Assembly (NCBI GenBank): GCA_965112155.1
Contig: OZ218106.1
Direction: 5' to 3' (one strand)
Source of the DNA: Podarcis liolepis
Taxonomy: Eukaryota
DNA length: 64,000 bases
Below are positions 1-64,000 of this stretch, piece by piece. The notes under the pieces are model-generated. The model saw only the letters and a list, made by a program, of their open reading frames with translations, searched no databases and was not told where the DNA came from. The first letter of the stretch is position 1, and the number at the start of each line of letters is the position of its first letter. A program made the translations under genes and the position numbers.

Positions 1-321
1 ACTCATAACTCCAAGAGTTTAAATATAGACATGTTGCTTTAGAATTTTGGCTGTGTGTTTGAAAGCCACATACTGTACTGCAGGCCAGCCCTGCTTTTGT
101 GTGGTGCTCCATGCCAAACTTGTGTATATTGGAAATGGGCTGGTTTCCAACAGCCCTATAAAAAGAAAGGTCCTTAATGTAGCAGCTAGTCCTTTGAGGA
201 AAGGTTGAAAGAAGTGTGAGGCAAATGCTGTGAATGGGTTCAAGTAAGCCAAATGTCTGAGTGATAAGAATCTTGCCATGCTCATAGTATCTCATAAGTT
301 TTTGCCAACTTTATAAAATAA

Positions 322-764
322 TCATGGAACTTTGAAGTGTCAGGCATAGCCCTACTGGCTTTAGCCCAAACGTAGCAGAGTTTTCCTGCACAGCGAGGAA
401 GCTAGTTGCAGCGGTAATGACTAGTCAGCTAGACTCAGAAGAACTATTTACAGGATTTATTAAAAAAGGGAAAAATAAAACCAGCAGAGTTTCTGCATAC
501 AAATAAAAGCAAAATAAATCCTCTCTTTCTCTCTCTCAAAACCATACACAGCACTTCTAACTCCTAACACACCTCACACCAAACTGAGCTAACAATCCCT
601 TGATAACAGAGTTGAGTGCTGGTCGTTAACCAATCAGAGTGAGTAGTTTCTAGGTCAAGCAGACCTGGGCTTTCTGCCAAGAGTAAATTGACACCAGCTT
701 GAGTTAATTGGTGAAGCTAGAATCTGCAAGTTTCCCACGAGAACCAATTAACAGAAACTGAACA
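322..764 (-). repeat. 3' LTR of the Copia element (443 bp)
   Basis: Direct repeat of 5016-5458; AATAAA (minus strand) at 456-461; preceded by the PPT and followed by TSD AATAA. Confidence 0.97.
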
Positions 765-771
765 CCCCCTC
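765..771 (-). other. Polypurine tract GAGGGGG
   Basis: Directly precedes the TG of the 3' LTR; typical Copia PPT ending. Confidence 0.85.
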
Positions 772-817
772 ACAGATTCTGCTGAACAATTAACTCCAAA
801 TACACCTATGTAGGAGA

Positions 818-3800
818 TTATTTTTCCAGCAAACCTAAACCCTTGCACATTCGCTTGTTCTTTATCTTTGCCAATGGTTTAGTTAACACATCTGCTACAT
901 TTTCTTCACTTGATACATAAGTACAGGTGATTACATTGTCTTGTACACAGCAACATACATTTTGGTATTTTACAGAGATATGTTTGGAACGCGATTTGAA
1001 GCCCTCTGTTTTACTTAAGGTTATACAAGCTTGATTATCAATGTAAACTTGTACTGGTTCTCCATAATTTACATTTAAATCTGCTAACAAATGCTTGAAA
1101 TAAATCACCTCGTTGCACAATTCACTCAATGCGGCGTACTCTGATTCCGTTGATGACACACTTACAACGTCTTGCTTGCGTGACCGCCAGCTGATTAAAG
1201 CTCCACCGACCGTTATGACTAGTCCTGTGACAGATTTTCTATCTGGCAAATTTCCCCAGTCACTATCACAGTAGCAACTCAACATTTCGTCCTCGGAAGA
1301 ATTTAATTGTAACATATAGCCAATTGTCTGTTTGAGATACCTCAGAACTTGTTTTACCCCTTTCCAGGCATTTAGTGTGGGTTTTGAGACCAATCTACTT
1401 AATATGCCTACTGCGTAGCTAATATCAGGTCTGGACCACTGTGCTAAATACAATAAACTTCCAATTACAGAGTGATATACATCAGGATGTTCAAATTCAG
1501 GACTCTCATCTATGTGAAGTGTTTTTATGAAACCTGGATCCATAGGCACCACTGCCCCTTTGCAATCCTGCATCCTGTACGTAGTCAGTAGTTGTTTAAC
1601 TTTGTTCTGCTGACTAATTAGGCAGCTGCCATCTTGGGCCCAGCACACTTCCAACCCTAGATATGTCCTAACCGGGCCTAAGTCTTTCATTTTGAACTTA
1701 CTGGACAATTGCTTGGCAAACCTTTTAGTTTGTTTATCTGTTTTGCAGGCATACAAAACATCATCTACATAAATCAGACAAAATTCTTGATCACTGCCTG
1801 TACCACGTACATAAACACAATTGTCAGCTGTACTCTGCTTGAAACCAAATGACACTAAGGCCTCATGGAAACATTTGTTCCAAGATCTTGCAGCCTGTTT
1901 GAGACCATATAGAGCTTTGTTTAATTTCAACACTCTATTGGAACCTGTCTCATAACCAGGCGGTTCGGCTAGATACAGGTCTTCTGATATTGATGCATGT
2001 AAATATGCAGTCTGAATGTCAAAATGGTTTAACAGGAGTTTTCTCTTTGCTCCAAGCGTTAAAATCAGCCTTACACTGTCCCCCTTAGCAGTAGGGGAAA
2101 AAGTTTCGTCATAATCTTTTCCAGGCCTCTGAGAATATCCTTGAGCCACTAAACGAGCTTTGTATTTGTACTCTCCTGTCACCAGAGGTTTAAGTTTGTA
2201 CACCCACCTGCAGCCTACAATCTTTGCCCCCTCAGGCGCTGCTACTGGTGTAAAAACCTTGTGCTCATTCAGAGAGGACATCTCTTCCTCCATTGCCTGT
2301 TTCCAGCACTCTGCCTCCTCTTTTGGTAACTTTAACACCTCCTGAAAACTCTTGGGTTCTGCAATTACACTAAACACGTTTGCAGTATCTGGAGAAAAAC
2401 GCACCGGAGGCACTCCTTTGTTTTGTCTTTTAGATCTTCTGGGAGAAAATTTTTCTTCTGACCCACTTTCCTCCTCAGAACTACGACCTCTCTTTTGTTG
2501 CTTAGCAACTGGTCTCTGGCTAATTCCACTTTCTTGAGAGCTCTTATCTGAACTTTCCTCCCCCTCAGACTCTGATTCTCTGTGTCTACCTTCAGAGTCA
2601 TGGAGCTCCTGGGAAGGTTCAAACCAAACCTCAGTATTGGCATGTAGTCTCTCCCAGCCACTATGTTCACAAAAACTGGCATTCCTGGAGATCACAATGC
2701 CATTTGTCCCTTCAGCAAAGCGGAAACCTTTTCCCAGCTCCTGGTAACCCACAAACACTAACTGTTTGGTCTTAGGATCTCCCTTTTTCCTCATTTGTTT
2801 CGGAATTAATACCCAGGCTTTTGATCCAAACACATGCAAATGGTCAATTTTAGGTTTTTTCTGAAACAATTTAAAGTACGGAGTTGTACCTATTGTTTGA
2901 TGAAAGAGCCTATTTTGGAGATAACACGCGGTGAGCATGCTCTCCCCCCAATAAGACATGGGCAAATCAGCATCAGCAAGCATGGCAAACATCATATCTT
3001 GTAAAGATCTGTTTTTTCGCTCTGCAACGCCATTCTCCTCTGGGGAAAAAACGTTCGTTTTTCTATGCCCAATGCCACGCTTTTGTAACCAATCTTTAAA
3101 GGCATTTGACATAAATTCACCACCTCTGTCCGTCTGTATCCTTTTGAGTTTAATGGACAGAAATCTTTCCACAGATGCCACCCAGCCTTTAAACTTAGTG
3201 AACACGTCACCCTTATTCTTCATGGGAAAAACCCAAGAATAACGCGTGGCGTCATCCACAATTGTTAGTGAAAAACGCGATCCACCCCTGCTTACAGCAA
3301 ATGGACCAATTACGTCCATGTGAACCAGCTGTAGCGGTGACTCACTAACTCTGTCACTTCTGGGGTAAGAGACTCTGTGGGTTTTAACCTTTTTACAGAC
3401 ATTACAATCAAGGTACTTGTTACAACTCTTTAAATTACCCCCATCAGCCAATTCAGACATTTTTAGTACACTTTTCCAGCAGGCATGCCCCATTTTCCTA
3501 TGCAATAAGTGCACACAGTTGTCATGTATAGCTTTGTTATTCACTGCAGGCTGAGATTTACTGACTACTGCTGCAACTTGAGATCCTGCTTTAAGCCAAA
3601 ACAAGCCTCCCTCTGACTTAGCAGTGCCTAAAATCTCACCAGCCTTCTTAATAATGCAACTGTCTCCTTCAAAATACACTTTAAACCCAGCTTTTAGCAA
3701 ACAATCTACAGACATCAGATTGCTCCTTAATGACGGCACACAAAGTACATTTTGCAGGCATTCACGAAGACAAGGAACAAAAACTGCACCCCCCGAAATC

Positions 3801-4780
3801 ACTTCGGAAGTACTTCCGTCTGCTAGAGCCACCTGGCTGCGCTGTGCTGAGTTCTTGGAAACAAATAATTCATCTGAATTCACGATGTGGCGAGATGCTC
3901 CCGAATCGACCACCCAGACCGCTTGTTTCTCATCAGCAATCTTGACCTCGCCGGTCACCAGCTGAGCCGACTGTTTTCGTTTGAAGAATTTCTTTTTACG
4001 CTGCTGCTGCTGCTGATCTCGTCTCTGCTCCTGCACCGGCAACTGAGACTTGACCAACTCCGGACATTGTCGTTTTAGATGCGCTGAAGACCCACATCGG
4101 AAACAACGCCTAACAGCAAACGCTGACTCTACACCAGTACGCTGCTTTTGCTTCACCTCTGGCACGGCATGAGAACTCCTTCCAAACCGCCCACCTGTAG
4201 AAGCCTCTGCAGCCAACGATCTTTCTTGCCTCTTCTGCCATTCTTCAATCAAACGCCCAGTAACGTAACTGACTGATAAATCACGCTCCTGTATGCCTTC
4301 TAGAGACAAAACTAAATTATCCCAGCTTTCCGGGAGAGAACTCAAAATAATAGCCACCTTCTCCTGCTGGTCTAGTGCACAGTCTCTTTCCTGTAGCGCA
4401 GAAAACTTTAACTGTAAACTGTGTAGGTGTTCTTGCATTGTAACCCCAGGCTGTAACATTGCCTTGTACAATGCCTTGCGAATGAACAGCTTGGAAACCG
4501 CTGTCTCACGCACATGGAGTTCTTTAAGTGCTTGCCACACACCTCTAGCTGTCTTGATTCCCCTCACATACGGCAACTGGGAATCTTCCAGCCCCAAGAC
4601 AATTGTGGCCCTTGCTCTTTGGTCTTTATCGAGGTCTTCATCATCAGGCTTCGCAGGAAACTTACTCACCACTTGCCAGAGACGATCCCTCTGCAGCACT
4701 GCCTGCATGCGTTCCGACCACAGCAAGTAATTGGAGTCATTCAGACGCTCAAAAGCCATCTGAACTGGTTGTGAGGCCAT
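818..4780 (-). CDS. Copia Gag-Pol polyprotein, 1320 aa, uninterrupted
   Basis: Copia gag N-terminus (LNDSNYLLWSERM); CCHC zinc knuckle CFRCGSSAHLKRQC (4064-4105); aspartic protease VVDSGAS (DSG at 3899-3907); integrase HHCC (HRKMGH...CNVC) and D-D-E (HMDVIG, TDRGGEF, ENGVAER); GKGF (GKGY-type) motif; RT motifs YKARLVAQG, LYGLKQA and YVDD (1760-1771); RNase H YCDSDW...SEY...IDNQ...ADVLTK. Confidence 0.98.
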   Translation of the reverse strand: MASQPVQMAFERLNDSNYLLWSERMQAVLQRDRLWQVVSKFPAKPDDEDLDKDQRARATIVLGLEDSQLPYVRGIKTARGVWQALKELHVRETAVSKLFIRKALYKAMLQPGVTMQEHLHSLQLKFSALQERDCALDQQEKVAIILSSLPESWDNLVLSLEGIQERDLSVSYVTGRLIEEWQKRQERSLAAEASTGGRFGRSSHAVPEVKQKQRTGVESAFAVRRCFRCGSSAHLKRQCPELVKSQLPVQEQRRDQQQQQRKKKFFKRKQSAQLVTGEVKIADEKQAVWVVDSGASRHIVNSDELFVSKNSAQRSQVALADGSTSEVISGGAVFVPCLRECLQNVLCVPSLRSNLMSVDCLLKAGFKVYFEGDSCIIKKAGEILGTAKSEGGLFWLKAGSQVAAVVSKSQPAVNNKAIHDNCVHLLHRKMGHACWKSVLKMSELADGGNLKSCNKYLDCNVCKKVKTHRVSYPRSDRVSESPLQLVHMDVIGPFAVSRGGSRFSLTIVDDATRYSWVFPMKNKGDVFTKFKGWVASVERFLSIKLKRIQTDRGGEFMSNAFKDWLQKRGIGHRKTNVFSPEENGVAERKNRSLQDMMFAMLADADLPMSYWGESMLTACYLQNRLFHQTIGTTPYFKLFQKKPKIDHLHVFGSKAWVLIPKQMRKKGDPKTKQLVFVGYQELGKGFRFAEGTNGIVISRNASFCEHSGWERLHANTEVWFEPSQELHDSEGRHRESESEGEESSDKSSQESGISQRPVAKQQKRGRSSEEESGSEEKFSPRRSKRQNKGVPPVRFSPDTANVFSVIAEPKSFQEVLKLPKEEAECWKQAMEEEMSSLNEHKVFTPVAAPEGAKIVGCRWVYKLKPLVTGEYKYKARLVAQGYSQRPGKDYDETFSPTAKGDSVRLILTLGAKRKLLLNHFDIQTAYLHASISEDLYLAEPPGYETGSNRVLKLNKALYGLKQAARSWNKCFHEALVSFGFKQSTADNCVYVRGTGSDQEFCLIYVDDVLYACKTDKQTKRFAKQLSSKFKMKDLGPVRTYLGLEVCWAQDGSCLISQQNKVKQLLTTYRMQDCKGAVVPMDPGFIKTLHIDESPEFEHPDVYHSVIGSLLYLAQWSRPDISYAVGILSRLVSKPTLNAWKGVKQVLRYLKQTIGYMLQLNSSEDEMLSCYCDSDWGNLPDRKSVTGLVITVGGALISWRSRKQDVVSVSSTESEYAALSELCNEVIYFKHLLADLNVNYGEPVQVYIDNQACITLSKTEGFKSRSKHISVKYQNVCCCVQDNVITCTYVSSEENVADVLTKPLAKIKNKRMCKGLGLLEK

Positions 4781-5005
4781 CTTGAGAGCGATGTCCCTGG
4801 AACCCGGAACCAGCTACTCACGACCACCGAGAGAGAGAACAGGAACCACAGCACCCAGCACTCACACGCTGCAGCTGTTGTCCTTGTGTCCGCTGCGTCA
4901 CCAGCTCACCACGGTCAGGAACCAGCCAGGAACAACAACCTCTGGAACTACTGGAACCAACGCCGTTGATGCTGACACCACCGCAACTCAGGCTGGCAGC
5001 ACAAT

Positions 5006-5015
5006 GCCCATAACC
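5006..5015 (-). other. Primer-binding site GGTTATGGGC, complementary to the anticodon arm (nt ~30-39) of initiator tRNA-Met
   Basis: Immediately abuts the 5' LTR end; matches the start of the Drosophila copia-type PBS (GGTTATGGGCCCAG) and is the reverse complement of tRNAiMet GCCCAUAACC. Confidence 0.88.
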
Positions 5016-5458
5016 TCATGGAACTTTGAAGTGTCAGGCATAGCCCTACTGGCTTTAGCCCAAACGTAGCAGAGTTTTCCTGCACAGCGAGGAAGCTAGT
5101 TGCAGCGGTAATGACTAGTCAGCTAGACTCAGAAGAACTATTTACAGGATTTATTAAAAAAGGGAAAAATAAAACCAGCAGAGTTTCTGCATACAAATAA
5201 AAGCAAAATAAATCCTCTCTTTCTCTCTCTCAAAACCATACACAGCACTTCTAACTCCTAACACACCTCACACCAAACTGAGCTAACAATCCCTTGATAA
5301 CAGAGTTGAGTGCTGGTCGTTAACCAATCAGAGTGAGTAGTTTCTAGGTCAAGCAGACCTGGGCTTTCTGCCAAGAGTAAATTGACACCAGCTTGAGTTA
5401 ATTGGTGAAGCTAGAATCTGCAAGTTTCCCACGAGAACCAATTAACAGAAACTGAACA
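5016..5458 (-). repeat. 5' LTR of the Copia element (443 bp, TGTTCAG...CCATGA)
   Basis: Direct repeat of 322-764 with no differences seen by eye; AATAAA on the minus strand at 5150-5155; bounded by the TSD and PBS. Confidence 0.97.
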
Positions 5459-5664
5459 AATAATGCTATAAATAATACAATCAATAGTTTTTTTGGGGGG
5501 CGGCTTATTTTTTTAATGCAACTATATGTGAAGTACTTCAATTTGAAAGTAGATTTCCCATCCTGTACTCAAATTTCATCAGAAAAGACAGCAATATGTA
5601 AGGCACAAAACAGTGCCTAGGATAAATTGTTCTCACCATGGAACTATTATACCGTTGTATACAG

Positions 5665-6098
5665 CAGGGATGTCCAACCAGTCGATCGGAATTGACTGCT
5701 CAATCCCCGGGAGGTTTCTGTCGATCACTGTCGATCGCGTGGTCTTTTTCCTTTGCGGAGGCAAAACAGCGCCTGGCCCCGCCCCCTCTCCCCGCCCTTC
5801 ATTCGCACATGACCGCTAGAACAGAAGACAGAGCTTTTTCTGTGAGACTGATTGTTTCCTGAGCATTTTTTTGGGTGAGCGACTTTCCCCTTTCCCCCTT
5901 ATAGATAGCTGAACATTTCTGTCTCTCCTCCCTAAAAAACCTCAACTACTTAGATCTGAACCCCCAAAAGGTGAAGAACTTTGACTTTCCTCCCTAAAAA
6001 CAACAACTGTGACCTGAACCCCTAAAAAGGGGGGTAGATCACTGCCAGTTTTTTATTCTGTGAGTAAATCGCAGTCTCTTGGGATTTGGACATCCCTG
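5665..6098. mobile_element. Non-autonomous hAT (Charlie-like) DNA transposon / MITE, 434 bp
   Basis: 13-bp perfect TIRs CAGGGATGTCCAA...TTGGACATCCCTG; 8-bp TSD GTATACAG at 5657-5664 and 6099-6106; CpG-rich subterminal GTCGATC repeats. Confidence 0.92.
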
Positions 6099-7449
6099 GT
6101 ATACAGCGTTGCACTGAGGGTGGTATATACATTTCCTTCCAGATACACTCACGTGTATCTCCCCACCCACCACAATTTTATATAGGCCTGGTCTGTTACA
6201 GAGGATTTTGACAAACACATAGATAGGAATTTTGAATAGATTAATAAACCTATTCCTAGATTTCTTGTCCCTAAATGGTTTGGATTCCTGCACATAAACT
6301 TACCTTATTGTCTTGTGGTTACAAAAGTCTTTTCACACATCCAGTGACTGTGTGAAGAGAAGCAAATGGGATTATACATTGCTGTCCCATTTCTGACCTC
6401 CAAATATTCACCTGAAGATCTGAATAGGGCCTATATATGCACAAGTTGTATGTATACAGGCTGTGTGTGCATGGCTGAGGACTTTTCCCAGGCTTCTGGT
6501 CATGTTGAGAGGCATGTTGTATCAACACAAACTCTTCTCAAGACCCCTTTTCAGGCATTATTGGAACTTGTAGGTGAAGGCTGGATCATATGTGGATGAT
6601 GTCCACACATATAAGTCTGTAAGAGCCCCGGCATCTACAGTTGCACATGCAGTCAGGCGTCTTGCTTTTCCAGGGTTTTCAGTTGCATGAAGAGAGCTGT
6701 CCAGGTGCATAGTTTATCACACTCAGGGGCTCTTTCAGACCTTATAGTGAACACATGGAAGATGGACATCCACAATCCTGCAAACACACCCTCCACGCAT
6801 TCAGGTACAAGCTGTCTTTACACTCGTACCCTGTGTTCCCTGGTTGATTTGTATAGCTCAGCTACTGTGCACATACCCTACAATTGTTGAACATCAAGCT
6901 CAACTGCTTGTATATATATTATGGGTGGGGAAATATTTTGTAGTGCAGGGTCCACAGTCCCCTCAATGCAACCTGGAGGAAGGGAACAGAGGTAAAAGGC
7001 AGCACAATTAATGTTGATTTTATCATTGCATAGCAGGCTAGGTCTACATACACTCACACAGCTTCCTCTATTCTCCAAATAGCAAGCAAAGTGGCATTGT
7101 CAAAGTTCATGTACATATTCCAGCCAGGTCAAAACATTCAAGGAAGGTGAAAGCAGGGCCAGAGAGGAGTGTGGTCTGGGAAAAGAAGGCCTTGGAAGGG
7201 TTGTGATTACCACATACAAAGGACTTGGGCACCTCTGCTATACACACTAAGTGCTACTGGACCTAGTGGGGCTTATGTCCAAGTCAACATGCATGTAGGC
7301 TGGAGATGCAAGTTTCTGGAGTGATTCAAAGAGCATCTACAAAAGGACTTCTCTCTCTGCCACCTGTACAACTGCTTGCTGAAGGTAAGTCCCCAGGGTA
7401 TCCGAGGGCCTCATCCAGGGTGCTTTGGCCTTCACAGCTGTAGCCACCC

Positions 7450-8900
7450 CTGAGGACAGAAGCAGCACAGATCAACTAACAAATCTGAGTGGCCAATATT
7501 TTTCCTACCAGTACCATGGCAGAATATACTAATGCAGATGCTAAATTTCCTCAATTCTCCTCTTTCTTACCATGCTAGGAAACAGTCCTTTGTCAATGGG
7601 GAACTTGTGGCCCTCCAGATTTCGCATGATCTCTGGGGTGTACAGAAAGGTTGCCACCTTTGCTTGGGCAAAATAAGGGACAGCAAACCTGGTTATTGTG
7701 ATGAACCTTTGGGTCAGCAGCTGATGATTGCTGTCATGGGCAGTACATTGACTCAGCACTGCCATCTCTATCTGTCATATCTCTCCTCTGGACTGAGCTC
7801 ACAGGCTGACAGCTTTCACCAGTTAGAGGGAAGTGGTACAAAGCAGATGATTGCCAAAGCATACCCACTAACACTCTCCACACAGAAACCAGACTGCTGC
7901 TTGTACACAGGCCACACAAATGACAACACTGAGGAGTCATCTTGGATATTTCACTAAAGTATGGGTTTTTTCCCTATTATTGTTTATGTGTGGTGGTGGC
8001 AGAGGAAAAAAGCAATATTTTGAGCACATTAGAATACCAGCTGAGTAAGTCCAATGCTGTGTGGCAGTATAAACAAAAATCTATAAAAAATAAAACAGTA
8101 ACTGCACCACTATAAATGGTAAGTTCAGAAAGGCTCTTTAAATACATGTACATTTTTGTTGAGAACATAGGAGATTCTTCTGTTGCTTTGCCTTCTTTGC
8201 CTTCTGCGACATAATTTCATTTCCTTGTGTTGTATACCATCCTCTGGTCTTATTTCCTTTTTGCTTAACATTTTCTCATTAAATTTTAGTAACCAACTGA
8301 TGTCTAGAGAGCTTATCACCAAAGCATTTTTTTTAAAGTCATACACAGCCTTCCAGAGCAGCTGAAACAAAAACCATCCTATGAGTTACATAAAACTATG
8401 TTTATAGTTCCATCTGTCATTGTAAAGATTTTTTGTGTGGAATGGCGATAAGAGGTTCACTTAGATAGTCAAGTAAGAAGAAGAAAATGTTTCATTGTAA
8501 CTTTCTTGTTTATGCTGTCATGAAAGTAGGTCAAATGGAAGTCCACCATGGTGTGTCATCGTTTCCCTTCTCCGTGTAAGCTTACAACTGATGCCTGTAA
8601 GCTATAAATTGTCTCAAGCCGTAGCACATTTTGGCCAGTAGATGTCTCCCTTGTACTCATCCAGTGACTGTCATAAAAACCAAAATGCATAAATTCTAAA
8701 CGGCCAATAAATACTTTAACAGAGATGCATAAAGTTTGGGCTTCGCTTTTAAAGGAACATATATTTATATTAAAAACAGCACTGTGGTTGCAGATATCCA
8801 AGGCCAAAATCTGATACCGCAGAACAGAACATGCAGGTCCCATAACTAAATTTTCCAGTGCATCCTGACCTCCAACAGGAGTTCTCTTCAGAGTTACAAT
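7450..8900 (-). mobile_element. Possible highly degenerate LINE (RTE-X-like) fragments
   Basis: Minus-strand peptide FAQAKVATFLYTPEI resembles the post-RT LINE motif (F.AKV...LLYG.EIW); FVSAALEGCV near 8380 resembles an endonuclease C-terminus. Similarity is weak and judged by eye. Confidence 0.25.
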
Positions 8901-9265
8901 CAGCATTTCTCCAAGAAGTGTTCACTCTCCTTTGTATCTTCTTGGTATATTTCTTCTTTCTTTTCAGATTTACTTTCCAACACTCAACATTCCATGTCTG
9001 CTGAGCATGCTCAGACCTTCTTCAGCAGGGTTTTTTGTGGGTTGCCGCTTTAGTTTTTTTTTTAAGTGTTTTTTATGTTTCTTGTCTGCATGTCCCAGGG
9101 TTCCCTTGAGCCTCCTGTTAATTCCATTTTGGCTGCATTTCTTCTGGCGCTCACCACTTGAGTCTGCTAGTAGAAGGAGTGATGGAATGTTTTGGGGAAG
9201 ATGAGTTGTTATTCTTAAAATTTCTCAAGGATTAGAAGATGGCATCTATGGCCTTAGCAACCTAG

Positions 9266-9437
9266 AGAGCTGCCTTATGCAGAGCTAGAGCAATGACTCC
9301 TCTAGCTCAGTTTTGCCTATATTGATTTCCAGTATTTCAGGAAGGAATCTTCCCCTACCTGAAGCTGCCAGGGACTGAACCCAGGATCTTGTTCCTGCAA
9401 AGCCGAATGCTCTTATACTGAGTTACACCACTTCCCC
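9266..9437 (-). mobile_element. tRNA-derived SINE (Squam3-like), degenerate
   Basis: Reverse-complement B-box (GGGACTGAACCCAGG) and A-box region; GCTGCCTTAT tail shared with other copies in the window. Confidence 0.5.
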
Positions 9438-9530
9438 ATTTATTATTATGACATCTGATACTCAGTTGCACATCCCAAACAGGTCAGCTATTGAGTTTTA
9501 TGTCCCCAGCCTAGTTGCCTTGAGATGTCT

Positions 9531-9585
9531 AATCATAGAATCATAGGACTGTAGAGTTGAAAGGAACCATGTGGGTCATCTAGTC
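9531..9585 (-). mobile_element. CR1 LINE 3' end remnant
   Basis: ATCATAGAATCATAG (reverse of the ATTCTATG tail) followed by AGAGTTGAAAGGAACC...GGTCATCTAGTC. Confidence 0.7.
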
Positions 9586-12500
9586 GTGGATGGCTTCAGA
9601 CTTGCATGGGGTTGGACCATGCCAGTTTTGTCCTCACATGGTTAACATCACATGAGAGGAAGAGCAGGGGTGCACATTCTGACCCTGGCCTCTTCGCCTC
9701 ATAGCCATCACCCAGTCTCATCACTTTTCATCTGTTGGAGCTCTGCAGCAGGAAGTCTGTTGTACTAATGTAGGCTCTGCAAATGACTAAGAGCCCTGCA
9801 CCATCAGGTTTCTAAATCACAAAGGGAGCCTAGGTGCGCTGAGCAAGCTCCATGCTGCTAATTTCACCCTCTGACACCAGAAGGACAATGGGGCTGGGCA
9901 AGAGGCAAGCACAGTCTCACACTCCCTTTCACACATTCGGCTCTGGGCACCTGCATAAGGGTTCAATTGATGAGAAAGTGCCGTGATTCACATGCACCTT
10001 CCATGGCATTGTCTAAAGAGGAAATGCATGTGTTTCCTTTGAGTTGACAGATGTCTGAGCTGGACCCACATCTGGTGCCTGTGCCTTTCGACACCCGGAA
10101 GATGGATGCGTTCCAGCTTCAGAGAGTCATAGTACAAGTGCACACAAAAAGCTGAGGTTCAAAGTCATGTGTTCAACTTTCAAACCGAGACCAAATTGGA
10201 CATTAAGGAAAAAATGTGAGGTCCCAACACTGTCTTTCCTTTATAATGCTGGTAGAGGGAGGGTGAATTTTCAGTTGAGAAATAATAGGTGGGAGAGGAT
10301 TCTTAACACTTTGCCAGATGCCAGACTTTCTCTGCAAATGTCCCTCCTTGGTGAGTTTAAATGTACTTTTGCTCAGCTGAGCTCAAAACCTAGAAGTGGG
10401 CAAAATGGTCTTTATGGGGCATTTGGAGGGCCAGATAATTAATGTGGCCAGATTACTACTGATTATTTTGGTCATGGTGTCACTGGGTGATAACAGGAAC
10501 GTTCTACTTTTCAGGCTATTTCACTATTTGTACCTTAAAATACTGTTCTGAAATTGAATGGAATAAAAGTCCAAAGAAAATACTGTTTCTGTGAGATGCC
10601 TTTATTTATGGACTGCCCTAGAACATTCTGCTGCCTGAAGGAAATGCAAATTGTCCCCTCTGCCGCCACCACCCAAGTTATTTTGGTATGTGGGCCAGAA
10701 AGTCATACAAATGTGAGTAAAAATACTACAACTACTACAATAGTAAACTAAAAAGTAACCTTTTGCTGACCTTTCATGACACCTTAAGTCCACTTCCTGA
10801 AGTGGCTGCCTCACTCTGCTAACCATGAGAGGAACAGAAAATATCATGAAGGTATTCTGTTACTGCTTAGCTATCTATAAATATTCTAAATGAATGAATA
10901 AAGTGCAGCCCTTATGGATAACTCCAATGGACATTGCACCCCCCCCTATTGTTTTGAAGTGCCTTCCTAGCCATATCTAAGCTGAATTCAGCGGGGTTCC
11001 CCCCCCCCCAAGTAAGTGGGGATGGCCTTGCAGCCATAGAGACTCTTCACCAATTATCATCATCACTTAAAAAAATCATCTATGAAGGAGCGGGTGGGAA
11101 ACAGGTGTTTTATATGAGCATAGTCTGCAAAGAATTAGGATAGGCTGTAGTTTTGCTGTGCATACACTTGAGAGCAAATTCAGATTTGCTGCTGTACAGC
11201 CCTAGTCCTATGATTTAACAGAGTGGGGTGTCCACCTCAGGCAGCTGATTTGGGTCATCATGAAATAGCTGCAAAACCTTAGCTATTTAATTTATTATTC
11301 TTGCATTTTTACTTCCGGAGAAAGTTCCTTTCTGGATTTTCTGCCTTAAAGGCTTCAATAACTTGTCTAGCCTTGGGTGATACATACTTTGGCTTAGGAC
11401 AGGAAACATTTGCTCCTCTGCCTCAGGTGACAGAATGTCTTGGACTCACCCAGTTGTGGTAGAATGTGTGAAACAACAACCTAATAAGATGTTGGTCCTT
11501 TGCAAAATTATGTTCCCTTTTGCATTGCTAGGCTTTCTTCAGACTTTTTGTTGCTTGGCCTTCAGAAGGAAGATTACAGAGTCTCTGGACTTTCATGGAG
11601 AGTGGCTTGGTTTTCCTCAGAACTCTTGTCAACAAAAAAATACTCTATAGCTATGAAATTTCACAACATTCCTCAACATTGATCATGCTGTTTTGGATTT
11701 CATCAGTTCCACTACAATGGAAATCAAGGGCATTGAGAGATACCCTCTTTATATATTAGAAATAAAAAACCCAGGTAACAATATATTTATCTCGCTCATT
11801 TTGAGTGTATTCAATGGGGATGGGCACATTTTCTCTTTTTCATCTGATCTCAGCTACAATTGTGTGTGTGGATGTACTTGTAGCAACTTCTCTGTCAGTT
11901 CCTTTCCCATTCAAGCTTCACCGAGTTAGATACATATGTGATCTCAACAACAGGTTATTTATCATGATGTTCGGTGATGGATGTTGTCGTGATTGCTTCC
12001 TATTCTTTCCTGACTGTAAAACTGAATTAGAAGCTACACCGTGGAAAGGGACACAATGCACATTGAAATGGCAGCTGGTGGGCTGTTGCTGGAGCCAATT
12101 CTGAGCCTTTTGCTGCTCACAACTTGTGTTTCTTGTCATCCTCTCCTCCACCCAGCACACATGCCAAAGAAAAAGCAAAAAAAGTACCAGGCATTAGCAC
12201 CAGCTGGTCTTGTTTCCCTTTAAACAGATATTCATTCTCCCTGCCATGCGTCTGAGTTGCTGAAATCTTCATCAATGCCGAAAGATTTCCATTTTCCCTT
12301 TCCATTACATTCAAATAGTTAGAAAACACTAGACACACACACACACCAGGTTTTATGTTCAATACCTTAGTCTGCTTTGGTATATTTATATAATATACTT
12401 TAGCTTTATCACTCACACTTACATGCACACAAACACTTCAGTGAGTAAAACCCAAGTTTAAAACTTCTGCATCTTTTCTCCAAAGTGACTAGTCTGCTGG

Positions 12501-13639
12501 GGAAGAATAAATCAATACCTGTTTACAACTCAAAGAGGTTTAAAAATAAGAAATCCTTTTCCTATTATGTATGTTTCCTGACACCACAGATGCTGCTAAT
12601 TGTTATGCACATTTCAGACAGAGAAAGGAAATCACAAGGGGAGCAGATCAAGACTGTGAAACATATAAAAAACATGGTGCACATTAAAAGCAGCAGTCAA
12701 AATCCCCCCCTTCTCCTTCCCTCCTTTGTATAGCCCCTTTTTGTTTGTGTTGAGTTTTTGTTTGTGTGTGTGCACACACACGTGCGCGTTACAGTGCTGA
12801 ATAACTTCAAGGATGATAACTCAAAAACTATTTCCAAGAAGGAAGTGAATACAGCAGTTCACTGTTCTATACATTCCAGTTTTTAAAACATATGGGGTGC
12901 TTAACCCCCCACCCCCCAAAAAAACACCCTTAAGTATTGGAACTTGGTATTTTGGCCCTTAATTTTCTTCACTTAAATATACAACTGATAAATGCATTCT
13001 GCTACATGTGTGTATTTGTCTATCTACATGATTGTCCTGAGGGATATTACAGATGATGACCAGTTTATTAATTTCCAACCCTTCTGCAAGAATCTAAAAC
13101 CCCAAACTAAAACAGCCCTCTGCTGAGATGCTCTTTTGCATTTTGTCAAGGAGACAGCAACGGAGCATGGTCTCTTCACCTTTCCCCGTTTTCCCATTGA
13201 AATGACCTTTTCATTTGAGCATCGCAAATTGAAATGTATATCTGAGCCCTGTGAGATTTTTAGACAGCTGTTTTATGCTACATTTGAGTAGCAAAGAATC
13301 CCTCTGTTCCACACATTCATTACTTATAATTGAAAGCACATTTCCTTGAACTCCTTCGATGTCCAGAGCTTCTTAAATGGAATGCTACTTGCTCACTTTT
13401 TAAATACAGTGTTAACTTTCCCTGCATGCTTAATGATCTGCATTATTTATGTACCTTCAGGGGAAGGTGCATAAACTGATGCAAGGGGAGTGGTCCCCAG
13501 TTGCTGCAACTGCTCCATAGAGCACAAACCTGGGAATAGCTGCATAGATGCTATATTAGTGTGCGTAGGTCTCCAGAGCTATAGAATCTACTGTTATCTT
13601 TCACAATAAAGAGTTAACTTTCTGCCATGTGCATTCCTT

Positions 13640-14600
13640 GGCTGAGAAGCATCCTTGACACCAGGACAGAACCCTGTGCCACCCTACTTGTCACTTTTTT
13701 CAGGATGATGAGGAACCATCAGTGAGCACTCTTTAGGTTCGGTCAGTCATAAATCCACCTAACAGTTAGCTCATCTGCCCACATTTTACCAGCTTCTCTG
13801 CAAGAATATCAAGTGAGACTGACAAAAGCCTTACAGAAACCAAGATAAACTGCATTCGCAGCATTCCCCTGATCCACCAAGTTTGTAACTCTATCAAAAA
13901 GAGAAGTGTGATTTGTCTGGATGACTTGTTTTTGAGAAACCCGTGCTGGGATGTAGTAATCACATCATCCTTTTCTAAGTCCTCAAATACCAACTGTTTC
14001 GTGATCTGTTCTAGGACCTTTTCTGTAATGATGTCAAGCTGACTAGCCAGTAGTTACCTGGGTCTTTTTCAACCAAGGGATTTCACCCAGTAATTCCTTG
14101 AGCTTTTGAAAATCAACCTTCCTTGCTTTGTGTATAATGGAATCCCAAGAGGACAAGATCACTTCCTTCCAAGGTTGCCAGTACTTCCACTTTGTCAATC
14201 AGTTCCTTCAAAGTTCCTTCTTGTTGGTGATGATCAGGTCCAAGATGCTGTATATGATCTCCTTTTTCCACCTTCTGGGGAATGAAATTGTCAATGAGTT
14301 TGAGTTTAAACAGATATTGGGGTAGATGAAGTCTCCCATGACTTCTATACATCTCATTTTTGAATGTTTGGTCATTTCTCTAAGAAGGAATCATCCAAGT
14401 CTTCAGTCATGCTTGGCAGTCTACAGCAGACACCCACAGTAAGGTCACTGTTGTTTCCCCTCCCATATTTTTACCAGCACCATGTCTTGCACAGGACTGC
14501 TTTTTATGCATGGGTGTGCAGCCATCTTCTTTGAATATGTAAATGACTATCTAGAGTCTAGTTGGGAGTCAGCTTCATGTCTTCAGTCATTATATTTACA
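13640..14600 (-). mobile_element. CR1 LINE ORF2 internal fragments (endonuclease end and RT start), internally deleted and frameshifted
   Basis: Minus-strand peptides VITTSQHGFLKNKS (CR1 RT) and DNFIPQKVEKG...ELIDKVEVLATLEGSD (CR1 endonuclease C-terminus). Confidence 0.85.
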
Positions 14601-17600
14601 CAATTTTGCAGACGGTATGAGGGGACCTGCAGAAGACATCTCATATCTTGCAAACATAATGCAAAAACAAAGCCTCAATAGCTATTGATCTGAAGAACAG
14701 AATTCTGATCAGCTAGGATCTGCAGCCCGTGGAAAGGCTGAATGACTAGGGCTATGCTCAATTTTATTGAACTCTTCTAATTTCTTCCCTTCTTCCCTTT
14801 TAACTTTCTGTTTGCTTTCCTAATTATTGCCAGGTACAAAGCTGATGGTTTCAATTTGGGGTTCTTCATCACTGCCAGATCTTTCTTCTCTTTCCAATTG
14901 GCATCTGGAATCTGATTTATTAGTTAACTTGGGGAAAAACACATACTTTTGCATTATTAATCCATCCAACTTGGGCTTCTTTGTTTTTAAAGGAAGTTTT
15001 AGGCAAAAGGCAACAAGACCTTATTCTCTTGCATGTGATATACTTTGTCCTTAAAAAAAGGAGGATTCACGTGTCATCAACCACAACAAAAAAATGGTCT
15101 GATTTTCCAATGGAAAGTATTCTTTGTGCTGGTCTGTTGGTAGGGATCACAAAGATTTGAAGAAAGGTGAAACATGTAATCAGATGGAAGACTTGGAAAA
15201 GATAGCAAAAGAACAAACATGTCATTTTGCAAGCTTCATGCTGTAAGCTGTCTGTACATGTTTAAAATTTAAAGCAAGGGAACAAAACATTCAGAACACA
15301 GAAATAGTAGCAAGCATACTATTCTGTAAAGACAAGACAGCTGGGGACAGCAGTTCCAAAGCTATAATCTTCCCCAAGTATATCTAAAACAGTGTACTCG
15401 TTTTTTGGCTTTGACATTAACAAAGTGTAACAGTGATTCACTAAAAGTCTAGGCTTTGTTCTGAACTTCATTCAGCAGATTTTGCTTCATAGTGACAACA
15501 CAAGAAAGCAGTGTGCACAGAATATCAATCAGATAGTGACTTGGCACTTCTCATAATAGCTCAGAGATAAAAAATACTAAATTATAAACATATCCACTTT
15601 TGAAGAGCACAACCGATGCAGTTTTTCAGCATGGCTGCTTGAATTCAACCTTGTTCATGAAAAAATAACCATCTACCAGTTCTCAGATTTCATCAAATTC
15701 AGTCAAGGATATGGTCCTGCACTTAGTTCTGAGCTGCCTTCTAAATCTTAAACCCAAGTTCTTTGAATTCATGCTCAGAATATTTCAGCAGGTAACCACC
15801 TTGAGCAAGGTTTGTTCTGCCCTCAGATGTTAAAACTTTCATGCTTCTACTGGATTCTGGTTAGCCTTCAGCCAGAATCTCATAGTCATGCCCATGACAT
15901 TCTCATTGAAATAGTTCATAGTCAGGCCCAAGCAGCTACTTCGTCTTGAAGTATAGAATTTGATTACTTCTAGAATACATACAGCTCATCAGTCAACATA
16001 TTTTTCCTTCGTTCACAAACATTCCCATGGAGAAAGTCCTTCCAGAAAGAATCAACACCTCCTTTTACCTCTTTTCTCTTTCTTGCTGTATTATGTTCTT
16101 TGAACTCATCTGACCTTCTCCTATTTTGGGTTGCTAGCATGTTTGATGGTTCTGAGCTGGAAGCAGATTTAAAACTGTGGTACTCAGGGCTTCACCCTCA
16201 GAGCCTCAGGACTCTTCTTCAAGCCCCATCCTTCTGCAAGATACACCCTTCACTGGCCCTGCTCCATGCCCTCCTTGAGAGCTTCTGCCTGGCTGGGATG
16301 GCTTGAAAATTATAATCCCTGGAGAGAAAGGTGCAGGGTAAGGTATTGAAACTGCTGGATTTTGTAGCCTTTGCCTCTCGCCCCATCGACCAATGGCAAG
16401 TGGTCCCTAATGGAATGGGGGGGGGTCCTCTGCCCTAAAAAAACAACAGAAATAAAAGGGAATGGGGAGTGCTTATCATAGAAAGAATATTGACCTCTTT
16501 GTTGTTACCCCTTTCCCCCAGTCTCTGAATGTGAATTACTGTTGGTTTTGTAAAAAGAGGAGGGGATGAGGCTATCCCAACTGACTTCTCTAATAGAATA
16601 CAGTAATCCCTGATCTTACACAAGGGTCTGATGTCAAGGGTAACATATACAGGTGTCCCCCCTACCACTTATGCATGATTAACTCTCATACGACCGTGTA
16701 TACATGTGGTGCCAGGAAATAAATCAGTGATTCAATTCAAACCTGGAAATGGCGTGGGAAAGCTGGAAAGTCCCCATGACTCACAAGGAGACCCTCCCCA
16801 AGGCCTAAAGAGGACATCAGTGAGGCTGAGGAAGCCACAAAGAGACTGGAGGTGCATCAGGGCTTTGTTTAGGCTGCTCAGCCTCCCTGCCTAACAGGTG
16901 ATGCACATGGTGGTGCCACAGCAATAACCACTTTGCCGCGCATACTCCAGGCTCCAGAGCTGTGGATAATTTTGCATGCAGGGTTTTTGGTCTGGATTGG
17001 AGAGAGAGCAGCAGAGAGGGCAATTAATGGGTGTTTAGGGGGTGCTCCCCACTTATGTGATTTCTACTTACATGCACAGAGACCCAGAATGTAACCCCTG
17101 TGTAAATCAGGGAACACATATACATGCAAAAATCATTTGTGGTCAAACCCTTGGAGGCAGTTAGTGGGTGAAGGTGAGGAAAAGAGCATACCTGGCAATC
17201 CCAGAGATGGAGCAGCAAGCAAGGCGAAGAGCTTTAAGGCTCTTTTTGCATTGAAGCCACTTGGGTTAGCTGGCATGAAAGAGCAGTCAGCAGATTTTGA
17301 GCAATCAGCCTTGTTTGGGCACAAGGCAAGCTCAACATGCCAGCTCTGGAAGGCTAAGGATACTCACGCAATATCTCATGGGAAGGTACATTGAAGACAT
17401 GGAAGGAGACATGAAAGTTTTATCTGTGAGTGGTTGGTTTTTCACCTGTGATGGGCCACTCACATGTGCAAGTCATTGCTTGATGTTGCAGCCATCAAGC
17501 GATGGCCATGCTTGTGTGAACAGTGAATCAGGCAGGCCTTTGCATTCCATATTTTCAGAACAACCACAATGAGGTCAGCACCCTAACACTGAGTCTAGCT

Positions 17601-18774
17601 ACTAAGTTTTTTGCTTCCCCACACTGCCCCTGCATATATTTCATTGCCCGGACTCATTAAAATGTGAATGTCATTTCAAATCTAGAATACTAGGCACTTA
17701 CAATCTGTTTTGCCACACACAAATAAAAAGCCTTGCCCTTGAAATCCTGTGAGACTGAAAGCTTTTATTTTTTCCTGATAACAAGAGTAATTGGTGCCAC
17801 CCATGGAACTCTCTGGCGAGACTTGTAGGGATAAGGAAAAAGATAAAACATTCTACTTAATAATAAAAAACATACTTGGAATGTAATGAAAAACATGATT
17901 ATCACGGATACTGTACAGATAATTTACAACATAAGCAAAAATGTGTACATCATCTCTCTTTGTTGTTGTTTGGGACAAAATTTAAATAAACTGCATTTTC
18001 AAAGGAGTAATTGGTTACAGAGTGACAAGGAATCACTTTTCCCCCTTTTCTTCTCTTCATTTAATTGTGGGAAACTGCTGGGGAAATGTAGGTGTCAATG
18101 TCTGCCTAACAACACTAGGGCATGATTCTAAAAACCTGCTTTTGCAATGTCTGTGACTCCAAGGGTTAAAGTCCTTAATTTTGCCAGTTTTATTGACAGC
18201 TCCTTTGAACGTGAATAGGCAGCATTATTTGGTGGAAAGGAGGAGATGGGATCAGAAACAGTACGAGGTTCCACTTTCAAATGAACTGCGCTGGGATGAA
18301 TCTCCAGACTGCTAACGTCCTCTCTGTGGTTAAGCATCATTAAAAAGAAGTCATGTCTGTGTGAAAGGCAGCAGCAGCAGTGGGAGGGAAGCTGGCTGAA
18401 TACTCAGCAGCAGATTCCATTCCCATAGATATGGAAATAGAAAGAAAACATGACACAGGATGTTGTGGGCTACTCAGATGATTTGAGGCTGCTCAATTCA
18501 CAGGACTGTGGGCTCTGGTCTTCTAATAATATGCACTTAGAATGTATTTATCAGGAAGTCCATTTTGCCAAAAACATGAGCTGCCAATCTGCTTCTGCTT
18601 GCCACTGTCATAATATTATGATATTATGACAGTTTGGAATGTATTCTGTATGTAGTAAAACAGATGCACACTAAGAAGCTTCTTACATTTTTTTGTGGGG
18701 GGGGCACACACACTATCAGTTTGTTGTTCTTCAGGAACAAAAACAATGGGTCTGGTCACTTCTACACCATTAGC

Positions 18775-18878
18775 AGGCAGATTGCTGTCCCAGGATCCCA
18801 GAAAGCATGGCTAATGACCAGGGATAGTGAGAGTTGTAGGTCAGCAGCATCTGGAGGACCAAATGTTCCCCACACTTG
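18775..18878. mobile_element. URR1-like hAT MITE remnant
   Basis: GAGAGTTGTAGG...CATCTGGAGGACC...GTTCCCCAC terminus shared with copies at ~43885, ~46013 and ~60860. Confidence 0.5.
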
Positions 18879-20276
18879 ATGTAATGTACGCTTCATCCCA
18901 TGTTCCTGCCCTATGCTTTCTTTTCCTTACTTTCCTATCTTGATCTGAAGGGGGCTACTTTGCTTGCAGTCAATACTATAGCTTGAGCACAACCCAGCAG
19001 CAAAGCATAATGTGCTGTTCTTAAGCATACCTAATTCTGGGTGCATTCGGATGTTGGGAATATTGTGTTCACTTTCCTAATTATAAAGTTAGCTCCTCTG
19101 TCCCATTTTCTGATATTCCTTTCACACTGCAGTACCTTTTTGTGTTGTAGAACTGCAGCTTTTTAACTCATATTTCATGCTAAATTTCATTCACACCAGT
19201 AGGTGTGGTATGACACAACAATGAAGGACATCAGACCACATTGATACTCCTCCTCCATTTTCACACATGCATGTTTCTGCTCCCCCATGGTTGCCCCATA
19301 AAAACAGCAGGAAGGAACCTTATGCCGGTATACCACCCCAAATATTGTCATTTTACTCCCATAATCTTCTGGGTTAAGGGGGCTGCAAATGATTTTTTTT
19401 TCTGGAACAAAACAACAAGGACATCAGTGCTAAACATGCACTATATTCTATTAGCATTCCACAAGTGGCTTTTACATTGCATGAAAGTTCAAATATAATG
19501 CAGAAATTTACAGTTGGGGAAATGAAATAAACTGCCATGTGAATGCAGCTTATGTGAAGGAATGTGGCATTAAGGGGTTTTGAAAGCATTAAAGAAAGCA
19601 AACAGATAACACCTCTTCTACATTCATCATTGGAGATGCTGGGGGTGAGGTGCAGGATCACGATAGAGGCATACAAAGTTGAAATTTTGCAGCCACATTT
19701 GAGTTAGGTGAATTTTGCTTTATAATTTTTCCTACCAAATTCATTCATCTGCACTTTGGATCTATTCTGTTGGAAGTATAAATAATGCAGACCATTTTGT
19801 GACATCTTTGGCACTTTGTTGCTCTGAAAACACAGCCAACAAGCATCAACTTTCTGCACGGCAGACATAATTGTTTTTGTTGCTATTCTTCTCATCATCA
19901 TATGCACAGGGCAGCTTCACATCTGTACAGGCATATTGCCTTATTTATTCCACCTAAGTAACTGGAATAAATATCACTTGAATACATTGCCCAAAATAAA
20001 TGATCTAATTGCAGTCACTAAGCTGTTTTTCCTGTTCCCTTGCAGAAATACCCTTTTAAAGTCATCAATGGTCAAACTTTAGGTTACTACCCAGCTTGTC
20101 TCTTTAGGTATATGTCAGTGCTTCAGGGACCCCAATATGATATCCTGGTGTTCTACTGACTGCAATTCCTCATGCTGAATCAGAGACCACTCCTAAGATT
20201 ATCCTAAGTTTCGAGAGCAATTTGTCAGCTGTCAGATGGAACTGCTCTTGGAAGAGGGTCCACAGAGTTAGAAGGG

Positions 20277-20520
20277 CCAGGGACAGCTCAAGACATTTGG
20301 GCACCTGAGGCAAACCACAAAATGGCACTCCCTACCCACCAGAAAGAAGGGGTGAGTGAAGACCTACATTGGGAACAAGAGGGGAATAACGATCTAAACT
20401 GGAAACAAGAGGGAAGTGCAGTGGCAACAACAGCAGATGAAGCATTCCTTGGATCTGCTCCCCCTGTGGATCCTGCCACCTAAGGTGGCCACTTCACGTT
20501 GCTCATTGGTGAGCCAGGCC
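20277..20520. mobile_element. Degenerate hAT-Tip100-like MITE
   Basis: CAGGGACAGCTC...GCACCTGAGGC start and GCCACCTAAGGTGG...GAGCCAGGCC end; internal GGAACAAGAGGG duplication. Confidence 0.4.
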
Positions 20521-20929
20521 ATTTCACATGCATATTTCTCCACACAACCTTTGGATCATACGTTTGATTTTGAAAAAAAGAGTTTTCAAGAACATAAACA
20601 AGATGCATTTTAAGCTAATGAAAAAAGGAAACCAGTGGCAGTTGGGGGTCACTGGACCTGGGGGTGGGCTTGGTCACTGAGAAACTCTCATAGGCAGGAC
20701 CAAGAAGGTCAAGCTAGGATGTATGGGAAAATGAAATCAAGCCAAAGTTTCTATCACTGACAGTGGCCAACTTGATGCATTTGGACAGCTTACAAACAGA
20801 GCATAATGTTGACCATTGTTCCCTATGGTTCATCCAAGGCTTTTAAAGGTAAACACAAATATGCTTTTTCTTATTGGAGCCCTTTCTAGCTGCCATGGCT
20901 AGTAGCCATAATGATATATATCTTTAATG

Positions 20930-21155
20930 AATTTATTTATATTTATTACTTCTATATACTCTCCTTCCCCCAAACAGTTCAAGAAAATGTGCATGCTAAT
21001 CCTCCCCTACGTTCATTTTACCCTTAAAACAATGCTGTGAGGTATGTCAGGATAAGAAGGTAGTGACTATTCCAAGGTCACCCAATGAGCTTGTTCTTCA
21101 TGGCTGAGTTGGGATTCGAACCTGGGTTTGTCCAGTCTAAGCCTGTCACTCTGAC
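20930..21155 (-). mobile_element. CORE/MIR-like (Squam2-like) SINE
   Basis: AACAATGCTGTGAGGTA...GTGACTATTCCAAGGTCACCCA core followed by the reverse B-box GGGATTCGAACC. Confidence 0.65.
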
Positions 21156-24100
21156 CAGGGCACTTCATTACACTTTGATAAGCCCCCTGTGCTACTGGCT
21201 GACCATTATGACAGAAAGTACTTTTGTCTTTCATAACCCACTTCTAATCACCTTCACTGAAAAAAATCCAAATTCAGGAATTCGTCCCTGTGAAATTACT
21301 AAATTGCACTCTTACTGGTACTCTGGTTACAATAAACCCTTTCCACATGGCCTTTAGTCACTCATGCATGTGATGTCCATTACAAACTACACTACTAATG
21401 CACTGGAGAAAGAAAGAGGAAGTACGCCATGCACACACTTACATAATTTTTGGTGAAAGCAAGCCACAATGACTTTTAAATTAATCCCAACACTAGGCAA
21501 ACAGTAGTATGGGACATATATGTTGGTTGGAATTCTGGCAGCAGAAGCATTCTGCTTGCCCAGCTGAATGGCCTTTCCTCCTTCTCCATACACATACATA
21601 CACACTGTTCTGGGAGATCTCCCAACCCTTCTGAGAAAATTTGGAGAATACACAGAGGTGACAGGGGGAGAAGCATATTGCCCTAGCAGGAGTCCTTGAG
21701 CTAGTGGAACAGGGTAGCTGAATCTGGCCTGCTAGCAGTGAATGTTGTCAAGGTACATAACACATCTTTACAGCCTCAGGGGGTGACATTCCACTGTGGC
21801 AACCCATTTGCACAATATGTGCAATATTTCTAGTCTTGTTCATAGTTTAGGGCAACAGCTGAACCCTAATCTTGAGCTTGCAAGCAATGTTGTGCAACCC
21901 CTAGCACTACTACTACTACTCTCAGTGGCAGTTAAGTCTGTGCACTACCACTTGCTCAAATACTTGCGCAACTCTGACTCCTTGCACTAATGTTTCACTG
22001 GATTTTACTTAGTGGGTCCGGACCTGTAAACTGCCCAGATAGATATTACCTGAATGTATGAAGTTGATTAATATTTACTTATCTGGCCCACTGGTCTGTC
22101 TAGTCTAGGATTGTCAATTCTGGTTGGTAGTTGCTCTCCGCGATTGCTCTCCAAGATTTTTCTCAGCTCCACCAGCTTTTAACTAGAGAAGTTGGTAACT
22201 AAGCCTCCATGTACAACATGAACTCTGCCTCTGAGACCAGAACTAGACAATCACATGAAAAGTGTGATTACATTTCATATATTTGTTGTTATTCAAAATG
22301 AAAATAACAACCAGATCATGTCCCTCTCGCCCCACCACACAAGCACACACATACGCCATAGTCCTCCCCTACCAAGCTGCTATTTGCCCTGGGAGTGGGG
22401 CAGAAGTTTCCCTAAGTTGTTTCTTGGAGCTTTCCTCCCATGAGGGAACAGTGGCTTCCTTGAGATCACAGCATGGAAGAAAGGTTTAAATCCTGCCTCC
22501 CAATACAAGTGGTGGCTGCCCCCACAGATTCAAGTGCCCCCCTTTCTAGGGCTGCTATTTTTGTTCAAAAACAGCAGATGCAAAATAAAATATGCACTTC
22601 ACGTATCATTTAGCTTGGCCCTGCGCTATGACTGACAACCATATGCAAAGCTGTTGAAGGAACAGTGGGGAGGATCTATGGTAAAATGCATTCAAATTTT
22701 CAAAATAACTGACTGACTATTTGAAAAGAGGGAGCCTAAAATCATACAAGCCAAAAAAAGAAATCCTTTTTTCCCCCAACCTGTAATCATCTGCTTACAA
22801 CGTCTCGGGATTCACAGTGCATCAGCTATTAACCATACCATGATCAGATTTGGGCCACATCTGTGTTCAAGTATTATTATTATATTATTATATCATTCAA
22901 GCTGAAATGGATGCATGTCAAGAGGAAATACTGGGCCTCATGAACCAAATTCTAGTTGGGTGTATGAGTTCGCAATGCAGAATTGTGTTTTTAAACTATC
23001 ATGTTAACAAAAGTTTGCTGTACTTGATGGGTTGGATCCAACCTCTGTTTGCAGAAGGGGCTGAGATCCAGTGGAGACAACTGTTGGTGGAAGAAAATGT
23101 TATCTACCAGTTCCCCATTTCATCCCTTTCACACTGTGCTAGCAGAACTCCCAACCCTCTGGGTCATTTTTTCAAGGGTCAATTGGGCCAGGGTGGGGTT
23201 AAGCAGTTGACAATAATTCCTTTCCCCCTCCTTTCTCTGGTAGCAGGGTCTACACATGGAAACTCTATTTTCAACTCATTGCGCTTAATTGCCACCAAGC
23301 ACAGCAACATCTTTGGATAGATTTTGCAACAGAAGAAAGCATTATAGAAGAAATGACAATTTTTTAAAAGAAAAAATAGCAATTTCAATCACGACTTTGT
23401 ACCCAATATCCCTATGCAGATGAGACAGCAAAATCAAACCAGTATCCCAGCTCTTCAGGTAGAGATGAGGTACCACGCTGTTTCATTTTGACAGAAAACA
23501 GCACTTTTCTATTTTTAGTGGCAAGTGTCTTTAAATGAATCATTAACATTGGAAAGCTGATGTGAACCGAGCTGAAAAGCATACTAAAATGTGCCTCAGG
23601 CATGTTTTTAAATTAAACAGATTATTTTCTCATCCTCATTTTCTCTAGTGTCTGGCAGTTATGGATGAAGTGATAAAGGAATTGTCGCTAAATTCTTTAA
23701 AAAGAAGGAGGGAAAAAAACCTGGCCACTAAAGCAATAATGTGAAACTCTGCTCTGTAGCTATGCATTGCCATCTCAAATCCCCCCCCCCAATTCCATGC
23801 TTTGTCTAGGGCGCTATTTCACAGCAAAGGGTGATGATGAAGAGATAATAGACCCTCTGAGGAATGGGGGAACCCTAAGAATGCCCTTTCTACAGTACTA
23901 GTCCTTTTTAATTTCATGGCTGTTGTATTATTGCATAGAGTTCTCACCACCGGCCATTGATTACGCTCACAGGAGTGTACCATTAATACTGGTCACTCCT
24001 GTATGCAAAACAATAAGCACACACATTCTGCCTAAAACTGAGCAGCTCCTGTGGGTCATTTGAGTGTGTTTCTTTTCTTATTACATGAAGTTTGAATTCA

Positions 24101-24164
24101 TAGCAATGTGGCAGATCTGTCTCAGGTCAAAGTTTGGGTTTCACCACAGCAAACACCTCAGCCA

Positions 24165-24265
24165 TTGTTGTTTGTTGTTGTTAATTCGACTCTCCGTGAC
24201 CTCATGGGACAGAGCACACCAGGCACTCCTGTCTTCCACTGCCTCCTGCAGTTTGGTCAAACTCA
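24165..24265 (-). mobile_element. RTE/BovB LINE 3' end
   Basis: (TTG)n tail followed by CGACTCTCCGTGACCTCATGG...CCAGGCACTCCTGTCTTCCACTGCCTCC, the reverse of the BovB-type 3' terminus. Confidence 0.7.
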
Positions 24266-24332
24266 GCCATGGAGTGACTCAAATGATGTAAGAAACTGAC
24301 CAAGCTTTCAAGCTGGCCAGAGCTTTTCACCT

Positions 24333-24498
24333 GGGGAAGGACTGAAGCTCAGTGGTGGAGCTCATGTTTTGTATGCAGAAGGTCCAAAGACTTGGAAAAG
24401 ACCCTTTGCTTGATGCCCACAGAGCCACTGTCAACCAGTGTGGATAACACTGAACTAGATGGTCTGATTCAGTCTATGGCAGCTACCTATGTTCCTAT
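24333..24498 (+). mobile_element. tRNA-derived SINE (Squam3-like)
   Basis: A-box AGCTCAGTGGTGGAGC; body AGAGCCACTGTCAACCAGTGTGGATAACACTGA; tail GGCAGCTACCTATGTTCCTAT. Confidence 0.6.
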
Positions 24499-26647
24499 CA
24501 GACTGCATATTAAGCAGAGTGGAGGCAGAGGCTGCCTTGTTGTTGAAGCCTTTGTGGTTTCAAGATCAAGCTAGTGTTTTCAACTCTTTCCATCCTCTGC
24601 TTTGCTTAACAACTAGCCTGCTGTAGCAGCATCTGCCAACAGGAAGGACAAAAGCATCCAAAAGTTTTTAGTTTAGTTTTAGAGATGGGGCAGAAGTCAC
24701 AAAAGGATAAGGAGAAAGGAAGAGCTGTGAGGATCATACCCAGTGCACATATACTTTGAACATATACTCAGAAGTTCAGTGTGGCTTACCCTGAGCCCTA
24801 TTTGGGTGTATTCCCTCATGTGATTACAGACACATAGGGAGAAGCAGGTTAGTCCTGCCTGGCTCTGCATCCTCCTCATTGCTCAGTCCATTTCTCATAC
24901 TAGGTGGTTTTCTTTTTCTAGGTCTGTGAATCAAGCACTGGAACTGATCCCATTAGTCTGTGCTCATTATTCCCCTCCTGGGTATAAAGTCCATAGAGGT
25001 AGCATTCTGCTAAGGCAGAGCAGAAATGGAATGCCACCCCTGTGATGGGACTCCCTAGGCCAAGACGAAGGAAGACATTCACTACAGCACATCTGTTTGT
25101 GAGGTGGGTCTAAAGGCCCCAGACCAATAACAAATGCATCAATATGAGATATGAATCAAGCCATCAGTGCTTTAAAAATAAAGCATGACCAAGTTGTTTT
25201 GAAACAACATCGGCAGATACAGCTTTAACAGGCACATTTCAGGGTGTGTTTGCCTCAGCTGAGTTTTCTGCGATAAGTCAGTCTTTATTAAGGCCATACT
25301 TTTCTTGCTGTATATCCCAATAACAGAAAGTGAAGTGTAGACTTGGACCAAAGGACAGCCTTTCCAAAGGAGGACTAAAAGGAGGACTCTATAAAGAAGG
25401 ACATGTGACCACCACAGTTTAAAACAATTTACATAAATGCTGAATTTATAAAACATGATAACCTCGCAGCTACATTCTACTCTATTATAAGAAATGTTTC
25501 ATTTACAAGGCTCATGGCAGCACAATTCTTTGGGATTAGAAGCACAAGGAGGGCACTCAGTGACCGGCACATCCTATTATGAGCAGATATATTCTCGAAG
25601 GATAACAACCTGAAAGAACTTGACTCACAACATTAAAGAAATGTCTTCATCTTTTCTCATTCTCATCTGCAACTAGTAGCCATTACTGAATTCCCCCTCC
25701 TGTATTCAGTGCTTTGTTTCATGTTGGTGCTTATGGACCCTTACTTATGAATAGGGATGTCAGAGAATTCCAATGGAAATGGAAATAAAAGTTGGCAATG
25801 TTTACTTATTCATCCCCTATCAGGAATGGAAATCAACCCAGCAGATATGGTGGCTGCCACAAATGATATATAATTGATTCTCTTTCCCTCCATTTGCAGT
25901 GTGTTTCCTTCATATTAAAATGAATGGGATGGAGTAACATATTGACAATGCTGTTTCTGTAACTGACATAATTAATGTTGAAAGTCACTTTGTCACAATA
26001 GATTAAAAAAATGGAGCGGAAGATGAACTGCAGCATAACAGAATCAGTGATGCATGCAACAAAACATGGGGGAATGAAAAATGATGCCTTCTTACATTCC
26101 TATGTATTAGTAAGCCCTATTGAAAACAGTGGGACTTCTTAGAGTAAAAATGTGTAATGGTGCAATGGCTGTTCCTGAGGCTTTTCTGTTGCTTTCTGAT
26201 ATATATTTAAAGGTGGTGATAGAAGAAGCTCAGGAAGCAGGATCAGAAAGAAACAGCAGAAGTGTTAAGAATTCTCTAATGCCTCTCAGAAGTTTAGCCT
26301 AGTATTGGACCTGCTATCCTCTTCCATTCTGTCAATCTTTGCCAATCCATTTAAACTGTCAGACTTCAAAAGATTAAAAGCAGGGAGTCTTAAAGTAGGG
26401 TTCAGTTGTCAGCACACAGGGTACTGTCATGAAAGTTAAAAGAAGAAAGATAAATTCACAGTCCAAAATGCCAAGAGTGACTGGGCCATTTATGGTTAAT
26501 CTTTCCATTTGACAGTTGCATTAGACAAGAAAGATGAATCATACCTTTTCCCTTCATTCTAATGGACAGTCTTCAGCTGTCTGAGTGCATTAACTGACCA
26601 GACTGTGTCTCCTGCCCACTGTAAGAAGTGAATGAAAATGTTTAGGA

Positions 26648-26648
<1 letters not shown>

Positions 26649-26678
<30 letters not shown>

Positions 26679-26697
26679 CTTCTTCTTCTTCTTCTTC
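26649..26697. repeat. (CTT)16 microsatellite
   Basis: Perfect trinucleotide run. Confidence 0.97.
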
Positions 26698-27573
26698 ACA
26701 TAGCTTTGAAATTCATTTGTCATGTTGTATAACAAATATTTTGTACCCCAGTCTAAACTTTTAAACTCAAGTCTGATCAATTTGATAATTTCCAAGTACA
26801 GGTAGTGCTTTCTTGTGCCTTAAATGCTGGCAGCTGAATTCTTTATTTGTTTAATACAAGCATTTTGTCCTTCAGTCATATTTCTAGGGCACTTTGCAAA
26901 AAGAATAAAACAATGAAGAGGGAGTAAATACAACACAATAAAAGCCACAAAAGCAGCATAAAAGAGTCATCAGGTTTAAACCTAAATATAAGAAGCTGAG
27001 GAGAAATGAAAGGTCTGTGATGCTAGAAAGGCAAGACAGTAGCTACCAGGCAAACCTTTCTCTGGGCAGAGCATTCTACAAATGGGGTGAAACCTCTGAG
27101 GAGGTCCTCTTTCTAGGAGCAGCTACCTCAACACAGTTGAAAGGGCACCAGCACAAGTGTCTGTCAGTGCCAACACACAACTGGTGCTCTTCCTTCAAAT
27201 TCAACTCATTATTGACCAACACTGAGTTATGTGCTGCCACTTAGCTTCCACTGAACATGAGTGATACACCCCATGAAGACCTTGCCTACAACCTCTCCAG
27301 ACAATAGACTGTACAACTTTTTGGGCAATAAGACCCGATAGGTTTTCACATGTCCTCCTCTAATTTTTTGACTTTTTGTGCAAGATTTTTCCAACAAAAA
27401 ATGAACTGCTTGAACTTGCCTTGAGAGCTTTGTCAGTGCTTCTGGGGGAAAATAATATTAAGTCTCATTTTCACCAGCTGGAAGGTTCTTTCAGCTTCAT
27501 TAGCAATTTTAAATGTATGTACTTCACATAATGCTTTTTGAAGATTGGCTGGTTTACTTTGGGCTACCTTTAG

Positions 27574-27640
27574 TAAGAACATAAGAAGAGCTTTGCTAGA
27601 TTAGACTAAAGGTCCACCTAGTGCAGCCTTCCACAGATGC
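27574..27640 (-). mobile_element. CR1 3' end remnant (TAAGAACA-tail subfamily)
   Basis: TAAGAACATAAGAAGAGC...AAAGGTCCACCTAGT; similar remnant at 53404-53465. Confidence 0.55.
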
Positions 27641-27754
27641 CAGGTGTCCTTCCCCTTTTAGAAACCTACAACCTAAGGAAAATCCATTGTTAAGAAGTAA
27701 TTATGTGCCTTCTATCAGCTTAGGCTGCTGACCCAACTATGACAAGGAAAACTT

Positions 27755-28370
27755 GTCTGTTTGGTAACCTCAAGGTTGAACTATAGCAATGCATGTTACA
27801 CAGGGCTGCCCTTGAAAATGGTTTGCAAGCTTCAAATACTACAAAATGCAGCTGCCCAACTGCTTGTAAGTTTGAGGTGAAACATCATATAACACCAATT
27901 ATTTTACAACTACGCTGGCTGCCTATATGCTTCTAAGTGCAACTCAAAGTACTAGCTTTAACCTATAACACTCTTTACAGCTCACAACCCCAATATCTTC
28001 TGGAAAACCTCTCCTGAAATGAATATACCCAAACACTTAGATATTCTTCTGAAGGTGGTGACAACGTAGGGGACCTTTTCAGTCGTGACTCCCTTACTGT
28101 GGAATGCTTTCCCCAGCAAGATCCTCCTGGCATCTTTGCTGATGTCTTTTCAGCCCCAGCTAGGCTTATCTTTTCCACAGGCTTTTGATAGATGAAGTAT
28201 ACGTTTTGTCACGAGTATGCTGTCACAGCTTCCTGTGACTATTATGCGGGTTGTTTTGTTCTGTTTTTATGGCATAATGTGTTGATATTTATCTTTTAAA
28301 TGTCAGTCACTTGGAGAACTTCAGGTAACAAGTGACTAAGAATTCCAAATATCAACAACAACAGCAATAA
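27755..28370 (+). mobile_element. Old L2 LINE 3' fragment
   Basis: Translates with stops and frameshifts to LVTSRLNYSNACYTGLPLK...LQILQNAAAQLL...HITPIILQLRWLP, the L2 ORF2 C-terminus; ends in a hairpin (AGTCACTTG...CAAGTGACT) and a CAA/AAT tail. Confidence 0.85.
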
Positions 28371-31300
28371 TATGCACAGTGTAACCAGAAATTACTCAAG
28401 AGCACTGGAAGAAGCCTCTAGTGTATACAACAGGAGTGAAGAAACTTGAAGAGATAAATATTGATGCATTCCCTCATAGATAACCTTCAAGGTCCCTATG
28501 TGAGTAGAGGGTGTGGACAGAGGTGAAAGTGGGTGGAGCAATGCATGTGACTCTTACATTTGTACAGTAGGCTTCATTCCAACCATGCAAAAGTCATTAC
28601 ATACACCCCTTTTCATCCTCCATCCTGACAAACGGGCCTGAAGAACATATTCCAATCAAGCAAAAGCACGTTAAGAAAGTGAGGAACACAACCATTGAGA
28701 GGTGTGAACCCAGAGAAAAGAGTGTGAGCTGGTTTGCAAACTCAGCCCTGGGAGAGTATTGAGGTCCAGACTGAGAGACCTGAAGGGCTGCATTTGACTG
28801 CTGGCACTGAGGGTCCCCACGTATGATATATTGAAATTCCATTTCTGAAAGCAGAATATTCTGTGGCATGTACTCAAATTGTTTGAAAATATAGCTGCTA
28901 TTTTTCTCACTCTAAGAATACAGCTGGAGACTTTTATGTGTGAGAACCCAAAATGTGAATACGTAGGTGTCTTGCTGGAAGTAAAAACTTGATATGAACC
29001 CACACTGAAAACTATGCAAATGTGTATTTATTTCCATTTTAACTTAATATATGGATGAGGAGATTTGCATTGCGTGTCAATTGCAGCTAAAGGAGCCAAA
29101 AGTCATTCCAATCCAACATAAAGCACAACCAGATTTTAACATGCATCCAGATGAGAATCGATTTATAGCTCAAAGCATTTCAAAATAACTCTGTAAAGTA
29201 AGCTGCTATTATTATCCCAATATTGCAGATGGCAGCAACAAAAGTGACAATATAATGGCTTGACTAAAGCCATCTAGTGAGTGTACTGTTGTGGGTACAC
29301 TCATTGTATACCCACAATGTTGTGTTGTGGGTACATTTGCCAGCTCATTTGTAAAATTGTCATAAATCAAGCAGCATGTACAGTGACTAGATGAGTGTTT
29401 AACACAACTTGTCTCAAATTAAGCGCCCAGTAAGCATCTTTCTGAAACATTTCTACTGTCTAGCCCCCTCCTGTGTTACTTGCATCAGGAAGCATGTGAA
29501 ATGGACTTAAAGGGGCGTACCTTTGACCCTCCCACCCTGACAACATGTAGTTCCTCCTCTCATCCCTTCCATCTACACTTTAGGATGGATTCCTGAGGTA
29601 AGGAAGCCCTTGTATGCAGACCTCTGTATATTTAGGCTTCCCATGAAGCTGAAAGTCTTCGTTGCTCAAGATTCCAGACCAAGTGAAGGTTGTACACAGG
29701 AATGGTGGGCTGTAGAGGCAGCAGACACAATCCTGCTTTCCCTCCCTGTGTTCAGTGTGCACACAATAATCAAAGGAAATTTTCACACACGAAAGCTGAA
29801 ATTCTTTGCACATGTACCTGGGAGTAAGTCTCATTGCGTTTAGCAGCAGCAGCTGAGCAGGCAAAGAAATGTCTGGCATTTTACTTGCCAGACATTAAGA
29901 GAGCTCATGGCAGTTTCCACTATAATATTAGGCAATTATGTTTCTATTCAAGAAGGGGCACTTTCCTTACTACCTCAGCGAATGATTCATTCATTTATTT
30001 GTTTTAAAAGGGCTGCCTCTAATATCGTGCACACAAATGATGTTGTTCCTTCACTTTCAAAATGTTTATTTCTGTTTTGCCTTCCCCCCACTTCTTTCTG
30101 GCACGCAAAAATAAAACAAAACTGTTAGTCATACCCTCAAACATGCTTCTCTGTGGTTTTATTCCAAGCAATTTAGTGAAGTGGCTTCACTGCTGCCTGA
30201 CTTAAGCCAACATTTATCTCAAGTTAAAAAGGAGGAAACAAAATGTCACATGAAGAGAATGTAGCAAAATATCAAATGTAGCAAACAAGGATGATTATCG
30301 GCAGATCTGGGGAGCATCTTTTTAAAGACTTTACGTTTTGAAAAAGAACCCCCTATCACCTCCTGGTAACCTTAAAGCAGCCTTTATTTATGTTTTTAAA
30401 AGAAAACTTTCATCACTTGGTTCCATATATGGAGCATTCCATTTCATATAAATTTGCCTCTGTTGCGAGGCTAAACAATGGAGCTTCTATTTTCTGCCAT
30501 GTTATTTTGTTTAATGTCTACCAGAGCTGTCATCTGAGCAGCCTCTTGGCCTGCACTCGAACAGGTTTATATTCCAGAAAGCCTCTCGCCTGGCCCCCCA
30601 CCCTCCTTCCCAATGGTGAAAATAAATCAATTTCATCTGCTAGTAGTTTGGGTTTCTTTTTTCTTCTCCTTCTTTTTCCTTACCCCCCCTTTCCCTCCCT
30701 CCTTTAATGTGGGCCTCTTTCCACAATGCCATATGGCAGCTGAGAGAAAGCTAGGGCAATGATCTGCATTTTCATCTCTTAACAAAGGATGCAGTAGTGT
30801 CAAAGAACCTCATGAATGCATGAGACACAGTCATGTATAGAGAAGTGCCTCTAGCCCTGTCAAGGAGTACTAAAAAGAAACCTGATAGACCTGACATCGC
30901 TTCAGAGTACAGAAAGGCAGCCGTTCTCTCGCTGGCTCATCTCGCTCCCATCCGTCTTCCCCCAGCTCCCTCCTTCCCGCCTTCCCCTTTGGTTCCATGC
31001 CAAAATCCCATTAGCTCTATTAATGACATGTGGTCCGAAGTAAAAAGCGTGTGGCAGAACAAGAAAGGCACAAGATCAACCATCTAATCTATTCGTTTCT
31101 GATATATGTATCACGAGATAGAAGTATTTCAGGAAGATCTGTGTCACACAGCCCGGCCTTGGGAGCTCAGGCAGCTACACAAACTCTCCGAGGGGTGGAG
31201 AAAGCAACCCAAAATGCTGGAAATGTCTTTTCGCCTGTCTCCACTCTCCTCCACTTTCTTAATACATAAAGCAAGATGGAGAACAATAATTATGAAAACT

Positions 31301-34300
31301 GGCAAGCCTTCTCATACTTCAGTATGAACTGCAGCTTTGGACTTTGCCCCCCACCCCCTTCGTTCTTGACAGATTTTAGATATATTAAATAGTACCAAGG
31401 AAACCACAATTTAGTAAAGAGAATGTACAAAGCACCATTCAGACAGTTGGATTTTTTTTCCTCCTCCAAACTTCCATCCTATTTAAAGAAATAGGATCCA
31501 TTTTGCCAGACCAAATCATACAGTTTTATACTAGTCATATTCAAATATCTGGTTCTGTTCAGTGAGAAGCTACCTAGTGTCTTCAGAGGCTGGCGTCTGC
31601 TTGAGAGAAAAGTTGCTTTGTTTCTGAACATTCTTCTTCCATTTTCGCAAGCTTACAAAATCTCCTGCTTGCCAAAGTAGTATTTTTGAGGGTGGGGAGA
31701 CGTAGTAGCCACATAAACAATTACTTCATTGTGGAACTGACGCGAAATGCTTCATCAATAGGCACACTGGTGCTTTAATCATCTGAAAGTTTCAGAAACA
31801 CAATGTTGCAAATATTACAATTTTTAAAAAAATGTGTTTCAAATTAGCACTGTAACCAAAAAGTTAGGCAGCAAACCTATCTGCAGTTTATGTTGTTGTT
31901 GTTTAAAGGAAGCAGATTTATAGCAATCTAGAATCTTTTTTTAAAAAAAAGAAAAGAAAAGAAACATCAGAAGCTGACTTTTATAAGAAAGGAATGGCCT
32001 CTGTCTACTCCTGCTTTATAATATGTTACAGAGCTCTTTTTTTCAACATCTGGACATTTGCTTATGTCTAACTCCAAATAATTTGGGGGGCGAGGAGCTG
32101 CTGTTGATTTCAAAGAGTCTCAAGGGCAAAAGCAAGGAGCTGAATCATTCTGATGGAGCCTGTGCTCCAAAAGGCTGGATGTGTTTCTTGGTCATGGCAA
32201 CCACTCTTAAAAACGTTCAACTGTCAGTTTGAGCTGAGCTGCACCAGAACAATCCAGCTATTCAGCAATTCCCTTTCTCTTTGTGAACATCTGTTTACAT
32301 GGCCTATGTCCACTCTACAGGGTGTGGACATTTTATCAGCTACGCAGCCGTGGAGGGCAGCTTTAGGGCCCAACATCTTTTGTCCTTCGTGATCTTTAGC
32401 ATTCATGTGACACACAAGTTTGGGGATTATTTAACCATGGCATTAGGTCTTATGCACTCTGCCTTTTGAACTGTTTTTGAAGGTCACGCTGTAGTCAGAA
32501 TAAGCGTGAACTGCCAAGAGAGTCTATAACAAAACAAGATGTGCCAGAGCGCTTGTCTTTTACTACCTAGTGTTCCTCTCAGACAGACTTAGTACTTACT
32601 GTGATTGTGACATTTCCAATTGGTTTTAAATTTTAAAGACTGTAGTACCTTTGAGGGTCAGACAAAAAAATCAGTTTGAAAGAATCCCTCCTTGAGGCAC
32701 GTTTTTCCCCTCACAACATGGCTGTGCCAAATTTTATGTGAAAAACGCCCCCTTTCCCTTACTTTTTAGTTCTTTGTGGCTTTTTTGACCTTTATGAACA
32801 ACAGTTTTCAATTACTAAATAGTATTCTCTTATCAGCCAGATAGTGATCTCAGTTCAATCACGATGAGAGCAATAAATTTACTAGTGCTGCTCTGAATGT
32901 TCCCCAATAAACATTTTGCTGCAAAAGGGGGGAGACTTTTAGTGTTGATGTTCCCCAGAAATCCCTAACATTCATCTTCTTCATGCTCAATTAATGGTAT
33001 TCACAGCCCTTCTTAGCTGCTGCTCCAACATTATTAGCTAACTTTTTTATTATTATTATTCCTGTGACTGGGATTCCAGTTTGCCTGGGGTCAATTTGTG
33101 AACACAACAAGTTGGCTACATGATGACATCAAATGATCTAAAGCAAAGTAAAGATAGCGCTCCTTTCCTCAGTTTGAATTGGCTTCAGGGTGACACCACA
33201 TAGCCAATCAGATTTGGCTAGGTGATTATGACAAAGGCAATTCAGAGTGAGGACAGGGAGCATGGCAGAGTGTGGCATGTGGCATGGGACTGCACCACAC
33301 TCCCTATGTCTCACGTCTCTCAGTAAGCAGCAGTGACCTGTTGCACTGGGAAGCCAAGGAGGCATCAAAGCCCCATCCATGCTGCTTTACCAGCCCACAG
33401 CTGCTTCAAACACTGCATTTCTCCCTGCTCATTCTGAAACATGCATAGGGAGGCACACACACTAATTCATAATGTTGGAATGAATGGTCACAGGCCAGCC
33501 CCAAGGTATCCTTCTGCCTGAGGTGAACGAAAAGAATCTCCCCACCATGTGCAGAAGCCAACAGGACTGGCTGTTGAAGCTTATCTTAATACTGGCAGCA
33601 GGATAGTGTCCCCCACCACACCTGAGAGGAACAGGCTTGTTATGAGGTTGCAGGATGGGTCATGTGGATGCAGTACACTGCTCTGTCCTCCAACAGAAGG
33701 GTGGAGCTAGAGGGCTCATGAGGAGATTGCTGCTCCCTAACATCTACTGATGGACATAGTACTGCCTTGCCTAATGGTAGGGCTGGCCCTGAATGGTTAA
33801 GCACAAGTATTGAAGTACTTGCATCATCTCTTACAAAGTTCACGGGATCTTTTCCATGATTCTGGCATCTCATCTCATTAAGTGGCACATAGACAAAGCT
33901 GTTTTCTGGATGCTATTCTGTAAGATTTTTCACTATGCAGTGGGTAATACACAGTAGTAGAACAGCCATTAGAACTTGGCGCATGCAGGATTCAACTTCT
34001 GTTCCCTCTGCATCCTTTACCAATCTTTGTTGGTTTGCATTTTCTCAATAACTGTGCTGTTGTAGTCACAATCATGGCTGTGATTGTGATCACATGAGCA
34101 GCTGCAGATGTCAGAAGCTGGGTTCATGTTCACCAAAGATAGCTCCTGCAGTCTAATCTTGTTGACACTAGCTATTAACGTTCTCATGGCTTTTCATTAG
34201 CAGCTAATATTTGCATTTTAAAATAGTTAATTACTTAGGGGAGCTTCCCATGGTGTGAGTACTGTGGAGATGGTCTGGGATTTAAAAAATAATAATACAT

Positions 34301-34513
34301 TCCTGTAGACATCACATTGTACTGTAAAAGATTTTTTTTTGGGGGGGTGAGATGCTGGAGAAGCGTCAGCTAGAATATGTGAAAGTAAAATGAGACAATG
34401 AGAATTCACCCTTTGCAGAAGGACTTACTCTGTGCTCACCATAAAAGTATGACAGGATTTGGGGCCCAGCATAATTTTGGGGTTTTTTAAGTCAAAAAAG
34501 AGAATGGCAACCA

Positions 34514-34562
<49 letters not shown>

Positions 34563-34659
34563 TATTTATACACTGCCTGGGTTTCCCCAGCCACTCTGGG
34601 CGGCTTCCAACAAAATATTAAAAATACATTAAAACATCAGTCATTAAAAACTTCCCTAA
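34514..34659 (-). mobile_element. L2 LINE 3' terminus with (AAT)n tail
   Basis: (AAT)~16 followed by CCCCAGCCACTCTGGGCGGCTTCCAA...CTTCCCTAA, closely matching 58184-58290. Confidence 0.85.
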
Positions 34660-36224
34660 GTAGACTAAGTTGCTACAGATAGATCCACGGTGCTAGGTAA
34701 AAAAGAGCAGTGATATCAGACAGATATCAGCCAATGGGGCTGTTTAAATATTCACTGTTGCTAAGCTATCTTAAACCACGTTTTCTTGACAACTATAATA
34801 GTTAAAGCAACAATTCTTGTTCTTCTGCTTATTTAGTATGTCACTGAATGCAATAACGGGACTCATACTGAGAATTAGGGGAAACTCGGTTCCAAATCAA
34901 CCTCATCAATAGTTTTGGGCTGGGGTCTGAAGAAGGGAAAGTGATATAATTCAAACCCTTATAACTGACTGTGACCAGACCTGACTAACTGTGGAATGCA
35001 TTGCCATCCTTTCATTGTGATTAGTAGCCTCTAAAGCCTCTGCCAAAATTTATTTATCAGTTTTATCCTGCCCTTCCTTCAAGGAGCTTAAGGACGCATA
35101 CATGGTTTCCCTGCTCACATTGTGATTGGGGTTAAGGCCAAAAGATAATTACTCTGTGTGCCATGGACTGATGATTAGAATCAATGTCCCCTTGGCCCTC
35201 ACTCTAACCACTGCACAACGCTTACTCCCAGTGCACCTCCCATTATATTGGGCTACTTCCCATACTTGGTTGTGTCATGAATTGACAGCATGTAGTGGTG
35301 GCAGTCTAGAATGATTCCTGGCATAGAATTACTCTTTCCAGGCCTTTGGTAGCATGTGAAGGGGCCAGTGAGAACATAGGGAGCTGGCCCTGTCCCCTCA
35401 ACAATGACACACATGCCGGCCGTGTTCCACGCCAACACGTAATCGGCATCAGTCTGAAGGGGTGTACTATGTGAAAAGAGATTCCAGCACATCAGGTCCT
35501 ATGAGCATAGAAGACTCAGAAGGCTGATCATTCACCAGCTGGAGAATATGACCCATATTCTCAGCAGTGTTTATGAGGGTTAGGGCTAGCCCCATATATT
35601 CCCAGTGGTCCCTTCTGGGATTCGTGGGTGCCAAATGCCCAAGGCTAATATGCTTTCTTTTTATTCATCATTGCCTATTCCTCTTGGACAAGCTCGCCTA
35701 AGTGACTCAGAAGCAGTTGACTCTGTTTTTCCCCTATAATTACTACTGTGAACTCAGCAGTGGTTAGAGCTGTGACCATCCCCTTCTTTTCTTCTCCCCA
35801 CATTTATTTCTATTTTGGTGCTGCTGATGAGCAAGTTTGCTGCTTTTTATGCAGGCCTGTATTGTTTTCTGGCTTTCTTTTACTGTGTCTGGTTTTAGAG
35901 GGGTATGACTGTTGCAGTTATAGTGTCTTGAGATTTGAACGTTCATATTTTGTTGCCATTGCTATTCACAGTCAACTAAAGCCTTTCTTCTTTGTGCAAG
36001 AATTGTATGTGTGACTTTGAGAAGCAGCATTCACAATGTACTTTTCAAGACAATTTCCCAAAGCGACGTGCTTTCATTGATTTATGCAGCAGTCCAGTTC
36101 TGATGCAGGTATAGCTATTGTTATGTGGTCACTGGGAAAAATCAAGCTTCTGGACTGAATCCCATGCCTGCCCTGAATCCTTAGTATGCGCTGATGTCTG
36201 GTGAATTTCATTTACTCAGTACCT

Positions 36225-36287
36225 GACTTGAATGTCTGCATGATGCTCTCAGGGTCCTTTCCAATTCTACTTTTCTATGAGTCTATG
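36225..36287 (+). mobile_element. CR1 3' end remnant
   Basis: GATGCTCTCAGGGTCCTTTCCAATTCTAC...TTCTATGAGTCTATG tail. Confidence 0.55.
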
Positions 36288-38463
36288 TGTGGATGTGTAT
36301 CAGTGTAGTCTGTGATGGAGCATGGTTACAGCTGCATCTCAGATTTGTTCCAGAATTGTATTGGCAAATAACACTGTGGCATCCTAGCATGGTTCCATGT
36401 GTTCATGTGCAAAGCCAAATGTATTTTTGGTCTCTGTGTTGTGTTTCTGCTTGTCCAGCCCATAGCTTTATTCTTGTTCATTTCATGTCTCATCTTGCTG
36501 TCATGATACAGCTCAATTAAGCAAGCTCTAAAACTCTTAAGGACAGGGTTAAATCTGGACAAATTTAAGTGCGCCTTCTCAACAACAGCAACAAAACTCA
36601 TACTGAGTCATAGACAAGCAAGCCTTAACCGCACATTCTGAAGGCCAGCCTACTCTTGCATACACACAAACATTTATAATCTTTAGCCCCCTTTCTCCAA
36701 TATATTAATCCAAGGTAGGCTACTTCATGTTGTCAAAGCGTGAATATTTGAATGGAATCAAAATTGTCACAATGCTTTCTAAAAACATTCCTATCCTACA
36801 AATAAGCATCAATGTTTGTCAGTGGCACAAAAAACTCAAGCCAAAAAAGTCCAGTCTTTTATTTTTCCTCCTATGTTCTACTAAACCAGTTGATGAGTTC
36901 AGACTTTGAAGCCTGTAACCAGCCACTGTCTTTCTGCCTTTTACTGATGCAGCCTCTTATGAATCTAAGCAGACAGAAAATGCATTGTCAAAGAAGCAAG
37001 TAAGATGAAGTTTTAAACTAATAAATGAGAAGGTGTTAGCTTCATGCCATTGCACTGCTAGGGTCTCCTTCTTCTTTGTATTCTCTGCTGTTCCTCAGTC
37101 TCCCGGTTTGTTTTAGGGAGCAGAGTGCTCTGCTCTGTCAAAAGTGGCAGACTGGCATAAAATAGCAAACTTCCTCCTCATTGTTTGGATTAGCAGAGTG
37201 AAAGTGAGACCTCAGTGTGAAGTGACTTGAAAGAGGTTCATTGCCTGCCCGCGTTAATAACTGCTGGAGAGGAACTATCTGAGAGAGACTGAGATGAGGG
37301 CAAATCACAGGGGTTTTAAGTTTTGGATTATAGAAACTTTCTTGCAATATATCGCTCCCACCCCTTTCCGTTCTTAGTCATAATTTCATACCGCACGGTC
37401 AAAATTGAAAGTATGGCACCTCAGGTCTGTATGGCTATAGCAATTTTCCCCTTGCTGGTAACAGATTCATTTCTGTTAAAATTCTATTACTCGGAGCTAT
37501 TTCTCTCAAGGATTGTACAATTCTTCTGAAAACAGATCAGCAGCTTTCAGTATAATCTCACTTCGTGAGGTCCACTTCGAGTAAATCCTGCAACTAGATG
37601 TGACTAGAATAGAAAACTCCATTCCATTTCCTCCTTGCCACCCAGTCAGGTTGTAATGAAAGACATTTGAAAGTTTTCTGACTCCAGGCCTAGTGTTAAT
37701 CACCAGCTTTCTGTGAAAGAATGCAGTTAATGTTATAAACTTTTTTTCCTGGCCATGTCAGCCTGTGATATTAAGCAGAAACAGCAGGGGAAGGGTTATT
37801 TCTCAGATTGCTGGCTAAGAAATAAAATGGAAGAGGGAAGGAGTACAGCACGACTACAAGGATCTTAACACACAGTTTAATTAAAAATGCTTTTTTCATT
37901 AGCTTTCATGTTTGTGGAAAACAGACATTGTGCTCTGGAAAGTTCAAAGCAAGATGGAAAATGTACATTTTGTGGGCAATTTTGGAAATGTACATGTATG
38001 CCACATAAAGCTAATGAATCGAGGAGGGGGGTTTGGCTGTATGTGAGATCCTTCTAACCCCTGAATCCAGTAAGTGTTAACATATAAGCTTGGTGATAGC
38101 CTGGGTGATGGGCCATTAAGGGAAATAAAGGAAAGGGGCTCTTTGTGAGACAGCAAATGAGTGAGGCTCCTTCCTCAACTCAGAGATAGTTAGAAGGACA
38201 AAGCCAGAGTCTGGAGTTGAGTTGAGTTGTAGTGATAGGGATCATAAGCAAATCAGCAAGCTGGGGAACTCAAAAGACAGATCAATGTTTGATGTCTGCA
38301 TGATTCGAAGGCTGTGGCTATGAGAGAAACAAGGCCATTTTGGGTTGTTCATGATGTGTACCCCTCCATCGTAGGCTCTAATTATATATGTGTGCTATTT
38401 TTCTAGAAAAAGATATGTGGAGTTCACCATGAGCTTCTCCCTTGTTCTCTTAGAATGGCAATT

Positions 38464-38609
38464 TAGGGTTGCCATATGTCCTCTTTTCCCAGGACATGTC
38501 CTCTTTTTCATGGGTATATAAAGTGAGAGTCGTCATAACGATCCATAGTTAAAAGTAGAAGTTGGCAAATGTGTCCTCTTTTTTTGTTCTTCAAAATATG
38601 GCAACCCTA
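38464..38609. mobile_element. hAT-Blackjack-like MITE
   Basis: 14-bp perfect TIR TAGGGTTGCCATAT...ATATGGCAACCCTA; internal TGTCCTCTTTT repeats; TSD not clean. Confidence 0.75.
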
Positions 38610-39171
38610 GCAATGGTGCCCATCTGGGAGGTGCTGGAGCTGAGCTCCTGTGAGCACTGACTGGAAAACAAAAGCCCTGGATATGTATATATAATAAAGA
38701 AACCACTGTCTCTGCTGTGCCTCGTTCCCCGAAGGAAACACAAACACTGGGTAAGTGTCCGGAACCCCTGGAATCTCACACTGCTCAGAGATAGGGATGG
38801 TGTGCAGCAGCAGGGTTGAGGGACTGTGCCAATTAAAAATGCTGCTCTGGGGTAGAGGACTGAGGATTATTAAAGTGAAAATTCTGTGACCAGTTTCACC
38901 AAAGAAAAAAATGAACCACCTTGTTGAAGTGATGCAATCATCACTGTTTACCAGGGCTGGTTCCAATGATATGCCAGTGGCTGACCTATGCAAAAAGCCT
39001 CCTCATGAACAATGTAACTTCAGAAATCCATGCAGCTATGATGTTGCATGGAGCATAAGACTAGACTTGGCAGAAGAACAGACTGCTTATATGAGTTGCT
39101 TGTTTAAGCAAGCGAGCTGATAGTTTATCCAGATAAAGCATGTGAAGTACTTTAAAACTGTGGATCACACT

Positions 39172-39203
39172 TAATAATGATGATGATGATGATGATGATG
39201 ATG

Positions 39204-39245
<42 letters not shown>

Positions 39246-39271
39246 TGTTTATAGCCCAACCCATCTGGCTG
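39172..39271 (-). repeat. Compound (TAA)/(TGA)n/(TAA)n microsatellite attached to a ~25-bp L2 3' end
   Basis: The run is followed by TTTATAGCCCAACCCATCTGGCTG, similar to the L2 terminus at 58188-58210. Confidence 0.8.
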
Positions 39272-39549
39272 AGGGAACTCAGTGGCCCCACCACTGCTCC
39301 TACGCTGATTCAGTATGACTACTGCAAGAGCCTATTTGTATAAAATCTGAAAATGCAAATACACTGTAAGCACGATCAGTTATCCTGAACTTTTTCATTT
39401 TGGAGGTACACAGGCTTTTTCAGAACTTACATTAAGCAAGTGTCAAGTGATGTTGCAGTTGCTTGTGAGTAAGCAAGCAGGACTCCGACCTGTGTTTTAC
39501 AGGTGCAAACTATTTACAGTGAAGAGCCCCAAGGCTAATGTCTGGCTCA

Positions 39550-39900
39550 ATCGCTAGCAGAATCCGGGAGTGGTCTGTTTTTGTACCTCCCCCAACATAA
39601 AAGTTTTGCTACCCCCAACCGTTTCCACCCCTCTCTGCCCCTCAGACTACTGCGCATGATAGGCGATGGCAAGGGCGTGCCTCCCTCCTCTCCGGCTTGC
39701 TCAGGAGCGGCGTTAAGGCTCTCACTAGTATCCTCTGGTCCTTGCACCTCTTCTCCACTGGAGATGGGGCTTTCCTCCTTTCGGGAAGAGGAGCTGCTTC
39801 ACAAGATTTTCGGAGGCTCCCTGTAACACAACTGCCCTTCTATTTCTCACCTCTGAGCCGATGGCAGTTTCCTGACAGCAAGTAACAGTGAAGAGGTAAC
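39550..39900 (+). promoter_or_regulatory. Candidate promoter / non-coding first exon
   Basis: About a dozen CpGs in ~320 bp against a CpG-poor background; NRF1-like TGCGCATG at 39651-39658; donor-like GAG|GTAACA at 39896; no TE signature recognised. Confidence 0.3.
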
Positions 39901-40604
39901 AGGGCTGATTCTCTTCCTCCCTGCACATCCTGCTTCCTCTGTTTACATACATACTGAAAACTAAAATACCACAATCGTACTGCCGCTGCTACTACGACTA
40001 CTACAAATAGCAGCGTTATTATTATTAGACTGCCACTGTTTTACCGAGGCGGAGACGTGGCAGCTGAAGAGTGTATGGGACATCACATTGATAAATGTGA
40101 AAGCCAGGCAACCTGGAAAGTCTGCTCAATCTGTTCACACTTGGCTGAGTTGCTGCAAGTACAAAATAAATAGCATTCTTCTAGAGCTGAGCTTGTGTGC
40201 TTGGACTAACAAATTTTGTTGGGCAGAAGAAAGGGCATACATTCAATAAACGCTTTCCAAACTCTTAATTCAGCTTTCTTACTGCGACGCCAAGGCTGGT
40301 GCTGACACAACGATCACTAATGACCCCGCCACAGTCACTGTGTGACCATTTGAAATCTGGCTAATGACTATCGTAACAGCCAGGGTTCTGCTTGTGTACT
40401 GATAGGGTTTAATTTATTATGTGTCTCCTTGCACAAGATTGGAAATTGTGCCTGAAAATTATGGAGGCAGGCAAATTCTTTTCTGTCCTGAAATATCAGG
40501 AAAAGTTGACCAATTGGACCTGGGGATGCAGTTCTCCGTTAGTTCACTCATTGTGCTGGAGCTGATAAGCAGACCTGAAAATTAATTCGTAAAAATCACT
40601 GCCA

Positions 40605-40878
40605 CAGGATGGGGTAATGGCCACGACCTTAGATGACTTTAAAGGGGGTTTAGAGAAATTCATGGAGAACAGGTCTATCCACTGCTGTTAGCCATGAGAG
40701 CTAAACAGAACCTCAGAAGTAGCCTGCCACTGAAGACTAGTTGCTAGGAAACAGACAATGAGGGACAGCTATTGCTTTCATGGTCTCCTAGAAGCATTTA
40801 GCTAGCCAGTGGGAGAAAAAAGGGTGCTGGACTAGGTGAAACTTCAGCTGATTCAGCAGGTCTCTTCTAGCATTCTTA
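40605..40878 (+). mobile_element. Degenerate CR1 3' end
   Basis: ATGGCCAC...GACTTTAAAGGGGGTTTAGAGAAATTCATGGAG (FK.GL.KFME) followed by the 3' UTR ...CTGATTCAGCAGGTCTCTTCT. Confidence 0.65.
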
Positions 40879-42353
40879 CCTCTGGTTTAAGACACATTAC
40901 CATTATTTATTCAGGTGATTTTGTGTGAGATTAGGGTTGGAATCTATCAGTTTTAGTACTATCTGTTTCACATTTCCCCAGTCTTAAATTCAATTCCCCC
41001 ATTATTTCACATCAGTTTGTACTTTTAAAAAGTCATCATGAAAATTAAATGGCATTTTAATGGCAATTTCTCCTTAATAAACAAATTTTTGTATGCCGTT
41101 TTGATTAATATACACATTTTTGCAAGCAATTTTCCCTAATGGATGCACTGCCATTGAATGCCAGTTTCCATACAACACCCCCAATTTCATCCAAGTTTAC
41201 TCCTTCCATGAAAAGATCCCAGTAAGTTTTAACAAGAATGAGAAAAATGTTTCCAACAACACGTTTGTGAGATCTGAATGACCCATATTGAGAACCCCAT
41301 CTTGAAGCACCGCTAATGAAGGAGAGTTTCCCTAAATGTACAACCACTTTCTTCCATGCAGGCAAGGAAGATGAACTGTGACAAATGAATATGTCATCTA
41401 CAGGGAGTAATTGGAAAAAATTCTCTGTGCAGGAGGGAAGCAGGTAACTTGCATGTCAAGTGCACTTGCTGAAATCCCCTCTTCTGAACAACTACTAATG
41501 CTGCAGGAACCCTGTCCTCATTTTTCAGCTGGCCACCCTAGAAGCAGAATAATATGTATTCATAAATGTACATTCCCCCCAGCATATACTACTTCATAAT
41601 CTATCACTGTATACCTCCTGTGTCTACAAAAACAGCCAATTGATTTTAAAGTTATCTCAAACTCTTTTTTTAATCCAATACTGCTATCCCAGCAAAAGCA
41701 CTGCTTCACTGAATGACCCAGGTCAATTCAATTAGTCTCCTGACAATGGATTCATTCTCCAGTTCCTGTAAAACTGGAAGGGAAAAAAGGAACAAATCAC
41801 TGTAAATAAGATGCTGTATCGCAGATAAGCTGTCCTGAGTGTATATAAAATTTAAGATACCTTTTATGTCCACAGTACTGTTGTTTACTTTGGGGAAGTA
41901 ATAAAATTCAGGGCTTGTTTAATCATAAAGAAACCACACCAGGAAAGCTCCAGAGCACAACTCTGCTGATAAAGAGATTGGAAATTAAAATAGAAGAGGT
42001 CAGGATCTGCACCACAGGTTGGCAACCTGAGGCCCTAGAGCTGCATGCATCCATCAGCCTAATTTTATGCAGCCCTCCTTGGCTTAATTTCAGAAGTTAT
42101 CTGCTTCAAGCAATCAGTTCAGGGAGATCTGAATTGAGCAATTTGTCCCTCCCTTCTCAGACTACTGGGCTGGAGGAAGAGAGGGTAAGAGAAGGGTGTG
42201 GAAAAGAGATTTTAAAAAGAGGTGTCGGAAAGAGTGAGGCAGGCAGGGTGGCCTTGACAACGTTTTGCTCTGATCCTGCTCATATCTGCTTCAGCATATG
42301 GCCCCTGACAAATCATTCCTGGGATCTACGGATGAAGGACAGTATACATATCA

Positions 42354-42381
42354 AATCAATCAATCAATCAATCAATCAATC
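42354..42381. repeat. (AATC)7 microsatellite
   Basis: Perfect tetranucleotide run. Confidence 0.9.
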
Positions 42382-42644
42382 CCATGACAGAAAAATGGCT
42401 GCCTTTTCTCATTCAAATCCAGAGTGAGGAAACTCAAGTCCAGAAGTGAAATGTGGCACCCCAGGCCTCTGTAATATGCCCCTTCAGAGTCTCCCTTGCC
42501 GTACCCTCCTAGGCTGCTTTTTGGTGGTTGTGATGCATCCTTGAGCTGTGATAACATCTCTTTGTCTGCCTAGAAGCAGGATGGAGAGATGTGATGTTAG
42601 GGTGTGTGTGTGGAAATTTGCAGTCAAACCTAACCTAGTTAGTA

Positions 42645-42896
42645 CAGTGGTGCCCCGCAAGACGAATGCCTCGCAAGACGAAAAACTCGCTAGCCGAAAG
42701 GGTTTTCCATTTTTGCGTTGCTTCACTAGACAAATTTCCCTATGGGCTTGCTTCACAAGACGAAAACGTCTTGCGCTTTTTTTTAAAGCTGCTTGAAGAG
42801 GCGCAGTTGCGACGGACCGTGCTTCGCAAGACGAAAAACATCGCAAGACGAAAAGACTCGTGGAACGAATTCTTTTTGTCTTGCGAGGCACCACTG
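42645..42896. mobile_element. Tc1/mariner (pogo/Tigger-like) MITE, 252 bp
   Basis: TA TSD (42643-42644, 42897-42898); TIR CAGTGGTGCCCCGCAAGAC / GTCTTGCGAGGCACCACTG; repeated internal CGCAAGACGAA motifs; CpGs largely retained, suggesting a young copy. Confidence 0.92.
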
Positions 42897-43000
42897 TATG
42901 TAACAGGGTTAATGATCACAAAGTTCTAAATTACTAGAGTAGGTTCTGTGATGTCACATCCTCTCTTCTGACAATGAGGGAGGAAGGCTTGTTTCCTGTT

Positions 43001-43003
<3 letters not shown>

Positions 43004-43045
<42 letters not shown>
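43004..43045. repeat. (CT)n microsatellite
   Basis: Perfect dinucleotide run of ~21 units. Confidence 0.95.
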
Positions 43046-43047
<2 letters not shown>

Positions 43048-43489
43048 ATTTTCTTCTCAACCTTCCCTCCATCACATTTCAGGATTTATTCTCCCCACCA
43101 TCACCCTGTTTTAGATAGCCTTGCTCATGCCCTTTCTCATGCTGAGAAATGTTTCTGCTGCAGTCTTCCCTCTTCTGCTGCTTGCACAGTCTTTCCTCTC
43201 TGGGTTTGGTGTGTGCTTGATGCCTCCCTCTTTCCATCTCTAAATTTTGATTGCTGACTCTGTAATTCACAAAGGTCTGCTCCAACATCTGCTCAGTATA
43301 AATCACAACAGCCTGCCCAAACACCAGTATGAATATTATATGAAGCATGAGGCAGTAAAGCATGAAAACTACAAATCACTCAGAATCTGTCAATAATTTT
43401 AGTCTCAGGGATCCAGCCAGGAAGAGGCATTCAGAGCTAGTCTGTGGAGTTGTAGCCAGATTTGCAAATAAACATTGTGTTAAGCATCA

Positions 43490-43529
<40 letters not shown>
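43490..43529. repeat. (ATT)13 microsatellite
   Basis: Perfect trinucleotide run. Confidence 0.95.
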
Positions 43530-43884
43530 GTTACCTTTTCTGTGCAAATTTGCCTTTCTTTGGTCACCTCAGTGCATCGAAAGGTCACTATCATGCTAGT
43601 ACAGATGGTAAAATATCATGTATTGCATGGTATTTTGGGTTCCAAAAAGAGTTGGAAGCAAGTGAGAATGAGGGACACTCTGTTAAAAACCTTTACTGGC
43701 TAGACGTCTTGCAGAATTTGCTAGTGCTTCTATTACATTTCATCAGGGAATACATTGTACTGGATTGCAAAAGTTTCTTGAAACCCGTTATAAGGCATTT
43801 TCGTGTGTGCTTTTAGTCCTTTTGAAGCTTAAAATGTATTATTCAGCCTGGACTCCTGCCTCTTTTCCTGACAATGTTCTAGTC

Positions 43885-43965
43885 CAGGTATGGGAACATG
43901 TAGCACTCCAGATGTTCTTCAGACTACAACTACTAGCATTCCTGACCTCTGGACATGCTGGACAA
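43885..43965. mobile_element. URR1-like hAT MITE end
   Basis: CAGGTATGGGAAC...CTCCAGATGTT...GACTACAACT...CTGACC. Confidence 0.5.
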
Positions 43966-44881
43966 TTTTGATCCAAATGGAAACAGGAGCAAAATGTGCT
44001 GATTTTCACTTATCTGTTCCATGTCTGGAATGGAAATCAATGCAGGATGGGATCCAGTTGTTGTTACTTTTAGTCTGCAAATGTTACGTAATTGATTGCA
44101 ATCTGCCTCCTCCCAGCTTTGCATTTTGTTTCCTTTACACTTAAATGAATGGGGTGGAATAACATAATAACAATTAATTACATAAAATGCACAAGTCGCA
44201 TAATTGCATCACGGCGGACAGCTAGATGAGTAGCACAGGGTGATAGTCAGCTAAGTTTTACTAAGAACAGACCTAGTGAAATTAGTGGGTATCAATAAGT
44301 TAGGTTAATTAATGTCAGTAGGTCTAATCTCGAGTGAAACTTGTTTGAATACCACCAATTTTTATATAGAGAGAGAAACTGCCATGAATTGGAAGCAGTG
44401 CTGCATGTGGTAAATATAAAGAAGAATGAAAAGTGATGTGTTCTTACATCCCTAATGGAAGTTGGGACATTTGGTGGGTCAAAGGTTCTCTGTTCTCATT
44501 CTGGTTCCTTATTAATTTGCGAGAGTTATACCATGCCCTTCAACAAAATTATCAGAGCAGCTTTCTATCTTTCCTTCAAATGCGTCATGGAGAAAGGGAC
44601 CAGCTCATACCCACTGGCCCTTGCCCACCAGTATCTGTGTGTTCAGCAAGACATTAAAAGAGCTCTATATGAATAGGCATTTCATGCAATCAGGAGCTCT
44701 ATTTGTTAGTTCTGGGGTAGGATATATATTCTTGCTAAATAATCACAATATCCCCTAGGTAAGATCACACAATTTGATTTTTCTAAGTTCAGAAATTTAG
44801 CAAACTAAGTCTCCAGTATGGTTTATAATAAATTTTAGATGATCACTATATATGTATATAGAAGAATATATACATATACAT

Positions 44882-44906
44882 ATGTGTGTGTGTGTGTGTG
44901 TGTGTA
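44882..44906. repeat. (TG)n microsatellite in TA-rich low-complexity sequence
   Basis: Dinucleotide run. Confidence 0.9.
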
Positions 44907-45958
44907 TACATTCTATATATATGTGGAACAAACATTCAGAAATAATATGTAAGTGGAGAGCCTAATTTTCTCTGTCTCATTCTTCGGACTGAAATTACCT
45001 GTGTTTGTTTTCTTCCAGACATTACAGGAAGTGAATGGGTTTTTCATTAACTCCATCTGGCTTGCAGATGTCATTTATGGTTACAGCCAAAAATATGTCT
45101 CTCTAAAATCTGCTATCAGGATACTCAGTCATTTTTACAACTGGTCCAGAAAATTCCTGCATACATTGGTGATGTTCTTTTTTCTCTTCATTTCTCATGG
45201 AAAGTTGCTTTGATGACTTATCCTTCTTTTGTGCTGTAGGTTCACTGATGATATAAGAAAGATGTTGGGTGGGGAAGACCATTAAAGCCACTGCTGAACT
45301 TTGCATGAATGCATACTGAGGGCATAATAAAAATATTGTGTCAGAACAGGCTAAAACAAAGGTAAAACTCAATAATTGTGATATCTCTTGTGATGGATCT
45401 AATTTCTGCAAAACGGATTCAGCAGCCTTGCTTGATACAAAAATCCTCTTTGGGCTGAACATCAGTTATTCAGCAGCCCTAGATTTGCACTTGGTGTAAA
45501 ATTAATCATAGCATAGAAAAATGTTACTGTATTCATAGTCAGGCAGTCCTACTGGTTAATGTTCTCAGATTAGAAAACAGAAAGTTTCCAAGATGTAGGC
45601 TTCACCCTCTCAACTTTCAGACTTGTTGTTTTCCACCAGGGTCTAGCTGCTGAAATTTGAACAAGAACATTTGGCCTTGCAGTGGAGAAGAATTAATAGT
45701 GCACCTACCATTACCTGGTATTTTCATGTGGCATTGGTTCTACCTCTTTCTTTCTGGAAACCTAACTATGATTGTTGGTAACTGATGAGAGAGTGCTCCA
45801 TCTAAGAATTCGACATGTTTGGAGTATCTGGGTTTGTCGGCTTAGCAGGCAGAAAAAAAGCAGCAAATAGCCAGACAATGACAGGCAAGGAGTGGAACTG
45901 GAAGACAGATCTGTGTTGAAGTTAGATGCAACATCTCAATATACTGCAGTTTGAGGGC

Positions 45959-46270
45959 AGGAAACATAAGCTGCCTTATATTGAGTTAGACTATCAGTTC
46001 CCCTGACTACACCAGTAGCAGCTGAGGTGGTGCCCTCCAAATGTTATTGGACTACAACTCTCATCACCCCCAGCTTTTAGCCATGCTGGTTGGAGCTCAT
46101 GGACCAACATCTGTAGGGTATCATAACATCTTCCCCCGATCTACACTGACTGACAGTGTAGACTGACAGTGACTCTCCAAGGTTTCAGACAAAGTTCTTC
46201 TGCCAGGCTACTTGGAGATCCCAGATCTTTTGCATGCAGATCTGCAGATCTGCTATGACCTATGGGTCTA
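45959..46270 (-). mobile_element. Squam3-like SINE interrupted by a URR1-like hAT MITE (46013-46138)
   Basis: SINE tail GGAAACATAAGCTGCCTTAT on the left; the SINE body resumes at CTACACTGACTG; the insert is flanked by a near-TSD GACTACAC / ATCTACAC. Confidence 0.6.
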
Positions 46271-47990
46271 TCCATTTTGGAGGAGAAACAAACCAAGAGG
46301 AAGGACTGTTCACATGGCCACTGAGAGAGTGGCAACAACATTCTGTATGTGTCAGCTTCTAGTGTTTGTTTTGTATGCTGAGGAGGGAACCAATTGGGAG
46401 AAAATTTTGAAGTGTATTGAATCTTCAGGATGAACAAGTTATAGATTTCCAGAAATCAATTAACCATTACTTTCCAGGTATTAATGCAGCATTATCAACA
46501 CACCACCACCAATTGTATAAAAGCAATTCAGCTTTTCATGCCCCTCTCCCCAAGCTGGGCTGCAGCATTCACTTTTCTAATTCATCTTTATATAGTCATC
46601 TAGAATTCACAGCCTTGCACTGTAAGTTAGCAAGTCTTGGTTGCTTGGTAACACAATCCTCTCAGTGATTTGTTACAGACAAAGCTCTGATGGGGAAAGC
46701 ACTGAATATTTTGAGTCCATCCTTGCACAGCAGTTTAATATCCAAATGCTCTGTTTGCACATTGATAGGTTGCTACCTCTAAAATCACACATGTAAATCT
46801 GAATGTCGCCATCCAAATTACTTTTATGGAAGGTACAAATACATTGGAAATGTGAATTTTTGAAAATTCAGCCCTTTCTATAAACAGGTAATTAATGATC
46901 CTTAGAATTTATGTATTTTAATCTGTAAAGAATCACCGTTTTGGATCTAATGCCTGGAAAAGAAAGTGTCTGTGTATAGCTTGCACACTGTGCCGTAAAT
47001 GTTTTGTTGCCAGCAAATAGAGCCAGCCATCCAAGCACAACTTTACAGATTGGATGGCTTCTGAATAATCAAGATTATCTTTTATGCCCTGCCAATATGT
47101 GTTTGCACATGTAAATAAACTACAGTGGCAGTCAATGAGCACCACAGGAGTGTATGAACGCAGTCCTAAAGATAAGATTAAACAGACACAAATGGCCAAA
47201 CACAACACAACAAGCACTCCTGTCAAATTATTAAATAACTAATTCATTAAGCCACACAGCCAAGCTGAGAAGCTGGCTATTTGTGTGTGTAGTCGCAGTG
47301 TGGTTTGGATAATTGGGACCAGCTGTAATACAGTTTTGGTTTTGGAAGGAATCCAACATTACTTGAAGGCGACATGGCTATACGGATATTGACTGCAAAG
47401 TGGACCGTGCATGTGTGGGGCTGAGTTCAAGCTGCCTTTCCACATGCAGTTTTTTTGAGAGGACTCAAGCACTGACCAGCTTGTCGAACAATCACAAACC
47501 AGCTGCAGCAGGCTGGAACCAGAATAGATTGGTGCAAGCAAATCATTTTAACTCCTTCAAACAATTCTTCTTTTGTGAACAGGCTTCATCCCACCAAAAT
47601 CTCTATGCTTAGTTTCTAAAGGATTCTTTCAAATCTAAAAGGGGTTCATTACAAACATAAAAGAAAGACTAGATGATATGCACAACATTTCCAATTGTTT
47701 GTTTTTAATCAGATGTTTTTGTATGCCTCCCATTGCATTTTCATAATTCAAATCCTTTTTTTTTCCCTGGTGAGAGAGATTCTGTGGTGGAGAAATGCTA
47801 CTTGTTTTAGCTAAGCCAGGACAGAAGGTGCAGTGTGTGTGGAGGGTTCGGCTTTCATGGCTTTTTCCTTTCTCCTGCACTGACCCCAAACAAACAAGGA
47901 AACAAACAAACAGTTAGCAGTATAGCACAATTTGCAGAACTTTTATTTGCCTGATGCCAGTCCTCAAAATACTGGGGATAGAAAGAACAC

Positions 47991-48170
47991 AGAAACACAG
48001 GAAGCTGCCTTAAACAAAGATCACTAATCTATTGGTCTGCACTGCATAGCAGTGACTAGCCAAGGTTTCAAACTATAGACACTGCATCCCTTCCTGGAGG
48101 GGCTGAGGGTTGAAACTGGGACCTTCTGCATGCAAGGCAAGTGTTCCACCATAGAGCAATGACCTTTCTC
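47991..48170 (-). mobile_element. Squam3-like SINE
   Basis: GGAAGCTGCCTT tail; reverse B-box GGGTTGAAACTGGGACCTTCTGCATGCAAGGC. Confidence 0.55.
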
Positions 48171-49960
48171 CTGGAGAATAGTTAAACTGTCCAAAAACAC
48201 AGTAGCTCTTCAGCTTTCACTGGATACATATTAGCAACTACTGGCTCTCCAAAGCATTGCTGGAGGCATGGGGAGGCAATGAAGTACCGTAGGTGTATCC
48301 CATAGCTGCTGTTGCCTCATCTTTCAGAATAATTTGATGAATAGGAGAAGTAGAGGCCACACATTGATGACGTCACATACCGACTCTCCTGATGATCCCA
48401 CTTGAAAGTCTCATGTAGATACTTAAAAATATCAGGGGCCTTGAGGAACATAACAATGTATAGTCCTTCAGAACACCATTGCAAGGTTGATATGGACAAA
48501 GGAAAAACAGTTTCCATTACCACTTTCTGGAAACGACTATGAAAATAAGAAGAGAAGGTATCTGATTCCTCTTCCAGAAATCTTGTCCAAAAGTAAACAA
48601 TGGTTAATAATATCAAATGCTGTGAAGAGGTTCAGAATTAGTGCCCTAGGAGAAGGACCCAGCCACGACGTTCTTCTCTTAGTGTACATCAGGAGAACCA
48701 AGGCCAAACCTAGGCCTGAAATCAAACTGAAATTGACCTGGTAGTCCCATAATTGTAGAAATGCCATTATAAATTTCTGATAAGGGAGAGGCATTTTCCT
48801 GGAGAAATGAGTCTGTATCTGCTCAGGTGGATTCATCAAAGGGCATGTAATCACCAACTTATGTGAATTAAATAGCCACATTTTAGGAACTACTGTTTAA
48901 TCAAAAGGTTGTGTTTCCCTCATTACATGCTACATTAACCATATTTGAAAGAAACGACACACAAAAATCCATTGGAGAAAATGGTCTCTAGACTATATGT
49001 CCTGCTCTTGCTGCTAGGCTTTGACAAAAGCTTCCAATGTTTAGAACTATAGCTGTTACCATGGCATGGTACAAACGCCCCTATTCCCTTTTGTAAGAAA
49101 TTGTAAGATACTAACAGGTTGCCCAATGTGAGAAGTGAAATGGCAATACACACTGCACAGCACCGACATATTAGGAGGACATTTCCTATGTCATGCTGAG
49201 CTCAAACATTGGAATGAGCATCCTCGTCACCTGATTCAGCATATGCCCCAGGGTTTTCCATTTCCTTCAACCAATGCCAATATCCTTGCCAGTGGTCCTA
49301 ACCCCTAAGTCGCAATGAAATGAACCTGTTTCAGCCATTTTGTGTTGTTTTTGAGTTGTGAATATTGTTTTAGAGACTATTCAGACAACATAGGGGAGTC
49401 CAAAATTCAGCCCACAAAACTGGGCCTTAAGGAGAAACTGAAACCTAAGGATAATAGGAACAGAACTATATGGGTTTTCTGAATGGCTGGTAGGCTGGAT
49501 GGGGGAGTAGAAATGATGTGTATAAATGAGGCAGATGAGTAGAGTTAAAGCATTGTTGTGGGGAGAAGTTGTAATCTGAAGAAAAGATGCAAAATTTGAT
49601 CTTTTCTGAGTCACCAAAAATGGAAATGTAGTTATGTTTAACAACACAATACTCCACATCTAAATGTAACAAATTGCATTAAAAGTATAGTATAACATAT
49701 GTTTAGAAGTGCATACACTGAGATGAAATGCATATGCTAAATGCATATATGCGATAAAATATGAATTTAAATATGGTTTTTTTTTTGTTCTTTTATAAAA
49801 TGTAGATTGATGTCAAAATGGGAATGGACTTAAGAACGAGCTCATGGAAAATGAATACAGACTGGTTGTCTGTATAATGTATTTCTCTCACTTTGGACAG
49901 GGTAACTTGAACTTCCTGCTCCATTCAGGTATGATTGTATGCTTGGCAATAGCTAATCAT

Positions 49961-50248
49961 AGAATCATAGAATCATAGAGTTGGAAGAGACCACAAGGGC
50001 CATCGAGTCCAACCCCCTGCCAAGCAGGAAACACCATCAGAGCACTCCTGACATATGGTTGTCAAGCCTCTGCTTAAAGACCTCCAAAGTAGGAGACTCC
50101 ACCACACTCCTTGGCAGCAAATTCCACTGTCGAACAGCTCTTACTGTCAGGAAGTTCTTCCTAATGTTTAGGTGGAATCTTCTTTCTTGTAGTTTGGATC
50201 CATTGCTCCGTGTCCGCTTCTCTGGAGCAGCAGAAAACAACCTTTCTC
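49961..50248 (-). mobile_element. Young 5'-truncated CR1 LINE with TSD
   Basis: (ATTCTATG)n tail; intact ORF2 C-terminus [52 protein letters not shown]; TSD CTAATCAT at 49953-49960 and 50249-50256. Confidence 0.95.
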
Positions 50249-50924
50249 CTAATCATTGAAGATCTGGCAAGCTTTATGTAACTCTATCGATTTAACATTC
50301 CTATATGTGCAACAAAAACTTCCAGCAGTTTTCAACTTTCATCATAGCAGCTTTATGGATGCCTGAAAGAAAGACAAGCCTATCAATTTTCATTTATCAC
50401 AGTGGTATATTACCTGCCATTTCTTCCTGAATATTGTTGTAATAATGGCACTCAGTTTTGAATAGCAGATTTAGCATGTCTTCTCTTTGGGGATTATGGT
50501 AATCAAACGGTATAAAATGATTGGCTTCCATTGTCCTGTAAAAGTTGCAGAAAGTATATGACTCTTTCATTTGCTGAACATGTGCTGTGGAAATATTTCT
50601 AGTGATTATAAACAAGGAAATAAACTAAACACTGAACTACATAATCAATTTTTTCCAGGATGCACAAATTGCAAAGATAAGTGTGATTCTTTTAGTTATT
50701 TTAAAAAATAAGATTATTTGCAGTTAAATTAGACAAAGCAGGTAGAAGAAAGATGTAAATAATTCATATCCACATAGCCTCCATTCAGCAAATATGCTTC
50801 CTTTGTAACCTAGTATCAATGTTGGAAGACAAAAGTGATCTGGGTTGTGTGTGTAGGGGCATTTGGTTTTGTTTTCCCCTCCCCAACTGTGGCAAGTGCT
50901 TTGCCCAACCTTTCCTTGTATCAT

Positions 50925-51116
50925 AGAATCATAGAATCATAGAATCATAGAGTTGGAAGAGACCACAAGGGCCATCGAGTCCAACCCCCTGCCAAGCAGG
51001 AAACACCATCAGAGCACTCCTGACATATGGTTGTCAAGCCTCTGCTTAAAGACCTCCAAAGAAGGAGACTCCACCACACTCCTTGGTAGCAAATTCCACT
51101 GTCGAACAGCTCTTAC
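50925..51116 (-). mobile_element. Second young 5'-truncated CR1 LINE with TSD
   Basis: Only 2 substitutions seen versus the 49961 copy over ~170 shared bp; TSD TATCAT at 50919-50924 and 51117-51122. Confidence 0.95.
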
Positions 51117-52524
51117 TATCATCTTAAGACATTTTCAGTCAAGTGAGTTCATTATCTACACACCAAATATTAATGTCCACTGACTCTAAACCAAAGTCTT
51201 TTGACAGATCTGTGTGAATCTTCTGGGGGGAAAGTGTGAATTAACATCCTTAGGCATAAAAAACGGTTTCTAGCATAAAAATGTCAAACTTAAATGCTTT
51301 GTCTTTTTTGTTATATTTACAGTCTGCCTCTGAAAATAAATTCATTTTCAGGGCTCTGCAGTAGAATCTCCCTGTTTTGGAATTTTAATTGTTACGGACA
51401 GAATGGATCAACTCAGGGAAACTTTAAACTACAAATCTGAGAAGCCACCGTTTTGTTGTTGGCAACACAAGAGGAACTTAAAGATAGTTCCTCTGCTCTC
51501 TCCAGCCTAACCTATGACTTATTCCCTCCTGTCCTTATTGTATGGGACATTTGTAGAAAGGAGAGTCAAAGGAAAATGGTGTAGTGTAGGCTAGGCTGGG
51601 TGGCTACCACAGAGGAAGTTTCTGAATGTATCTGGCGACTGAGCTTCTTCTGGAATTCCTTTCCAAACAGAGACTGGGAAAATTGGTAAATGGATCTAAT
51701 CCACTACAGCTTCTGCAGTTGTTGATTCTAGCGGACTTTTAAAAACAGGATAAGATAAACAAAATCAATATGAATGTTGCCTTTGAACTTGCTGTTTGAA
51801 ATATGTGGTCCCCCAATTTAATTATCTAGCCATGGAAGAAATTCATAAATTGGAATAAAATCCAAGGGTAGCTGGCCCAGCAAATAAGGTTTCTGTTATG
51901 GGTGAGGAAGCACAATTGAGAAGAATGTCTCCACAGTTACAACCCATCTAACATCTGACTGCCAGGACACCTGAAATGAAGGCCTCTGATGGAAATCTTA
52001 ATGCACAGGCAGTTTGGTGTAGGGTAGAGGCAAACGTTATTTCAGGCACCATGGCCCCAAGCCATATAGGGCTCTGATGTAAGTACCAGCATTTTGAAGT
52101 GTGCTTTAAAGCAGACCACGCTCTCCAAGCCAGGCAAGGATTTGGAATTGCTCATGTGAAAGGCAGCTGCTTCTCTTCTTTTCCTTTTCTTTCCCTGCCT
52201 CCTGCACCTGCAAAGGCAATTTTCATTTTGAACACAGCTGTTTTGTGTAATACCAGTTCTGTGCAGAAGAGCTGTTTTAAAAATAAATATAGCTGCATCC
52301 TTTCATTCTGGCTGATGGGAACAAAATGGTGTAGCAATACAGGGTATCCAGTGAAACATCACCACACATGTGTTCATTGTGGGTGATTTTTGTTGTTGTT
52401 TTTTTGCTAAATACATACTAAATTTGCTTCAGTGCATCCACAATTGGGTAACATCCATCCTTCTTGGAGGAGTGTGCCAATGCAGGTTCCCCAATGCCCT
52501 AAAAGATACATCCAATGTTTCCTT

Positions 52525-52880
52525 GGGATGCGGGTGGCGCTGTGGGTTAAACCACAGAGCCTAGGACTTGCCAATCAGAAGGTTGGTGGTTCGAATCCCC
52601 GCAACAGGGTGAGCTCCCATTCCTCGGTCCCTGCTCCTGCCAACCTAGCAGTTCGAAAGCACGTCAAAGTGCAAGTAGATAAATAGGTACCGCTCCAGCG
52701 GGAAGGTAAATGGTGTTTCCGTGCACTGCTCTGGTTCGCCAGAAGCGGCTTAGTCATGCTGGCCACATGATCCGGAAGCTCTACGCTGGTTCCCTCAGCC
52801 AATAAAGCGAGATGAGCGCCGCAACCCCAAAGTCGGCCACGACTGGACCTAATGGTCAGGGGTCCCTTTACCTTTACCTT
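52525..52880 (+). mobile_element. Full-length Sauria SINE (lacertid/POM type)
   Basis: tRNA head with A-box TGGCGCTGTGGG and B-box GGTTCGAATCC; Sauria core GCCAACCTAGCAGTTCGAAAGCAC...GATAAATAGGTACC; (ACCTTT)n tail; 11-bp TSD AATGTTTCCTT at 52514-52524 and 52881-52891. Confidence 0.95.
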
Positions 52881-54024
52881 AATGTTTCCTTGCCATCTTA
52901 ACAAGACTGCAAGAGTCAGACATATATGGAATAGAAGCATCACAACTGACAAGATGCCAGTTACCCCCCCCCCAAAGCCCACATTTCTTTATGCAAGATA
53001 ATTTAAGGCCTTCAAAAGAATAGAAACGTGTCAAGGTGCCTCTGCGGTACACCCAGCAAAGCCACTTAGAACAGTCGTCTCACTAACATGGGCAATTAAG
53101 ATCCATTTCCTTTCGGTTCCATTTATCTGAGAAGATAAGTAGGAAATTAGCACAATTAAATGCCAGAAATCCATAATAGTCCTTCCAAAATGAATTTCCT
53201 CTCACCACATCCCTTCATGCAAATGTAAATAAAATACAAAAACCATTAAGTGTGGAAAGCAGCATTAAAATAATTTCAGGTCACATAATACATTGCAAGA
53301 AAAAGCATGTGCTAAAATGGCTAAGCCTTGTGATCTCATAGTATCTGGTGGGTGGAATTCATCAGTGTAGCTCAGCATTTCAGTTAAAGGTGAATTTTAC
53401 ACCTAAGAAGAGTCCTGCTGGATCAGGCAAAAGGCACATCTAGCTCAGAATCCTGTTCTCACAGAACACAGCACACCCAGGAGATCATAAAAATGCAAGT
53501 GCTTTGAGTGTGGTTAGCAGGACCCCATATTGAAAACATTCATGTATAAAAGCTCTGAAAGATGAGCTTTTGTCTCCTTGGTCTGCCCTTGCTTCAAAGG
53601 TGGAGACCAGATGCAGGAAGATTCCCCCCCCCCCCCGCCGCCCACATTTGTTTATGGCCTGTTGACACAGTCATCTCCACATGATCCCATACCCAGGGAC
53701 ATTCAGGAGAAATCACATGGGGGGGGGGGTTGGCTGCATCTTTCAGGTTAAGAATGGCATGTACTACCTCATTGATCTTATGACTTCAAAGATTGGCAGA
53801 TGGTTTTCTTCTGTAAACCAGGACTGGAAGAGTGAGATCTGCAGTGGAAAAGCAATAGGTAGGAGGATGGTGGTGCTTGAGTCCTTCCCTGCTTGCCTAT
53901 GTCACCCCACAATCCCCATCAGCTGCTTTTCATTCAACTCATTTTCTAGACCTGTGATTGGGAACATGGGTTGGGAAGAGCTGATGGAGAGTGGAGATGT
54001 TAAAGAGGAATGGAGCATAGCAGC

Positions 54025-54205
54025 CTAGGAAGCTAGCTTCTACTGAGTCAGCCCATTGGTGGAGCAAGCTCAGTATTATCTGCATTAACAAACAATTGCT
54101 TTCCAGGATTGCAGACAAATATCTCTTCTAGTCCCACCTGGAGTTGTGAGGGATTGAACATGGGACCTTCTCTATACCAAGCATGTGCTCTACCACTCAT
54201 CTATG
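54025..54205 (-). mobile_element. Squam3-like SINE
   Basis: Reverse B-box GGGATTGAACATGGGACCTTC and A-box TGCTCTACCACT. Confidence 0.55.
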
Positions 54206-56540
54206 GAAGAGGAAGGGTCAAATGGCTTTCCACTTGTCATTCCCCCTGCTCTGCAGATCACTTCTGATGCTAATGTGTTCTGTAGGCACAGCAGATGAGT
54301 GTTGCAGATGTGAACACTGATCTAAAATTGAATGGTTTGAATGGCATTTCACTTAGGGCAAGTCTCAGCCAAAGTCTAAAACATCTTTGGTCCCATGAAT
54401 TGGGACTTAAGTACATGTCTAATACCTTTGTCCCTTGAAATAAAGAGGAGATAAGAGTACTTATGGGTGGGCTAATATTCTGACTATATATATATATGCA
54501 CTATGCTAGACCATAGTGTAAGTTTAATTCATTTGCAACTGGTAACAATGTCATTGTGCTTCTGGAAATGTAGTTATGACCTGAGCTTTGGGGAATGTTT
54601 AAAAAGCCAGACCCAGACTCAAGAGGCAGGCCTTCACACAGAAGCCTTGTTTTCCAGCATACTTAATTGAATCGTGTTCCATGAAAATGTATGTTTATTA
54701 ATAAATACATGTTTTTGAATCATCATAGCAACTTTTAGATATTAATGGAAACAGAAAGACTTTTTCAAAATTGACAGCATTGTAATTTGATGCTATGGAT
54801 CACTGTCTCACTTGGAAATGAATTGATATTATAAAATACGCTTTTCTCACATCAATAATGATTAATAATGAGAGCTGTGTTTTCTTGCGGGCTGGAGTAT
54901 TTCAACTTTGCTTTACGAGCCATCAAGTTTCAGATTGATGGAATGCAGTGCCTTTGTAAAACTTTATTTTTATGGTGTGTTACTCAAACCACTGCAATCC
55001 ACATGACCTAATGTGTTACAGGACAAAGGTATGAACACAGACCACTAGCTGAACAATGAAAGCTAAGATTGCAAATGCAAACCTCATGTTAAGGAATCAG
55101 ATGGTGGGAACATGCCCACATAACATGCATTTCTCATATTATGTTAAATTGCTTGCTGCTCACACAAAAAAGCCATGGGTTCTGAGCTGCAGTTGGTAAG
55201 AATGAAAACCTCTGCTAATGTAGCGCTCTCTTAATCACAGGGTTGAAAGGATCACATATGCTATTCCCCGCAACTTTTGAGCTTTTACTCCATCCCTAGA
55301 AAGGTGTTTGCGGAGGGTAATTTACAGGGACTTGGTACACTCAGACAGATATACCCCTAGCAGAATTGTTCAGTGAAATCTATGCTTTGGCCAGCAAACC
55401 AGCTGCTTGAAATCCCACCCAATCTGTTGATTTTCAGCTCATTTTAGTTGCACTCCCAAAGATCCTATATGCTTCATCCAGATTCACATAGCAATATGGC
55501 AACTGCAATCTTAAGGTGCCACATAAACAGTCAGTGCACTTGCAGCCTTGTTTTGCACCCCCAAGAGGAATTGTTTATGAAGCAACGATGATACAGTGCA
55601 TCCGTGAGCAAAGGGCATATATGTTGAAATATATATTCTAGTTTTAGAATCTTAAACATAAGCAAGTATTGTAAAATAAATGAGATCAGCTATAATCTAG
55701 CAGAAATTATATGGATCCTAGGTCTACAACTTCACCAACAGAATTCCATCTTAACTAAGCCATCTGTTATATTTTGGGTGAATTTTATGGCAACCACAGT
55801 TTAGTGTATCACATCTCACAAAACATGATGACTTTTATCAGCTGCTTTTCCCTGTCATCCTTATGTATGGCAGATGATAGCATGATGGCTGAGCACTGGC
55901 CTTATAGGCAACAGACAGGAAGGAACCATTTTGACAGAGGGAAAACACACACCACATAGCATTTGGTTTTATTGCATAGCATGCAAGCATCAGCCAAGGA
56001 GTATGGAATGTTACTTGAGACCAGTTTATCTAGAGGATACACTGTAAACAGGATAATGCTTTGTTAATGGTAGAAGAACAGATACATGTACAGCCTTCTA
56101 TATTAAAGTAGCACGCATAGCAAATAACCTTACCTAAGCATTGAGGAAATGGTATGGAAACATTCATTTCTCCAAGATTAAAAATAATGATAGTAATTCA
56201 GCACTCTTGCCCTACAAATGTATTTGGAAGAGGAAGTCTGACATCTTGTCATGGTCATTTAAATCAACAATGCCTAATGCTCGTCAGAGTTCATAACATG
56301 CCAGAAGGATGTAATATCATCATAATGGTGCTCTTCTCTAATGACTGTCTCAGCAAAGAAAATTAAAGTACCACTGAGCAGCTAGTGTAATGAGTCTTTA
56401 GTTATTTATTTCCAACTCCAGTGAGTAAGCTAAAACATCACTTTAGCTTTGCACTGTCATGATGAATCCAGAGCATGGTGACTTCCCAGGTATCCTAATC
56501 CTAAATTAGATTTCCTGTCTCAAAGCTTGTCTTGGAGTAC

Positions 56541-56730
56541 AGAAACATAGGAAGTTGTCTTCTGCTCAGTCAGACCGTTGACCAATCACACTAAGTAAGT
56601 CTATGCTGACTAGCATCAGCTATCCAGGGTTGCAGGTGAGAGACTCTTACAGCCCTTACTGGAGCTGTGAAGGGTTGAACCTGAGGCTGTGTGCCTGCAG
56701 AACAGATGCTCTGCCACTGAGCCACAGCCC
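56541..56730 (-). mobile_element. Squam3-like SINE
   Basis: AACATAGGAAGTTG tail; GGGTTGAACCTGAGG...TGCTCTGCCACTGAGC. Confidence 0.55.
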
Positions 56731-58134
56731 AGTAGGTTCCATCTTATGAAAAGGGGATTTCTATGAAAATGCAGATCAAGTGAACCATGAAAGCAATCAT
56801 ACTGCAAACTGTTGGTGATCATTTTGGGCGAGGGGGGTGGATACTATTAAAGTTGTGTCAAAAGCAAATTAGTTACAGTTGTTGAAAATTATTTGGAAAT
56901 GTCAAGAATGCAGGTCTTTTGTTGACTCTGAAAAGGCATTTTCCATCTGGCTCCAAGCATAAAAATATCCTGAAGTGACCTGCATATGTGAAGGCTCACT
57001 TGAATAAATGATAATACAGTACTGCTATGGGATAACATAAGCCCATTCACGGTGGGCTCCATCCAATAGAAAATTCCATCTGAAGTTGGGACAGAATCCC
57101 AAGTCATTGAAATGTAATTATGCCTGCTAGAAAGTTCCTGCAGAGAATGTAGATGCAGAGCAAATGGCACTGTTAATGAAATTGGGTCTGCTTTCTCCAT
57201 CATAATTTGTTTTGCACTAAGAATAAAAGCTAAAATTGCTAAAATTAAATCCCAGCAAAAGATTAACCAATGCAATGCAATAAGCTGTTTATGTGAACTA
57301 AAGTTAATGAAACTGATACTTACCAATAGCAGTAAACAGGAGAAAGAGGGAAAAGCAGCAGCATCAAGGCATATTTTCGCCTCATTGTTGTATTAAATTG
57401 TTTAAAGCCAAGACATATAATCTCCTAAACAGCATATATAGTAAACACCTATAAAAAGCAGCATTTAATAAAAGCTAAGAAATATAGTTATGGCTTTCAT
57501 AACTGATTTTAAGATGCCTCCAAGAAAATTAAATACTTGTTCTTCATTATCGTATAATAGCAGTGTTGCACATAGCTGGAACCCTGCACAATTTTTAAGA
57601 AAACTGAAGCAGCCATTTCAGCCCAGTATCTACAGTCCAGCATCCAGTAACTTTTTCAGTCTGTTGATACTCAACTCAGGTTAGATATTATGTGTCATCA
57701 TGGAAATTTTGTGTCTTCTGGAGAATAGTCATACATTGTATCTAATGGCAATGGATGTAAAGGGCAGTCACGGAGAGAGAGGGAATTCTCAAACTTTTGA
57801 TATAAAGTTAAACGCATCTGTTATATTGACAATTCATTGACTACAGGTTTTCATGGTTTTCTAAAAACGTTTTATATCTTTGTGCATTGATAGCTTATGT
57901 GCGGAAAGAATATAAATACTTCTATAAGTAAATGAATAAAATACTAAGGAATATCCAGTGCTTCTTTTCTAAAAAAAATGTTTAAGGGGTACTCTCATTT
58001 TCCTACTCATATTGAAATACTGCCCCTCAATGAGGCCAAACTTAGATCCACAAAATGTTTAGGGGTATGTGTACCCCTGCGTCTCCCCAGAAAAAAAGCA
58101 CTGGGAATATCTACTAAGATGGAGATAGAGCAGC

Positions 58135-58135
<1 letters not shown>

Positions 58136-58184
<49 letters not shown>

Positions 58185-58904
58185 TTATTTATACCTCGCC
58201 CATCTGGCTGGGCTTCCCCAGCCACTCTGGGCGGCTTCCAAAAAAATATTAAAATACTGTAATACATCAAACATTAATAGCTTCCCTAAACAGGGCTGCC
58301 TTCAGATGTCTTCTAAAAGTCTGGTAGTTGTTGTTATCTTTGACATCTGGTGGGAGGGCATTCCACAGGGCAGGTGCCACTACCGAGAAGGCCCTCTGCC
58401 TGGTTCCCTGTAACTTGGCTTCTCGCAGCGAGGGAACCGCCAGAAGGTCCTCGGTGCTGGACCTCAGTGTCTGGGTAGAACGATGGGGGTGGAGACGCTC
58501 CTTCAGATATACTGGACTGAGGCCGTTTAGGGCTTTAAAGGTCAGCACCAACAATTTTAATTGTGTTCGGAAACGTACTGGGAGCCAATGTAGGTCTTTC
58601 AAGACCAGTGTTATATGGTCTCGGCAGCCGCTCCCAGTCACCAGTCTAGCTGCTGCATTCTGGATAAGTTGTAGTTTCCAGGTCACCTTCAAAGGTAGCC
58701 CCACGTAGAGCGCATTGCAGTAGTCCAAGTGGGAGATAACTAAAGCATGCACCACTCTGGCGAGGCAGTGTGCAGACAGATAGGGTCTCAGCCTGCGTAC
58801 CAGATGGAGCTGGTAGACAGCTGCCCTGGACACAGATTTGACCTGTGCCTCCATGGACAGCTGTGAGTCCAAAATGACTCCCAGGCTGTGCACCTGGTCC
58901 TTCA
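58136..58904 (-). mobile_element. Relatively young 5'-truncated L2 LINE with (TTA)n tail
   Basis: Uninterrupted 212-aa ORF2 C-terminus (58267-58905) with SLGVILDSQL, HALVISHLDYCNALYVGLP, LQLIQNAAARLV, HITLVLKDLHWLP and RAFSVVAPALWNALP; (AAT)16 tail at 58136-58183. Confidence 0.95.
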
Positions 58905-58937
58905 TGAATAATCATGAATGTGCAAAATACAGTAATG

Positions 58938-59115
58938 GGGGGCAGAGCATCTGCTTTGCATATAAGCATCTCAGGTTCAATTTTTGGCATCACCAGGTAA
59001 GGCTAGGAGAGTCCCCTGCCTCAAACCCCTGGAGAGCCACTGCCAGTCAGTGTAGGTAACATTGAGCTAGAAGGACCAATGGCCTGACTAGATATATGGC
59101 AGCTTTCTATGTTCC
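58938..59115 (+). mobile_element. Squam3-like SINE
   Basis: GCAGAGCATCTGCTTTGCAT...AGGTTCAA (B-box)...GAGAGCCACTGCCAGTCAGTGTAG...GGCAGCTTTCTATGTTCC. Confidence 0.65.
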
Positions 59116-59619
59116 ACTTGCCCAGTGAAGTTTACTGCTTGAAATACTTTCATAGAAGATGCATTGCAGGAAATCAAGGGACTGCTACTTTTAAGAAAGA
59201 AGTGCGCAACAGGATATTTTCTTACATTGGACCATTAACATTTGCCTCAGGAAAAGCTCATAATGAGTATCTTCCTGGAGAATTAGTTGAATAGCTGACA
59301 CCACAGCAGGCAATGAATTCTCCTGCAGATATCCTTCATGGAATGGTCCGGGAAACCACTGTAAACTGCTATTCAAAATCAATAGGATCAGAAATGTAAT
59401 ATCGGTTCCAGGTGTTGGCTAGCAGGTGTTGAAGCCTTATCCCATAATGGATTTTTGTACACAAATCCTTTTTATTTCAGCATTTGACTACTTGAATAGC
59501 TCAGAAAACAACATGAAGTGTGATTTTCAAAAGAGAAACAAACACAGTAGCTAATGCAGGGATATTGCAGAGACATAAAAGGGTGTGCTTTCCATGAATA
59601 TAATCTTGACATGCTCGTT

Positions 59620-59925
59620 GGTTGTATCCAGTTGGTGTTCCTCCACTGACAGAAGGCTCTTTAATCAAGCAGAGGCTGGTTAGCAGAAAGGCAAGAGAAG
59701 CAATCTTCTATAATTCTCCTTTTCCCTGTCTTGAAGTTGCCCCTTAAAAAAAAATACTCCAAAGAAATAAGGGGCTTTTGAACACTATGGGAGGTGGCAA
59801 GGGGTTTGTAGAAGGGTATAAAAATTATCATTCCACTTCCTTCCTTCCTCCTGATTCAAATGCAGAAATGCTCTGCTGGGTCAAATAACCTTCTGACAGT
59901 AGATGGACACCAATTGTAATAAAGC
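59620..59925. mobile_element. Degenerate palindromic MITE
   Basis: Long imperfect inverted termini TTGGTGT...ACTGACAGAAGG / CCTTCTGACAGT...ACACCAA. Confidence 0.45.
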
Positions 59926-60474
59926 TCAGTATAATGAAACTACCCTAAAATCACACACACAAAAATATTAAGCACATTTTCTACTTTTGGATTTTATGGA
60001 GCTAAACAGACACCATTCTGTGTAACATATTGAGTGATAGTCATCTGTTACTCAGAGTAGACCTATTGAGATTAATGAACATGATTGCATCAAGTCCATT
60101 CATTTCAGTAGGTCTTCTTTAAGTAAAATACAATGGAATGCCTTTCGTTCTCCCCAACAGGTAAATAAATACTGACTGACAATTCCCAGATAATAGGGGT
60201 AAAATAAAGTTTTCCGAAGGTGTGGTCTCACTGTGTGCTTCTCTAAGGAAAGCTACAACCACTCCTTTCTTTCAAGGATCTGCTTACAGTAGATCTTATG
60301 ACACCAGCCATTTTCATGCTCCCTTCCTAAAGCTAGCCATCACTACCCATGGGATGTAAAGATCCAGGATAACTGTGTGGCCAACTGTAGATAGGTAGCC
60401 GTGTTGGTCTGCCATAGTCAAAATAAAAAAATTCCTTCCAGTAGCACCTTAAAGACCAACTAAGTTAGTTCTTG

Positions 60475-60512
60475 GTATGAGCTTTCGTGTGCATGCACAC
60501 TTCTTCAGATAC
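60475..60512 (-). ncRNA. Minimal type-I hammerhead ribozyme motif (copy 1)
   Basis: GUAU-CUGAAGA-A-GUGUG(CAUG)CACAC-GAAA-GC-UC-AUAC: stem I GUAU/AUAC, catalytic core CUGANGA and GAAA, stem II, palindromic AGCU stem III and UC cleavage site. Confidence 0.85.
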
Positions 60513-60531
60513 CCAACTAAGTTAGTTCTTG

Positions 60532-60569
60532 GTATGAGCTTTCGTGTGCAAGCACACTTCTTCAGATAC
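60532..60569 (-). ncRNA. Minimal type-I hammerhead ribozyme motif (copy 2)
   Basis: Same as copy 1, with loop II CUUG. Confidence 0.85.
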
Positions 60570-61670
60570 ACTGAAACAGAAGTTGCCAGATCCTTCTATA
60601 TAGTGAGAAGGTGGGGAGGGGTGTTACTGAGAAGGGTGGTGGGAATGGGAGATAGGCAGATAGCTGAGAGAGCCTCTTGACGACTCTTAACGACTGTAAT
60701 AGGTCTTACAGGAAAAGGCAAGGGGTGGGAAGGTGGGAAATGGTATAGTTATGTATAGTGAGATAAGTCATGTACAGCTCCAAGTCATGCTATCCACAAC
60801 TTCAGTAGAGTGATGCACCAGGTTCAGATCCACAAAAGAATGCTGAGACCTCATCATTCTAAGGATGATGGGAGCTGTAGTCTGACAATACCTGGAGGGT
60901 CACAGGCTCCCAATCCCTGGTTTAGTGGATCACAAACAGTGCTGATAACTTTAGGGAAGTCAAGTGATACAACAAATCCATATTATCTATGGATAAGAAG
61001 TTTCTTAGACCTTCAGCTTTGTAATCAACTGTGGGTAATGGAACACTACAGTAGTCTGTTGTTTTTTAACTCCCAGAGTGATGTAGTGGCGGTTTACTAT
61101 AGTGTGATCCCATTAATACCAAGGACTGCACAAGTGTAACTGGACATTGTATAGGTGTCAAGACAGCATAATTTATTTTTGATAATACCCCATTTTCCAT
61201 TGCCTAGTCACTTGGCTGTTGAAAAGATCAATAATGGTATATAATTTTTATGAGTGGGTTTTCTTATTATCTAGTTAAATTCAAAGAGAAGTTAACTCAG
61301 GCTTGAAACATTATAGTGGTGCAGAGTAAGCAATACCAAGAGGGAAGAAAATCCTAGTGAGTGTGGAGAACAAGCTCTCATGAATACACATCTACAAAAA
61401 GAGCACAATTTAACACTGATTGCTATGATGGCTCAAGGGTACGCAGCAATGTTGAATTATTATTACACATTGTGGAATTTTTATTTGGCTTGCCAAAGTC
61501 TGTAGAGCACAGCTGATCTCCCTAATGTGAAACTGTCTGGCAGGCATATTTTTATTCTTACAAAACTTTTACTACTTAAAATGTCATTTCTTTTCCTTTG
61601 TTCCAAACATTCTGCCATTGTGCCTTATTTGATGACGTAGACCAACCTGGTACCATTCAAATGTATAGAC

Positions 61671-61921
61671 CAGAGCTCAGCAACCTTTTTCAGCTGTGGG
61701 CCAGTCCACCATCCCTCAGACCATGTGGTGGGTCGGACTATATTTTGGGGAAAAAATATGAACAAATTCCTATGCCCCACAAATAACCCAGAGATGCATT
61801 CTAAATAAAAGCACACATTCTACTCACGTAAAAACACGCAGATTCCCGGACCATCCACAGGCCGGATTGAGAAGGTGATTGGGCCGCATCTGGCTCCCAG
61901 GCCTTAGGTTACCTACCCCTG
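61671..61921. mobile_element. hAT-Charlie (MER30/MER58-like) MITE, 251 bp
   Basis: 8-bp TSD GTATAGAC at 61663-61670 and 61922-61929; imperfect TIR CAGAGCTCAGCAACC / GGTTACCTACCCCTG. Confidence 0.85.
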
Positions 61922-62125
61922 GTATAGACTGTAACTTTGATCAGCCCCAAGGGGACACCATTTGGAGGACACCAGCTTGGGTAAGACTGGAGTAGACCAT
62001 GTGGATAGCTGCAGGATGGAAACAAAGGGCATCAAGTTACTGACTAGTTCCCAAAAGTGAAGTGAGATGCCTTCCGTACATGTTCCATAACTTCTATTGC
62101 ATTGACATACTGCATCCTGTACAAG

Positions 62126-62445
62126 AAGGGTGGGGAACCTCAGACCCAGGGACAAAGTGGCCCTTCCCTCTATCTGGCCCTCAAGATTCTCCCCATGCCA
62201 CACACCCCTCTCCAGACAGAGGAGAAGGGCTTTCCTGGCTTTTCCACCAGTGGGTGGGGTTGGCAGTGTGGTAGGCGCTGGCTTGCAAGGGAGGAAGCCT
62301 CACACGGAGGTCTTTCATGTCTATCTGCTGTCTCCGGATATAATTGGATTTCATGTCCCATTATCCTGAGGAAGCATGCATGGTGATCAGGGAATATGGG
62401 ATTTGTAGCCCCAAACCATATGCAGGGCCATAGGTTCCCCATCTC
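62126..62445. mobile_element. Degenerate hAT-Charlie MITE
   Basis: TIR-like GGGTGGGGAACCT ... AGGTTCCCCATC. Confidence 0.5.
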
Positions 62446-63184
62446 TCTTCTGGAGAAACCCACTAGCTTTTCTTCCATTGAAATCCGACTTTCTGATTCT
62501 GGGCACAAAATGGCTTGTTGATCATCACAAAAGGATAAAAGTATATAGAATAAGAGTAGTCAGCAAGGACCATATAACTGAAGGCCTATAGTCCCCTTGT
62601 CTCAGGGTGTGAAAACTTGGCAGATGAAAAAGAGCTGCTCATCAGTTGGATGATGTTGCACCAGTTTAGCAGGGAACTTGCACATCCTCTTAGGCAGCCC
62701 TGTGCACAATGTTGCCAAATGTTGAAAAGATGAATAGCAGCCTTTATGGAGAATTCAAGTGAGAGGGGCTTATGAAGTACAATGTTCATTTTCAGAGACA
62801 GCCTAGTTCTGACAACCAGATGCTAGAGAGGAATTATAGGGAAAGGATGTCTTCATCATGCCTCCTTTGTGGACCTAGTTGGGACATCTGGTTGGCCCCT
62901 GTCAATGGATAATCCTTAGAAAATGTAATATCTCTTGAACAGCAGTGTTACCTTGAAGGAAGACATCTGGACTCTCTGCAACAAAGGGAGTAACAGTTGC
63001 ATATTTATTGCATTAAAAGAAACAGAAATTTGTTGGGGAAAGCTCCTCTGGGTTGAAAATGTGAAGGAGTGTTGATTATTTTTTCACCTGTGAATATATG
63101 TCACTTATTCAGTTTGTAGCCAGGAACTGAGAGATGCAGCAAAGCAGAACACATTTCAGGGAAAGGAAGAGGTCAAAAAGAATA

Positions 63185-64000
63185 TCTGTTGTTGACATCT
63201 GTCTGTCTCAAGAGACAATGAAAGAGTGCACCTTTGGCAGTAAAGTTGAAGAGTAACAGCGCCTGCTGTGGCTGTGGAGATTGATATGGGAGAGTGATAT
63301 GAAGGTGACCGGTTTTCCCGCTAAAGCTGCACCATGACATTTCTTCTCTTTGTGCTCCTCCCAACAGTCATTCCTTCTCTAATCACTGCTGTGGATGGAT
63401 ACATGAACAGAGTGATTGTCTCCAGACATTGCAGTCATCTACAAGGGATTTTCATACAATGGGCTTAATGTTACCAATTTTCACGTCACATTTGCAGACA
63501 TCTTTGTAATGCACAATTGGTCTGCCAACAGGCTTGGTGCCTCTCTGCAGAGCACGTCTTTGGGGATCCTGCCATCTTCCATTCTGTGTACATGACCAAG
63601 CCAACATAGAGCAACAGGGAGATGAATATGCCAAAGACAGCTGGAGCAAGAACACAGTCCTGTTTCTTTATAGGGAAGACATCTGAGTATGAACTGTCAT
63701 ACTAGACAGAGAAATGCATGGGCTCAAGGAAGGACATGGAGCATAGGTGGGCATCCTATCTTGTTAAGCAATGTGAAAAGTCATTTTTGGCTCACAAGGT
63801 CAGACATCTTCATCAGGACTTAGTTGAAGATATCCAGGAGCCCAATTCAGGCATTCAGCCTACTCATTTGATTCTGAATAACCTTGCTCTGAATCTGACA
63901 GGAGGGAAGTATGGTGGCTCCTCACTGCAGTGCTCATGGAGGAGAGTGTGCAATGGAACAGTGATGCAATGCAGTGGGTGGGACTAGACAATACATCCTG
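63185..64000 (-). mobile_element. Old RTE-clade LINE, 3' part
   Basis: Minus-strand WLGHVHRMEDGRIPKD...KPVGRPIVHYKDVCKCD (RTE ORF C-terminus) followed by HSHSRRC and a (CAA) tail; runs off the window edge. Confidence 0.8.

What the first reader, a model, noticed from the sequence alone, without database searches (positions are those of the whole stretch)
317..5463. Intact, apparently brand-new Ty1/Copia retrotransposon in an amniote (lizard) genome
Seen: LTRs of equal length (443 bp) with no mismatch found by eye, a perfect 5-bp TSD, an unbroken 1320-aa ORF with all catalytic residues (DSG, DDE, YVDD, RNase H acidic residues), PBS and PPT. Known: LTRs are identical at integration; Copia elements are essentially absent from mammals and birds and patchy in other amniotes. 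Inference: this is a currently or very recently active Copia lineage in a squamate, probably insertion-polymorphic, and a candidate for horizontal acquisition from an invertebrate or aquatic host.
Basis: partly seen in the sequence, partly recalled or inferred. Interest (0 to 1): 0.78.

Follow-up and report, generated by a model that had tools for sequence, protein, structure and literature searches.

The report
Active lizard Copia with GA ends
This is an intact, young copy of a roughly 200-copy Copia jumping-gene family in a lizard, a kind of element already known to be common in lizards and snakes, but the family's ends read TG…GA instead of the usual TG…CA and it likely starts copying itself from half a tRNA held at a split binding site.

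Summary
In detail: identical 443-bp LTRs, 5-bp TSD, intact 1,320-aa ORF, PBS and PPT. The copy is one of at least 208 in this (likely lacertid) genome; 13 of 19 sampled LTR pairs are identical and 12 of 19 ORFs whole; the site looks empty in 3 of 4 related-lizard runs. Recent activity is supported. The surprise and the horizontal-transfer idea are not: Copia is published in 23 of 24 squamates, this genome holds about a dozen other Copia-type families, the RT tree nests the element among squamate elements (100/99), and no named protein exceeds 43% identity. (1) The family ends TG…GA (208 GA, 0 CA junctions), with the TSD directly against the GA; its sister family alternates CA/TA. This end is known in plants (Tos17); my searches found no vertebrate report. 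(2) The PBS matches only 10 nt of the tRNA-iMet anticodon arm (half-tRNA type), and a U5 box is predicted to pair with tRNA nt 1-22; unrelated LTRs in 3 of 10 other families carry such a box. New variant of a known kind; interest 0.42.

The parts
317..321 (.). Target-site duplication, left copy (AATAA)
322..764 (-). 3' LTR, 443 bp, TG…GA; AATAAA poly(A) signal at LTR position 304 (window 456-461)
765..771 (-). Polypurine tract directly before the 3' LTR
   Evidence: same in 19 of 19 two-LTR copies (one with a G>A change)
818..4780 (-). Single gag-pol ORF, 1,320 aa: gag with CCHC knuckle, protease, integrase (HHCC, DDE, SH3), RT (YVDD), RNase H; no env
4781..5005 (-). 5' leader between PBS and gag start; holds a 5-nt match to tRNA-iMet nt 25-29 at 4992-4996, 9 nt behind the PBS core
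5006..5015 (-). Primer-binding site, complementary to tRNA-iMet nt 30-39 (anticodon arm), no spacer to the LTR
   Evidence: invariant in 39 of 39 copies counted
5016..5017 (-). Non-canonical right LTR end GA (also 322-323)
5068..5096 (-). U5 box predicted to pair with tRNA-iMet nt 1-22 (copy in 3' LTR at 374-402)
5016..5458 (-). 5' LTR, identical to the 3' LTR
5459..5463 (.). Target-site duplication, right copy (AATAA)

Best explanation
This is an intact, young insertion of a Ty1/Copia retrotransposon family with at least 208 copies in a lizard genome, likely inherited within squamates rather than newly acquired, whose LTRs end TG…GA and which likely primes reverse transcription with the 5' half of initiator tRNA-Met held at a split site. 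Shown: structure, copy number, near-zero LTR divergence, purifying selection, family-wide GA end with the 5-bp TSD directly against it, a 10-nt PBS matching tRNA nt 30-39. Inferred mechanism: one RNA is translated as a single polyprotein and packaged with a 39-nt tRNA-iMet half; the half's 3' end pairs with the PBS (10 bp, plus 5 bp after a 9-nt loop) and its 5' 22 nt pair with a U5 box 53-81 nt upstream, which makes up for the short PBS; with no spacer between LTR and PBS the cDNA ends flush in GA, and an integrase with relaxed reading of the penultimate base joins it with a 5-bp stagger. Deleted copies are mobilised in trans, and copies recombine during reverse transcription.
For: Copy number: 208 exact LTR-PBS junctions, 497 LTR-end matches, 150 of 150 scored RT hits at 98-100%. 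Youth: in 20 copies picked from the junction list, 19 had two LTRs, 13 of 19 pairs identical, 4 substitutions in 8,429 sites, 12 of 19 full ORFs, 18 of 19 matching TSDs; similar in the 20 best-LTR-hit copies (14 of 19 identical, 11 of 19 full ORFs). pN/pS 0.13 over 12 intact copies. Site apparently empty in X1, X3, X10. Squamate nesting: 5-row clade with three other own-genome families and a corn-snake element 100/99, 7-row squamate clade 99/95. GA end: 208 GA, 1 TA, 1 AA, 0 CA; 38 of 38 LTRs; a truncated copy (L050) keeps only 69 nt of its right LTR yet has a matching TSD against the GA. Sister family: 16 CA and 7 TA of 23 junctions. Primer: no match of 8 nt or more to the tRNA 3' end near the LTR; U5 box is the best site for tRNA nt 1-24 in the element (-32.6 vs next -24.0 kcal/mol), 1 of 500 LTR shuffles reach it, four control tRNAs show nothing; 5 of 22 family-by-side tests reach 2 of 200 or better, 4 of them in U5 of non-homologous LTRs; other families copy 30 nt or nearly all 39 nt of the tRNA half as PBS.
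Against: No expression, cDNA or primer molecule was seen. The U5 box was found post hoc, is absent in 7 of the 11 families tested upstream including the sister family, is no more conserved than the rest of U5 (4 of 29 variable sites vs 4 of 52 and 9 of 62), and partly folds as a local hairpin in the free RNA; an unconstrained cofold paired only tRNA nt 1-11. The integrase link is weak: the loop glutamate shared with the sister family also occurs in 16 of 97 database Copia proteins of unknown ends. Outgroups in the tree were best hits, many unnamed, the squamate rows are long-branched, and no one-clade test was run. X2's contig stops exactly at the junction, so 1 of 4 runs is inconclusive, and the sequence beyond the junction in the other three was not seen.
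Confidence: 0.8

Rival explanations
1. The family was recently acquired by horizontal transfer from an invertebrate or aquatic host and is now invading a naive lizard genome.
For: No intermediate relatives between 55% and 98% RT-RNaseH identity were seen in the genome sample or the database; one unnamed protein, P0121, is 98% identical and its source is unknown; named invertebrate neighbours include Anopheles elements.
Against: Tree places it with squamate elements; best non-family proteins at most 43%; within-family pS 5.3% and LTRs 86-99% identical to the window's show a family older than the burst; it is present in four related organism labels, 10 studies; only 30 of 983 canonical PBS sites were examined, so closer sister families may simply be unsampled.
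Confidence: 0.07
2. The family is squamate-resident but has moved recently between close lizard species by hybridisation or lizard-to-lizard transfer.
For: Element contigs in organism C differ from the window copy by about 0.9%, the same as in organism A (0.8%), although C's flank is 3.6% diverged and A's 1.5%.
Against: A star-like family under purifying selection with pS 5.3% that radiated before these species split predicts the same shared centre.
Confidence: 0.15
3. The element is as described, but the U5 box is a local hairpin or chance match and priming rests on the 10+5-nt PBS alone.
For: Box not more conserved than neighbouring U5; local hairpin in the fold; absent in most families. From recall, not read here: for yeast Ty5 little outside the anticodon arm mattered.
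Against: Recurrence in four non-homologous LTRs at 0-2 of 200 shuffles, specificity for tRNA-iMet, and all 40 copies keep -27.5 kcal/mol or better.
Confidence: 0.35
4. The identical LTRs come from assembly collapse or gene conversion in an old copy.
For: Repeats can be homogenised in assemblies (general knowledge).
Against: Each copy's two LTRs share private variants that differ between copies by 1-14%, with unique TSDs; ORFs intact; site apparently empty in relatives.
Confidence: 0.02

Closest known systems
Mtanga-clade Copia of Lepidosauria (Klai et al. 2025, PMC11889832; tuatara genome, 10.1101/867069)
   Same: Copia domain order, lepidosaur host, hundreds of recent copies; the paper finds only Mtanga among Lepidosauria, with 44 clusters in Podarcis muralis and 20 in Zootoca.
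   Different: Clade membership could not be tested (reference FASTA and tree figures unreadable). In the sections and supplements I read, LTR termini and primer sites are not described.
Hemivirus elements: Drosophila copia and 1731, yeast Ty5, Osser (PMC1181622)
   Same: PBS matches the anticodon stem-loop of tRNA-iMet, i.e. half-tRNA priming.
   Different: Contiguous match is only 10 nt here against 14-15 nt in most other families of this genome; a U5 box is predicted to hold the tRNA 5' end; vertebrate host.
Rice Tos17 and plant TGGA Copia (10.1101/137141; lotus, PMC9804982: 820 TGGA copies)
   Same: TG…GA termini, 5-bp TSD, Copia, demonstrably mobile.
   Different: Animal host; LTR longer (443 bp vs 138 for Tos17 and 266 on average in lotus); no close relation to the plant rows in the tree (Tos17 itself not included); genic targeting not tested.
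Yeast Ty1 extended primer contacts, boxes 0, 1, 2.1 (PMC3592414)
   Same: A 10-nt PBS supplemented by further tRNA-iMet contacts.
   Different: Ty1 uses the tRNA 3' end and boxes lying in GAG; here the predicted partner is tRNA nt 1-22 and the box lies upstream in U5.
Copia insertion in corn-snake OCA2 (PMC4657000)
   Same: Recent, polymorphic Copia insertion in a squamate.
   Different: Different family; that insertion has a phenotype, none is known here.

Membership tests
Ty1/Copia (Pseudoviridae) | Domain order gag-PR-IN-RT-RNaseH with Copia-type RT | tested here: met
   Pfam gag_2 25-188, Pol_BBD 289-366, rve 481-577, RVT_2 841-1080; RNase H motifs after 1170
Ty1/Copia (Pseudoviridae) | Direct LTRs, PBS, PPT, 5-bp TSD | tested here: met
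Canonical TG…CA LTR retrotransposons | LTRs end in CA | tested here: not met
   208 GA, 0 CA junctions
Non-canonical TGGA Copia (Tos17 type of end) | TG…GA termini flanked directly by a 5-bp TSD | tested here: met
Non-canonical TGGA Copia (Tos17 type of end) | Preference for genic insertion sites | not tested
   No gene annotation at hand; no host gene found in 26 long window frames
Hemivirus (half-tRNA primers) | PBS complementary to the tRNA-iMet anticodon stem-loop, not the 3' acceptor end | tested here: met
   Match to nt 30-39 of the genome's own tRNA-iMet
Hemivirus (half-tRNA primers) | cDNA actually primed by a cleaved tRNA half | not testable with these tools
   Indirect only: other families carry 30-nt and near-39-nt copies of the half as PBS
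Mtanga clade | RT/RNaseH groups with Anopheles gambiae mtanga and the reference set | not testable with these tools
   Reference FASTA not readable; indirect: only Mtanga reported in Lepidosauria; element groups with squamate Copia
Env-bearing Copia (Sirevirus-like) | Extra env-like ORF between pol and 3' LTR | tested here: not met
   Only 53 nt between the stop (818) and the LTR (764)
Recent horizontal transfer from a non-squamate | Near-identical element in a distant taxon, or nesting inside its clade | tested here: not met
   At most 43% apart from unnamed P0121; squamate clade 100/99
Recent horizontal transfer from a non-squamate | Patchy distribution and dS below host genes across squamates | not testable with these tools
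   No related genomes are held for this window

The most novel reading that the evidence does not exclude
A vertebrate Copia lineage has dropped the near-universal CA end: its integrase reads only the terminal A (GA fixed in a 200-copy family, CA/TA alternating in the sister family, both sharing a changed active-site loop), and lizard Copia families have repeatedly evolved a U5 site that clamps the 5' end of a 39-nt tRNA-iMet half. Lizard germ cells would then make a defined tRNA-iMet half that serves as a reverse-transcription primer, in a living amniote system with segregating insertions.
Probability: 0.4. Interest if true: 0.65.

Novelty: new variant of a known kind. Interest (0 to 1): 0.42.

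Why it matters
What adds value: (1) a whole, currently amplifying animal family with TG…GA ends, next to a sister family that alternates CA/TA, is a natural series for asking how an LTR integrase reads its DNA end, and annotation runs restricted to TGCA would miss or mis-trim such families; (2) how the half-tRNA primer of Hemivirus-type elements is made and held is poorly understood, and this genome offers several families with different solutions (10-nt PBS plus U5 box, 14-15-nt PBS, 30-nt PBS, near-complete half), which makes the question testable in a vertebrate; (3) about 200 very young insertions are ready population markers and a likely mutagen in these lizards.

Tried and rejected
509-nt RT deletion as a spliced intron: rejected, the ends are not GT-AG and show 2-nt microhomology. 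Shared ancestral non-canonical end with the sister family: rejected as stated, since 16 of its 23 junctions are CA. Targeting of other elements' PBS: one nested insertion found, but only 1 of 3 copies with that TSD lies at a PBS. Other GA-ended families: 20 further GA+PBS-like sites examined, 1 belongs to this family, 3 share an upstream sequence but show no second LTR or Copia coding match, 16 look like chance. Expression: no RNA holder listed on record (six rows only guessed as RNA) and no RNA reads could be laid, so expression, strand and splicing stay open. A check for a repeat boundary left of the site gave no BLAST hits and the script stopped. Rfam scan of the window: 0 hits. Pfam on 26 long frames outside the element: no host gene. 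Earlier findings: none in three look-ups. Ke 1999 (Ty5) and Friant 1996 (Ty1) were not held. The 56-row tree finished only as a quick tree; the 29-row careful tree kept one row per own-genome family and dropped P0121, P0022 and 25 other rows.
Full report
Observation. The described element is present. Direct repeats at 322-764 and 5016-5458 are 443 bp with no mismatch and are flanked by AATAA at 317-321 and 5459-5463. The minus strand holds one 1,320-aa ORF at 818-4780 with Pfam gag, protease, integrase, SH3 and Copia-type RT domains in the order PR-IN-RT and intact catalytic motifs. There is no room for env (53 nt between stop and LTR). The window lies on contig C9 of a 1.574-Gb genome; a LINE frame elsewhere in the window has its best hits in Podarcis and Zootoca at 82-89%, so the host is most likely a lacertid lizard.

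Family size and age. An exact 21-nt LTR-PBS junction occurs 208 times and an LTR-end motif 497 times, which implies roughly 70-80 solo or unpaired LTRs (inference). All 150 scored hits of an RT search, out of 2,862 candidates, are 98-100% identical. Two samples of 20 copies were fetched. In the best-LTR-hit sample, 19 had two LTRs, 14 of 19 pairs were identical, 11 of 19 had a full ORF, and whole-copy distances were 1.0-2.1%. In the sample picked from the junction list, 19 had two LTRs, 13 of 19 pairs were identical, there were 4 substitutions in 8,429 sites, 12 of 19 had a full ORF and 18 of 19 a matching TSD. At an assumed 2-3e-9 substitutions per site per year this pools to about 0.1 My; the single window pair only bounds its age below about 1-1.7 My. 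Among 12 intact copies pS is 5.3%, pN 0.69%, ratio 0.13: the lineage has replicated under purifying selection for much longer than its present insertions have existed.

Related lizards. Twenty public runs from 10 studies and four organism labels hold over half of the stretch's words. In the four laid the right flank differs from the window by about 0.9% (X2), 1.5% (X1), 1.6% (X10) and 3.6% (X3), and the family is present at about 99% identity. In X1, X3 and X10 a single-copy contig follows the flank up to 5458 and runs on for about 650 letters that do not fit the LTR, which I read as the empty site; those letters were not shown. X2's contig stops at 5458 and is inconclusive. Polymorphism within the species was not shown.

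Origin. Two protein searches found nothing above 43% identity apart from one unnamed 98% protein, P0121. The genome holds 983 canonical Copia-type PBS sites; 30 examined fell into 11 groups, and 14 of 20 fetched representatives had two LTRs 98-100% identical, so young Copia families are the norm here. In the careful RT-RNaseH tree of 29 rows the element is sister to own-genome family L097 (55% identity, 96/85), inside a clade with L095, L099 and a corn-snake element (100/99) and a seven-row all-squamate clade (99/95); Anopheles, sea-spider, pseudoscorpion and plant rows fall outside (quick 56-row tree agrees). Limits: best-hit outgroups, long squamate branches, no one-clade test, no Mtanga reference. 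Literature agrees: PMC11889832 (abstract, parts 1, 2, 4 and 5 of the text, passages and supplement rows read) finds Copia in 23 of 24 squamates, only the Mtanga clade in Lepidosauria, and raises an old horizontal origin; the tuatara preprint reports over 1,140 full-length Mtanga-like copies (passages); Xenopus has 8 (PMC4131045, passages); a Copia insertion in OCA2 likely causes corn-snake amelanism (PMC4657000, passages). The unreadable FASTA, slide and picture supplements of PMC11889832 may contain this family.

Non-canonical end. The LTR reads TG…GA. All 30 LTR loci and all 38 LTRs end so; genome-wide the junction is GA 208 times, TA once, AA once and CA never. TSDs sit directly against the GA, including in L050, a truncated copy with only 69 nt of its right LTR, so GA is the end that integrase joins (inference from junctions). 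Six other families with two LTRs end in CA or nearly so; the sister family has 16 CA and 7 TA of 23 junctions, and L097 has TA on both LTRs with a matching TSD. Element and sister share the integrase loop FSPEEN; the first glutamate aligns with the foamy-virus glutamine of the YHPQS loop, which from recall lies beside the penultimate base pair of the viral end. This is only a lead: the same residue occurs in 16 of 97 fetched Copia proteins, and CA-ended lizard families have Q, A or W there. [quoted passage not shown] Searches listed no vertebrate case; the library is incomplete.

Priming. Against the genome's own tRNA-iMet the PBS matches nt 30-39 and not the 3' end: the half-tRNA mode of Hemiviruses (PMC1181622 passages). 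The contiguous match is 10 nt, with 5 more pairs after a 9-nt loop, against 14-15 nt in most other families. A U5 box at 5068-5096 is the best partner in the element for tRNA nt 1-24 (-32.6 vs next -24.0 kcal/mol); 1 of 500 whole-LTR shuffles and 3-5 of 500 U5 shuffles reach it, and Ser, Asn, Glu and Val tRNAs give no signal. In 11 families tested on both sides of the PBS, 4 have such a box upstream (0-2 of 200 shuffles) and 1 continues the match downstream; 6 have neither. One family's PBS copies tRNA nt 10-39, and locus L089 nearly the whole 39-nt half. All 40 copies of this family keep the predicted duplex at -27.5 kcal/mol or better, but the box is not more conserved than neighbouring U5 and can fold locally. 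Extra primer contacts are known for Ty1 (PMC3592414 passages); searches listed no U5 box for half-tRNA elements, but two key papers were not held. I put the box being functional at about 60%.

Verdict. A real, young, intact copy of an actively amplifying squamate-resident Copia family. Its presence in a lizard is already known in kind, and recent transfer from an invertebrate is unlikely. The family-wide TG…GA end and the split half-tRNA site make it a new variant of a known kind, of moderate interest (0.42).

Noticed in passing
L089 (G000:C1:1062373) and L091/L099/L106: PBS regions that copy much more of tRNA-iMet than usual: L089 holds nearly the whole 39-nt 5' half (no Copia coding match or second LTR found in 7 kb); one young family holds nt 10-39, ending just before nt 9 where a modified G that blocks RT is recalled.
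   Followed up: partly
L127/L128 (G000:C9:23899410-23909248): A tandem dimer of this family (LTR-internal-LTR-internal-LTR) sits inside the PBS of another Copia family, duplicating the PBS's first five bases as TSD; a second tandem array lies at C2:83.77 Mb.
   Followed up: partly
L031, L037, L045, L048, L156, L157 (window-equivalent 1686-2196): A subfamily with the same 509-nt deletion in RT occurs on different haplotypes with mostly identical LTRs (4 of 19 and 2 of 19 sampled) and is also seen in run X10: a non-autonomous variant spread in trans, with recombination between copies.
   Followed up: partly
L046 and L050: Template-switch scars: the end of L046's 5' LTR is replaced by sequence from the gag start; L050 jumps from gag to U5 at a short shared word and is integrated with a normal TSD.
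   Followed up: partly
L088 (G000:C1:300200-308200): A young Copia family (LTRs 99.8% identical) that falls outside the squamate clade, among unnamed database elements (95/90), and is nearly identical to unnamed protein P0022; a better candidate for separate, possibly horizontal, acquisition than the element in the finding.
   Followed up: no
L129, L130, L131: Three loci share an upstream sequence ending in GA before a 10-nt PBS-like word but show no second LTR or Copia coding match; possibly an old or non-coding repeat.
   Followed up: partly
window 58267-58905 (minus): Fragment of a LINE reverse-transcriptase ORF whose best hits are lacertid.
   Followed up: partly
window about 5680-6100: High-copy short repeat right of the element (depth far above the flank in all four runs), with short internal direct repeats.
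   Followed up: no
window 5010-5060 (minus): An ATG in U5 opens a 17-codon frame across the PBS, in frame with gag but stopped before it.
   Followed up: no

What the first reader, a model, noticed from the sequence alone, without database searches (positions are those of the whole stretch)
60456..60569. Tandem pair of minimal hammerhead ribozymes able to form a cis 'double hammerhead' and excise a 57-nt RNA
Seen: a 57-bp direct duplication, each unit containing on the minus strand a complete hammerhead core (GUAU-CUGAAGA-A-stem II-GAAA-GC-UC-AUAC). Stem III is only the palindrome AGCU, which cannot fold within one unit. The single difference between the units is in loop II, so all helices and core bases are intact. 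Known: Penelope-like elements carry minimal hammerheads that self-cleave as dimers via palindromic stem III, and tandem HHR repeats (newt satellite 2, non-LTR retrozymes) yield monomeric or circular RNAs. Inference: this local duplication places two cores 57 nt apart so they could dimerise in cis and cleave after 60536 and 60479. That would release a 57-nt unit, a possible seed of a retrozyme-like satellite, or cut any minus-strand host transcript passing through.
Basis: partly seen in the sequence, partly recalled or inferred. Interest (0 to 1): 0.72.

Follow-up and report, generated by a model that had tools for sequence, protein, structure and literature searches.

The report
Duplicated hammerhead in young retroelement copy
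A recently inserted fragment of a very abundant jumping-gene family carries two copies of its normal self-cutting RNA motif side by side; such pairs are already known, and this one is predicted to misfold rather than cut itself efficiently.

Summary
The 57-bp tandem (60456-60569, one mismatch) and both minimal hammerhead cores are real. They lie inside a 385-bp insertion (60386-60770) bounded by a repeated TGTA. The site is empty in 3 of 3 genome-sized contig sets laid, including the closest one, so the insertion is young. It belongs to a family with 11,000-24,000 matching contigs per run. The anatomy fits the terminal repeat (pLTR) of a Penelope-like element, although no linked ORF could be tested. 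The duplication ends at the hammerhead's 5' edge, where many family copies end or join another copy, which suggests a reverse-transcription restart. The cis double hammerhead is geometrically possible, and the 19-nt linker is no obstacle. In ViennaRNA, however, the two palindromic stems II pair with each other into a rod about 16 kcal/mol more stable, and an upstream hairpin sequesters one core. One RNA library from a relative shows no reads on the flanks. Short tandem pLTR hammerhead repeats (51-972 bp, reptiles included) are already catalogued as retrozymes, and 8 of 9 tested dimers did not cleave. Verdict: new member of a known kind, probably nearly inert.

The parts
60386..60389 (+). Left copy of the 4-bp target repeat TGTA. 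Its last three letters may instead be the element's own 3' end (priming microhomology).
   Evidence: Empty-site joint 60385->60771 with 4 letters fitting both sides in X1, X3, X4; boundaries printed; an X1 joint re-enters the family sequence at 60387 (table 5c)
60390..60455 (-). 3' tail of the element, AC-rich at its end; shared by most family copies
   Evidence: Highest depths of the stretch, loose ends before 60389-60392 in all 4 runs; last 30 nt are 10 A, 10 C, 5 G, 5 U
60456..60512 (-). Unit B (downstream on the RNA): complete minimal hammerhead plus 19-nt linker; predicted cleavage after 60479
60513..60569 (-). Unit A (upstream on the RNA): complete minimal hammerhead plus 19-nt linker; predicted cleavage after 60536
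60487..60500 (-). Stem II of unit B, a perfect 14-nt palindrome; one arm of the competing rod
60544..60557 (-). Stem II of unit A, 13 of 14 complementary to that of unit B; other arm of the rod
   Evidence: inverted repeat I1; cross-pairing probability 0.73-1.0 in three contexts
60480..60483 (-). AGCU palindrome of unit B (positions 15.1-16.1), half of the shared stem III
60537..60540 (-). AGCU palindrome of unit A, other half of the shared stem III
60561..60575 (-). Upstream hairpin that pairs the flank with the CUGAA core of unit A
   Evidence: Pair probabilities 0.46-0.95 in two contexts; also in the MFE
60570..60770 (-). Upstream part of the same repeat family (rest of the pLTR-like region), 5'-truncated at 60770; no open frame of note
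   Evidence: Depth 1e5-2e6 over 60559-60747, falling to 3e3-5e4 in the last bin; RNA reads run from 60512 straight into the 60570 sequence and 83 reads skip exactly 57; six-frame translation
60771..60774 (+). Right copy of the target repeat TGTA

Best explanation
This is a young, 5'-truncated copy (about 325 bp of family sequence) of the hammerhead-bearing terminal repeat of a very abundant Penelope-like retroelement in a reptile-like genome, in which the 57 bp beginning at the hammerhead's 5' edge are duplicated. SHOWN: the insertion and its bounds, the empty site in relatives, the high-copy family, the single-unit form as the family norm, and copy ends and copy-to-copy joints at the hammerhead's 5' edge. 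INFERRED: Penelope-like identity (no ORF link tested). INFERRED, about 45% on its own: the duplication arose during target-primed reverse transcription, when the enzyme reached the usual stop at that edge, re-primed 57 nt back or on a second family RNA, and then ran on for 201 nt. PREDICTED: if transcribed, the RNA folds mainly into a rod. The two stems II pair with each other, both cores keep a swapped stem I, and the two AGCU palindromes sit at opposite ends of the helix, so stem III does not form in cis. Cleavage is then weak or absent without protein help, and the locus is most likely a neutral passenger.
For: Empty site 60385->60771 in 3 of 3 contig sets (X1, X3, X4), at depths 70.1, 25.7 and 49.8 that equal the flank depths. 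X1 differs from the window at 0 of 253 left-flank and 2 of 130 right-flank positions. 23,602, 11,303 and 18,891 contigs were laid, with depth 4-5 orders of magnitude above the flanks over most of the insertion. Loose ends behind 60513 in 60 contigs of X1 and 51 of X4 have consensus agreement of only 0.36-0.37, meaning unrelated flanks. X1 joints lead from 60512 and 60515 back to 60387-60389, i.e. head-to-tail partial tandems joined at the same edge. Summed depth over the two core bins is 3.7-4.8 times that of the upstream bin 60586-60612 in the three contig sets. The core has the published extra nucleotide after position 9, G10.1-C11.1, palindromic 15.2-16.2 and a short helix I. It closely resembles the turtle motif in the supplement of PMC4209133, with a compensated change in stem I. 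Stem II start to 3' end is 111-114 nt, against RT starts 111-118 nt into the ORF, which begins at stem II, in the anole element PAc. Rod versus double hammerhead: ensemble gap 16.1 kcal/mol at 37 C and 17.2 at 28 C, and cross-pairing wins as soon as 60494 is transcribed. Published: minimal dimers and trimers cleave weakly, 8 of 9 Xenopus dimers not at all, and the PAc hammerhead only with protein.
Against: No RT/GIY-YIG ORF could be linked to this family (no genome held), and the turtle motif is not marked as PLE-associated in its source. The folding model gives a gap of at least 12.7 kcal/mol for all 16 loop dinucleotides tested, so it would penalise any short tandem of this motif, and I had no active dimer to calibrate it; Mg2+ and tertiary contacts are not modelled. 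For the bare tandem the barrier favours the double hammerhead kinetically (4.8 vs 14.2), and strand invasion in nascent RNA has barriers of 8.3-12.7 kcal/mol, so a co-transcriptional window is not excluded. The upstream part carries letters that are rare in the family (e.g. 60629: the other letter in 1,096,033 of 1,098,940 depth in X1), which points to a distinct source copy that might already have held the duplication. The RNA library is from another organism label whose DNA run lacks the insertion, only about 12% of it was read, and a 57-nt RNA would be lost in such a library.
Confidence: 0.68

Rival explanations
1. One reading: the tandem folds into a cis double hammerhead, probably co-transcriptionally or with the element's protein as chaperone, and releases a 57-nt RNA with 5'-OH and cyclic-phosphate ends that can circularise.
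For: All core bases and helices intact; nested double hammerhead feasible, with inner stem I extended by the linker hairpin. Barrier from local hairpins 4.8 kcal/mol in the bare tandem. The predicted 57-nt circle folds into a closed minimal hammerhead. One of 9 Xenopus dimers was highly active, axolotl dimers cleave better than monomers, and protein activates the PAc hammerhead.
Against: Equilibrium share about 5e-12 bare and 5e-13 in the whole insertion. Upstream hairpin sequesters core A. Zero RNA depth in 13 of 13 unique-flank bins and no begin/end pile-ups in X23 (a weak test). Cleavage in vitro is more plausible (about 25% for any detectable product) than a real in vivo product.
Confidence: 0.12
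2. The duplication was already in the source copy: a small subfamily with a doubled hammerhead is being mobilised, and this locus is one offspring.
For: Several letters in 60570-60770 are rare in the family (60629, 60676, 60728, 60736), more than the 2 of 383 flank differences to X1 would supply after insertion.
Against: None of the long pieces listed spans the 60512|60513 junction with 31 letters on both sides (24 rows shown; 55,128 more hidden), so there is no positive sign. The unit-A loop letter appears to exist in single-unit family copies, which a two-template jump explains as well.
Confidence: 0.22
3. The duplication arose at DNA level after insertion, by slippage or repair near the two palindromes, like the SINE-derived satellites of squamates.
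For: Tandem repeats from parts of SINEs are reported in 56 squamate genomes (abstract of PMC10702118). The unit holds two inverted repeats.
Against: No in-register microhomology at the duplication ends. One end coincides exactly with the family's preferred copy edge. The insertion is young, yet the units already differ.
Confidence: 0.2
4. The duplication is an assembly artefact inside a real repeat insertion.
For: It lies in a very high-copy repeat and was seen in no independent record.
Against: The units differ by one base, and contigs placed on unit A in X1 include a large share without the unit-B letter (701k of 1,260k depth have T at 60551), so the unit-A letter looks like a real family variant rather than an error. 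The insertion has clean target repeats.
Confidence: 0.07

Closest known systems
Minimal hammerheads (min-HHR) in pLTRs of metazoan Penelope-like elements (Cervera & de la Pena 2014, PMC4209133; Lunse et al. cited there and in PMC6765202, not read)
   Same: Type I core, extra nucleotide after position 9, G10.1-C11.1, no stem III insert, palindromic 15.2-16.2, 4-bp helix I, huge dispersed family; very like the painted-turtle motif in the supplement.
   Different: Two cores only 57 nt apart inside one truncated copy instead of about 3 kb apart in flanking pLTRs; stem II is itself a 14-nt palindrome; no ORF link tested.
Vertebrate non-LTR retrozymes as defined by Li, Clavereau & Pollet 2026 (bioRxiv 10.64898/2026.07.22.740005)
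   Same: Tandem of at least two units, each with a complete type I hammerhead; unit length within their 51-972 bp range; derived from a pLTR; reported in 4 of 5 reptiles.
   Different: Here the dimer is still embedded in its parent copy on both sides and its register starts at stem I, not at the cleavage site. No sign that it moves as a unit.
Expressed non-LTR retrozymes of coral, mussel and axolotl; newt satellite 2 (Cervera & de la Pena 2020, PMC7229834)
   Same: Tandem type I hammerheads; amphibian ones need the dimer.
   Different: Those have canonical hammerheads with loop 1-loop 2 contacts, 170-400-nt units and abundant linear and circular RNA. None of this is present or shown here.
PAc, Poseidon element of Anolis carolinensis (Frangieh et al. 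2024, PMC11167929)
   Same: Hammerhead about 110 nt from an AC-rich 3' end; partial-tandem copies; no RNA-seq ends at the cleavage site.
   Different: Sequence not compared (GenBank supplement unreadable); no ORF starts at stem II here; clade of this family undetermined.

Membership tests
PLE minimal hammerhead (min-HHR) | Conserved core C3-A9, G12-A15.1, U16.1-H17 | tested here: met
   Both units
PLE minimal hammerhead (min-HHR) | Unpaired nucleotide between 9 and 10.1; G10.1-C11.1 pair; helix I of 4-5 bp | tested here: met
   against the description
PLE minimal hammerhead (min-HHR) | No stable stem III; palindromic 15.2-16.2 | tested here: met
   AGCU only
PLE minimal hammerhead (min-HHR) | Self-cleavage as a dimer | not testable with these tools
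   Folding only; model disfavours the cis dimer
Penelope-like element | RT plus GIY-YIG endonuclease ORF next to the pLTR in full copies | not testable with these tools
   No genome held; this 385-bp copy has no such ORF; pattern scans found no related loci
Penelope-like element | Dispersed, mostly 5'-truncated copies with a shared 3' end and short target duplication or microhomology | tested here: met
   Depth profile, loose ends, empty site with TGTA
Penelope-like element | Partial head-to-tail tandems | tested here: met
   Go-back joints to 60387-60392 in X1 and X3 at other loci (table 5c); feature described
Penelope-like element | 30-40-bp optional tail | tested here: inconclusive
   Loose ends before 60419 mix indel variants and possible ends
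Non-LTR retrozyme (operational definition, Li et al. 2026) | Tandem repeat with at least two consecutive complete type I hammerheads, motif MFE below -5 kcal/mol | tested here: met
   unit MFE -8.9, 43-nt core -7.6; their pipeline itself was not run
Non-LTR retrozyme (biological sense, Cervera & de la Pena 2020) | Canonical type I hammerhead and unit of about 170-400 nt | tested here: not met
   Minimal hammerhead, 57-nt unit
Non-LTR retrozyme (biological sense, Cervera & de la Pena 2020) | Free-standing array mobilised as a unit | tested here: not met
   Both ends continue in register into the parent family sequence
Non-LTR retrozyme (biological sense, Cervera & de la Pena 2020) | Expressed as linear and circular monomer RNA | tested here: inconclusive
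   One standard RNA library of a relative lacking the insertion: no flank reads, no pile-ups, no go-back joint among the 15 joints shown, 36 hidden

The most novel reading that the evidence does not exclude
This polymorphic insertion records a retrozyme being born in one step: the reverse transcriptase restarts at the hammerhead's 5' edge, a family-wide hot spot, and doubles the ribozyme at almost the smallest possible period. The 57-nt product would be among the smallest self-processed circular RNAs. The tandem would also be a natural switch between a domain-swapped rod, with both cores pre-formed and able to dimerise only in trans, and a cis double hammerhead reached co-transcriptionally or with the element's protein.
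Probability: 0.1. Interest if true: 0.6.

Novelty: new member of a known kind. Interest (0 to 1): 0.27.

Why it matters
As it stands it is one rearranged copy among a very large number, and the general idea (pLTR hammerheads giving rise to short tandem retrozymes) is in print. Its modest value is as a dated, empty-site-verified example that separates two routes of retrozyme birth: reverse-transcription restart versus later DNA duplication. It is also a 114-nt natural construct for testing why most minimal-hammerhead dimers cleave poorly: stem II swapping is a concrete, testable cause. The clustering of copy ends at the hammerhead's 5' edge, rather than at its cleavage site, bears on the open question of what these ribozymes do in Penelope-like transposition.

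Tried and rejected
Rfam scan of the whole window: no hammerhead family among 12 matches at E<=5. No genome was held, so other arrays of the 57-bp unit could not be searched; within the window there is no other family copy. Pattern scans: metagenome contigs 0 and 0; viral contigs 0 and 2; prokaryote genomes 10 and 2. Of these 14 loci, 12 match only over 18-21 nt, one gave a 13-nt match and one none, so all were rejected as chance. Run search: no RNA holder listed, not used as evidence. Only 4 of the 24 listed runs could be laid. Pfam scan of 45 of the 156 stop-to-stop frames of at least 75 aa found only a Copia-type polyprotein and two sub-threshold matches, so no host gene was identified; short exons would be missed. 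The sigma-70 promoter/terminator scan found nothing and is irrelevant to an animal genome. Rejected: that the element starts at the hammerhead (60570-60770 is family sequence); that the 19-nt linker is too short (it closes inner stem I with probability 0.86-0.99); that the dimer came from rolling-circle copying of a 57-nt circle (register and continuous flanks do not fit). A splice-like arrangement (donor-like 60709; AG at 60572-60571) had no supporting RNA joint among those shown. The primary paper on PLE hammerhead dimers (Lunse et al.) was not held. Two supplements of PMC11167929 gave no sequence. Earlier scan findings: none for this sequence or genome; 8 shown of 225 on other genomes did not bear on this locus.

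Full report
1. Observation. The tandem is real in the window: 60456-60569, period 57, two copies, 98% identical. On the minus strand each unit carries a 4-bp stem I, the CUGAAGA core, one extra A, stem II, GAAA, GC, UC and the other stem I strand, followed by 19 nt. The only difference is at unit position 19 in loop II, and the predicted cuts follow 60536 and 60479. My descriptor found these two sites only; 97 of 100 shuffled windows gave none and 3 gave one. Rfam returned no hammerhead family among 12 matches at E<=5.

2. What it sits in. No genome is held, so I laid 4 of 24 listed runs on 60100-60900. Three are genome-sized contig sets (X1, X3, X4; only X4 is labelled as probable DNA) and one is a raw RNA library (X23). 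All three contig sets show a joint from 60385 to 60771 that skips 385 bases with 4 letters fitting either side. Its depths (70.1, 25.7, 49.8) equal the flank depths, so these samples carry the empty site; contigs can drop rare alleles. The four letters are TGTA at 60386-60389 and 60771-60774. X1 differs from the window at 0 of 253 left-flank and 2 of 130 right-flank positions, against 7 of 286 plus 1-2 of 130 for X3 and X4. The insertion is therefore recent and possibly polymorphic. Over most of it the summed depth is 1e5-8.5e6 and 23,602, 11,303 and 18,891 contigs were laid; this is not a copy number but shows a very large family. The family's normal form has one hammerhead: 83 RNA reads skip exactly 57 bases, and reads leaving 60512 continue with the 60570 sequence. 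So the tandem is an internal duplication in a copy of about 325 bp.

3. Family identity. The core has the features listed for minimal hammerheads of Penelope-like elements in PMC4209133 (main text parts 1-3 of 4 read; supplement part 1 of 3 and a term search). It closely resembles the painted-turtle motif there, with the same core, stem II start and AGCU-type palindrome and a compensated change in stem I; that entry is not marked as ORF-associated. The copies share a 3' end at about 60387-60392 and thin out upstream, and X1 and X3 show go-back joints to that end, i.e. head-to-tail partial tandems, as described for these elements (passages of PMC8557442; PMC3846280). Stem II lies 111-114 nt from an AC-rich 3' end. 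In the anole element PAc the ORF begins at stem II and reverse transcription starts 111-118 nt further on in an AC-rich stem-loop (PMC11167929, parts 1-2 of 4 read). This is consistent but may be coincidence. I could not link the family to an RT/GIY-YIG ORF, so membership is inferred and the clade is open. That the host is a lizard-like reptile is my recall of its repeat types, not a test.

4. How the duplication arose. Its upstream end is the first base of stem I. Many family copies end there: loose ends behind 60513 in 60 contigs of X1 and 51 of X4 have agreement of only 0.36-0.37, and X1 has joints from 60512 (depth 285.9, 8 letters between) and 60515 back to the family's 3' end. Depth over the core is 3.7-4.8 times that of a bin upstream, although divergence of this copy upstream may add to that. 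There is no in-register microhomology at the duplication ends. At 60551 only 701k of 1,260k depth in X1 shows the unit-B letter, against 339k of 363k in X3, 359k of 434k in X4 and 144 of 150 reads in X23. The unit-A letter thus seems to be a family variant in organism A; other letters may be hidden among 104 rows not shown. The simplest reading is that reverse transcription stopped at the usual edge, re-primed 57 nt back or on a second family RNA, and ran on. Template jumping is established for the R2 enzyme (abstract of PMC8857657), not shown for this family. Against this: the upstream part has letters rare in the family (60629, 60676, 60728, 60736), so the duplication may come from a distinct source copy. 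Later DNA-level duplication, as for SINE-derived satellites in squamates (abstract of PMC10702118), and an assembly artefact remain open, because no independent record spans the junction.

5. Would it cleave in cis? The double hammerhead is a nested structure: outer stem I (A 5' with B 3'), stem II of A, shared stem III, inner stem I (A 3' with B 5') closed by the linker hairpin, stem II of B. The linker is no obstacle. But stem II is a 14-nt palindrome in B and 13 of 14 complementary between units. The minimum-energy fold is a rod (-33.7 kcal/mol) in which the stems II pair across units; the double hammerhead scores -18.2, an ensemble gap of 16.1 at 37 C and 17.2 at 28 C, with stem III probability 0.0. 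The rod keeps both swapped stems I (0.70-0.99), so both cores are pre-formed but lack stem III, and the two AGCU lie at opposite ends. In prefix folding the cross-pairing reaches probability 1.0 at 60494, before B's hairpin or AGCU exists. With native flanks an upstream hairpin pairs with core A (0.46-0.95), the barrier to the double hammerhead is 17.2 and its escape barrier 5.8. Published behaviour is mostly weak: low activity of dimeric and trimeric minimal hammerheads (review passages), 1 of 9 Xenopus dimers active, and protein-dependent cleavage, dispensable for insertion in vitro, for PAc.

6. Expression. In X23 (about 12% read, 1,629 reads laid, 1,569 only partly fitting) depth is zero in the 13 unique-flank bins, family reads lie in both mate directions, and no place has a pile-up of ends. 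This library is from organism C, whose run X4 lacks the insertion, and it would lose a 57-nt RNA, so the test is weak. No host coding exon was found in 45 of 156 frames scanned.

7. Comparison and novelty. Li, Clavereau and Pollet 2026 (bioRxiv, parts 1-3 of 5 read; supplements closed) define retrozymes as tandems with at least two complete type I hammerheads. They report units of 51-972 bp in 4 of 5 reptiles and propose that a pLTR end gives rise to them by local amplification. This locus meets that operational definition. It fails the biological one of PMC7229834 (passages read): minimal rather than canonical ribozyme, 57-nt unit, still embedded in its parent, no RNA shown. It works like a PLE hammerhead dimer on paper and is a new member of a known kind. 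What is particular is the verified empty site, the coincidence with the family's copy edge, and the predicted stem II swap.

8. Verdict. Observation confirmed; interpretation partly supported. Best explanation 0.68; functional cis excision in vivo about 0.12; interest 0.27.

Noticed in passing
window 322-5458, minus strand: Intact Copia-type LTR retrotransposon: two 100% identical 443-bp LTRs (322-764, 5016-5458), one 1330-aa frame with gag, integrase and RT Pfam matches, apparent 5-bp target duplication AATAA, and LTR ends TG...GA rather than TG...CA. Very recent insertion.
   Followed up: partly
window 60512/60569 edge, family-wide: Family copies end or join other copies at the first base of hammerhead stem I, not at the cleavage site. 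Cause unknown: RNA start, splice site or RT stop.
   Followed up: partly
window 60570-60585 and 60709, minus strand: An acceptor-like pyrimidine-rich CAG ends at 60571, one base before stem I (read; it fell just under my threshold), and a donor-like GTAAGA starts at 60709. In D. virilis Penelope the intron ends at helix I. No RNA joint supports splicing among those shown.
   Followed up: partly
window 60561-60575, minus strand: Upstream family sequence pairs with the CUGAA core, a possible built-in off state of the single-unit ribozyme too.
   Followed up: partly
window 49955-50149 and 50927-51121: Two 195-bp copies, 98.5% identical, each following an 8-bp ATCATAGA-type tandem; probably 3' ends of a young LINE (family name not tested).
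   Followed up: no
window 34514-34659 and 58137-58289: Two copies (86%) of an (AAT)n-linked interspersed repeat.
   Followed up: no
window 56660-56731, minus strand: tRNA-like match just under the Rfam threshold (28.8 vs 29 bits), probably a SINE head.
   Followed up: no
window 60353-60360 and about 60863-60900: X1 has no depth at 60353 (local variant beside the empty site); another high-copy repeat begins near 60863.
   Followed up: no
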